Positions 1 through 40,915 of a stretch of 40,915 bases of DNA are shown one piece after another. A model generated the notes under the pieces. That model did no database searches, had not been told where the DNA came from, and saw only the letters and a list, made by a program, of their open reading frames with translations. How positions within the stretch are numbered: position 1 is the first letter of the stretch; each line of letters begins with the position of its first letter. A program made the position numbers and the translations under genes. Origin of the DNA: Actinomycetes bacterium (lineage in GTDB: Bacteria > Actinomycetota > Actinomycetes > JACCUZ01); contig DASTVO010000455.1 in NCBI GenBank assembly GCA_035759075.1, positions 1-40,915 of the forward strand, in the 5' to 3' direction.

Positions 1-262
1 CTCGGTGAAGCGGCAGGCCATGCGTCGGCTCCCGTCGGTCGGTGTCAGCGGGCCGAAGACCCAGGTCAGGTGGATCGGAGCGGCTCAGTGCCAGGCGCCT
101 TGGTCGGACTGCTCCGATCATGACGTAGTGGCCGGTGCTGCGCGCGGAGTGGATGCCGACCAGCGGCGGTGGTAGCCGCACCCACGGGCACGACGGGCCC
201 TTGGGTGCGACCGCTGGTGCCGGTACGAGCGGCTCGACGTCTCAACATTGCCCCGGTCGTCG

Positions 263-1195
263 TCACCGCCGGGCCAGCGCCAGCACGTCGTCGACCTGGG
301 ACCGCGCGATGTCGACGTCGGGGGCCGGGAACAGCCCGACGCTGTGCACGCCCTCTCGCTCGAGCGCCGTCAGGTGCGCCACCGCGTCGTCCAGCGTGCC
401 CACCGGCCCGATCTCGGTCCACCAGGCGGCCGGCATCGAGGCCAGCGCGTCCGCGCCGCCCCGCCGGTAGAGCTCGACGAGCTCGCCGAAGAACGGCAGG
501 GCCTCCAGGCCGGCGGTCGGTGCGTCCAGCCGCTCCGCGAGCCACGGCGCCATGATCCGGTGCGCGGTGGCCCGGTCCGGCGTCACGCACAGCGGGGCGA
601 ACACGGCGACGTGGAAGGGGTCGGGACGGCCGGCCTGGTCCAGGGCCCACCGCACGTACGCGGGGGAGGCCGGTTCGGCCAGGACGATGCCCCCGGCGAC
701 GCGTCCGGCCATCGCCAGCGACTTCGGTCCACGGACCCCGGCCAGCACCGGCGGCGGGTCGGCCGGCGGCTGGTCCAGCGCGACCCCGCGGAGGTGCACC
801 TCGCGGCCCTCGACGGTCACCGTCTGGCCGGCCAGCAGGTCGGTCACCGCGACGATGACCTCCTCGAGGGTGGTCAGCGGCGACGGCGTCCGGGCGCCCA
901 TCTGCGCCATCCACTCCTGCACCCCGTGGCCGATGCCCGGCAGCACCCGCCCCGGAGCGAGGCCGCAGAGCGTCGCGATCTCCATGGCCGACACCGCGGG
1001 GTTGCGCGCGACGGCGGGCAGGATGCCGAGCCCGACCTGCAGCCGCTCGGTCACCGCGAGCGCGGCGCCGGCAAGGCTGATGCCGGCGGTGTAGAAGCAG
1101 TCCTCGATCAGCCACAGCTGGTCGGCGCCGCCCTCGTCGAGGCGGCGGGCCATCTCGGTCACCAGGGCAGGCGGGAAGGAGCGGTCGAAGCACAT
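263..1195 (-). CDS. luciferase-like monooxygenase (LLM) family oxidoreductase, possibly F420-dependent
   Basis: Track ORF 263..1255(-), trimmed to the ATG at 1195 (MCFDRSFPPALV...). Segments such as LWLIEDCFYTAGISLAG and GLGILPAVARNP resemble actinobacterial LLM oxidoreductases (from memory, not searched). The other ORFs overlapping this span are Arg/Pro/Gly-rich shadow frames. Confidence 0.7.
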   Translation of the reverse strand: MCFDRSFPPALVTEMARRLDEGGADQLWLIEDCFYTAGISLAGAALAVTERLQVGLGILPAVARNPAVSAMEIATLCGLAPGRVLPGIGHGVQEWMAQMGARTPSPLTTLEEVIVAVTDLLAGQTVTVEGREVHLRGVALDQPPADPPPVLAGVRGPKSLAMAGRVAGGIVLAEPASPAYVRWALDQAGRPDPFHVAVFAPLCVTPDRATAHRIMAPWLAERLDAPTAGLEALPFFGELVELYRRGGADALASMPAAWWTEIGPVGTLDDAVAHLTALEREGVHSVGLFPAPDVDIARSQVDDVLALARR

Positions 1196-1335
1196 GCCGG
1201 TCGCGGCGCGATGAGTCACCCGGCGACCGTAGCGACCGCTCGCGCGGTGTCGCACCGCCGCTTCGGCAGCATCGGATGCGGAAACGGCCCGGAAAGCGAC
1301 CGGTCAGGCATCCGATCCTCGGGGGATGTGGCCCG

Positions 1336-2451
1336 TCAGATGCGGCGGCCGCGGACGGTCAGGTCGCCGCTGCGCCGCCGGCGTACCGACTCGGCCGTCA
1401 GCCAGCCGAAGGCCGCGACCGACACCGGGTGCGTGAGCGCGTCCGGCCACACCCGGGCGCGCACCCGTCGCCCGACCAGCACCCGCCCGGCGACGCCCGC
1501 GGCGAAGCCGGCCAGGCCGACCCGGGAGCCGCGCAGGGCCGCGACCGGCGGCAGCACGTAGGCCAGCGCCAGCACTCCCACCACCCCGGCGGCCCCGGTG
1601 GGGGAGCCGAAGGCCGACCACAGCGACTTGGCGTAGCCGTCGCGCAGCGAGTCCCAGCCGTCGTACATCCGGCAGCTCGCCAGGTCGGTGCCGTCGACCA
1701 CCGTGCCGCGACCGCCCGCGCGCTTCAGCGCCCGCAGCAGCCCGATGTCCTCGAGCATCTCCGCGCGCACCGCGCCGTGTCCGCCGGCCCGCCGGTAGGC
1801 CGCGGCGTCCACGAGCAGCAGCTGCCCGTTGGCCGAGGCCAGCGACGGCCGCGGCGAGCGCTCCGCGACCCCGAGCGGCAGCGTGGTCAGCCAGGACCAC
1901 TGCAGCAGCGGCTGCACGAGCCGTTCCGGCACCGTGACGGCCAGCTGCCTGGGGTAGGGCGAGACGAGGTCGAGCTCGGCCCAGCGAAGCGTCGTCACCG
2001 ACGCGGCGACCGCCTGCGGCGCCAGCACGACGTCCGCGTCGATGAACACCAGGACTGCGGCGTCCGGGACGGCGGCGGCCAGCTGGTGGCACGCCCACGG
2101 CTTGCCCCACCAGCCGGGCGGCAGCGCGGCGCCCGTGAGCAGCCGGACCCGTGGGTCGTCACCGGCTACCCGGCGCACGACGTCGGCGGTGCCGTCGGTG
2201 GAGCCGTCGTCGAGCACGACCACCTCGGCGTCGCGCAGACCCTCCTGTGCGAGCAGCGACTGCAGGCACGGCTCCACCCGGTGGGCCTCGTCGCGGACCG
2301 GCAGCAGCAGCGCGACCCGCTCGGCCACCGGCGGCGGGTCGTGCGGCGGGACCCGCAGCCGCCGCAGGTTCCACGCCGCGTGCAGGGTGCCTGCAGCCGC
2401 CAGCGCGCTGCCGGCGGCGACGAGGGCGGCGCCTACGCCCGGGACTGCCAC
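1336..2451 (-). CDS. family 2 glycosyltransferase (carotenoid glycosyltransferase-like)
   Basis: Track ORF 1336..2721(-). GT2 signatures VVVLDDGSTDGT and IDADVVL are present. The ORF's 5' part overlaps the upstream gene, so the start is placed at the GTG at 2451 (19-nt overlap with the upstream stop at 2433). The start is approximate. Confidence 0.7.
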   Translation of the reverse strand: MAVPGVGAALVAAGSALAAAGTLHAAWNLRRLRVPPHDPPPVAERVALLLPVRDEAHRVEPCLQSLLAQEGLRDAEVVVLDDGSTDGTADVVRRVAGDDPRVRLLTGAALPPGWWGKPWACHQLAAAVPDAAVLVFIDADVVLAPQAVAASVTTLRWAELDLVSPYPRQLAVTVPERLVQPLLQWSWLTTLPLGVAERSPRPSLASANGQLLLVDAAAYRRAGGHGAVRAEMLEDIGLLRALKRAGGRGTVVDGTDLASCRMYDGWDSLRDGYAKSLWSAFGSPTGAAGVVGVLALAYVLPPVAALRGSRVGLAGFAAGVAGRVLVGRRVRARVWPDALTHPVSVAAFGWLTAESVRRRRSGDLTVRGRRI

Positions 2452-3221
2452 AGCGACCAGAGGTAGGGCACGACCAGCAGGCCGAGCGCGACGCCGCCGG
2501 CGACGGCGACCGAGGTCGTGCCGAACCAGAAGACGTTCCCGACCACGTAGCCGACCCAGGTCCAGGTGAGCAGCGCGGCGGGCACCGACTCGTCGGCATA
2601 GTCGCGGGGGAGGACCGCGGTGAGCACGAGCATCATCAGCAGCCCCACGACGGCCCAGCCGGCGTAGTTGGTCAGCGGGATGCCGTCGACCCCGGGCAGC
2701 GACGGCTCCGGGTCGGCCCACGTCCAGTGGCCGTCACCGACCATCTGCGGGTCCAGGAAGACGTCCCAGCCGACCAGCCCCAGCGCACCGACGACCGGCA
2801 CCAGGCGCCGGGTCAGCCGCCGGGCCGCGAGCAGCACCGGGTAGGCCATCATCGTCCAGGCGAGCGGCACGACCAGCGGCACGTCGAAGAGCTCGGGTCC
2901 GAGAGTGCCCTCGTACGCGTACTCGCCGAACGGCAGCCCGGTGCGCACGCCGACCGCCTCCGCCGCCAGCCCGCCGCCGGCGGTCACGACGACCAGCCCG
3001 AACGCCCACGCCACCCCGCGGTGCACGGCCGCGTGCACGACGCAGGTGGCCGCGAACAGGAGGACGACCAGCACCGTCACGTCGCGCAGGGTGTCGCCCT
3101 CGACGAGCGGGTAGGCGATCTGCGCGGTCACCGTCAGGGCGGCGAGCAGCCAGGGGAGCGCACGCAGCGCGGGCCGCGGCCGGGCACGCCGGACGGGGCC
3201 GCCGTACGCGCGGGTGCTCAT
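2433..3221 (-). CDS. carotenoid biosynthesis membrane protein (DUF422 / CruF-like hydratase family)
   Basis: Track ORF 2433..3227(-), a multi-pass hydrophobic protein sandwiched between a desaturase and a glycosyltransferase. The ATG at 3221 overlaps the upstream TGA as ATGA; the GTG at 3227 is an alternative start. Confidence 0.65.
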   Translation of the reverse strand: MSTRAYGGPVRRARPRPALRALPWLLAALTVTAQIAYPLVEGDTLRDVTVLVVLLFAATCVVHAAVHRGVAWAFGLVVVTAGGGLAAEAVGVRTGLPFGEYAYEGTLGPELFDVPLVVPLAWTMMAYPVLLAARRLTRRLVPVVGALGLVGWDVFLDPQMVGDGHWTWADPEPSLPGVDGIPLTNYAGWAVVGLLMMLVLTAVLPRDYADESVPAALLTWTWVGYVVGNVFWFGTTSVAVAGGVALGLLVVPYLWSLWQSRA

Positions 3222-4774
3222 CGCCACTGCCGCCGGTGCGCCACGACGACGCGGGCCGCGGTGCGTCCGGACGCGCCGAAGACCCCGCCGCCCGGGTGGG
3301 TCGAGGCGCCGGTGAGGAACAGGCCGCGCACCGGCGTACGGTAGCCCGCCAGCTCGGGCAGCGGCCGGTAGGAGAACATCGAGTCCAGACCCATCTCGAC
3401 GTGCATCACGTTGCCGCGGCGCAGGCCGAGCTCGCGCTCGAGGTCGAGCGGGGTCTGGACGTGGACGTGCTCGATCGAGGCGGCGAAGCCGGGGGCGAGC
3501 TTCTCGACCTGCGCGACGATGCGGTCGCCCTCGCGCTGGCGGATGTCGTCCCAGTGCTCACCGGTGCTCAGCTCGTAGGGGTGCCACTGCGCCCACGCCG
3601 TGACGTTGTGCCGGCCGGGTGGGGCGATGGTCGGGTCGAGCGCGCTGAACGTCATCAGCAGGACCGCCGGCTCGCGCGGGGTGCGGCCGGCGCCGAAGTC
3701 GCCGTACGCGGCACGCAGCTGCGCCCGGCTGGATGCCAGCAGCTGCATCGCGGAGTACGGACCCTGCTGTGCTGCTGACGGATACGTGGGCAGCGCACGA
3801 GTGCCGAGCCGGACCACCATGCCCAGCCCGTTGCCGACCCGCACCGCCGTGCGCGCCCGCGCGAGCAGCGCCTCGTCGCCGAGCAGCTCGAGGGTGGTCA
3901 GGACGTGACAGCCGGCCACGACAGCGCGGGCCGCGATGTGCTCGCCGCTCTCGGTCCGCACGCCGGACACCCGGGCACCGTCCCGGGTGATCGCGGCGGC
4001 ACCGTCGCCGAGTCGCACGGTGCCGCCCAGGCGCCGCAGCCGCTCGGCCAGCGCCCGGGTCAGCGCACCGGACCCACCGACCGCCCGGCCCGGCGGGACG
4101 GAGTGCATCAGCGCGTTCCAGCCGACCAGGTCGGCGGTCGCGACCTCGTGGGTCGGGGGGCCGGACTGCGCGCCCAGCCAGGACAAGGCCGTCTTGAGCC
4201 GCTCGTCGGTGAAGTGCTCGTCGAGCAGCTGGTCGCCCGGCTGCAGGAACTGCCGGGACATCTCCAGCCCGCCGACCGAGGTGGCCTTGCCGGCGCCCCA
4301 CAGGTGCCGGCCGAGACGTCCGGCGGTCGGCCGGTCCTGGAACGCGGCGAACACGGCCTCGTTGCGGGCGCCCCAGTCGGCCACGAACGCCCGATAGGCC
4401 TCCGCGTCGCGGTCGCCGCAGACCGCGGCGATGGACTGGCAGGTGGTGTCGAGGTCGACCGAGAAGGTGATCGCTCGCTGGTCGTCCGGCGGGCCGAACG
4501 GCGCGAAGCCCCACGGGTCCATGTCGAGGTAGCGCAGCCCGCACTCGTCCAGGCGCAGGTCCTCCACGATGCCGGTGTGCCGGATCATGATGTGCGCGCT
4601 CGACCCGCGGTCGACCGCGTAGCCGGGCCAGCGCTCGACGGTGCTCACCGCGCCGCCGAGGACGGTGTCGGTCTCGACCACCTCGACGTCGAGGCCCTCG
4701 CGGGCGAGGTAGCACGCCGCGACGAGACCGTTGTGGCCGCTGCCGACCACGACGACGTCTCGGGAACGGCTCAC
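3218..4774 (-). CDS. phytoene desaturase-family FAD-dependent oxidoreductase (CrtD/CrtI-like)
   Basis: 518-aa ORF with an N-terminal Rossmann motif VVVVGSGHNGLVAACYLA. Its length and C-terminal GASTHPGGGV motif are typical of the CrtI/CrtD family. GTG start at 4774. Confidence 0.8.
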   Translation of the reverse strand: MSRSRDVVVVGSGHNGLVAACYLAREGLDVEVVETDTVLGGAVSTVERWPGYAVDRGSSAHIMIRHTGIVEDLRLDECGLRYLDMDPWGFAPFGPPDDQRAITFSVDLDTTCQSIAAVCGDRDAEAYRAFVADWGARNEAVFAAFQDRPTAGRLGRHLWGAGKATSVGGLEMSRQFLQPGDQLLDEHFTDERLKTALSWLGAQSGPPTHEVATADLVGWNALMHSVPPGRAVGGSGALTRALAERLRRLGGTVRLGDGAAAITRDGARVSGVRTESGEHIAARAVVAGCHVLTTLELLGDEALLARARTAVRVGNGLGMVVRLGTRALPTYPSAAQQGPYSAMQLLASSRAQLRAAYGDFGAGRTPREPAVLLMTFSALDPTIAPPGRHNVTAWAQWHPYELSTGEHWDDIRQREGDRIVAQVEKLAPGFAASIEHVHVQTPLDLERELGLRRGNVMHVEMGLDSMFSYRPLPELAGYRTPVRGLFLTGASTHPGGGVFGASGRTAARVVVAHRRQWR

Positions 4775-4799
4775 CGGCCGGAGTGTAGGACTGGGCAGG

Positions 4800-6425
4800 T
4801 CACGGTGTGACGCTGGTGATCACGGCGCCGTCCGGGTCGACCGCCTCGGCCCGGACCAGCTGCGACGCCGGTCGCGACACCGGCCCGAGGAACGCGTTCA
4901 CGTCGCCGCCTGCAGTGCGGACGGTCGAGACCGAGCCGTCCTCCCAGCGCAGCCGGACCGACGCCGCGTCGGGCGGAGCAACTCCCGCCACGCCGGTCGC
5001 GTCTGGGTCGTCCGTCAGCAGCAGCCGGAGAGCGCCCTCCACCGGCGCGCATGCGCTGTCGGTCGGGTTCCAGTAGGCGCGCGGCGGGCCGGCCCACCAG
5101 CGGCCGGCGGTCAGCCGGCACGCCGCGCCCCCGTCTGTGCGGACCTGCACGGCCCGGCCCTCACCCGCGTCGGCCGACGCCACGACCCGGTCCAGCGTGC
5201 GCGGCACGTCCGGGCCGAGGAGCGAGCCGGCCGGGATCAGGTCGACCACCGGGCGCCCGGCCCGCAGGACCCGCACCCGGGTCACGGCCTCCGGCGCGCG
5301 CACCGGCACGAAGGCCAGCCGGTTCTCCGTGAAGCTGCTGGACCGGGTGACCGCCTCGCCCGGCACGCTGCTCGTGACCTGGACGGTGTCGCCCACGTCC
5401 GGCGGCAGCAGCACCAGCAGCAGGGTCCGCTCGCCGTCACGCACCGGCTGCGCGACCAGCGACGAGAGCGACCGGTAGACGCCGGACGTGCCGCTGCGCA
5501 CCGATGCGTCCCGCCGCGTCGAGCGGAAGGTCGCCGACATGACGACCACCCCGCCGTCGGACGACTCGCCCCGCAGCAGCACCACCACGCGGTCGGAGCC
5601 GGGCGGCCGGCTGACCACCAGCGGGCGCAGCGCCGAGCCGCCGCCGACCGCGGCGACCGCGCGCCGGAACATGTCGTCGGTCAGCCGCACCGACCGCCAC
5701 GAGGCCTCCGGCTGCGCCTCACGGAGGACGGGCAGCGTCGTCGGCCGGTCCACCGGTGGCCGGTCCGGTCGGGTCACCGGTCCGTCCAGCACGGCGGCGG
5801 TCAGCGCGACGCCCGTCACCACGGCAGCCGCCGACCAGAGTGCCCGGCGGCGGCGCCTGCGGCGCTCACGGGCCGCCCGGCGCAGCTCGGGTCCGGTGAC
5901 CCGCCACGGCTGCACGGTCCCGGCCAGCGCCGCCAGCTCCCGGCCTACGGCGGCGTCGACGTCGGTACCGCCGTCCACGCGGTCGCGCAGCAGGCCCAGG
6001 GCAGCGGTGCGCCGCCGGGCGACCGTGCCCGGGGTCGTGCGCAGCAGCTCGCCGACCTGGGCGGTGGTCAGCTGCTCGTGGCTGGACAGCACCAGCACAG
6101 CCCGCTGCCGGGCCGACAGGGTCGCCAGCACGTCGCCGGGGTCGGGGCCGGGGTCGGGCCGCGCGCGGGACCGGGCCAGGAACGTCCGCAGCAGCATCCC
6201 GCGGACGCGGTGCAGCGGGTCGTCGGAGGCGACGACGCGCCGCCACCTGCCCGCAGCCTGCACGAGCGTCTCGCGCAGCAACTCGGTGGCCGCGGGCCGG
6301 TCGCCGGTGAGCAGGCAGGCGGTGCGCAGCAACGGGAGCGCGTGCGAGGACACGAAGGCGTCGAAGCCGGCCGCGTCGGCGCGCAGCAGGTCCTCGCCGT
6401 TCGTCCGCGTCCCGACGTCGACCAC
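4800..6425 (-). CDS. SigE/ECF-type sigma-70 family domain fused to a transmembrane segment and an extracytoplasmic domain of about 340 aa
   Basis: Track ORF 4800..6452(-). The N-terminal part (about 165 aa) carries sigma region 2/4-like segments (LLRTACLLTGDRPAATELLRETL; LSARQRAVLVL...LTTAQVGELLRTTPGTVARR). An RRRRRR stretch follows, then a TM helix (ALWSAAAVVTGVALTAAVL). I prefer the GTG at 6425 because a GGGAGG Shine-Dalgarno lies 6 nt upstream; the ATG at 6452 has none. Confidence 0.7.
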   Translation of the reverse strand: MVDVGTRTNGEDLLRADAAGFDAFVSSHALPLLRTACLLTGDRPAATELLRETLVQAAGRWRRVVASDDPLHRVRGMLLRTFLARSRARPDPGPDPGDVLATLSARQRAVLVLSSHEQLTTAQVGELLRTTPGTVARRRTAALGLLRDRVDGGTDVDAAVGRELAALAGTVQPWRVTGPELRRAARERRRRRRRALWSAAAVVTGVALTAAVLDGPVTRPDRPPVDRPTTLPVLREAQPEASWRSVRLTDDMFRRAVAAVGGGSALRPLVVSRPPGSDRVVVLLRGESSDGGVVVMSATFRSTRRDASVRSGTSGVYRSLSSLVAQPVRDGERTLLLVLLPPDVGDTVQVTSSVPGEAVTRSSSFTENRLAFVPVRAPEAVTRVRVLRAGRPVVDLIPAGSLLGPDVPRTLDRVVASADAGEGRAVQVRTDGGAACRLTAGRWWAGPPRAYWNPTDSACAPVEGALRLLLTDDPDATGVAGVAPPDAASVRLRWEDGSVSTVRTAGGDVNAFLGPVSRPASQLVRAEAVDPDGAVITSVTP

Positions 6426-6482
6426 GCCTGGCCTCCCGTCCCTCGGGTCCATGGTGCGCCCGGTGGTCAGGCTGGTCTCAGG

Positions 6483-7178
6483 TCAGGGCGATAGACCCTG
6501 GAAGGTGCCCTCCACCCCGAGCACCTCGAACCGCGCGAACAGCTCCTCCACGTACCAACCGAGCTCCGCGGTGCGCCGCACCGCCTCGACGTGCGGGGAC
6601 CGCCGGTGGGCGAACTCGGTCAGCGCGGCGGGGGAGTCCCACAGGCTGAACGTGCCCTGCAGCCCGATCGGCGCCTCGCCGATGCCGACGGCCATCCGCA
6701 GGTCCTGGCTTCTGTGCAGATCGGCGGACACGGGAGGAACCGACCGCCAGAATGTCGCTATGCGTCGGGGGGCGATGCGGGCGCGGGTGACGGCTGCCAC
6801 CGGGCCGTCGTACGGGCTGGGGACCGGGTCACCGAACGGCTGCTGCCCTGACCACCGCCCACGGCTGGTCAGCGGACGGAGATCGACCCGCAGCCGCTCG
6901 GAGGCGATTCGAGCCCACGAACGCGCCACCGGGCCGCGCTCGAAGTCTCCGGCGTCCTGCGTGCTGTCCCACGTGGCGAGCAGCCCCCAGTGGTGCGGGT
7001 CGGCGTCACGTACCGTGAAGGTCCGTCCGTCGCCAGTGCCCAGCAGCTTGGCGAAGGCGGGCCCGCCCGGCGCGCAGAGTGGCCGCCGGTGCAGGCCCAT
7101 CCGGAGAAGGGCTCCGGGGACGCGGCTCGTGGGAACCCCCCACAGGTGCAGCGTGACGAGATCCGGGGTTCTGCCCAC
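6483..7178 (-). CDS. spheroidene monooxygenase-like protein (CrtA family)
   Basis: This is the 3' part of track ORF 6483..7625(-). VTLHLWGVPTSRVPGALLRMGLHRRPL...FAKLLGTGDGRTFTVRDADPHHWGLLATW matches my memory of actinobacterial proteins annotated as spheroidene monooxygenase. The GTG at 7178 is the first in-frame start before this segment. The upstream part of the ORF is Arg/Gly shadow sequence crossing the intergenic repeats. Confidence 0.6.
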   Translation of the reverse strand: MGRTPDLVTLHLWGVPTSRVPGALLRMGLHRRPLCAPGGPAFAKLLGTGDGRTFTVRDADPHHWGLLATWDSTQDAGDFERGPVARSWARIASERLRVDLRPLTSRGRWSGQQPFGDPVPSPYDGPVAAVTRARIAPRRIATFWRSVPPVSADLHRSQDLRMAVGIGEAPIGLQGTFSLWDSPAALTEFAHRRSPHVEAVRRTAELGWYVEELFARFEVLGVEGTFQGLSP

Positions 7179-7181
7179 TTC

Positions 7182-7223
7182 CGAGACATTACGGATACCC
7201 CTCGAGACATTACGGATACCCCT
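7182..7223. repeat. perfect 21-bp tandem direct repeat x2 (CGAGACATTACGGATACCCCT), candidate operator/promoter
   Basis: Read directly: 7182-7202 is identical to 7203-7223, and identity extends one base further on each copy. It is locally lower in G+C than the surroundings. It lies in the divergent region between the GTG at 7178(-) and the + gene starting at 7232/7247. Confidence 0.9.
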
Positions 7224-7246
7224 CAGGATGCTTGAACCGCCGGTCG

Positions 7247-8218
7247 ATGTGGGTATGGACCCCACCGGTTGCCATCTCACCGACGAAGGACCAGCTCGCC
7301 TTGTCTGACCTCGCCGTTGCCGACACGACCGACACGACCGACACGTCCGACACGGTCGATACGGACCACACCGCGCGCCCGCACCGGCGCGCCGGTCGCC
7401 GGCTGCTCGCCCTCGGCCTCGTCGTGGCCCTGGCGGTCTCCGTATGGAGCCTCGACCGCGTCCCCGGTGTCTCCTGGGCGCCCGCCCTGCTCGGCCTGGT
7501 GCCGTGGATCCTCGGCAAGTACGTCCTGTGCCCGCTGCGCTGGCACGCTCTGTCCAGCGCCGGGAAGCCGCGGCGCTGGCACCTGCGGGCGTACGCGGAG
7601 AGCGAGCTGATCGGGCTCGCGTCACCGGCGCACGTCGGCGCGGACCTGTGGCGCATGCACCGGCTGAAGGAGGCCGGCCAGTCCCGGCCCTGCGCCATCG
7701 CCGAGGTCGGCCTGGACCGGCTGGTCGGGGCGATCGGGCTCACCGTGTTCGTCGTGATCGCCGGCGCCGCGCTGCCACCGCAGCTGCTGCTCGCGGCCGG
7801 CGGCATCGCCGTGGCGCTGCTCGTCGGCGCCCTGGTGATGCGCAAGGTGCGGCCCGGCATGCTGGCGGAGCGGCCACTGCCCCCGCCGCGGGTGCTGGTC
7901 AAGGGCGTCCTCATCTCGATGGCCTACCAGCTCTCGATCATGGGGCTGCTGATCGGCAACCTGGCCGCGATGGGCGAGCAGGTGCAGCCGCTGGCGCTGC
8001 TCGGCGTGTTCGGGGCCAGCCAGGTGGCCGGGATCATCCCCGGCGTCCACGGCGCGAGCCCCCGCGAGGGTGCCCTCGTGGTCGGCCTCGCCTCGCTCGG
8101 CGTCACCTGGACCGCGGCTCTCGGCGCCGTCGCCCTGGCGGCTGTGGTCGCCTGGCTCCCGGCGCTGCTGCTGGGCGGGCTGAGCCTCGGCGCCCGGCGG
8201 CTGCGTCTCGCGTCCTGA
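7247..8218 (+). CDS. flippase-like / lysylphosphatidylglycerol-synthase transmembrane-domain protein (UPF0104-like)
   Basis: Track ORF 7232..8218(+), a multi-pass membrane protein with glycine-rich helices (GASQVAGIIPGVHGASPREGALV). The start is uncertain: TTG 7232, ATG 7247 or TTG 7301 are all in frame. Confidence 0.6.
   Translation: MWVWTPPVAISPTKDQLALSDLAVADTTDTTDTSDTVDTDHTARPHRRAGRRLLALGLVVALAVSVWSLDRVPGVSWAPALLGLVPWILGKYVLCPLRWHALSSAGKPRRWHLRAYAESELIGLASPAHVGADLWRMHRLKEAGQSRPCAIAEVGLDRLVGAIGLTVFVVIAGAALPPQLLLAAGGIAVALLVGALVMRKVRPGMLAERPLPPPRVLVKGVLISMAYQLSIMGLLIGNLAAMGEQVQPLALLGVFGASQVAGIIPGVHGASPREGALVVGLASLGVTWTAALGAVALAAVVAWLPALLLGGLSLGARRLRLAS
7321..7365 (+). repeat. degenerate 9-bp tandem repeat x5 (CGACACGAC-like)
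   Basis: Read directly: cgacacgac cgacacgac cgacacgtc cgacacggt cgatacgga. In the frame of the flippase-like ORF it encodes DTTDTTDTSDTVDTD. Confidence 0.85.
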
Positions 8219-8320
8219 CCGGCTCTCCCCGCGTACCTCCACGTCGGGAGGACTAAAGCCCTTGTCTCCTGTCGTTGCATTGGCGACGGTGGAGACCGGA
8301 CGCCGGCGCTGGGAGGCGCG

Positions 8321-9148
8321 ATGGGGCACCTCGAGGGGCTGACGGGAAGAGCCCGACCTGCCCTGATGCACGTCCGCAGGTTCTCGATCGAGCTGTTCGT
8401 CGTGCTCGCGGCGGTCCTGGTCTACTTCGGCGTCCGGGGCCTCACCGGGGTGAACGTGGCGGTGGCCTACCAGCACGCCGCCGACCTGGCGGCTCTGGAG
8501 AAGTCCCTGGGCCTGTTGGTCGAGGACTCGATCCAGGACGTTATGGCCCCTTCCGGCGTCGCTGTCATGGCCATGAACTGGGTCTACATCTGGGGTCACT
8601 GGCCGGTCATCGCCGCCGTCCTGGTCTGGCTCTTCCTGACTCGTCACGACGGCTATAAGGAGATCCGCGCCGCGATGATCCTCTCGGGGGCGGTCGGACT
8701 GGTGATCTTCGCGGCGTACCCTGTGGCGCCGCCACGACTGGCCGACCCCGAGATCATGGACACCGTGAGCCAGCACTCCCAGGCGTACCGCGTGCTGCAG
8801 CCGCCGGCCCTGGTGAACCAGTACGCCGCGATGCCGAGCCTGCACGTCGGCTGGGACCTGCTGATGGGCTACGCGCTGATCGTGCACGGCCGGGCGCTGT
8901 GGCAGCGCGTCGCGGGCGCTCTGCTGCCGATCTTCATGCTGGTCGCGGTGGTCGCGACCGGCAACCACTACGTCCTGGACGCCGTCGCCGGGATCGCCCT
9001 GGTGGTCGCCAGCCTGCTGCTCGTGCGCTACGTGCAGGCCCGGCGAGCGCAACGGTCGCGCAGGCCGCGCGGGTCGTCGGCTTCCTTGCCGAGCCAGCGC
9101 CTGTCACCGGGCCGGGAGCCGCTGCCCTCCCAGGTGGACCGCCGTTGA
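8321..9148 (+). CDS. PAP2-superfamily membrane phosphatase / phosphotransferase (PAP2_3-like)
   Basis: 275-aa ORF, multi-pass membrane protein. PAP2-type motifs PSLHVGW and TGNHYVLDAVAG are present. A GGGAGG lies upstream of the ATG at 8321. Confidence 0.75.
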   Translation: MGHLEGLTGRARPALMHVRRFSIELFVVLAAVLVYFGVRGLTGVNVAVAYQHAADLAALEKSLGLLVEDSIQDVMAPSGVAVMAMNWVYIWGHWPVIAAVLVWLFLTRHDGYKEIRAAMILSGAVGLVIFAAYPVAPPRLADPEIMDTVSQHSQAYRVLQPPALVNQYAAMPSLHVGWDLLMGYALIVHGRALWQRVAGALLPIFMLVAVVATGNHYVLDAVAGIALVVASLLLVRYVQARRAQRSRRPRGSSASLPSQRLSPGREPLPSQVDRR

Positions 9149-9801
9149 CGGCGGACGGCCTGCTGACCATCGCGCACCGGCGGGGCAACACCGTCGCCGG
9201 GCTGCGTGAGTCGCTCGCGAGCGGGGTCGACCTGGTCGAGTGCGACGTGCACGCCTACCGGGGGCGGCTCGAGGTGCGCCACCTGAAGTCGATGGCCGGC
9301 CTGCCGTGGCTATGGGACAAGTGGGAGCTGGTGCACCGCCGCCGGCACGCGCACCTCGAGCTGGCCGACCTGGTGGAGGCGCTCGGCGACGACCACCGGC
9401 TGATGATCGACCTCAAAGGTGTCCACCCGCGGCTCGCCCCGTCGGTGTCTCGGTTGCTGCGGGAGGCGGCGCCGGACCGCGGGCTGACGGTCTGCACCAA
9501 GGCCTGGTGGATGCTCGACCGTTTCGACGTGCCGGTGCGCCGGGTGCTCTCGGCCGGCTCCCGACGCGGGCTGGCCCGGCTGGTGGCCCGGGTCGCGGCG
9601 GCGCCGGTGGACGGGGTGTCGGTGCGCCGGTCGCTGCTGACCCGCGAGCTGGTGCAACAGCTGCACCGGGGGACCGACCTGGTGATGACGTGGCCGGTCG
9701 ACACCCCCGAGGCGCTGGCCGACGCCCGGCGGCTCGGGGTGGACGCGGTGATCAGCAAGGACCTCGACCTGCTCAAGTCGCTGATCGCGGAACGGTCGTG
9801 A
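9145..9801 (+). CDS. glycerophosphodiester phosphodiesterase family protein
   Basis: This is the 3' part of track ORF 8899..9801(+). GDPD motifs IAHRRGN and VECDVH are present, with C-terminal VDAVISKD. The TTG at 9145 overlaps the PAP2 TGA as TTGA, suggesting translational coupling. Confidence 0.75.
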   Translation: MTADGLLTIAHRRGNTVAGLRESLASGVDLVECDVHAYRGRLEVRHLKSMAGLPWLWDKWELVHRRRHAHLELADLVEALGDDHRLMIDLKGVHPRLAPSVSRLLREAAPDRGLTVCTKAWWMLDRFDVPVRRVLSAGSRRGLARLVARVAAAPVDGVSVRRSLLTRELVQQLHRGTDLVMTWPVDTPEALADARRLGVDAVISKDLDLLKSLIAERS

Positions 9802-9806
9802 CGGCC

Positions 9807-9853
9807 GAGCTGCGGGCGGGAGTGTCGAACGGGCGCATCAGCGCCCGCAGCTC
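9807..9853. terminator. bidirectional hairpin between convergent genes (12-bp perfect stem)
   Basis: GAGCTGCGGGCG (9807-9818) is the exact reverse complement of CGCCCGCAGCTC (9842-9853), with a 23-nt loop. It sits between the GDPD stop (9801) and the ybaK-like stop (9854). There is no U-tract. Confidence 0.5.
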
Positions 9854-10318
9854 TCAGGCGACGTCGGCCGGCTCGCCGCCGGTGAGGACGAGCAGCTCCG
9901 CGTAGGTGGTCGGGAACACCGCGTGCGGGTGGCCGGCCGCCGCCCACACCTCGTCGTACGCGGCGAGGTGGGTGTCCACCAAGGTCCGCAGCGGCTCCGG
10001 GTGCCCGACCGGCGCGACCCCGCCGATCGCGAAACCGGTGTGCGCGCGCACGAACTCGGGGTCGGCCCGGTCGACCTTCTGGGCGCCGACCAGGGCAGCG
10101 ATCTTCCCGGTGTCGACCCGGTGGCCGCCGGAGGCCATCACCAGCAGCGGTGACCCGTCGGCGGAGAAGACCAGCGAGTTCGCGATCTGGGCCGGCTCGA
10201 CGCCGAGCTGGGCCGCGGCCTGCGCCGCTGTCCGGGCCGAGTCGTCGAGCTGGCGGACCTGGCCGGACGCACCGAGCTCGGCCAGCCGTGCGGTCACGCG
10301 GGCGACGCTGGGATGCAC
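9854..10318 (-). CDS. YbaK/EbsC-family aminoacyl-tRNA deacylase
   Basis: 154-aa ORF. The segments ...IANSLVFSADGSPLLVMASGGHRVDTGKIA...GFAIGGVAPVGH... are typical of the YbaK/ProX editing domain. Confidence 0.8.
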   Translation of the reverse strand: MHPSVARVTARLAELGASGQVRQLDDSARTAAQAAAQLGVEPAQIANSLVFSADGSPLLVMASGGHRVDTGKIAALVGAQKVDRADPEFVRAHTGFAIGGVAPVGHPEPLRTLVDTHLAAYDEVWAAAGHPHAVFPTTYAELLVLTGGEPADVA

Positions 10319-10374
10319 CGCGGCAGCCTAGCCCGGGTCACCCGCTCGACGGGGCCTCCCGAGCTGGCCGATGG

Positions 10375-11121
10375 TCAAGGACGCCGCGGCGCGGTCGAGC
10401 TCAGCTCGTCGCTGACCACCCAGTCGCCGTCGGGCACGTGGTCGACCTCCGCACCGGACCGGCGCCGAGCGGCCACGGCCCGGGGCGCGACCAGCGCCAG
10501 CACCGCACCGAGCAGTGCGCCGAGCAGCACCCAGGCCGCTGCGGACGCAGCCGTGCCGTCCCCGGCAGCCGCCGGGCGCTGCGCCGGCTCCGCCGGTCCG
10601 GCGTCGAGTCCCTGGCCGGCGGGCTGGGACCCGGCAACCTGGCCGTCGCCGCCGCTCGCCGTGCCACCGCCGTCGAGGACGAGTCGGTCCAGCAGCTGCG
10701 CCAGCTCTGTCCCCGCGGCAGGTCGGTGCCAGGCCACCGGTGCCTCCCATGTCGAGCCCGCGTCGAGCGCCTGCTGGGTGGCGACGAGCGGCCCGCTCTC
10801 GGCGTCGGTGTAGACCCGGTCGACCCGCCAGACCTGCACGTCGTGGATCAGCCAGGTGATCGTGACGGCCCGGCCGGACGGAGAGCGCGACGCGCCCTCG
10901 ACCGCCTCACCGGGCGAGGCGTCGAACGCGCCGACCAGCCTGGCCAGCGCCTGGTAGTCGTCGTCCGACGCGTACAGCGAGGCGGTCTGTCCGGTCGCGG
11001 GTGCCACCAGCAGCACGCTCGTCGGGCCGCCGGCCACCGCCGGAGCCACCGTCGCCACCGTCGCCACCGTCGCGACAACGACTGCGAACACGCTCAGGGC
11101 TGCTGCGCGCCACACGTGCAT
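10375..11121 (-). CDS. hypothetical exported protein with C-terminal membrane anchor
   Basis: 248-aa ORF with an N-terminal signal-like segment (MHVWRAAALSVFAVVVATVATVATVAPAVAG) and a C-terminal TM (AAAWVLLGALLGAVLALVAP). A GAGGAGG Shine-Dalgarno lies upstream of the ATG at 11121. No family was recognised. Confidence 0.55.
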   Translation of the reverse strand: MHVWRAAALSVFAVVVATVATVATVAPAVAGGPTSVLLVAPATGQTASLYASDDDYQALARLVGAFDASPGEAVEGASRSPSGRAVTITWLIHDVQVWRVDRVYTDAESGPLVATQQALDAGSTWEAPVAWHRPAAGTELAQLLDRLVLDGGGTASGGDGQVAGSQPAGQGLDAGPAEPAQRPAAAGDGTAASAAAWVLLGALLGAVLALVAPRAVAARRRSGAEVDHVPDGDWVVSDELSSTAPRRP

Positions 11122-11149
11122 CTCGGCCTCCTCGGGGTCCGTGATGCTG

Positions 11150-11178
11150 CTACACCGCCGAGGGGCCGGAGGTTCCGC
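11150..11178 (-). promoter_or_regulatory. ECF-type promoter motif, copy B (minus strand GCGGAACCTC-N8-CGGCGGTGTAG)
   Basis: On the plus strand this reads CTACACCGCCG-N8-GAGGTTCCGC. It matches 12600-12628 at 21 of 21 motif positions with the same spacing. It lies 28 nt upstream of the ATG at 11121. Confidence 0.6.
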
Positions 11179-11181
11179 AGA

Positions 11182-11943
11182 TCACGGGACCGGACGCACC
11201 GACTCGGCGATCTCGACGGCCCTGCGCATGCTGAGGTCGCCCTCGAGCCGAAGGCCTCTGGTCCCGCGTTCCCAGACCAGCGTGCTCCCGGCCAGCCGCG
11301 CGCCCACGGTCGGTCGCGTCCCGTCCTCCCGGAGCAGCACGACCTCGTGCGGGCCGTCGATCCAGACCGCGAAAGCGCCGCCCACGACCGTGAACTCGGC
11401 TCCGGGCGCGGTCTTGGCGAAGGTGAAGTCGACCCGGGCGTCGAAGGTGTCGAGCCGCACCGAGCCGTCCGCTCCGCCGGACCAGCTCATCGACAGGACC
11501 CTGCGGTCGTGCGACACGGCCACCGCGTCCGGGCGGCCCAGGGCTGCCGGCACGACGGGCGTGAAGCCGACCAGTCGCTGCGCCTCCTCGAGGGACAGCG
11601 AACCCGTCACCTCGCGAGGACCGGCCGTGGCTGACGGCGCCACACCCTGGCGCACCCGGACCCCGGCGAAGCCGAACCAGTCCGAGACGGCGGCTCGGAC
11701 GGGCGGCGTGAGCAGCAGCACGACGAGGGCGACAGCCGCCGACGCGACGAGGCGGCGGCGACGGCCGCTCGCCGCGGCGAGCCGGTCACCCGCGAGCCGG
11801 AGGGCACCGCGATGGGCGGGGGCCGGTAGCTCCGCGACCCGCGCCATGACGCGCTCGACCAGCGCTGGGTCGACGCCGGCGGGCGGCGCCGACCGGCCCA
11901 CCGCGGTGAGCTCGCGGACCAGATCGTCTGTGTCAGGAGCCAC
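11182..11943 (-). CDS. membrane-anchored putative anti-sigma factor
   Basis: This is the 3' part of track ORF 11182..12009(-). The GTG at 11943 overlaps the sigma gene stop by 11 nt. It has one TM (LVASAAVALVVLLLTP) and an extracytoplasmic domain. The call rests on position and topology; no zinc-binding anti-sigma motif was seen. Confidence 0.55.
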   Translation of the reverse strand: MAPDTDDLVRELTAVGRSAPPAGVDPALVERVMARVAELPAPAHRGALRLAGDRLAAASGRRRRLVASAAVALVVLLLTPPVRAAVSDWFGFAGVRVRQGVAPSATAGPREVTGSLSLEEAQRLVGFTPVVPAALGRPDAVAVSHDRRVLSMSWSGGADGSVRLDTFDARVDFTFAKTAPGAEFTVVGGAFAVWIDGPHEVVLLREDGTRPTVGARLAGSTLVWERGTRGLRLEGDLSMRRAVEIAESVRPVP

Positions 11944-12502
11944 GGTGCGCCTCCGATCTCGGGACAGAGTCCGGGGCGTCGCCGCCGTCACCGTCGAGGG
12001 CCTCGGCAAGTCGGCGCACGGCGCGGTGCAGCCGCGACTTCACGGTCCCCCGGGACCAGCCGAGCAGCGCCGCGGTCTCGGCCTCGTCGAGGTCGAGCAG
12101 ATACCGGCACGTGATGACCTGCTGGTGCGGTTCCGACAGGGTGGCGATCCCGCGAAGCAGCTCGTGCCGGCGTTCCTCCGTGACGGACGCCGCCTCCGGG
12201 TCGGTGCGGTCGGGCGCGGTGACCAGCCGCTCCGTCCGCTCCCAGGCGAGCCACTCCCGTGCGGCCCGTCGGCCGGCTGCCCGGTGGAGGTTCCTGGTCT
12301 CGTTGCCGACGATCCGCAGCAGCCAGGGCCGGAACGCGGCGCCCTGCCGGAAGCTGCCCAACGACTCGTAGGCCTTGACGAACGCGTCCTGCACGACGTC
12401 GTCGGCGTCGGCTCCGGCTCCCATCATCCGCGCGGTGCGCAGTGCCACCGGCGCATGCCGACGCACCAGCTCCGCGTACGCCTCGCGATCTCCCGCGCGC
12501 AC
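11933..12502 (-). CDS. ECF (sigma-70 family) RNA polymerase sigma factor
   Basis: Region 2 is seen as DVVQDAFVKAYESLGSFRQGAAFRPWLLRIVGNE, and region 4 as LDLDEAETAALLGWSRGTVKSRLHRAVRRL. The track start (GTG 12502) probably truncates the N-terminus; see the finding on an ATC start at 12538. Confidence 0.85.
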   Translation of the reverse strand: MRAGDREAYAELVRRHAPVALRTARMMGAGADADDVVQDAFVKAYESLGSFRQGAAFRPWLLRIVGNETRNLHRAAGRRAAREWLAWERTERLVTAPDRTDPEAASVTEERRHELLRGIATLSEPHQQVITCRYLLDLDEAETAALLGWSRGTVKSRLHRAVRRLAEALDGDGGDAPDSVPRSEAHRGS

Positions 12503-12599
12503 GCGTGCCAGAGCGTCGGCGTCGTCGCCTGCGCTGATCCGGCCTCCCTGTCCGTCTCCAGCCGTGTGTACCCCGTTCGCCGGCAGCCGTCCGGGATCT

Positions 12600-12628
12600 C
12601 TACACCGCCGCGACCTGCGAGGTTCCGC
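12600..12628 (-). promoter_or_regulatory. ECF-type promoter motif, copy A (likely autoregulatory)
   Basis: Plus strand CTACACCGCCG-N8-GAGGTTCCGC, upstream of the ECF sigma gene. The minus strand has GGAAC followed 16 nt later by GTGTAG. Confidence 0.6.
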
Positions 12629-12673
12629 GCCGAGCGTCCGTGCCGGTCGCCGAGCCGCGCGGCCAGCGTCTCG

Positions 12674-13216
12674 TCACGTGGCGGCGGGCGTGTACCGCAG
12701 GTGCAGGACGCCGGTCTTCAGCGTCGAGCTGTGGGTGAGCTCCAGCGGGACGGTCGCCGTGTTCTCGAACAGCCGCTGGCCCGAGCCGACCGCGATCGGG
12801 TGGACCAGCAGGGCGAGCTCATCGAGGAGCCCGTTGGCCAGCAGCCAGCGGACCGTCGTGGCCGAGCCGGACATGGCGATGTCGCCGTCCTCCGCGTCCT
12901 TGACGGCCTGCACCGCCGCGACGTCGCCGGCGACCGCGCGGGTGTTCTGCCAGGTGGGGTCCTGCAGCGACGAGGAGACGACGTACTTGGGGATGCCGTT
13001 GATGAACTCCGAGAACGGGACCTCCGGGCCCTGCTGCGGCCAGTACGCGGACCAGTCGTCATAGAGCCGGCGGCCCATGAGGAAGGCGGTGCTGGTCTCC
13101 ATGCCGCGTTCGATGACTGCTCCCATGTCGTCATCGAAGTAGGGGAAGTGCCACTTGTCGGGGGACTCGACGACTCCGTCGAGGGAGATGAAGAAGTTGG
13201 ACACGATCCTGCCCAT
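12674..13216 (-). CDS. dihydrofolate reductase-family protein (RibD C-terminal domain-like)
   Basis: Track ORF 12674..13255(-), trimmed to the ATG at 13216 (MGRIVSNFFISLDGVVESPDKW...), which has a GAGGAG Shine-Dalgarno 7 nt upstream. ...MGRRLYDDW...PKYVVSS...GDIAMSGSATTVRWLL is typical of this family. Confidence 0.8.
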   Translation of the reverse strand: MGRIVSNFFISLDGVVESPDKWHFPYFDDDMGAVIERGMETSTAFLMGRRLYDDWSAYWPQQGPEVPFSEFINGIPKYVVSSSLQDPTWQNTRAVAGDVAAVQAVKDAEDGDIAMSGSATTVRWLLANGLLDELALLVHPIAVGSGQRLFENTATVPLELTHSSTLKTGVLHLRYTPAAT

Positions 13217-13324
13217 GGCGCGGCTCCTCGTGATGGGGGTACGGCGGCTCAGCAAGTAGACCGTGCCCGGGAGCCGTGCTCATCGCCCGCCTCTCCACAA
13301 CCGCGCCGCCGGTGCTTGACGAAC

Positions 13325-13346
13325 TGTCGGTGGGGAGGTCTACTGT
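13325..13346 (+). promoter_or_regulatory. RecA-independent DNA-damage promoter motif (RecA-NDp / PafBC-type): TGTCGGTG-N8-TACTGT
   Basis: Read directly: TGTCGGTG at 13325-13332, an 8-nt spacer, then TACTGT at 13341-13346. This is an exact fit to the mycobacterial consensus tTGTCRgtg-N8-TAnnnT. Confidence 0.6.
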
Positions 13347-13355
13347 GGGACGTGT

Positions 13356-13371
13356 TCGAACAGGTGTTCGA
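13356..13371. promoter_or_regulatory. LexA (SOS) box TCGAAC-N4-GTTCGA
   Basis: Read directly: TCGAAC AGGT GTTCGA. It is a perfect palindromic match to the actinobacterial/Gram-positive LexA operator. It lies 9 nt downstream of the TACTGT hexamer and about 94 nt upstream of the first cassette ORF. Confidence 0.8.
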
Positions 13372-13464
13372 ACACCGGAGAGGCTTCCCGCCCGGTGCGC
13401 CGGACTCGACCCCTGGCGCACCGGGCGGGACCACCCGGGAGGCGACGGCTGGGGAGGAGGGCCC

Positions 13465-13779
13465 GTGACCCGACGGTACGACGAGCCGGTCGAGGTCCGG
13501 CGCCGGGACGAGGACCCGTCCGAGTTCCTGTGGCGGGGCCGGTTCTACGCGGTGCGCGCGGTGCTGGCGCACTGGGTGGAGACGGGCGCCTGGTGGCAGA
13601 GCCCGGTCTCCGCCGTGGAGGGCTCCGCCGCGCTCTCGCTCGACTCGTCCGTGCTCGCCGCCGAGCGCGAGGTGTGGCGGGTCGAGGCCAGCCCCGGCCG
13701 GGTGCACGGCGCCGGGGTCTACGACCTGTGCTTCGACTGGGCGGCGGGCGGCTGGACGCTGCTGCGCGCGCTGGACTGA
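13465..13779 (+). CDS. small conserved protein, DUF6504-like
   Basis: This is the 3' part of track ORF 13276..13779(+). The GTG at 13465 is preceded by GGGGAGGAGGG. FLWRGRFYAVRAVLAHWVETGAWW...EREVWRVEA...GVYDLCFD matches my memory of DUF6504 family proteins (not searched). Confidence 0.6.
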   Translation: MTRRYDEPVEVRRRDEDPSEFLWRGRFYAVRAVLAHWVETGAWWQSPVSAVEGSAALSLDSSVLAAEREVWRVEASPGRVHGAGVYDLCFDWAAGGWTLLRALD

Positions 13780-13792
13780 AGGGGAGAGCGTC

Positions 13793-14272
13793 ATGGTCAG
13801 GAGGGTCACCGCAGCCGACGGCCCCGTGCTGGTCGACCCGGTCGTCCGGCGCCCGCCGGTGGTCCCGGCCGCCCACGAGCTGCTCGCGACCGCCCGCCAC
13901 GACATCGCCGAGGCGATGGCCACCACCGTGGCCACCGAGCGCTACGCCGCGGCCCACCTGGCGGCGCTGCGCACGGCCGCGGCGGTGCTCGCGGTCCGGA
14001 CCCGGCCGGCCGCCACCAAGCGGCCGCGCAACGTCTGGTCGATGCTGCCGCAGGTGGCGCCCGAGCTCACCGAGTGGTCGGCGTTCTTCGCCGCCGGCGC
14101 CGGCAAGCGGGCCGCCGCCGAGGCAGGGCTCAGCCGGGCCGTCACCCCGCGCGAGGCCGACGACCTGCTGCGCGACGTGCAGACCTTCCTCGCCCTGGTC
14201 GAGACCACCCTCGGTCTCGACCACCAGCCGGTCATCCCGCACCTCGCCCCGCTCGCCCACCGGGCCAGCTGA
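13793..14272 (+). CDS. HEPN domain protein (SAV_6107-family-like)
   Basis: 159-aa ORF. The ATG at 13793 is preceded by AAGGGGAG. An Rx4H motif (ERYAAAH, nt 13940-13957) sits in a predicted helical protein. The family call is from memory. Confidence 0.6.
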   Translation: MVRRVTAADGPVLVDPVVRRPPVVPAAHELLATARHDIAEAMATTVATERYAAAHLAALRTAAAVLAVRTRPAATKRPRNVWSMLPQVAPELTEWSAFFAAGAGKRAAAEAGLSRAVTPREADDLLRDVQTFLALVETTLGLDHQPVIPHLAPLAHRAS

Positions 14273-14326
14273 GCACCCGCCGCCGACGACCACCGACCTG
14301 ACCCGCCGACCAGAGCCCGAGACACC

Positions 14327-17300
14327 GTGCCCAGCGATCCCTTCGTCCACCTCCACGTCGCGTCGGGCTACTCGCTGCGCTACGGCGCCTCCCACCCGCA
14401 CGTGCTGGTCGAGCGCGCGGCCGAGCACGGCATGGACACCCTGGCGCTCACCGACCGCGACGGCGTGTACGGCGCGGTGAAGTTCGCCCGGGCCTGCCAG
14501 CTGGCGGGCATCCGCCCGGTTCTCGGTGTCGACCTCGCGGTCGAGCCCAGCGGCCTGCTCACCGGCGCGCACCCCTCGCTGCGCCCCACCACCCGGTCTG
14601 CGGGCATCCGGGCGCAGCCGGCCCGGGGAGGCGCCTCCGTCGACCCCCGGCACCCGCGGGTCACCCTGCTCGCGCAGGACAAGCGTGGCTGGGCGGCGCT
14701 GTGCCGGCTGGTCTCCGCGACTCACCTGCGCGGCGAGCGGGGCACGCCGGTCACGACCCTCGACCTGGTCGCCGAGCACGTGCAGGCGGCGGCGGCCGGG
14801 GGAGCGGGCGGGCTGCTGGTGCTGCTCGGTCCCGGCTCCGAGGTCGGCCGGGCGCTGACCGCCCGCCGGCCCGACCTCGCCGGGGCGGTGCTCGACCGCT
14901 GGCGGGGCGCCGTCGACCGAGACGACCTGCTGCTCGAGGTCGTCTCGCACCGCGGACCCGACGACCTGCCCCGCGCCGCCCGCATGCTGCGGCTGGCCAC
15001 CGAGGAACGGCTCACCGCCGTGCTCACCAACGCCGTCCGCTACGCCGACCGCTCCGACGCGCCCACCATCGACGTCCTCGACGCCGCCCGCCGGCTGGTT
15101 CCCCTCGACCCGCGCCACGTCGACCGCGTCAACGCCGAGGGCTACCTCAAGTCCGGCAAGGAGATGGCGGAGGTCGCCGAGGAGGTCGCCACCGCGGCCG
15201 GTCTCGACCCGCGGGTGGCCCGCCGGCTGCTGGCCGCCACCCGGAGGGTGGCCGACCGCTGCGCCGTCGACCCGCGGGCCGACCTCGGGATGGGGGAGGT
15301 GCACTTCCCCGACCTCGACGTGCTCGGAGTGGCGACGTCCGGAGCGAGGAACGAGCGGAGGCGGAGTGCGACCGACGCGCTCGGTGTGGACGGTCGGGCG
15401 AGCAACGACCCGGTCGCGGCCGCCCAGGCGGCGCTGCGGGCGCGCTGCGAGGCCGGGCTGGGGCGCCGGGCGATGCCGGCGACCCGAGCGGTCCGGGAGC
15501 GGCTCGACGCCGAGCTCGACGTCATCGCCCGGCTCGGCTACCCGTCGTACTTCCTCACCGTCGCCGACGTCGTCGACCTCATCCGCGGCATGGGGGTGCG
15601 GGTCGCTGCCCGCGGGTCCGGCGCCGGCAGCCTGGTCAACTACCTGCTCGGGGTCTCCGGGGTCGACCCGATGCGCCACGGGCTGCTGATGGAGCGGTTC
15701 CTGTCCCCGCTGCGCGAGGCGCTGCCTGACATCGACGTCGACGTCGAGTCCGCCCGCCGCACCGAGGTCTACGAGCGCATCCTCGACCGCTTCGGCGGCG
15801 AGCGGGTGGCCTGTGTCTCGATGATGGACACCTACCGCGTGCGTCACGCGGTCCGCGACGTCGGGGCGGCGCTCGGCATGCCGCCGGGCGAGATCGACCA
15901 GATCGCCAAGGCGTTCCCGCACATCCGTGCCCGCGACGTGCACCTGGCGCTGGAGGAGCTGCCCGAGCTGCGCGCCTCCCGGATGGGTGAGGGCAGCCTC
16001 GACCTGCTGTTCCGGCTGGTGGCCCGCCTCGACGGGCTGCCGCGCCACGTCGCGCTGCACCCGTGCGGGGTGCTGCTCTCCGACACCACCCTGCTCGACC
16101 GCACCCCGGTGGAGGCGAGCTGGCTGGGGTTCCCGATGAGCCAGTTCGACAAGGACGACGTCGAGGAGCTCGGGCTGCTCAAGCTCGACGTGCTCGGCAT
16201 CCGCATGCAGTCCGCGATGTCGTACGCGGTGGACGAGGTGGTCCGGGTCGACGGTGGCGCCCCGATCGATCTCGACGACCAGACCCAGGTGCCGCTCGAC
16301 GACCCGGACACGTTCGCGCTGATCCAGTCCACCCGCACCCTGGGCATGTTCCAGATCGAGTCGCCCGGGCAGCGCGAGCTGGTCGGCAAGTTCGGGCCCG
16401 AGACGTTCGGCGACCTCATCACCGACATCTCGCTGTTCCGGCCCGGCCCGGTCAAGAGCGACATGGTCACGCCGTTCCTCAAGGCCCGGCAGGGCTGGGC
16501 CGAGCCCGAGTACCTGCACGAGTCGCTGCGGTTCGCGCTGGAGGAGACCTGCGGCGTCGTGGTCTTCCACGAGCAGGTGCTGCAGATCATCTCGACGGTC
16601 GCCGGCTGCACGCTGGCCGAGGCCGACGAGATGCGCCGGGCGCTGGGCAGCCCCGAGGGGCAGCCCGAGGTGGAGGTGTGGCTGCGCCCGCGGGCGCTGG
16701 CCCGCGGCTACGACGTGCCGACCGTGGACAGGGTCTGGGAGGTGCTCAAGGCCTTCGCCTCGTTCGGGTTCTGCAAGGCGCACGCGGCCGCGTTCGCGCT
16801 GCCCACCTACCAGTCGGCGTGGCTCAAGACCCACCACCCGGCGGCCTTCCTCGCCGGGGTGCTCACCCACGACCCCGGCATGTACCCCAAGCGGCTCATC
16901 CTCGACGACGCCCGCCAGTTCGGCATCGCCGTGCTGCCCCTCGACGTCAACCGCTCCGACGCCACCTACCGGGTGGAGCGGGTCGCCGACCCCCCGGCGG
17001 AGGTGGCGCGGCCGTGGGAGCGGGCACCCGCCTACGGCATCCGGCTCGCCCTGTCGGAGGTGAAGGGCATCGCCGAGGCCGAGGTCGCGCGGATCGTGGC
17101 CGGCCGGCCCTACGGCTCGCTGTCGGACTTCTGGCACCGGGCCTCGGTGTCCCGCCCGGTCGTGGAGCGGCTGGTCCTGACCGGCGCGTTCGACGACCTC
17201 TACTCCCTGCGCGCCCCGGAGCGGTCCGCGGGCAGCACCCGCACCCGGCTGACCCGCCGCGACCTGCTGCTGCAGGTCGGCGAGCTCGACCGGTGGTCGC

Positions 17301-18382
17301 GGGCGGTGGCCCGCGGCGCCCGGCGGTCCCGGCGTACGACGGGGAGAGGCGGTGCCCTGCGCAGCACCGCCGCCGACGACCGCGCCGCCCAGCTGCTGCT
17401 CGCCTCCGCCGCGGGAGAGGCGCTCACGACCGTCGAGCGGCCCGACGTCTCCCGGACAGGGGTGCGCGAGCTGGCCGCCCGGCAGTCCCAGGCGTCGCAG
17501 CCGGTGGTGGACTCGCCGGTGCAGCTGGCCCTCGACCTCGAGGACGCACCGCACTCGGTGGCCCCGAGCGGGCTGCCGGAGATGACCGGCGCCGAGCGGG
17601 TCCGGGCCGAGCTGGAGGTGCTCGGCCTCGACGCCAGCCGGCACGTCGTCGACTTCTACGAGCCGTTCCTCGCCGAGCTGGGGGTGACCCGGGCGCCCGA
17701 TCTCGTGCACTGCCGCAGCCAGGCGGAGGTGCTGGTCGCGGGGGTGAAGGTCGCGACCCAGACGCCGCCGATCCGGTCCGGCAAGCGGGTCGTCTTCGTC
17801 ACCCTCGACGACGCCCGCGGGCCGATCGACGCGACCTTCTTCGAGGACGCGCAGGGGCCCTACGCCGCAACGCTGTTCCACTCCTGGCTGCTGGTCATCC
17901 GTGGCCACGTCCGGCGCACCGGGCCGCGCGGGGTGTCGATGCGGGCCACCGGCTGCTGGGAGCTCACCGAGCTGCACCAGGCCTGGCAGCACGGCGGCCT
18001 GGACGCGGTGGCCGACCTGATGGCCGCGACCGGTCCGGTCACCGACCTCTCGGTCGCCGGCGCCGCCGAGAGCCGCTCCTCCCGGCCGGTGATGGCCCGG
18101 CCGCCGACCGGCAGCGCCGCCGAGGTCTACGAGCCGCGCGAGGTGGGCAAGGCCGGGTCGGCCGGCGGGATGGGCCGGCCACGCCGCGTGCTGGTGCACC
18201 CCAGCGGCTTCCGCCAGTCGCCCTACGCCGACGTCCGGCCACCGGGGGACGACGCGGCCTCGACCCGGCGGGCGGTCGCCCGCCAGGAGACAGCCCGCCA
18301 GGAGACAGCCCGCCAAGAGACAGCCTCCGCCAAGGCGCCGCGCAAGCTGTGGCACTCCAGCCCCGGCAGCCCGGGCCGATGA
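14327..18382 (+). CDS. dnaE2: C-family DNA polymerase III alpha-like, error-prone DnaE2 type
   Basis: 1351-aa ORF. It has an N-terminal PHP domain (FVHLHVASGYSLRYGAS...LALTDRDGVYGAVKF) and polymerase core segments (LKLDVLGIRMQS, FHEQVLQ, FGFCKAHAAAFA). The C-terminal tail ends ...PRKLWHSSPGSPGR. The DnaE2 assignment rests on the LexA box context and tail resemblance; C-family polymerase membership is secure. Confidence 0.85.
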   Translation: MPSDPFVHLHVASGYSLRYGASHPHVLVERAAEHGMDTLALTDRDGVYGAVKFARACQLAGIRPVLGVDLAVEPSGLLTGAHPSLRPTTRSAGIRAQPARGGASVDPRHPRVTLLAQDKRGWAALCRLVSATHLRGERGTPVTTLDLVAEHVQAAAAGGAGGLLVLLGPGSEVGRALTARRPDLAGAVLDRWRGAVDRDDLLLEVVSHRGPDDLPRAARMLRLATEERLTAVLTNAVRYADRSDAPTIDVLDAARRLVPLDPRHVDRVNAEGYLKSGKEMAEVAEEVATAAGLDPRVARRLLAATRRVADRCAVDPRADLGMGEVHFPDLDVLGVATSGARNERRRSATDALGVDGRASNDPVAAAQAALRARCEAGLGRRAMPATRAVRERLDAELDVIARLGYPSYFLTVADVVDLIRGMGVRVAARGSGAGSLVNYLLGVSGVDPMRHGLLMERFLSPLREALPDIDVDVESARRTEVYERILDRFGGERVACVSMMDTYRVRHAVRDVGAALGMPPGEIDQIAKAFPHIRARDVHLALEELPELRASRMGEGSLDLLFRLVARLDGLPRHVALHPCGVLLSDTTLLDRTPVEASWLGFPMSQFDKDDVEELGLLKLDVLGIRMQSAMSYAVDEVVRVDGGAPIDLDDQTQVPLDDPDTFALIQSTRTLGMFQIESPGQRELVGKFGPETFGDLITDISLFRPGPVKSDMVTPFLKARQGWAEPEYLHESLRFALEETCGVVVFHEQVLQIISTVAGCTLAEADEMRRALGSPEGQPEVEVWLRPRALARGYDVPTVDRVWEVLKAFASFGFCKAHAAAFALPTYQSAWLKTHHPAAFLAGVLTHDPGMYPKRLILDDARQFGIAVLPLDVNRSDATYRVERVADPPAEVARPWERAPAYGIRLALSEVKGIAEAEVARIVAGRPYGSLSDFWHRASVSRPVVERLVLTGAFDDLYSLRAPERSAGSTRTRLTRRDLLLQVGELDRWSRAVARGARRSRRTTGRGGALRSTAADDRAAQLLLASAAGEALTTVERPDVSRTGVRELAARQSQASQPVVDSPVQLALDLEDAPHSVAPSGLPEMTGAERVRAELEVLGLDASRHVVDFYEPFLAELGVTRAPDLVHCRSQAEVLVAGVKVATQTPPIRSGKRVVFVTLDDARGPIDATFFEDAQGPYAATLFHSWLLVIRGHVRRTGPRGVSMRATGCWELTELHQAWQHGGLDAVADLMAATGPVTDLSVAGAAESRSSRPVMARPPTGSAAEVYEPREVGKAGSAGGMGRPRRVLVHPSGFRQSPYADVRPPGDDAASTRRAVARQETARQETARQETASAKAPRKLWHSSPGSPGR
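18279..18323 (+). repeat. 15-bp tandem repeat x3 (CCCGCCAGGAGACAG) inside the dnaE2 3' end
   Basis: Read directly. Copies 1 and 2 are identical and copy 3 has one G to A change. It encodes ARQET x3 in the low-complexity C-terminal linker. Confidence 0.9.
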
Positions 18383-18419
18383 GCACCCTGCCCGCAGCCG
18401 ACCTCAGTAGCCTTCCGGT

Positions 18420-19172
18420 GTGCCCGCCTCCGCGCCCGACCGGTCCGTCCGCACCGCCGCGGTGTGGGAGGCGCTGCAGCAGCTCGTCGCCGCCCGCGGC
18501 GCCGCCGGCGGCGGCGAACGTCCCGAGGTCCTCGACGTGCTCGACGTCGGCGGCGGCACCGGCGGCTTCGCCGTCCCGCTGGCCGCGCAGCACCGGGTCA
18601 CCGTCGTCGACCCCAGCCCGGACGCGCTGGCCTCGCTGCAGCGGAGGGCCGGCGAGGCCGGGGTGTCGGTCCGCGCGGTGCAGGGCGACGCGGCCGGGCT
18701 GCTCGACGTGGTCGAGCCCGCCTCGGCCGACCTGGTCCTCTGCCACGGGGTGCTGGAGCACGTCGACGACGTCAAGCCCTCGGTCGAGGCGCTGGCCGCG
18801 GTCCTGCGCCCCGGCGGGTCGCTCAGCGTCCTGGCCGCTCACCGCAACGCCGTCGTCGTCGCCCGCGCCGTGGCCGGCCGGTTCGACGAGGCCCGGCACG
18901 CCCTGGAGGACCCGGACGGCCGCTGGGGCCCGGGCGACCCGCTGCCGAGGCGCTTCACCGAGGCGGGGTTGCTCGAGCTGCTCAGCGGCGCGGGGCTCGT
19001 TGTCCGCGAGGTCCACGGCGTGCGGACGGTTGCCGACCTCGTCCCCGGCGGCCTGGTCGACTCCGAGCCCGGTGCGGCCGAGGCGCTGGTCGAGCTCGAG
19101 CTGGCGACCGCACACCGTCCGGAGTTCCGCGCGGTCGCGACCCAGCTGCACGTCCTCGCCACCCGGGCCTGA
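18420..19172 (+). CDS. class I SAM-dependent methyltransferase
   Basis: 250-aa ORF with SAM-binding motif I, VLDVLDVGGGTGGF, followed by LVLCHGVLEHVDD. It starts 38 nt after the dnaE2 stop. Confidence 0.8.
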   Translation: MPASAPDRSVRTAAVWEALQQLVAARGAAGGGERPEVLDVLDVGGGTGGFAVPLAAQHRVTVVDPSPDALASLQRRAGEAGVSVRAVQGDAAGLLDVVEPASADLVLCHGVLEHVDDVKPSVEALAAVLRPGGSLSVLAAHRNAVVVARAVAGRFDEARHALEDPDGRWGPGDPLPRRFTEAGLLELLSGAGLVVREVHGVRTVADLVPGGLVDSEPGAAEALVELELATAHRPEFRAVATQLHVLATRA

Positions 19173-19175
19173 CGC

Positions 19176-20474
19176 GTGAGCCGCAGCCAGCAGCTGCACC
19201 GGCCCGGGCCGCCCTCGGGGCCGCCGGGCGACGACACCGGCTGCACCGTCCTGCACGTCGACATGGACGCCTTCTACGCCTCGGTCGAGCTGCTCACCCG
19301 GCCTGAGCTGCGCGGCACCCCGGTGATCGTGGGGGGTGGGAGCCGCGGCGTCGTGCTCTCCGCCACGTACGAGGCGCGCCGCTACGGTGTGCACTCCGCG
19401 ATGCCGATGACCCGGGCCCGCCGGCTGTGCCCGCAGGCGACGGTGGTGCCGGCGAGCCACGGGCGGTACTCCGAGGTCTCCGCCGGGGTGATGGAGATCT
19501 TCCGGTCGATCACGCCGATGGTGGAGCCGTTGTCGCTGGACGAGGCGTTCCTCGACGTGTCCGGGGCGGTGCGCCGGCTCGGACGTCCGGCCGAGATCGG
19601 CCAGCTGATCCGGGACCGCGTCGCCGACGAGCAGGGCATCACCTGCTCCGTGGGGGTGGCCAGCACCAAGTTCGTGGCCAAGCTGGCCTCCACCCGGTCC
19701 AAGCCCGACGGGCTGCTGGTCGTGCCCGCCGCGGAGGTCGTCGCCTTCCTGCACCCGCTGCCGGTCGGCGCGCTGTGGGGCGTGGGGGAGAAGACCGAGA
19801 CCGAGCTGACCCGGCTGGGTCTGCGCACCGTCGGCGACATCGCGCACACACCGCGCTCGACGCTGGTCCGGGCCCTCGGCGGGGCCACCGGCAGCCACCT
19901 GCACGCGCTGTCGTGGGGGCGGGACGAGCGCTCGGTCGTCCCGCACGAGCCGGACAAGAGCATCGGCGCCGAGGAGACGTTCGCCCGCGACGTCGACGAC
20001 CCGCAGGTGGTGCTGCGCGAGCTGCTCCGGCTGTGCGAGCGCACGGCGGCCCGGTTGCGCTCGGCCGGGCTGGCCGGGCGGACCGTCAGCCTCAAGGTCC
20101 GCTTCGCCGACTTCACCACGATCACCCGGTCCCGGACGCTGCGGGAGGCGACCGACGTCGCCGCCGTCCTGTACTCCACCGCCCGGGGCCTGTTCGAGGC
20201 GCTGGGTCTCGACCGGGCCCGGCTTCGGCTGGTCGGGGTCCGGGTCGAGCAGCTGGTCGAGTCCGACACCGCGCCGCGGCAGCTGGAGCTGGGGGAGCGC
20301 ACGCACGGCCGTCGCGAGGCGGAGCAGGCCGCCGACCGCGCGGCCCTGCGGTTCGGCAGCGGAGTGGTCCGCCCGGGCAGCCTGGTCGGTGAGGACCGTG
20401 ACCCGAAAGGACCGCCCCGCCCGCCGGACGGCCGCCCCGGGAAACCTTCCGGAGGCCCCGGGCGTCTTCCTTGA
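19176..20474 (+). CDS. dinB: DNA polymerase IV (Y-family)
   Basis: 432-aa ORF. The catalytic motifs VLHVDMDAFYASVE and SLDEAFLDVSG are intact, so this is not an ImuB-type inactive paralog. The GTG at 19176 lies 3 nt after the methyltransferase stop. Confidence 0.9.
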   Translation: MSRSQQLHRPGPPSGPPGDDTGCTVLHVDMDAFYASVELLTRPELRGTPVIVGGGSRGVVLSATYEARRYGVHSAMPMTRARRLCPQATVVPASHGRYSEVSAGVMEIFRSITPMVEPLSLDEAFLDVSGAVRRLGRPAEIGQLIRDRVADEQGITCSVGVASTKFVAKLASTRSKPDGLLVVPAAEVVAFLHPLPVGALWGVGEKTETELTRLGLRTVGDIAHTPRSTLVRALGGATGSHLHALSWGRDERSVVPHEPDKSIGAEETFARDVDDPQVVLRELLRLCERTAARLRSAGLAGRTVSLKVRFADFTTITRSRTLREATDVAAVLYSTARGLFEALGLDRARLRLVGVRVEQLVESDTAPRQLELGERTHGRREAEQAADRAALRFGSGVVRPGSLVGEDRDPKGPPRPPDGRPGKPSGGPGRLP

Positions 20475-20657
20475 CGACGGGCAGTCATCCGGACATCGGA
20501 GGACCTGTGAACCCCGTCCACCAGTCCGTCCGAGGGAAGACCACGAACAGGCTTTTGGGAGTCGGGTTTCGCCGCGACGATCCGGCGCATATCCTGAAGA
20601 GACGCAGCGGGGTCACCGTGACCAGTCACGCGGTGAACCCGGGCAGGAGGAGGATCC

Positions 20658-21077
20658 GTGCCGCTCTCTGAGCACGAGCAGCGTCTGCTCGAGCAGATGG
20701 AGCGGGCCCTCTATGCCGAGGACCCGAAGTTCGCCTCGTCGCTGCGCGGCAAGGACCCCCGCAGCAACTTCCGCCGCCGGGTGCTGCTCGCCTCCGTCGG
20801 CTTCGTCGTCGGGGTCGTGCTGCTCATGACCGGCCTGGTCGCCCAGGTCGTCCCGGTCAGCATCCTCGGCTTCGTCGCGATGCTGCTGAGCACCCTGCTC
20901 GCCGTGACCAGCTACCGCTCGATGACCACCGCCGCCCAGCTCGGCGTCGTCGAGGGCAGCGCGGTCCGCAGGCCGCGCACCGCAGCTCCCCGCAAGGACA
21001 GCCGGGCAGCCAGCCAGGGGCTCATGCATCGTCTCGAGGAGCGCTGGAACCGCCGCCGCGACGAGAACGGCCGCTGA
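20658..21077 (+). CDS. DUF3040 domain membrane protein
   Basis: 139-aa ORF. The N-terminal LSEHEQRLLEQMERALYAEDPKF plus two TM helices is the classic DUF3040 layout. AGGAGGAGGA lies upstream of the GTG at 20658. Confidence 0.8.
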   Translation: MPLSEHEQRLLEQMERALYAEDPKFASSLRGKDPRSNFRRRVLLASVGFVVGVVLLMTGLVAQVVPVSILGFVAMLLSTLLAVTSYRSMTTAAQLGVVEGSAVRRPRTAAPRKDSRAASQGLMHRLEERWNRRRDENGR

Positions 21078-21232
21078 CGCGCCAGGCGGCTCCTGCCTCG
21101 TGGTGGGCTCGATCCGCCGCCTACGCCATCTGTCCTAGCTCGCACTAGTCATAGCGCGCTACTTCGCGCGGGCGTACGTTCCCGACGACTGGCATTCGCC
21201 AGAGACCGGACGTCCTCCCACGGGGGTGTGCC

Positions 21233-22912
21233 ATGTCCGTCCCTGCCCGGAAGTTCCACCGCCTGGCCGCCGCCGCGGTGGCGCTGGCCGTCTCCGCAGC
21301 GCTGATCAGCGGCTCGCCGCGGGTGGCCGTCGCCGACGACGACCCTGACGACGAGCGCCCCGGCAGCGGCAAGCTTCGATGGACACCGTGTGGTGCGCCG
21401 TTCGAGTGCGCAGTCCTGCATGCGCCGTTGGAGCCGGACGACCGAGACCGGGGCAGGAAGGTCGCGATCGCGCTCATCCGGCTGCCGTCGACGAACCCCG
21501 GCGCCAAGATCGGCTCACTGGTGGTGAACCCGGGCGGGCCGGGAGCGCCCGGGGTGGACTTCGTTCGGGAGATCGGGTTGTTCCTGCCTCCAGCGCTGCG
21601 CGGATCGTTCGACCTGGTGGGCTTCGACCCGCGCGGCGTGGTGCGTTCCACGCCTCTGCGCTGCTTCGGCTCACCAGCCGAGTGGGAGCCGTTCTTCCTG
21701 CCCTTCCCCTTCCCGATCACCGAGGAGCAGGAGGAGGCGTGGTTCGAGGCGGACGAGTTCCTCCAGGAGGCCTGTGACGAGCGTGGCGGGCGGATCGGCG
21801 ACCACATGTCCACGGCCCAGGCTGCGCGCGACATGGACCGCATCCGTGCGGCGGTCGGGGACCCGAAGCTGACCTACCTGGGATTCTCGTACGGCAGCTT
21901 CCTGGGCAACGTCTACGCGAACCTGTTCCCCGGGCGGGTGCGCGCCGTCGTGCTCGACGGGGTCCTCGACCCGGTGGCATGGACGACGGGCGACCCCGGC
22001 GAGGAGCACCTGCCGTTCAGCACCCGCCTCGGCAGCGCCGGGGGAGCGACGGTCGGGTTGCAGCAGTTCTTCGCGGCGTGCGACGCCGCAGGCACCGACT
22101 GCGCGCTGTCAGGCAGGGCTGAGGCACGCTTCGACGACCTGGCCGAGGCGCTGGCCGAGAAGCCGGCGGAGATCCGCGACCCGGAGACCGGCGAGACGCT
22201 CCCGTTCAGCTACGCGGATCTCGTGGCCGTGGCTCTCGGGGCGCTGTACACCGAGTTCGCCTGGAAGTCGCTTGCGGAGTTCCTGGCCTTCGTCGAGGAG
22301 TCCCGGTCCCCGGCCGCCCTCGGCAGGAGCCTTCTGCGCCTTCGCGCGGACCTCGGCCTGGACACCGGCGGGATCGAGACCGACTACCAGAACTTCCTCG
22401 AGGGCTTCCCGGGCGTCGCCTGCACCGACAGCGACAACCCCGACCAGCCCGAGGCCTGGTCGAAGGCGGCCGCTGCCGCGCCGGGGTACTTCGGTGCGAT
22501 CTGGACGTGGGCGTCGAGCATCTGCTCGGACTGGCCGTTCGAGGACGACGACCGCTACACCGGGCCCTGGGACGCGCGGACCGCCGCGCCGGTGCTCCTG
22601 GTCGGCAACCTCGGCGACCCGGCCACTGCCTACACGGATGCCCAGCGGGTGGCCGGCCTGCTGCCGTCCTCCCGGTTGCTCACGTACGAGGGGGGCGGCC
22701 ACACGGCCGTCGGGGGCTTGTCGTCCTGCATCGACTCGGCCGTCATCGACTACCTGCTCAGCGTCCGCCTGCCGGCGGCCGGCACGTCGTGCCCGCGCGA
22801 GCTCGACCCGTTCGCCCCCGAGCTCGGTGCCCCCGTCGCGGGGAGCGCCGTCGCCAGGGCGCAGGTGGCGGCGCAGCTCCCCTCCGTCGTGCGCGAGGCG
22901 CTGAACCGCTGA
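21233..22912 (+). CDS. secreted alpha/beta hydrolase (tripeptidyl aminopeptidase-like)
   Basis: 559-aa ORF with a signal peptide (AAAAVALAVSAALISGSPRVAVA). It carries the motifs LVVNPGGPGAPG and the nucleophile elbow GFSYGS, and has a TAP-like C-terminal region with Cys residues. Confidence 0.8.
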   Translation: MSVPARKFHRLAAAAVALAVSAALISGSPRVAVADDDPDDERPGSGKLRWTPCGAPFECAVLHAPLEPDDRDRGRKVAIALIRLPSTNPGAKIGSLVVNPGGPGAPGVDFVREIGLFLPPALRGSFDLVGFDPRGVVRSTPLRCFGSPAEWEPFFLPFPFPITEEQEEAWFEADEFLQEACDERGGRIGDHMSTAQAARDMDRIRAAVGDPKLTYLGFSYGSFLGNVYANLFPGRVRAVVLDGVLDPVAWTTGDPGEEHLPFSTRLGSAGGATVGLQQFFAACDAAGTDCALSGRAEARFDDLAEALAEKPAEIRDPETGETLPFSYADLVAVALGALYTEFAWKSLAEFLAFVEESRSPAALGRSLLRLRADLGLDTGGIETDYQNFLEGFPGVACTDSDNPDQPEAWSKAAAAAPGYFGAIWTWASSICSDWPFEDDDRYTGPWDARTAAPVLLVGNLGDPATAYTDAQRVAGLLPSSRLLTYEGGGHTAVGGLSSCIDSAVIDYLLSVRLPAAGTSCPRELDPFAPELGAPVAGSAVARAQVAAQLPSVVREALNR

Positions 22913-22935
22913 CCCGGTCTCGGGCGCGGGTCAGC
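22908..22935. terminator. hairpin spanning both convergent stop codons
   Basis: GCTGACCCG (22908-22916) pairs with CGGGTCAGC (22927-22935). The TGA at 22910-22912 and the TCA (stop of the - gene) at 22931-22933 lie inside the stem arms. The stem is short and there is no U-tract. Confidence 0.35.
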
Positions 22936-25306
22936 CGCGGCGGGGTCGCAACCGCAACCGGTCGCCGATCGCCGCCATCCCGGCGTCGATGGCGTCCAGG
23001 CCGTCGGCCGCCTTCTCCGAGATGGCCGTCGACACCGCCCGGGTGGACCGGGGCAGCAGCCGGGCCCGCCAGCGGCCCCAGCGGCCGGCCGACTCCGACA
23101 GGCTGGACCGGACCGCGTCGACGTCGCCCCGCAGGCCGTCGACGTCGCCGGCCATCACCGGCGCGTACCGGGCCCGCTCGATCGCCCCGGCCAGCCGGTG
23201 GGCGGACTCGGCCGTCTCCGCCGGCAGCTTGCGGTCCGCCACCAGCCGGACCACCCCGCCGCGCGGCGGGTCGCTGACCGGCCAGTCGTAGCCGTAGTCG
23301 ACGAGGGTGTCCTGCAGGTCGGCCCACGCCGCCTGCGCCTGCTCGGCCGGCGTGCCCGCCCTCGACCACCGGCGGCGCCGGACCACGGCCCGGGTCAGCG
23401 CCGGCACCGCCGCCAGTGCCAGCAGCCCGAGCCCGATCAGCAGCGGGACGACCGGGACCCGCACCGGACCGGCACCGACCCCGGAGGCGCCGCCCGGGTC
23501 GACGGAGCCGTCCAGCGGGATGTCGAACCGCTCCCGGTTCGGGCTGCCGCCGAGGCCCCGGTTCTCCGACGTCGGGCCCGGGCTCGCGGTCGGGTCCGGA
23601 CGGTCCGGCCCGCCGGCGGCCTCGGCCCGCGCGTACTCCGGGGGGTCGCCGGTCCGCTCGCTCGGCGTCGGCTCGAAGGCCACCCAGCCGACGCCCTCGA
23701 AGTACAGCTCCGGCCAGGAGTGGGCGTCGTGCAGCCCCACGGTCCGACCGCCCACCCCGTCCGGGGTGCCGGCGATGAAGCCGACCGCGACCCGGGCCGG
23801 GATGTCCAGGGTGCGGGCCATCACGGCCATCGTCGAGGCGAAGTGGACGCAGTACCCGGCACCGGAGCGCAGGAACGCCAGGATCGCCTCCGAGCCGTTG
23901 GCGTCCCCGACGGTGTCGGAGACCTCCTCGGAGTAGGTGAAGTCGTCGCCGCGCAGCCAGTCCTGCAGGGCCAGCGCCCGGTCGTAGTCGTTGATCTTGC
24001 TGCCGATCACCTCGCGGGCCGCGACCTCGACCGCGCCGGGCAGGTCGGCGGGCAGCTCGAGATAGCGGTCCATCGACCCGCTCGGATCGCCCGCCTGGCG
24101 CAGCTGCTCGACCGTGGGGCGGACGTCGAGCGCGCGGACGTCGTAGGTCAGCTGCCGGGTGGAGGTGTTCTCCCCGAACACGTTGAAGGTGGACTGGTCG
24201 TAGAGCCAGGTGCCGTCGATGGACACCAGCTGCGTGGGGTAGGGCAGCGGCAGCCAGGTCTGCTCGAGGTCGAGGACCTCGATCCGGTAGTTGCGCCGCT
24301 TGGTCTCGACGTCGGGTCCCAGACCGGGAGGCCGCGCCAGCCCGTCCTCGACGTCGTTGTCCGAGCGTGACACCTCGAGCTCGCTCGGCCGCCACTGCGC
24401 GCCGGTGAACTCGTCGAGCCCGACCAGACGCAGGTACGTGGCGGGGCCGGTGTACTGGATGACCGGTCGGTCCTCGGGCCGGCGCAGGTTCTTGCCCAGG
24501 TCGAGGATCGGGTTGATCACGGAGACCTTGTTGCCGCCGCTGCCGCCGCTGCCGAAGCCGCCGCTGCCGAAGCCGAACCCGGCGGAGCTCAGGTCCGGCA
24601 GCACCGCGGGCACGACCAAGGCCAGGCCGAGGGCGGTGGCGCCGACCCGCCGGCCGACCTGCCCGAGCGGCGCGGTCTCGACCTCGGGCTTCCAGTTCGG
24701 CCGCGGCACCATGTAGCGCATCGGCCGGCCCCACCGGCTGACCCGCTCGCGCGACTCGGCGAGCAGCAGGGCGAGGAAGCCGGTCGCGGCGATCGCGAAG
24801 GCCAGCCAGGACACGCCGTCCGGTGCCAGCGCGGTCGGCACGGTGTAGAGCGCGAGCAGCGGCAGCCCGGCGAGCGCCGCCCGCCGGTAGGTGACCGCGA
24901 GCGTGTCGACGAGCAGCGCGACCGCGCCGATGCCGGCGACGGTGATCAGCTCGATGCCGGGGGAGACGCCGATGGGCGCGGCGTACCGCTGGATGTCGGC
25001 GCGCCCCGAGGCCACCAGGTCCCCGAGCAGGTCCAGCGACCCGAGGGTCGGGACGACCGAGAACCAGGCGGCGTCGTGGCCGTAGCGAACGACCAGGTAC
25101 AGCAGCAGCGCGACCGCGCCGCCGAGCGGCACCATCGCGCGCGACACCGACAGCCGCCGCGCCCCCTCGCTGCCGGCGGCGACCATCGCCACCGCGAACA
25201 CCGACGGGAAGAACCAGGCGCCGGTGAGGAACGTCTGGCCGAGGCAGATGGCCGCGGCCACCGTCGCCAGTGCGGCGAAGACGGGCAGGCGCAGCGATCC
25301 GGGCAT
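22931..25306 (-). CDS. transglutaminase-domain membrane protein (TgpA / DUF3488-type)
   Basis: Track ORF 22931..26086(-), trimmed to the ATG at 25306 (MPGSLRLPVFAALATVAAA...), 5 nt after the upstream stop. It has a multi-TM N-terminal half. The transglutaminase core is seen as GAGYCVHFASTMAV, HSWPELYF and WVAFEPT. Confidence 0.85.
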   Translation of the reverse strand: MPGSLRLPVFAALATVAAAICLGQTFLTGAWFFPSVFAVAMVAAGSEGARRLSVSRAMVPLGGAVALLLYLVVRYGHDAAWFSVVPTLGSLDLLGDLVASGRADIQRYAAPIGVSPGIELITVAGIGAVALLVDTLAVTYRRAALAGLPLLALYTVPTALAPDGVSWLAFAIAATGFLALLLAESRERVSRWGRPMRYMVPRPNWKPEVETAPLGQVGRRVGATALGLALVVPAVLPDLSSAGFGFGSGGFGSGGSGGNKVSVINPILDLGKNLRRPEDRPVIQYTGPATYLRLVGLDEFTGAQWRPSELEVSRSDNDVEDGLARPPGLGPDVETKRRNYRIEVLDLEQTWLPLPYPTQLVSIDGTWLYDQSTFNVFGENTSTRQLTYDVRALDVRPTVEQLRQAGDPSGSMDRYLELPADLPGAVEVAAREVIGSKINDYDRALALQDWLRGDDFTYSEEVSDTVGDANGSEAILAFLRSGAGYCVHFASTMAVMARTLDIPARVAVGFIAGTPDGVGGRTVGLHDAHSWPELYFEGVGWVAFEPTPSERTGDPPEYARAEAAGGPDRPDPTASPGPTSENRGLGGSPNRERFDIPLDGSVDPGGASGVGAGPVRVPVVPLLIGLGLLALAAVPALTRAVVRRRRWSRAGTPAEQAQAAWADLQDTLVDYGYDWPVSDPPRGGVVRLVADRKLPAETAESAHRLAGAIERARYAPVMAGDVDGLRGDVDAVRSSLSESAGRWGRWRARLLPRSTRAVSTAISEKAADGLDAIDAGMAAIGDRLRLRPRRG

Positions 25307-25311
25307 CGTCC

Positions 25312-26621
25312 TCACGACACCTCTCCGACCAGGGCGCCGGTCGGCGGCCGCTGCCCCCGCACGTCGTGGCGGGAGGCGTGCTCCCACAGCTCGGGCAGCG
25401 CGTCGCCGGCGCGGACGGTGATCACCCGCCAGCCGGAGGCCCGCATCAGGGCCACCGAGCCGTCGAAGCCGTTGCCCGCGCGCGAGCGGCCGGAGGACGC
25501 GTAGGTCCACGTCGGGGTGTCCAGCATCACCGCGATCGCCGCGGTCGACCCGTGGCGCAGCCGGGCCAGCAGCCGCGCCTCCTCGGGGTCCACCGACCCG
25601 AGGACCGCGACGAGCAGGCCGTCGCCGCCGCCGCGGCGCAGCGGCGCACCCGCGTCGCGCAGCGTCTCGTTGGTCGAGGAGCCCACCACGGCCAGCGCGT
25701 CCAGCAGGGCGCCCTCGAGGTCGCTGCCGACGCCGCTGGCCTCGTGGGCGGCGCTGGCGACGCTGGCGCCGGTGTCGGTGAGCAGCCGGACGAAGTAGCC
25801 GTGCCGCACCAGGTGCACACCGATCGACGCGGCCGCGGAGACCGCCCACTCGAACGACGACCCCGGGCCCTCGCCGCCGTGGGCCATCGTGCGGGTGTCC
25901 AGCAGCAGCGTGCAGCGGGCCTGCCACGGCTGCTCCTCCCGGCGCACCATCAGCTGGCCGAGCCGGGCCGTCGAGCGCCAGTGCACCCGCCGCAGGTCGT
26001 CGCCCTGGCGGTACTCCCGCGTCCCCGCGTCGTCCTCTCCCGCACTCGCGATCGAGCGGGAGCGGCTCTCCCCGCTGCCGGTCCACTCGCCGGAGAGCTG
26101 CACCACCGGCAGGTTGTGCACCTGCGGGGTGACCACCATGGTGTCGCGGGAGCTGAACGCCCGCACCAGCTCGACCATCCCGAACGGGTCGGTCAGGCGG
26201 ATGGACAACGGGCCGAGCTCATAGCGGCCGCGGACCTCGGAGCGCACGGTGTAGGTCACCTCGCGCCGCCCGCGCGGCTCGACCCGGTCGAGCACGAAGC
26301 GCGGCCGGGACCCCAGCACGTACGGCACCTTGTCCTCGACCAGCATCAGCCCGGTGGGCAGCCGGGAGATGTTGTCCAGGCGCAGGGTCACCGCGCTGTC
26401 CTGGCCGGCGGCGGTACGCGGGGAGCCGAGGCGCCGGCTCGAGGAGAGCCGGTAACGGGTGCGCGAGACGACCAGCGCGCTGACCAGCGGCAGCGCGAGC
26501 AGCAGCACCGCCACGTGCAGCAGGTCCTTCTGCGACGTGGCCGCCGACGCGATGGTCACGGCCACCCCCGCGGCGACGAAGCTGCGTCCTCGCGTCGTGA
26601 GCCCGCGGAGAGCGTCGCGCA

Positions 26622-26622
<1 letters not shown>
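25312..26622 (-). CDS. DUF58 domain protein (module 1)
   Basis: Track ORF 25312..27222(-), trimmed to the GTG at 26622, which overlaps the MoxR TAG by 1 nt. DUF58 signature: TREYRQGDDLRRVHWRSTAR. Confidence 0.85.
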
Positions 26623-27665
<1,043 letters not shown>

Positions 27666-27791
27666 GAGTCCTCCTCGGCTGCTGGCCGGTGCGTCTGCAC
27701 GGGCTCCCCTGTGGAGCGGGAGTCTGTCACCGCAGGCGGTCGGTCGGGACGCTGACCGGTAACGATCTGCCCACGGCTGGTCCTGTCGACC

Positions 27792-28304
27792 TCAGCGTCG
27801 GTGGGCCCCGGTGGCGAGCACCAGGGCGGCCACCGCGGCGCCGAGCCCGACGAGGACCAGTCCCACCGAGGGTACGACGCTGCGGGCGGCTGTGTACGAG
27901 ACCAGCGCAGCCGACCCGACGGCCAGCGCCGCCGGTCCCCAGCGGGACCCGACCGGAGCCCTCAGCACCGGGACCGCCGCCGGCCCGCGGGGGGCCTCGG
28001 CCCGGTCGAGCGCCGCGACCGTCGCCAGCAGCAGCACTGCCGCGGCCAGAACCTGCGCGGGGCGCCACGACGAGGCGTCCAGGACAGCGGCCAGCAGCAC
28101 CGTCAGGGTCACCAGGGCGACGGCCACGGTCCCCGCCACCGGCCACTCGCCGGTCGCGGCCAGCAGGCAGGCCGCCGCGGCGAGGCCGGCCGCTGTGAGC
28201 ACCGGGCGCCCCGGGTCCGGCGGTGCCGAGACCAGCAGCGCACCCCAGCCGGCCAGCACGACCACCCCCTGGTGCAGGGCGCGGGGCACGGACCGCGGCC
28301 TCAC
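27792..28304 (-). CDS. hypothetical multi-pass membrane protein
   Basis: This is the 3' part of track ORF 27792..28697(-). The GTG at 28304 overlaps the DUF58 TGA as GTGA. It has about 4 hydrophobic helices, and no family was recognised. Confidence 0.45.
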   Translation of the reverse strand: MRPRSVPRALHQGVVVLAGWGALLVSAPPDPGRPVLTAAGLAAAACLLAATGEWPVAGTVAVALVTLTVLLAAVLDASSWRPAQVLAAAVLLLATVAALDRAEAPRGPAAVPVLRAPVGSRWGPAALAVGSAALVSYTAARSVVPSVGLVLVGLGAAVAALVLATGAHRR

Positions 28305-29620
28305 GCGCGCACCTCCGGCCGGACGGCCCGCATGGCGTGCAGCAGCGCGCCGGTCAGGTCGCCCTCGCCGTCCCACGGCAGCACCGGCACGCCCAGCGAT
28401 CCGAGCTCGTGCACGAGGGCCTCGCGGTGCATGCGCCAGGCCCGCACCGCGAGCGCCGCCGCCGAGCCGGGGGCGACCACCGGCTCGCTGGTCAGCACGT
28501 CCACGACGAGCGGGGAGAACCCGCGTTCGCGCAGCAGCCGCACCGCGTCCAGCGGCCGGTCGTCGAGCAGCGGCGTGACCACGCAGACGAACGCCCGGTG
28601 CGGCAGCATCTGTCGGGGCAGGTTCTCCAGCCCGTGCTGCACCGCTCCGGCGGCCCGCTCGAACTCGTCCGGGCGCACCGCCATCACCGCCTCGCACAGC
28701 CGGTACAGCTGGCGCGGGCCGGCGGCGGGGGAGAGCCAGCGCAGCGGCCCTCCGAAGGTGACGAGACCGACCCGGTCGTGGCTGCGCAGGTAGGTCTGCG
28801 CCAGGCCGGTGGCGGCCCGCACGGTGAGGTCCAGCGACGAGTGGCCGGGCTCGCCGGAGTCGGTGCTGGTGTCCAGCACCAGGACGAGGTCGAACGCGCG
28901 CTCCGCCGCGTACTGCCGGACGAACAGGTCGCGGTGGCGCGCCGAGGTGCGCCAGTCGATGTCCCGGCGCCGGTCGCCGGGCAGGTACGGCCGCACGCCG
29001 GCGAACTCCACCCCGGACCCGGTGGCCCGGCTGGCGTGCTCCCCGAGCGGGGCGGCGAGCTCGCGGGGTGAGACGGCGCGGGCCAGCGCCGCCGCGGCCG
29101 GGAACACCGTGACCTCGCCGACGTCGACCGCGAGCCGCGCCGCGTACAGCCCACCACCGGCCACGACCGTGAGGTGAGCCGGCCCGACCAGGTGGCGTCC
29201 CCAGCGTCGCGGCACGACACGCCAGCGCACGGTGGTGCCGGCACGGCTGTGGTGTGAGGCGTCGACCGTGCCGTCGTACGTCGCCCCGGTGTGCTCGGGG
29301 AGGAGCAGTGCCGCCTCGACCCGGTCGACCCCTGCGGCGAGCACGTCGAGCTCGAGCACGAGCTCGTCGCCCTCCACGCAGCGTCGCGGGTCCAACCTGG
29401 TCCGGACCGCGGCCGAGCCGGGCAGCCGGGACCGGGGCGAGAGCACCAGCAGCACGAGCGGGGCGACGGCCAGCGCGAGGAGCTCGCCATGGGCGGTGGC
29501 AAAGGCGGCGACGACGGCGAGCACGGCGACCAGGGCGAGGCGGCGCAGCCGGGCGGTCGGCTCGAACCGCAGCTCGACCGTCGCCGGCTCGGTGCGGGTG
29601 GTCCCGGCGGTCCCTGTCAT
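28301..29620 (-). CDS. DUF58 domain protein (module 2)
   Basis: Track ORF 28301..29686(-), trimmed to the ATG at 29620, which overlaps the MoxR stop as ATGA. Signature: VRPYLPGDRRRDIDWRTSAR. Confidence 0.8.
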   Translation of the reverse strand: MTGTAGTTRTEPATVELRFEPTARLRRLALVAVLAVVAAFATAHGELLALAVAPLVLLVLSPRSRLPGSAAVRTRLDPRRCVEGDELVLELDVLAAGVDRVEAALLLPEHTGATYDGTVDASHHSRAGTTVRWRVVPRRWGRHLVGPAHLTVVAGGGLYAARLAVDVGEVTVFPAAAALARAVSPRELAAPLGEHASRATGSGVEFAGVRPYLPGDRRRDIDWRTSARHRDLFVRQYAAERAFDLVLVLDTSTDSGEPGHSSLDLTVRAATGLAQTYLRSHDRVGLVTFGGPLRWLSPAAGPRQLYRLCEAVMAVRPDEFERAAGAVQHGLENLPRQMLPHRAFVCVVTPLLDDRPLDAVRLLRERGFSPLVVDVLTSEPVVAPGSAAALAVRAWRMHREALVHELGSLGVPVLPWDGEGDLTGALLHAMRAVRPEVRA

Positions 29621-30570
29621 CGCGGGGTGGGCACCGTGGCGAGGATCTCGGAGACCACGTCGCCGCCGGTCACCCGGCGGACCCACAGCTCGGGGCGCAG
29701 GCTGAGCCGGTGCGCCAGCGCGGGGACGGCGACCGCCTTGACGTCCTCGGGCGTGACGTAGTCGCGGCGGTCCAGAACTGCCTGGCCGCGGGCGAGCGCC
29801 ACCAGCGCCAGCCCGCCACGAGGGCTGGCGCCGAGGGTGACCTGCGGATGGTTGCGGGTCGCGTCGACGAGCTCGACGACGTAGCGCAGGATCGGCGCCT
29901 CGACCTGCACCGTCTCCAGGCTGTCCCGCATCGCGAGGAGGGTCGCGGCGTCCACGACCGGCGAGAGCGGCGGCGGCGTCCAGCCGTTGTCCAGCCGGCG
30001 GCGCAGCAGCTCCTGCTCGTCGTCCAGGCCGAGGTAGCCGAGCGAGACGCGCAGCAGGAAGCGGTCCAGCTGCGCCTCGGGCAGGGAGTACGTGCCCTCG
30101 TACTCGATCGGGTTGTCGGTCGCGAGCACCACGAACGGCTGCGGCAGCGGCCGGGTCTCCCCGTCGCTGGACACCTGCTCCTCCGCCATCGCCTCGAGCA
30201 GCGCCGCCTGGGTCTTCGGCGGGGTCCGGTTGATCTCGTCGGCGAGCAGCAGCTGGGTGAACACCGGACCGGGCCGGAAGAGGAAACCGTTGGTGGCCGG
30301 GTCGAAGACCGACACCCCGGTCAGGTCGGCGGGCAGCAGGTCCGGGGTGAACTGGACCCGGTGGAACGTGAGGCCGAGGGCCTCGGAGAACGACCGGGCC
30401 ATCATCGTCTTGCCCAGCCCGGGGACGTCCTCCAGCAGCACGTGGCCACGGCCGAGGACGCCGAGCAGCACCAGCTCGAGCGCCCGGCGGCGCCCGACGA
30501 CCACGGTCTCGATCTCGTCGAGCACCTGGCCCGCCAGCGTCGCGGTCTCGCGCGTGGTGAGCGTCGGCAT
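29617..30570 (-). CDS. MoxR-family AAA+ ATPase (module 2)
   Basis: Track ORF 29617..30681(-), trimmed to the ATG at 30570 (MPTLTTRETATLAG...). Walker A is LLEDVPGLGKT and Walker B is LLADEINRTPPKTQAALLEAMAE. Confidence 0.9.
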   Translation of the reverse strand: MPTLTTRETATLAGQVLDEIETVVVGRRRALELVLLGVLGRGHVLLEDVPGLGKTMMARSFSEALGLTFHRVQFTPDLLPADLTGVSVFDPATNGFLFRPGPVFTQLLLADEINRTPPKTQAALLEAMAEEQVSSDGETRPLPQPFVVLATDNPIEYEGTYSLPEAQLDRFLLRVSLGYLGLDDEQELLRRRLDNGWTPPPLSPVVDAATLLAMRDSLETVQVEAPILRYVVELVDATRNHPQVTLGASPRGGLALVALARGQAVLDRRDYVTPEDVKAVAVPALAHRLSLRPELWVRRVTGGDVVSEILATVPTPR

Positions 30571-30575
30571 GGTCG

Positions 30576-31142
30576 TCACAGGTGCTCCAGTCGGTCGATG
30601 ATGCGGGTCAGGGTCTCCCGCGGGACGCCGGGCGGCTGGCTGTCGCGGGAGGGCTCGCGGGCCGGGTCGACCCACGGCCACACGTCCTCGCCGACCAGCG
30701 CCCGAGCCGCATCGGGGTCCGCGTACAGGTCGACCCGGTGCCGGTCGGCGAGCCGGGACGCGGCCAGCCGGGTCAGCAGCGGGCGGGTCGCCAGGTCGTA
30801 GTGGCGGCGAGACACGGCTGCCCAGGACAGCTGCTCGGCCACCTCCCGGTAGGCACGGAACGGGGCGTTGTCCACCGCGAGCCCGGGCCGGGCGGTCCGG
30901 CGGGACCGCGGCGGCGCCGGCACGCGCAGCGCCAGCACGAGTGCGGCGACACCGGCCAGGACCGAGACCGCGACCAGCAGCCCGGCCGGACCGGCGGCCA
31001 GGGTGGCGGCGAGCAGGACGAGCACCGAGACCGCCGCGACCAGCCGGAGCGCGGTGCTGCGCCCGCCGGTCTCCTCGTCGGGGTCCGCGTCGGGGCGGTA
31101 GAGCCCGAACGGGTCGTGGTCGAGCCGGTCCCGGTCAGCCAC
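30576..31142 (-). CDS. hypothetical membrane protein (two TM helices, cytoplasmic C-terminal domain)
   Basis: 188-aa ORF. Its GTG at 31142 overlaps the upstream stop by 8 nt, and its stop lies 5 nt before the MoxR-2 start. No family was recognised. Confidence 0.5.
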   Translation of the reverse strand: MADRDRLDHDPFGLYRPDADPDEETGGRSTALRLVAAVSVLVLLAATLAAGPAGLLVAVSVLAGVAALVLALRVPAPPRSRRTARPGLAVDNAPFRAYREVAEQLSWAAVSRRHYDLATRPLLTRLAASRLADRHRVDLYADPDAARALVGEDVWPWVDPAREPSRDSQPPGVPRETLTRIIDRLEHL

Positions 31143-32040
31143 GGCGGGCCGCCAGCCCGTCCCGGACGTGCAGGAGTGCCTGCTCCGCCGCGCGCCGGTG
31201 CTCCGCGCCCATCGGGTGCCGGCTGAACCGTGCCTCCCGGAACAGCCCGGTCAGCGCGGCCGCCGGCCCCTCGGCGACCAGACCCGCCGAGACGGCCCGG
31301 TCCAGCAGCTCGGTGGGGGTGTCGGAGGCCGGCGCCGGCCCGCCGCTGCGGGCGAGGCCGTCGGTGATCCGGGCCGCCATCGCCGCGTACGCGGCGACGA
31401 TCGCTGCCCGGGCGTCCCCGCTGGTGGCGAGCCCGACCTCGGCGGCCGCCACGGCCGCGGCCAGCTCGCCCACGTCCGGGGGCACGCCCGGCTCCTCGTC
31501 GTCGGGGACCGCCCGGTCGCGCCGCAGGCTCACCAGCCGGGCCACGACGGCTGCCACCAGCAGCACCGCGGCCACCTCCACCACGGTCCACCACGAGGCG
31601 AGCGACCCCCGGGCCGGCCCGTCCTGCTCGGGCGGTTCCTGCGGGGGTGGGGGCTCCGCGTCCGGCGACGCGCCCGACACCGCATCCACCACCAGCACCC
31701 CCGCGGCCACCGCGGCCAGGACCACCAGCACCAGCAGCACCCGCAGCAGGACGGGGAACCGCTCGCCCGGCGGCTCGTGCCGGGACGGCGCCGGCACCCG
31801 GCGGCGCCTGCCGCGGCGCAGCCGGCGCAGCAGCGTCCGCGCCGCTGCGGCGAGGACGAGCAGCAGCACCGAGCCGGCCAGGACGCGGGCCCACCGCACC
31901 TGCACCGGGTCGGCGAGCGCCTCCCAGTCCAAGCCGTGCCGGGCCTGCAGACCCAGGGCCGCAGCGGCGACGAGCCCGACGACGACCACCGCGCGCAGCA
32001 CGGGGTCGGGACCGCGCCCCGAGTCGTCCACGGGCCTCAT
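31135..32040 (-). CDS. DUF4129-like membrane protein
   Basis: Track ORF 31135..32421(-), trimmed to the ATG at 32040 (MRPVDDSG...). It has several TM helices and a C-terminal ...TGLFREARFSRHPMG... resembling the DUF4129 signature (from memory). Confidence 0.6.
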   Translation of the reverse strand: MRPVDDSGRGPDPVLRAVVVVGLVAAAALGLQARHGLDWEALADPVQVRWARVLAGSVLLLVLAAAARTLLRRLRRGRRRRVPAPSRHEPPGERFPVLLRVLLVLVVLAAVAAGVLVVDAVSGASPDAEPPPPQEPPEQDGPARGSLASWWTVVEVAAVLLVAAVVARLVSLRRDRAVPDDEEPGVPPDVGELAAAVAAAEVGLATSGDARAAIVAAYAAMAARITDGLARSGGPAPASDTPTELLDRAVSAGLVAEGPAAALTGLFREARFSRHPMGAEHRRAAEQALLHVRDGLAARRG

Positions 32041-32177
32041 CCAACCCTGCGCGGGGCCGCGCCGGGCCGCCGGCCGGCGCGCTGTGGCCGACCCGTGACC
32101 GACGCGCGGCCGGCGGCCTCGGCCAGGCGGCGAGGGGCGGCGGTGGAGAACACGTGCACCCGATCGAGTGGAATCGG

Positions 32178-32205
32178 TTGACGGTGGGGCTTGGTGGAGT
32201 AGAGT
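32178..32205 (+). promoter_or_regulatory. candidate mraZ/dcw promoter (-35 TTGACG, -10 TAGAGT)
   Basis: TTGACG at 32178-32183, a 16-nt spacer, then TAGAGT at 32200-32205. It lies about 55 nt upstream of the proposed mraZ start. Confidence 0.45.
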
Positions 32206-32217
32206 GGCGCGCAGTGG
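32184..32217 (+). promoter_or_regulatory. four GTGG boxes with exact 10-bp phasing (candidate MraZ operator)
   Basis: GTGG starts at 32184, 32194, 32204 and 32214. Further GTGG(G) copies occur at 32168, 32240, 32248 and 32258. Confidence 0.6.
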
Positions 32218-32257
32218 GGGAGCAGGTCGTCGCAGTGCCGTGGGGAGGTGGGTCGAT

Positions 32258-32755
32258 GTGGGGCAGGACGTCGCCGACGGCGGTCCGCCGGTCGCTGCCG
32301 GTGGGGCTGACCACGTCGTCCCGGCGTTCCTGGGCACCCACCACCCGCGCATGGACGACAAGGGCCGGCTCTTCCTGCCGGCCAAGTTCCGCGAGCCGCT
32401 CGCGGGCGGGCTCGTGATCACCCGCGGGCAGGAGCGCTGCCTCTACGTCTTCCCGGACGCGGAGTTCGCCCGGCTGTACGCCCAGATGCGCCAGGCACCG
32501 GTCACCAGCAAGGCGGCCCGTGACTACCAGCGCGTCTTCCTCTCCGGCGCGTCGAACGAGACCCCCGACAAGCAGGGCCGGGTGACGATCCCGCCGCCGC
32601 TGCGGGAGTACGCCGGGCTCACCAAGGACTGCGTCGTCATCGGCGCCGGTGCCCGCGTCGAGGTCTGGGACTCCACCGCCTGGGCGACCTACCTCACCGA
32701 GCAGGAGGGCGCGTTCGCCGACCTGTCCGAGGAGGTGCTGCCCGGACTGATCTAG
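32258..32755 (+). CDS. mraZ: transcriptional regulator MraZ
   Basis: This is the 3' part of track ORF 32168..32755(+). [22 protein letters not shown] and [15 protein letters not shown] are the two MraZ/SpoVT-AbrB repeats. The codon before FLG is GCG rather than ATG, so the start is placed at the GTG at 32258, which has a GGGGAGG Shine-Dalgarno 9 nt upstream. Confidence 0.85.
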
Positions 32756-32784
32756 CGACCGGTCGAGCCTCCCGGCGTACGGCG

Positions 32785-32860
32785 AGGTCTCCACCCGCTC
32801 CGCGACGCTGGCGCCCCTTCCCCGGCGCCAGACCCGCACTTCCCGAGCGGTTGGAGACCT
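32785..32860 (+). other. 76-nt rod-like RNA secondary-structure element in the mraZ-rsmH spacer
   Basis: The outer helix pairs 32785-32800 with 32845-32860 (15 bp plus one C/U mismatch). The inner hairpin is CTGGCGCC (32808-32815) with GGCGCCAG (32824-32831), an 8-bp stem and 8-nt loop. No U-tract follows. Confidence 0.5.
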
Positions 32861-32947
32861 GGCAGCACGGCGGACCTCCTCCACCGCCCCCCACCCGCGC
32901 ACCACCGCCACGAACCACCCGCACCGCACGTTCCATGAAGGGTCGAG

Positions 32948-33091
32948 ATGGACACGCCTGCGCACCCGGTCGAGCCGCTGTCGCTCGCCGACGAGATGCG
33001 CCACTCCGCACTGCTGCTGGGTGGCGCACTCGGTCTGATGGGACTGTTCGCGGCGGTCCTGCTGCTGCTGACCACCCAGCTCGGGGGCTGA
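32948..33091 (+). CDS. candidate 47-aa single-pass membrane micro-protein (not in the ORF track)
   Basis: ATG at 32948 with GAAGGG 5 nt upstream. Translation: [47 protein letters not shown]. 41 of 47 codons end in G or C. The TGA at 33089-33091 lies 5 nt before the rsmH GTG. Confidence 0.45.
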
Positions 33092-33096
33092 CCGCC

Positions 33097-34059
33097 GTGA
33101 CCCGTCAGGAGGACGCACGGCACGTGCCGGTCCTGCTGGCACGCACGGTCGAGCTGCTCGCCCCGGCCGTCGCCGCACCCGGCGCGGTCGTCGTGGACGC
33201 CACGCTCGGCATGGGCGGGCACAGCGCGGCGCTGCTCGAGCGGTTCGGCTCGCTGCGGCTGGTCGGCCTGGACCGCGACCCGCAGGCGCTGCGGCTCGCC
33301 GGCGAGCGGCTGGCGCCGTTCGCGGCCCGCACCACCCTGGTCCACGCGGTCTACGACGAGCTGGCGGACGTGCTGGCCCGGTGCGGCGTCGAGCGCGTCC
33401 AGGGGGTGCTGTTCGACCTCGGGGTGTCCTCCCTGCAGCTCGACGAGCCCGAGCGCGGCTTCGCCTACGCCCAGGACGCACCGCTGGACATGCGGATGGA
33501 CCAGACCCGCGGGCTCACCGCCGCGGAGGTGGTCAACACCTACGAGCCTTCCCGGCTGGCCCGGGTGCTGCGGGAGTACGGCGAGGAGCGCTTCGCCCGC
33601 CGGATCGCCGACGCCGTCGCGCGGGAACGGGCCCGGGAGCCGTTCACCGGCACGGCCCGGCTGGCCGAGCTGGTGCGGTCCTCGATCCCCGCGGCGACCA
33701 GGCGGACCGGTGGGCACCCGGCCAAGCGGACGTTCCAGGCGCTGCGGATCGAGGTCAACGGCGAGCTGCACGCGCTGGAGCGGGCGCTGCCCGCGGCGGT
33801 GGACGCGCTGGCCGTGGGCGGTCGCATCGTCGTGCTCTCGTACCACTCGCTCGAGGACCGGATGGTGAAGCGGACCCTGGTCGCCGGCGCGACCAGCACG
33901 GCACCACCCGGGCTGCCGGTGGTGCTGCCGGAGCACGAGCCGGTGCTGCGGCTGCTCACCCGCGGTGCGGAGGAGCCCGCGCCGGCCGAGGTCGAGGCCA
34001 ACCCGCGGGCGGCGTCGGCCCGGCTGCGCGCGGCCGAGCGGGTCCGGGACGCCGCATGA
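33097..34059 (+). CDS. rsmH: 16S rRNA (cytosine1402-N4)-methyltransferase
   Basis: This is the 3' part of track ORF 32851..34059(+), starting at the GTG at 33097 ([14 protein letters not shown]...). Motifs: [36 protein letters not shown]. Confidence 0.9.
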
Positions 34060-34559
34060 GCGCTACCGCCCGCAGCGCCGCACTGCCCCGCCCGTCCGTC
34101 GCGCCCACCCCCGGCCGGACTCCTGCCGGCCACCGCCCGGGCCGCCGGCTCTCGCTGGTTCCGCCGATGCGTCCCGGCGCGCCGCGCGCGCCGTTCGTCG
34201 TGCTGCTCGGCACACTGCTCACCGGGGGGCTGGCGGGCCTGCTGTTCCTGCACACCGCCCTGGCGGAGGACTCCTTCCGGCTGCAGGACCTGAAGAACCG
34301 CTCGGCCGTGCTCACGGACCGGGAGCAGACGCTGGAGCAGCAGGTCGCGCTGGAGGCCTCGCCGAGACGGCTGTCGGCGAGGGCGGAGGCGTTGGGCATG
34401 GTGCGCAGCGAGAACCCCGCGTTCATCCGGCTCTCCGACGGCAAGGTCCTTGGCAAGCCGAGGGCCGGCAAGGCGCCGGCGCCGACGCCAGTGCCGAGCC
34501 CGACCGCCGCGGCCGAGCCCGCTCCCACCTCCTCGCCCGCTCTGGACCGCGCTCGGTGA
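34056..34559 (+). CDS. ftsL: cell division protein FtsL-like (septum formation initiator)
   Basis: The ATG at 34056 overlaps the rsmH TGA as ATGA. It has a single TM ([19 protein letters not shown]) followed by a coiled-coil-like segment. It occupies the conserved position between rsmH and ftsI. Confidence 0.7.
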
Positions 34560-36520
34560 GCACGACGGGGACCACCCGGGGACGCCCGCCGCACCCCGGG
34601 ACGACGGGGCGGCACCTCCGAGCGCGCGCGGGAGGGCCGCCGGCACGTGGCCAGGGGCGCCCGGTCGCCGGTGCCCGAACCGGCGGACCCCGCCCGCCGC
34701 AGGCTCGCCGGCCGCCGGCGCGGACCCCACCCCGACGCCGGCCCCCTGTCCGCCGGACGCCGGCGACGCTCCGTCTCGGCGACCCCTCGCGCCGCCTGCG
34801 CCTCGCCGTCGTGCTGCTCGCCGTCGTCCTCTCGCTGTTCGCCGGCCGGTTGGTGCAGCTGCAGGGCCTGGACGCCCGCACCTACGCCACCGAGGCCGAG
34901 CAGGCCCGCCTGCGCACGGCGGTCCTGCCCGCGGTCCGCGGCACCATCACCGACCGCAACGGCGTCGCGCTGGCCACGACCGTCGACGCCGTGAACATCA
35001 CCGCCGACCAGACGCTGATCGCCGAGCACTCCGACCCCGCGGCCACCGCCCAGGTGCTGGCCCCCGTGCTGGGCATCCCCGCGGACACCCTGGCGGCCCG
35101 GCTCACCGGCGACCAGCGCTTCGTCTACGTGGCCAAGAAGGTGCCGCCCCGCACCTGGCGCGCGGTCCGCGAGCTCGACCTGCCGGACGAGACGGTCGAG
35201 GGGCTGCCCGGCATCTTCGGGGAGAAGACCAGCAAGCGCGTCTACCCGGGCGGCTCCACCGGGGCCAACCTCGTCGGCTTCGTCGGCGCCGACGGCAAGG
35301 GGCTCGGCGGCCTCGAGTACGCGCTGGACGACGTCCTCGCCGGCCGGGACGGCACCGCCACCTACGAGCTCAGCGCCGGCGGCCGGCGGCTGCCCAGCGG
35401 CGTGGACTCCGAGCGGGAGGCGGTCCCCGGCCGCGACGTGCAGCTCACGATCGACCGCGACATCCAGTACGTGGCGCAGCGGGCGGTCGCCCAGGCCGTC
35501 CGCACGACCGGCTCCGAGAGCGGCACGGTGATCGTCCTTGACCCTCGTACCGGCGAGCTGCTGGCGGTGGCCACCGCGCCGACCTTCGACGCGAACAAGC
35601 CGGGGGCGTCCCGGCCGGCCGACCGGGGGAACCGCCCGCTGACCGAGCCGTACGAGCCGGGCAGCACCGGCAAGGTCCTCACCGCCGCCGCCCTGATCGA
35701 GGAGGGCGTCATCTCTCCCAGCACCCCGATCACGGTGCCCAACCGGCTCACCCGCGCCGGCAAATCCTTCAAGGACTGGGAGGACCACCCCACGCAGAAC
35801 CTCACCTACACCGGCACCATCGCGAAGTCGAGCAACATCGGCACGATCCGCGCCGCCGAGCGGCTGGGCAGCCTGAAGAAGCTCTACCCCTACCTGAAGA
35901 AGTTCGGCATCGGCCAGCCGACCGGGCTGGGTCTGCCGGGAGAGTCGGCCGGTGCCCTGCTGCACCCGTCGAGATGGTCCGCGACCAGCGGCTACACGAT
36001 GTCCTTCGGTCAGGGCTACTCCGTCAACACCGTCCAGATGGCGTCCGCGATCGGCACGATCGCCAACGACGGCGTGCGGCTCGCGCCGCGGCTGGTCCGG
36101 CAGACGACCACGCCCGACGGCGACGTCACGACCCCGGCCGCGCCGGAGAAGACCCGTGTCGTCAGCGCCGGGACCGCCGAGACCGTTCGGCTGATGATGG
36201 AGACGGTGACCCGCAAGGGCGGCACCGCCACCCCGGCCGCCATCCCCGGGTACCGGGTCGGCGGCAAGACCGGCACCGCGCAGCGGTACAAGCCGTCCTG
36301 CGGCTGCTACAGCGGCTACACGATGTCCTTCATCGGGCTGACTCCGGTCGACGACCCGGGCCTGGTCGTCGCGGTGACCCTGCAGGCGCCGCGGTCGGCC
36401 ATCGGCGGTGGGTACAACGCCGGCCCGGTCTTCAAGCAGGTCGCCTCGTTCGCCCTGGAACGGCTGCGGATCCCGCCCACCGGCACCCGCCCGCCCGGCC
36501 TCAGGCTCAAGACCCGCTGA
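34556..36520 (+). CDS. ftsI: class B penicillin-binding protein / peptidoglycan D,D-transpeptidase FtsI
   Basis: This is the 3' part of track ORF 33965..36520(+). The GTG at 34556 overlaps the ftsL TGA. It has a TM helix, then the SxxK (STGK), SSN and KTGT motifs. The cytoplasmic tail is long and Arg/Pro-rich. Confidence 0.9.
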   Translation: MSTTGTTRGRPPHPGTTGRHLRARAGGPPARGQGRPVAGARTGGPRPPQARRPPARTPPRRRPPVRRTPATLRLGDPSRRLRLAVVLLAVVLSLFAGRLVQLQGLDARTYATEAEQARLRTAVLPAVRGTITDRNGVALATTVDAVNITADQTLIAEHSDPAATAQVLAPVLGIPADTLAARLTGDQRFVYVAKKVPPRTWRAVRELDLPDETVEGLPGIFGEKTSKRVYPGGSTGANLVGFVGADGKGLGGLEYALDDVLAGRDGTATYELSAGGRRLPSGVDSEREAVPGRDVQLTIDRDIQYVAQRAVAQAVRTTGSESGTVIVLDPRTGELLAVATAPTFDANKPGASRPADRGNRPLTEPYEPGSTGKVLTAAALIEEGVISPSTPITVPNRLTRAGKSFKDWEDHPTQNLTYTGTIAKSSNIGTIRAAERLGSLKKLYPYLKKFGIGQPTGLGLPGESAGALLHPSRWSATSGYTMSFGQGYSVNTVQMASAIGTIANDGVRLAPRLVRQTTTPDGDVTTPAAPEKTRVVSAGTAETVRLMMETVTRKGGTATPAAIPGYRVGGKTGTAQRYKPSCGCYSGYTMSFIGLTPVDDPGLVVAVTLQAPRSAIGGGYNAGPVFKQVASFALERLRIPPTGTRPPGLRLKTR

Positions 36521-36537
36521 CCGGTACCCTCGCAGCC

Positions 36538-38091
36538 GTGCTCAACCCGCCCGGCCCGTCGACCCCGAGGCCGGCCGGGCACCCGCCGCGCACCCTCGCC
36601 GCCGTCGCCGAGCACCTCGGAGTCACGGCGCCGGCTTCGTCCGCCGACGCCCTCGTCACCGGCATCACCCACGACTCGCGGGCGGTGCGACCGGGAGACC
36701 TGTACGCGGCGCTGCCGGGCTCGCGAGCTCACGGCGCGGAGTTCGCCGCCGCGGCCGCGGCGGCCGGCGCGGTCGCCTGCCTGACCGACCCCGCGGGGGG
36801 CGAGCGGGTGCGGGACAGTGGCCTTCCCGCGTACGTCGTGCCGGACCCGCGCGGCGTCCTCGGCCGGCTGTCGGCCTTCGTCTACGGCGAGCCGGGCGCC
36901 GCGCTCACCACCATCGGGGTGACCGGCACCAACGGCAAGACGACGACCGCGCACCTGCTCGAGGCCGGGCTGCGGGCGGCCGGGCACGTGACCGGGCTGC
37001 TCGGCACGATCGAGACCCGCGTCGCCGGCGAGGTGCTGACCAGTGTGCGCACCACACCGGAGGCGCCGGACCTGCAGGCGCTGCTCGCGGTGATGGTCGA
37101 GCGGGGGGTGACGGCCGTCGCCATGGAGGTCTCCAGCCACGCGCTCGCCCTCGGCCGCGTGGACGGGCTGACCTACGACGTGGCGGTGTTCACGAACCTC
37201 ACCGAGGACCATCTCGACTTCCACGCCGACCTCGAGGACTACTACCGGACCAAGGCGTCGCTGTTCACCCCGGCCCGCGCCCGGCTCGGGGTCGTCGACG
37301 TCGACGACCCGTACGGCGCGCGCCTCGCCGCGCACGCCACCATCCCGGTCGTCACGGTCTCGGCCTCCGGAGGCGCGGCGGACTGGCGGGTCGTCGACGC
37401 GCAGTCCGGGCCGGCCGGCAGCCGGTTCACCCTGCACGGCCCGGACGGAGCGGTCGTCCCCGCCTCCACCGCGCTGGCCGGTGACTTCAACCTGACCGAC
37501 GCCGCGCTGGCGGTCGTCGCGCTGGTGCAGGCAGGTGCCGACCCCCGGGCCGCGGCGGACGGCGTCGCCGCCTGCCCGGGCGTGCCGGGCCGGATGGAGC
37601 GGGTCGGCCAGGAGGGCGGCGTGCTGGCGCTGGTCGACTTCGCCCACAGCCCCGACGCGCTGGAGCGGCTGCTCGCGACGAGCCGCGCGCTGGTCGCACC
37701 CGGCGGCCGGCTGCTGGTCGTGGTCGGCGCCGGCGGCGACCGGGACCCGTACAAGCGGCCGGCGATGGGTGAGATCGTCGCGCGCGACGCCGACATCGCC
37801 GTGCTCACCGACGACAACCCGCGTTCCGAGGACCCGTTGACGATCCTCGCCGCCCTGCGCTCCGGCGCCGACCGGGTGAGGGGCGGCCGGGTGGAGGTCG
37901 TGCCGGACCGGCGGACAGCCATCGAGACCGCTGTGCAGCTCGCCCGGCCGGGCGACGTCCTGGTCGTCGCGGGGAAGGGCCACGAGCAGGGCCAGGAGGT
38001 CGGGGGTGTCGTCCACCCCTTCGACGACCGGGTCGTGCTCCGGTCCGCGCTGGCCGCGGTCGCCGCCGGCTCCGCGGCGGGCCCCGCGTGA
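36538..38091 (+). CDS. murE: UDP-N-acetylmuramoyl-L-alanyl-D-glutamate--2,6-diaminopimelate ligase
   Basis: This is the 3' part of track ORF 35974..38091(+), starting at the GTG at 36538. Motifs: ITHDSRAVRPGDLY, GVTGTNGKTTT, LTDDNPRSEDP. Confidence 0.9.
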   Translation: MLNPPGPSTPRPAGHPPRTLAAVAEHLGVTAPASSADALVTGITHDSRAVRPGDLYAALPGSRAHGAEFAAAAAAAGAVACLTDPAGGERVRDSGLPAYVVPDPRGVLGRLSAFVYGEPGAALTTIGVTGTNGKTTTAHLLEAGLRAAGHVTGLLGTIETRVAGEVLTSVRTTPEAPDLQALLAVMVERGVTAVAMEVSSHALALGRVDGLTYDVAVFTNLTEDHLDFHADLEDYYRTKASLFTPARARLGVVDVDDPYGARLAAHATIPVVTVSASGGAADWRVVDAQSGPAGSRFTLHGPDGAVVPASTALAGDFNLTDAALAVVALVQAGADPRAAADGVAACPGVPGRMERVGQEGGVLALVDFAHSPDALERLLATSRALVAPGGRLLVVVGAGGDRDPYKRPAMGEIVARDADIAVLTDDNPRSEDPLTILAALRSGADRVRGGRVEVVPDRRTAIETAVQLARPGDVLVVAGKGHEQGQEVGGVVHPFDDRVVLRSALAAVAAGSAAGPA

Positions 38092-39491
38092 TCCCGCTGA
38101 CGCTCGCGGAGGTGGCGGCCGCGACCGGCGGCACGCTGCACGACGCCGACCCGGGGACGCCGGTGACCGCGCCGGCGTTCTCCGACTCGCGCGCCGTGCG
38201 ACCCGGCGGGCTGTTCGTCGCCGTCGCGGGGGAGCGGGTCGACGGTCACGACTTCGGGTCAGCGGTCGTCGAGGCCGGCGCCGCGGCGGTGCTCGCCGCC
38301 CGTCCGCTCGGTGTGCCCTCGGTGGTGGTGGACGACCCAGTGACGGCACTGGGCCTGCTGGCCCGGTCGGTCCACGACCGGCTCGTCGCCGGCGGGCTGG
38401 TCAGCATCGGGCTGACCGGCTCGTCCGGGAAGACCAGCACGAAGGACCTGCTGGCACAGGTGCTCGAGACGGCTGGCCCGACCGTCGCGCCGCGCGGGTC
38501 GCTCAACACCGAGGTCGGGGTGCCGGTCACCGTGCTCGAGGCGGACGAGAAGACACGGCACCTCGTCGTCGAGATGGGCGCCCGGGGGCCGGGACACATC
38601 GCCTACCTCTGTGAGATCGCGCCGCCCCGGATCGGGGTGGTGCTCAACGTCGGGGCCGCGCACGCGGAGAAGTTCGGCGGGCCGGAGTCGACCGCGGAGG
38701 CGAAGCGCGAGCTGGTCGAGGCGGTGCCGGCCGGTGGCGTGGCGGTGCTCAACGCCGACGACGAGCTGGTCATGTCGATGGAGCCGCACAGCGAGGGGCG
38801 GGTGGTCACCTTCGGCCGGGCCGCCAGCGCCGACGTACGCGCGGAGGAGCTGCGCCTGGACCCGCTCGGGCGCCCGTCGTTCCGCCTGGTCGTCCCGGAG
38901 GGCAACGCCGACGTCCAGCTGCGCCTGCACGGGGCCCATCACGTCTCCAACGCGCTGGCGGTGGCCGCGGTGGCCCGGGAGCTCGGCATGCCGGTGACCG
39001 ACGTCGCCGCCGCGCTCTCGGCCGCGACCCCTCGCAGCCGGTGGCGGATGGAGGTCACCGAGCGCGCCGACGGCGTCACGGTCGTCAACGACGCCTACAA
39101 CGCGAACCCGGAGTCGGTGCGGGCCGCCCTGGAGGCCGTGGCCGCCATGTCTCGGGGCCGGCGGACCTGGGCGGTGCTCGGCGAGATGCTCGAGCTCGGC
39201 GCGGCGTCCACCGCCGAGCACGAGCGGGTGGGCAGACTGGCCCGCAGGTCCGGCGTCGACCGCCTGGTCGTCGTCGGGGACGGTGCCCGGTCGGTGCACG
39301 ACGGTGCGCTGGCCGAGGGGGCCGTCGACGGAGAGGAGTCAGTGGTCGTGGCCGATGTGCCCGGCGCGCTCGAGGTCCTGCTCCCGGCCCTCCGTCCCGA
39401 CGACGTCGTCCTGGTGAAGGCCTCCCGCGGGGTCGGCCTGGAGCGGGTGGCCGACGCCCTGCTCGGCGACGGGCCCGGTGGTCGCCCGTGA
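38088..39491 (+). CDS. murF: UDP-N-acetylmuramoyl-tripeptide--D-alanyl-D-alanine ligase
   Basis: 467-aa ORF. The GTG at 38088 overlaps the murE TGA. Motifs: FSDSRAVRPGGLFVA, GLTGSSGKTSTKD, DAYNANPES. Confidence 0.9.
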   Translation: MIPLTLAEVAAATGGTLHDADPGTPVTAPAFSDSRAVRPGGLFVAVAGERVDGHDFGSAVVEAGAAAVLAARPLGVPSVVVDDPVTALGLLARSVHDRLVAGGLVSIGLTGSSGKTSTKDLLAQVLETAGPTVAPRGSLNTEVGVPVTVLEADEKTRHLVVEMGARGPGHIAYLCEIAPPRIGVVLNVGAAHAEKFGGPESTAEAKRELVEAVPAGGVAVLNADDELVMSMEPHSEGRVVTFGRAASADVRAEELRLDPLGRPSFRLVVPEGNADVQLRLHGAHHVSNALAVAAVARELGMPVTDVAAALSAATPRSRWRMEVTERADGVTVVNDAYNANPESVRAALEAVAAMSRGRRTWAVLGEMLELGAASTAEHERVGRLARRSGVDRLVVVGDGARSVHDGALAEGAVDGEESVVVADVPGALEVLLPALRPDDVVLVKASRGVGLERVADALLGDGPGGRP

Positions 39492-40495
39492 GGCAGGTCC
39501 TGCTGGCCGCGTCGTTCGGCCTGATCATCACGCTGTTCGGGACCCCGGTCGCGATCCGGGCCCTGGTGCGTCAGGGCTACGGCCAGCTGATCCGCGACGA
39601 CGGCCCGACGTCGCACCACACCAAGCGCGGCACCCCCACGATGGGCGGCGCCGTCATCATCGCCGGCACCCTGATCGGATACTTCGGGGCGCACCTGCTC
39701 ACCTGGAGCGAGACGACCGTCTCGGGCCTGCTCGTGCTGTTCCTGATGACCGGCCTCGGTCTCGTCGGCTTCCTCGACGACTACATCAAGGTGGCCAAGC
39801 AGCGCAGCCTCGGGCTGCGGGCCTGGGCCAAGCTCGGCGGGCAGTCGCTGGTCGCCGTCACCTTCGCGGTGCTCGCGGTCAACTTCCCCGACCGCTCCGG
39901 CTTCACGCCGGCGTCGACCGAGATCTCGTTCATCCGCGACACCGGTCTCGGCCTCGGGGCCGTGCTGTTCGTCGGCTGGGCCTACCTGATGATCGCCGGG
40001 ACCTCGAACGGCGTGAACCTGACCGACGGGCTGGACGGCCTGGCCGCGGGCTGCTGCGCGATCGTGTTGCTGGCCTTCACCGCCATGTGCTTCATCACCG
40101 CGGGGCCCGGCCAGACGGACCTGGCGCTGCTCTCGGCGTGCCTGGTCGGCGCCTGCGTGGGCTTCCTGTGGTTCAACTCGTTCCCGGCCTCGGTGTTCAT
40201 GGGCGACACCGGGTCGCTGGGGTTAGGCGGCGCCATCGCGGGGCTTGCCGTGATGACGAAGACCGAGGTCCTGCTGCTGCTGATCGGCGGGATCTTCGTG
40301 ATCGAGGCGCTGTCGGTCCTGATCCAGGTCTTCGCCTTCCAGCGCTTCCGCCGGCGGGTGTTCCTGATGGCCCCGATCCACCACCACTTCGAGATGATGG
40401 CCTGGTCGGAGACCAAGATCATCCTGCGCTTCTGGATCGTGGCCGCCATCTGCAGCGCCATCGGCTTCACGCTCTACCAGCAGTCGATCGCGTGA
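39488..40495 (+). CDS. mraY: phospho-N-acetylmuramoyl-pentapeptide transferase
   Basis: This is the 3' part of track ORF 39041..40495(+). The GTG at 39488 overlaps the murF TGA. Motifs: HHTKRGTPTMGG, NGVNLTDGLDGLA, FMGDTGSLGLGG. Confidence 0.95.
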   Translation: MRQVLLAASFGLIITLFGTPVAIRALVRQGYGQLIRDDGPTSHHTKRGTPTMGGAVIIAGTLIGYFGAHLLTWSETTVSGLLVLFLMTGLGLVGFLDDYIKVAKQRSLGLRAWAKLGGQSLVAVTFAVLAVNFPDRSGFTPASTEISFIRDTGLGLGAVLFVGWAYLMIAGTSNGVNLTDGLDGLAAGCCAIVLLAFTAMCFITAGPGQTDLALLSACLVGACVGFLWFNSFPASVFMGDTGSLGLGGAIAGLAVMTKTEVLLLLIGGIFVIEALSVLIQVFAFQRFRRRVFLMAPIHHHFEMMAWSETKIILRFWIVAAICSAIGFTLYQQSIA

Positions 40496-40915
40496 CCCGC
40501 CCGGCGCTGCCGCCGGCCCCCTATTTGGTCGTCGGCCTCAAGCGGTCCGGCCTCGCCGCCGCGCGCATGCTCGCCCCCCACGGGGAGGTCATCGGCGTGG
40601 ACTCGGGCCAGGCCGAGGTGCCCGGCGACTTCGAGGCCCACGTGGGCTCCGATGGGGTCGACCTCCTGGACCGCGTGGCCACGGTGGTCAAGTCGCCGGG
40701 CGTGCCGCGCCAGGCCCCGGTGGTCGCGGCGGCGCTGGAGCGCGGCATCGAGGTCACGGGCGAGCTGGAGCTGGCGTGGCGGCTCCTGGACGGCCATCCG
40801 TTCGTGGCCGTGACCGGCACCAACGGCAAGACCACCACGGTGGAGCTGCTGGGCGCGATCTGGCGCCAGGCCGGGCTGCCCGTCGAGGTGGCCGGCAACG
40901 TCGGCCGCCCGCTCG
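40492..40915 (+). CDS. murD: UDP-N-acetylmuramoylalanine--D-glutamate ligase (5' partial, runs off the window)
   Basis: The GTG at 40492 overlaps the mraY TGA. My own translation gives ...VKSPGVPRQAPVV...GELELAWRLL...VAVTGTNGKTTTVELLG.... No stop occurs before the window end, so it is absent from the ORF track. Confidence 0.9.
   Translation, partial: MTRPALPPAPYLVVGLKRSGLAAARMLAPHGEVIGVDSGQAEVPGDFEAHVGSDGVDLLDRVATVVKSPGVPRQAPVVAAALERGIEVTGELELAWRLLDGHPFVAVTGTNGKTTTVELLGAIWRQAGLPVEVAGNVGRPL

Follow-up and report, generated by a model that had tools for sequence, protein, structure and literature searches.

A putative DnaE2B-type mutasome operon without ImuA and ImuB includes a HEPN-family gene that has damage-type control sequences across Actinobacteria

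Within the window (the whole stretch of 40,915 nt from an Actinomycetes bacterium that was analysed), positions 13325–20474 form one operon, which encodes a stand-alone ImuB C-terminal domain (ImuB-C), a HEPN_SAV_6107 protein, a DnaE2B-group polymerase, a methyltransferase and a Y-family polymerase (PolY, the product of the dinB gene) (Table 1). Judged by sequence, this operon belongs to a mutasome type without ImuA and ImuB that is already known from computational work; the combination of DnaE2B, stand-alone ImuB-C and active PolY (with RecA) has been published for Actinobacteria lacking imuA/imuB (PMC12926913). We consider it probable that the operon is damage-inducible and encodes a putative DnaE2B-[ImuB-C]-PolY-RecA mutasome, together with a HEPN protein acting as non-catalytic accessory or regulator, and we infer from published AlphaFold models, including an AlphaFold-Multimer model of the Tessaracoccus orthologs, and by analogy with the canonical ImuA′-ImuB-DnaE2 system that its products may form a complex with a mutagenic function. 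The DnaE2B-PolY-ImuBC-RecA mutasome type itself is not new; what is new is that its small HEPN protein lies behind predicted damage-response control elements throughout Actinobacteria and is repeatedly found next to genes for mutagenic polymerases. This HEPN_SAV_6107 part was not found in the literature searched, and a full-text search gave no relevant paper on DUF6504, on HEPN with PafBC or on HEPN with imuB.

Table 1. Positions of the genes, control elements and candidate protein motifs of the operon in the window
Feature	Position	Strand	Remarks
RecA-NDp (PafBC-type) motif TGTCGGTG-N8-TACTGT	13325..13346	+	sole window match
LexA (SOS) box TCGAACAGGTGTTCGA, predicted	13356..13371	+	sole full box in window
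imuB-C (Pfam DUF6504), 104 aa	13465..13779	+	GTG start; PF20114
HEPN_SAV_6107 protein, 159 aa	13793..14272	+	ATG start; PF18726
dnaE2, DnaE2B group, 1351 aa	14327..18382	+	GTG start; Pfam domains
QLALDL, candidate β-clamp-binding motif of DnaE2B	17522..17539	+	between HhH and OB
Class I SAM-dependent methyltransferase, 250 aa	18420..19172	+	Methyltransf_25/11/12
polY/dinB, active-type Y-family polymerase, 432 aa	19176..20474	+	IMS, IMS_C, HHH
RQLELG, candidate β-clamp-binding motif of PolY	20277..20294	+	by resemblance
RecA-NT-like C-tail of PolY, EAEQAADRAALRFGSGVVRPGSL	20316..20384	+	aligned to Tessaracoccus tail

The original prediction described a cassette of three co-directional ORFs (104, 159 and 1351 aa), and these were confirmed as codon-biased and Pfam-supported genes (third-codon-position GC of 0.98 for imuB-C, and 0.97 for both HEPN and dnaE2B), but the unit extends beyond this cassette, as it also holds the methyltransferase and dinB genes. 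Third-position GC drops to 0.70 in the in-frame stretch 5′ of the imuB-C ORF (13276–13464), thus fixing the imuB-C start at the GTG at 13465. The strong Shine-Dalgarno sequences predicted for the first two ORFs were both present as Shine-Dalgarno-like runs (GGAGGAGG for imuB-C and AGGGGAG for HEPN), as was the 13 nt gap between these ORFs. All five genes recur in loci L001–L010, L096 and L097, and imuB-C and HEPN are spaced by 4–13 nt in all cassette loci, including those without dnaE2. A lack of conservation of the small ORFs would have counted against the original proposal, but both proteins are strongly conserved, with at least 5848 (DUF6504) and at least 3097 (HEPN) clusters at 90% identity.

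The operon is preceded by a composite promoter, predicted from its sequence, in which a RecA-NDp/PafBC-type activator motif is combined with a LexA operator located just past the −10 element. The activator motif is an exact fit to the RecA-NDp consensus (TGTCRGTG-N8-TAnnnT), with one match in the window and 0 expected by chance (100 shuffles), and is kept in relatives L001–L010. The predicted LexA box is a perfect 16-mer of the TCGAAC-N4-GTTCGA operator type and begins 9 nt past the −10-like hexamer, and all related loci whose upstream region is present have a GAAC-N4-GTTC core 5′ of the cassette. A simple scan of the region did not identify a σ70 promoter, because the 19 nt spacer is outside the scan rule. 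The SOS/RecA-NDp promoter originally proposed thus holds, with both elements conserved in relatives.

The first two genes were originally taken to encode small proteins of unknown function, one of them with a HEPN fold; the HEPN fold was borne out, but ORF104, the imuB-C product, has a recognisable identity. It matched PF20114 (DUF6504; 72.5 bits in Pfam) and the Tessaracoccus ImuB-C VEP41449 (42% identity, E = 1e-19), and PF20114 covers residues 431–501 of a 506 aa Paracoccus ImuB. The same domain is precomputed on many 507 aa ImuB proteins, some of which are named 'DUF6504 family protein' by NCBI, and alignment of stand-alone DUF6504 with ImuB C-termini by hhalign gave an E-value of 3.3e-5. 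The plasmid of Deinococcus deserti has the order lexA, Y-family polymerase, DUF6504 and dnaE. These matches identify ORF104 as a stand-alone ImuB C-terminal domain, and since DUF6504 corresponds to that domain, a piece split off from ImuB occupies the imuB slot. The ImuB C-terminal domain is a β-barrel in published AlphaFold models, and binds the DnaE2 PHP domain in the published Mycobacterium tuberculosis model (PMC3765255, PMC6511836, PMC12926913). Our AlphaFold2 model of ORF104 (56-sequence alignment) had a pLDDT of 64 with a probably spurious helix, and gave no meaningful PDB match with Foldseek; no solved relative was retrieved from the PDB by sequence or profile search, and NCBIfam contains no model for either ORF104 or the HEPN protein.

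The 1351 aa polymerase contains the Pfam domains PHP, pol3_alpha, finger, HHH_6 and OB, and is placed in the DnaE2B group by its pairwise identities. It is 49% identical to Tessaracoccus DnaE2B (N-terminal 400 aa, E = 1e-112) and, over its full length, 49% and 46% identical to DnaE2B of Nonomuraea and Streptomyces (the Streptomyces sequence being a plasmid copy), versus 29–33% for DnaE2A of Paracoccus, S. cellulosae and Deinococcus. Its PHP motif reads HLHVAS, which we take to be degenerate relative to the HxHxHS of DnaE1, and QLALDL is a candidate clamp motif by its likeness to the QLxLF type.

DinB scored above cut-off with the NCBIfam models for DNA polymerase IV, and its sequence suggests an apparently active orthologue of the Tessaracoccus PolY VEP41451 (55% identity, E = 9e-138), with the catalytic DMDAFYASVE and SLDEAFLDV intact. 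The C-terminal tail (EAEQAADRAALRFGSGVVRPGSL) can be aligned with that of Tessaracoccus PolY (AERAIDKAVLRFGPRAVQRARL), which has been modelled bound to RecA (PMC12926913). Pairwise comparison of the DinB tail with RecA N-termini gave a non-significant score of 26 (shuffle mean 23.8), and Pfam DUF4113 was not detected in DinB. Neither ImuA nor an inactive Y-family gene was present among the scanned ORFs of the 40.9 kb window, and a tblastn search of the window with S. cellulosae and Paracoccus ImuA′/ImuB matched only dinB. This agrees with the earlier observations that imuA and imuB are missing from their usual slots, and that dinB keeps its catalytic acidic residues with no inactive Y-family gene in the window. 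In Streptomyces, as in several types of metagenomic locus, the methyltransferase gene lies 3′ of HEPN as a syntenic neighbour.

In Tessaracoccus lapidicaptus, orthologous ImuB-C (42%), DnaE2B (49%) and PolY (55%) are encoded in a co-directional unit (VEP41449–41451, PMC12926913), which, like the window, has no imuA or full-length imuB nearby and has an SOS-type context. The three Tessaracoccus accessions are consecutive, whereas in the window HEPN separates imuB-C from dnaE2B and a SAM methyltransferase separates dnaE2B from polY, and the operon's promoter, unlike the Tessaracoccus model, combines a RecA-NDp motif with the LexA box; PMC12926913 and its supplements make no mention of HEPN, PF18726 or a methyltransferase. 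The canonical ImuA′-ImuB-DnaE2 mutasome of M. tuberculosis (Rv3395c-Rv3394c, Rv3370c) is likewise damage-inducible, has ImuB-C contacting the PHP domain of the C-family polymerase, and has a Y-family-fold partner bearing clamp- and RecA-type binding motifs, of which PolY of the window has candidate counterparts. However, the window does not contain an ImuA-ImuB-DnaE2A cassette: ImuA′ is absent, a separate ImuB-C together with a catalytically intact PolY takes the place of ImuB, and the polymerase is DnaE2B rather than DnaE2A. The mycobacterial imuA′-imuB operon consists of two genes, whereas some uncultured actinobacteria have HEPN-imuA′-imuB. Stand-alone ImuB-C directly 5′ of a lexA-linked dnaE2 is also found in the split-ImuB operons of D. 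deserti plasmid 1 and of the Kyrpidia type (PMC6511836), but there PolY is inactive and located upstream, lexA forms part of the operon, and HEPN and methyltransferase are absent. In Streptomyces, a DnaE2B-group and a Y-family gene are co-transcribed under LexA (SCO1739-SCO1738, dnaE2-dinB2; Tsai 2012; Stratton 2022), but DinB2 is an inactivated PolY in a 4 bp overlap fusion, the operon has no ImuB-C, and the HEPN ortholog is located elsewhere, beside a methyltransferase and DUF3040 and behind a RecA-NDp-like motif.

We propose that ImuB-C would dock on the PHP domain of DnaE2B, like the C-terminal domain of full-length ImuB, that the active PolY would provide a β-clamp motif and a RecA-binding tail, and that RecA, encoded elsewhere, would stand in for ImuA. 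The HEPN gene may be a separate, ancient member of the actinobacterial damage regulon that is co-translated beside ImuB-C here, and its product would serve translesion-synthesis complexes that have ImuB or a Y-family protein as scaffold, in the role of a non-catalytic accessory or regulator.

The 159 aa protein matched PF18726 (HEPN_SAV_6107) with 126 bits in Pfam, and its AlphaFold2 model (pLDDT 84) has a HEPN-type four-helix up-down bundle, with HEPN domains at the top of the Foldseek list (sacsin HEPN 3o10 with probability 0.99, 4nqf, 2hsb and 1wol; TM 0.5–0.6, E-values of at least 0.3). A PDB profile search based on the HEPN alignment retrieved no relative of solved structure. Judging from the alignment, HEPN_SAV_6107 lacks the canonical HEPN RNase motif: the Rx4-6H position, where the last core helix begins, reads PREADDLLRD and has no His, and R120 at this site is 89% conserved, with Ala in Nonomuraea. 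SAV_6107 was previously placed in the HEPN-M clade and recorded without conserved Rx4-6H, gene context or function (Anantharaman 2013, PMC3710099), to which our analysis adds apparent membership of the damage regulon and linkage to translesion genes. The suggestion that the two small proteins form an RNA-targeting module was thus unsupported. Residues R50, H55, W82, W95, R106 and D123 are conserved family-wide, with R50 at 95% and H55 at 93% in 148 representatives at 50% identity (Tyr replacing H55 in 6%), and as R50 and H55 form an Rx4H-spaced pair in an earlier, non-canonical helix, the protein could still be catalytic. The ten longest family representatives included no clean fusion of HEPN to a mutasome domain or DUF6504; the N-terminal extensions of long representatives contain no Pfam domain, and the 824 aa P0495, a truncated HEPN joined to DnaE, was discarded as it looks like a frameshift or miscall.

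Damage-type motifs were almost always present upstream of HEPN. A RecA-NDp-like element (TGTCAGTG-N8-CACGAT) was located 5′ of HEPN in 75/76 Streptomyces loci and 0/76 controls, a LexA-type box (CGAA[T/A/C]-N4-GTTCG(A/G)) in 29/29 solo HEPN loci compared to 4 matches in 191.6 kb of control sequence, and a LexA-like or RecA-NDp-like motif at 60 of the 61 metagenomic HEPN loci with sufficient upstream sequence, compared to 3 motif matches in 52 control windows. HEPN_SAV_6107 is a single gene in Streptomyces, and a keyword search of the supplementary data to the LexA/MMC study in S. venezuelae did not find the HEPN ortholog. The gene arrangements included HEPN-imuA′-imuB in uncultured actinobacteria (L155, L159, L166 and L172), HEPN-MT-polY or HEPN-polY, MT being the methyltransferase gene (L111, L115, L116, L139 and L169), imuB-C-HEPN-MT-polY without dnaE2 (L095 and L123), and a locus with neither dnaE2 nor polY (L145). 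Most sampled HEPN loci have no adjoining polymerase gene (76 Streptomyces, 26 solo loci and Nonomuraea): HEPN is accompanied by a methyltransferase but not by DnaE2 in 76 Streptomyces species, stands alone beside bldD/pyrR in some loci and is unlinked to dnaE2 in Nonomuraea, while Tessaracoccus and Nonomuraea have imuB-C-dnaE2B units that contain no HEPN.

The frequent lack of a polymerase neighbour and the absence from some imuB-C-dnaE2B units indicate that HEPN is not an obligate subunit. Damage control of the small genes, as originally envisaged, is thus supported by the promoter motifs, but HEPN has no fixed tie to DUF6504 or dnaE2, being widely found without them. The near-universal damage-type motifs, combined with the linkage to imuA′-imuB and polY, suggest, as the likeliest reading, that HEPN_SAV_6107 is a non-canonical HEPN factor that is induced by damage and has a tie to translesion synthesis, and the earlier view of the pair as mutasome accessories or regulators gains from this for HEPN, although no longer with ORF104 as an uncharacterised protein. 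More tentatively, HEPN_SAV_6107 may be an unrecognised actinobacteria-wide component of the damage response, serving as accessory or regulatory subunit for ImuA′-ImuB-DnaE2, ImuB-C-DnaE2B-PolY and PolY-only systems, which would make it functionally comparable to UmuD′, YolD or ImuA. Homology to ImuA was rejected since HEPN has no RecA-like fold, leaving functional analogy alone.

Alternatively, HEPN may be an autonomous SOS effector, either a damage-induced RNase or a nucleotide-binding growth-arrest factor, that hitch-hikes on the operon. Such an effector would be analogous to SOS-induced toxins, and would share only damage-responsive promoters with translesion genes. It would account for the majority of HEPN loci being polymerase-free yet retaining LexA or NDp motifs, for the HEPN-free units of Tessaracoccus and Nonomuraea, and for the conservation of R50-x4-H55, and PADLOC gave a weak match to the candidate defence component PDC-M05B (21.6 bits, E = 4.8e-5). 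We nevertheless consider it rather unlikely, as no His occupies the canonical HEPN site, whose Arg has been lost in Nonomuraea, the SAV_6107 family is classed without Rx4-6H, H55 is itself replaced by Tyr in some representatives, and linkage to four translesion sets (imuB-C/dnaE2B, imuA′-imuB, polY and imuB-C/polY) recurs more often than expected from shared regulation alone. Furthermore, no MNT or antitoxin partner was found beside HEPN in any locus type examined and no phage copies were found, while a plasmid-collection search with HEPN returned only an 11.85-Mb Nonomuraea replicon. HEPN_SAV_6107 therefore has neither the partner nor the mobile context of HEPN-MNT toxin-antitoxin or defence modules, and with only weak PADLOC matches a role as defence system was rated low.

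The proposal that the polymerase is a spare DnaE1-like replicative enzyme, with the operon serving normal-fidelity replication restart or gap filling, is highly improbable given its orthology to proteins classified as DnaE2B, its presumably degenerate PHP motif, its position as sole copy in the window in a non-replicative context, and the LexA-controlled operon that it shares with ImuB-C and a Y-family polymerase. This proposal draws on the NCBIfam scores (668 bits for DnaE1 and 646 bits for error-prone DnaE2, both below cut-off), and on deletion of Streptomyces DnaE2 having left UV killing and UV mutagenesis unchanged (Tsai et al. 2012). Finally, HEPN and the methyltransferase could be conserved backbone genes 5′ of the cell-division (dcw) cluster, around which translesion genes were inserted or deleted, making their interleaving accidental. 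The HEPN-MT-DUF3040-TgpA synteny is common to the window, the 76 Streptomyces loci and metagenomic loci, the window ends in mraZ-rsmH-ftsI, and intermediates lacking dnaE2 alone (L095 and L123) or both dnaE2 and polY (L145) exist. However, HEPN retains damage-type motifs beside bldD/pyrR and upstream of imuA′-imuB, imuB-C and HEPN stay 4–13 nt apart even where dnaE2 is lost, and three separate insertions or deletions are required, which makes accidental interleaving improbable.

In Actinobacteria, mycobacteria among them, DnaE2-dependent mutagenesis is a driver of drug resistance and of mutation under stress, and the subunit composition of mutasomes beyond the ImuA′-ImuB model is known from computation alone. 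The window represents a clean natural example of a DnaE2B system without ImuA and ImuB, and points to an extra conserved protein, HEPN, that is omitted from current mutasome models, has LexA-type or PafBC-type motifs upstream in nearly all sampled lineages and is physically linked to both canonical and split mutasome gene sets. The Streptomyces TGTCAGTG-N8-CACGAT element also bears on the question of a PafBC-type, LexA-independent damage response in that genus. If HEPN does function as an accessory subunit, the five-gene operon would represent a complete mutasome with one subunit more than is now modelled, and if HEPN_SAV_6107 modulates translesion polymerases, it may offer a new handle on induced mutagenesis.

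The three co-directional ORFs of 104, 159 and 1351 aa in the original prediction were confirmed by ORF calls, codon-position GC and Pfam matches, with a third-codon-position GC of 0.98, 0.97 and 0.97, respectively, in a window of 75% G+C (an actinobacterial fragment). Since this value is only 0.70 in the in-frame stretch 5′ of the 104-aa ORF, its start was placed at the GTG at 13465. Both small ORFs are preceded by Shine-Dalgarno-like runs and are separated by 13 nt, as had been noted, and the promoter expected 5′ of them was found as an exact RecA-NDp motif and a perfect LexA box. Both motifs are kept in relatives, and the operon is thus predicted to have a conserved composite RecA-NDp and LexA promoter. 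No imuA or inactive Y-family gene was found within the window, so the original observation holds, except that the unit does not end at three genes, but is a five-gene operon which also includes a methyltransferase and dinB.

Features of the operon and its surroundings in the window
Feature	Position	Details
5′ part of the window	263-6482, 11182-12502	carotenoid-type genes (Caroten_synth, phytoene-desaturase-like amine oxidase, GT2 glycosyltransferase), luciferase-like monooxygenase, sigma-70 region 4 protein, ECF sigma factor gene
ORF adjoining ECF sigma gene	11182-12039	no Pfam match
ECF sigma factor gene	11933-12502	upstream of cassette
RecA-NDp motif	13325-13346	TGTCGGTG-N8-TACTGT, exact; sole match in window, 0 expected by chance
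LexA box	13356-13371	TCGAACAGGTGTTCGA, downstream of RecA-NDp motif; sole perfect box in window
ORF1, 104 aa	13465-13779	DUF6504, 72.5 bits (Pfam)
ORF2, 159 aa	13793-14272	HEPN_SAV_6107, 126 bits (Pfam)
ORF3, 1351 aa	14327-18382	DnaE-type polymerase (Pfam)
ARQET pentapeptides	18278-18322	three in tandem, C-terminal tail of the polymerase
Class I methyltransferase	18420-19172	37-nt gap after polymerase ORF
dinB, active	19176-20474	3-nt gap after methyltransferase
TgpA/MoxR/DUF58 block	22931-32442	minus strand; transglutaminase TgpA, two MoxR AAA_3 ATPase genes, DUF58 gene, DUF4129 protein
GAAC-N4-GTTC core	28517-28528	GAACCCGCGTTC, within MoxR/DUF58 gene region

The cassette shares its upstream intergenic region with a divergent RibD_C gene. 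The 5′ part of the window also encodes a luciferase-like monooxygenase and a 560-aa protein with sigma-70 region 4, and an anti-sigma role for the ORF next to the ECF sigma factor gene is a mere guess from position, as it has no Pfam match. On the 3′ side, dinB is followed by DUF3040, two MoxR/DUF58/transglutaminase modules and the dcw cluster, with the minus-strand block located between the translesion operon and mraZ. The window's second GAAC-N4-GTTC core, located in this region, lacks the TC/GA flanks of a full LexA box and probably matches by chance.

The first small protein, originally considered to be of unknown function, can be assigned by sequence comparison as ImuB-C, the C-terminal domain of ImuB, since the DUF6504 profile PF20114 matches residues 431–501 of a 506-aa Paracoccus plasmid ImuB (Pfam), precomputed domains place PF00817 and PF20114 together on many 507-aa ImuB proteins (some carrying the NCBI name "DUF6504 family protein"), a profile of actinobacterial stand-alone DUF6504 proteins aligns with ImuB C-termini (hhalign, E = 3.3e-5), and plasmid 1 of Deinococcus deserti has an 80-aa DUF6504 gene between a Y-family gene and dnaE, with lexA upstream. 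ImuB-C was defined in 2013, when stand-alone copies were already noted (PMC3765255), and a 2019 study described variants that lack ImuA but have ImuB-C as a stand-alone protein (PMC6511836). The absence of full imuA and imuB genes from their usual slots stands, but the imuB slot is not empty, as it holds a split-off piece of ImuB.

In a 2026 survey, three DnaE2 groups (A, B and X) were distinguished; DnaE2B was reported from genomes lacking imuA/imuB, and two systems restricted to actinobacteria were described, DnaE2B-[ImuB-C] and DnaE2B-[ImuB-C]-PolY-RecA (PMC12926913). Compared with the Tessaracoccus lapidicaptus subunits of the latter system, given in the supplement of that study, the 104-aa protein is 42% identical to ImuB-C (E = 1e-19), DinB is 55% identical to PolY with its C-tail included (E = 9e-138), and the polymerase N-terminus is 49% identical to DnaE2B (E = 1e-112). 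Over its full length the polymerase shares 46–49% identity with Nonomuraea and Streptomyces DnaE2B, versus 29–33% with DnaE2A, and it scores under both NCBIfam cut-offs. On these identities the three proteins are assigned as ImuB-C, DnaE2B and the PolY partner, and the cassette as a DnaE2B-[ImuB-C]-PolY-RecA type, with the absence of imuA/imuB referring to the window. Our own test for the RecA-NT motif in DinB gave no significant match, and this motif is putative, based on orthology. The window DnaE2B is 1351 aa long versus 1277 aa in Tessaracoccus, and its ARQET repeats are within a low-complexity extension following the OB domain. The subunits may assemble into a mutasome as in the published models. 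Published work largely accounts for the puzzle of a cassette without imuA-imuB; what it does not account for is mainly the HEPN protein and, less so, the methyltransferase. The accessions of the three Tessaracoccus mutasome genes run consecutively, whereas in the window the HEPN and methyltransferase genes are interleaved.

The five-gene order was kept in close and moderately distant relatives (L001–L010, L096 and L097). In 76 Streptomyces species, the HEPN gene is directly followed by the methyltransferase, DUF3040 and TgpA, and no DUF6504, DnaE2 or DinB was found at this locus. In Nonomuraea, imuB-C adjoins dnaE2B with no HEPN gene between, and the single HEPN copy is 5.7 Mb away. Together with Tessaracoccus, these arrangements indicate that HEPN is separable from the polymerase genes. 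The Nonomuraea gerenzanensis locus has a GAGAACATATGTTCGAG box before imuB-C and dnaE2B, and a GntR regulator upstream; its record (NZ_LT559118.1) is listed in PLSDB as an 11.85-Mb 'plasmid I', which is chromosome-sized, and is almost without annotation in the plasmid collection.

Scanning metagenomes with the Nonomuraea sequence as seed added 80 loci. The order imuB-C/HEPN/dnaE2 (type A) was clear in 10 cases, while imuB-C/HEPN/methyltransferase/polY without dnaE2 (type B) was found at L123 and L095, with L145 (imuB-C/HEPN/methyltransferase/DUF3040) lacking both polymerases. These are natural deletion variants, and L095 (GCA_011392945.1, contig WUUC01055753.1, 107-3637) has a 370-nt gap at the expected place of dnaE2. 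HEPN-methyltransferase-polY or HEPN-polY loci (type C; L111, L115, L116, L139 and L169) and Streptomyces-type HEPN-methyltransferase-DUF3040 loci (type E) together numbered 19. The methyltransferase, which follows HEPN also in Streptomyces and several metagenomic locus types, matches the PADLOC mad2 model with 65.8 bits over its methyltransferase domain, probably through a shared fold only. Solo HEPN genes (type F, 26 loci) were convergent with bldD and adjoined pyrR-pyrB; examples within L118–L176 are L128 (5450-5660) and L162 (7800-8010), with pyrR-pyrB-pyrC-carA adjoining, and L162 has MTHFR and GNAT genes upstream. Finally, four loci (type G; L155, L159, L166 and L172) have a three-gene HEPN-imuA′-imuB form, which differs from the two-gene imuA′-imuB operon described in mycobacteria; their ImuA′ and ImuB are 40–44% and 44–50% identical to Streptomyces cellulosae plasmid proteins. 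Four further loci (L154, L161, L165 and L168) share the promoter and HEPN subtype of type G, on contigs ending before the downstream genes. In all, four independent arrangements join HEPN to translesion genes.

Regardless of its neighbours, HEPN_SAV_6107 is nearly always preceded by a predicted damage-type promoter motif. Among loci whose upstream sequence spans 250 nt or more, 60/61 had an NDp-like motif, a LexA-like motif or both, versus two NDp-like and one LexA-like match in 52 control windows. Types A, C and G resemble the window in having an NDp-like motif with a LexA box approximately 33 nt 3′ of it. A palindromic CGAA[T/A/C]-N4-GTTCG(A/G) box was found in each of the 29 solo loci examined (control: 4 matches in 191.6 kb), mostly with a TTCGAAC half-site just 5′ of it; box and half-site surround a TGGACA −35-like hexamer. 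The Streptomyces loci have TGTCAGTG-N8-CACGAT, an RecA-NDp-like element in which C replaces the first T of TAnnnT, in 75/76 cases (0/76 control windows), 60–175 nt upstream of the HEPN match with variable spacers. An exact GAAC-N4-GTT[CT] LexA core was absent within 1.5 kb upstream of HEPN in 75/76 Streptomyces, the exception being L084 (GAACTCTCGTTT at −202).

The HEPN_SAV_6107 family comprises 1154 clusters at 50% identity, nearly all stand-alone proteins. AlphaFold2 models the window protein with confidence (pLDDT 84), and HEPN domains are the best matches of this model in the PDB, with weak E-values. The canonical Rx4-6H position lacks the His, in agreement with a 2013 HEPN survey that lists the family without this motif; we favour the view that HEPN assists or regulates complexes on PolY or ImuB scaffolds without being catalytic. 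As the main alternative, HEPN may be an SOS effector that acts autonomously, perhaps through R50 and H55, an R-x4-H pair in an earlier helix conserved in 95% and 93% of 148 representatives (50%-identity clusters), which also share W82, W95, F99, R106 and D123. PADLOC gave a weak match only, and no phage copies were found. Two database proteins, P0495 (824 aa) and P0112 (272 aa), were rejected as true HEPN-PHP/DnaE fusions; as their HEPN part ends at profile position 74/98, they look like frameshifts or miscalls over the HEPN-dnaE2 junction.

In Streptomyces, RecA-NDp promoters respond to UV (PMC5087735), and one published study reported a lack of conservation of the mycobacterial PafBC motif in S. 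venezuelae. Since an NDp-like element is nevertheless conserved upstream of HEPN, the Streptomyces locus may offer a way into a PafBC-type response in this genus. Our literature search found no paper linking HEPN to ImuB, PafBC or DUF6504. The HEPN component can now be tied, in a concrete and testable way, to both mutasomes and the DNA-damage response.
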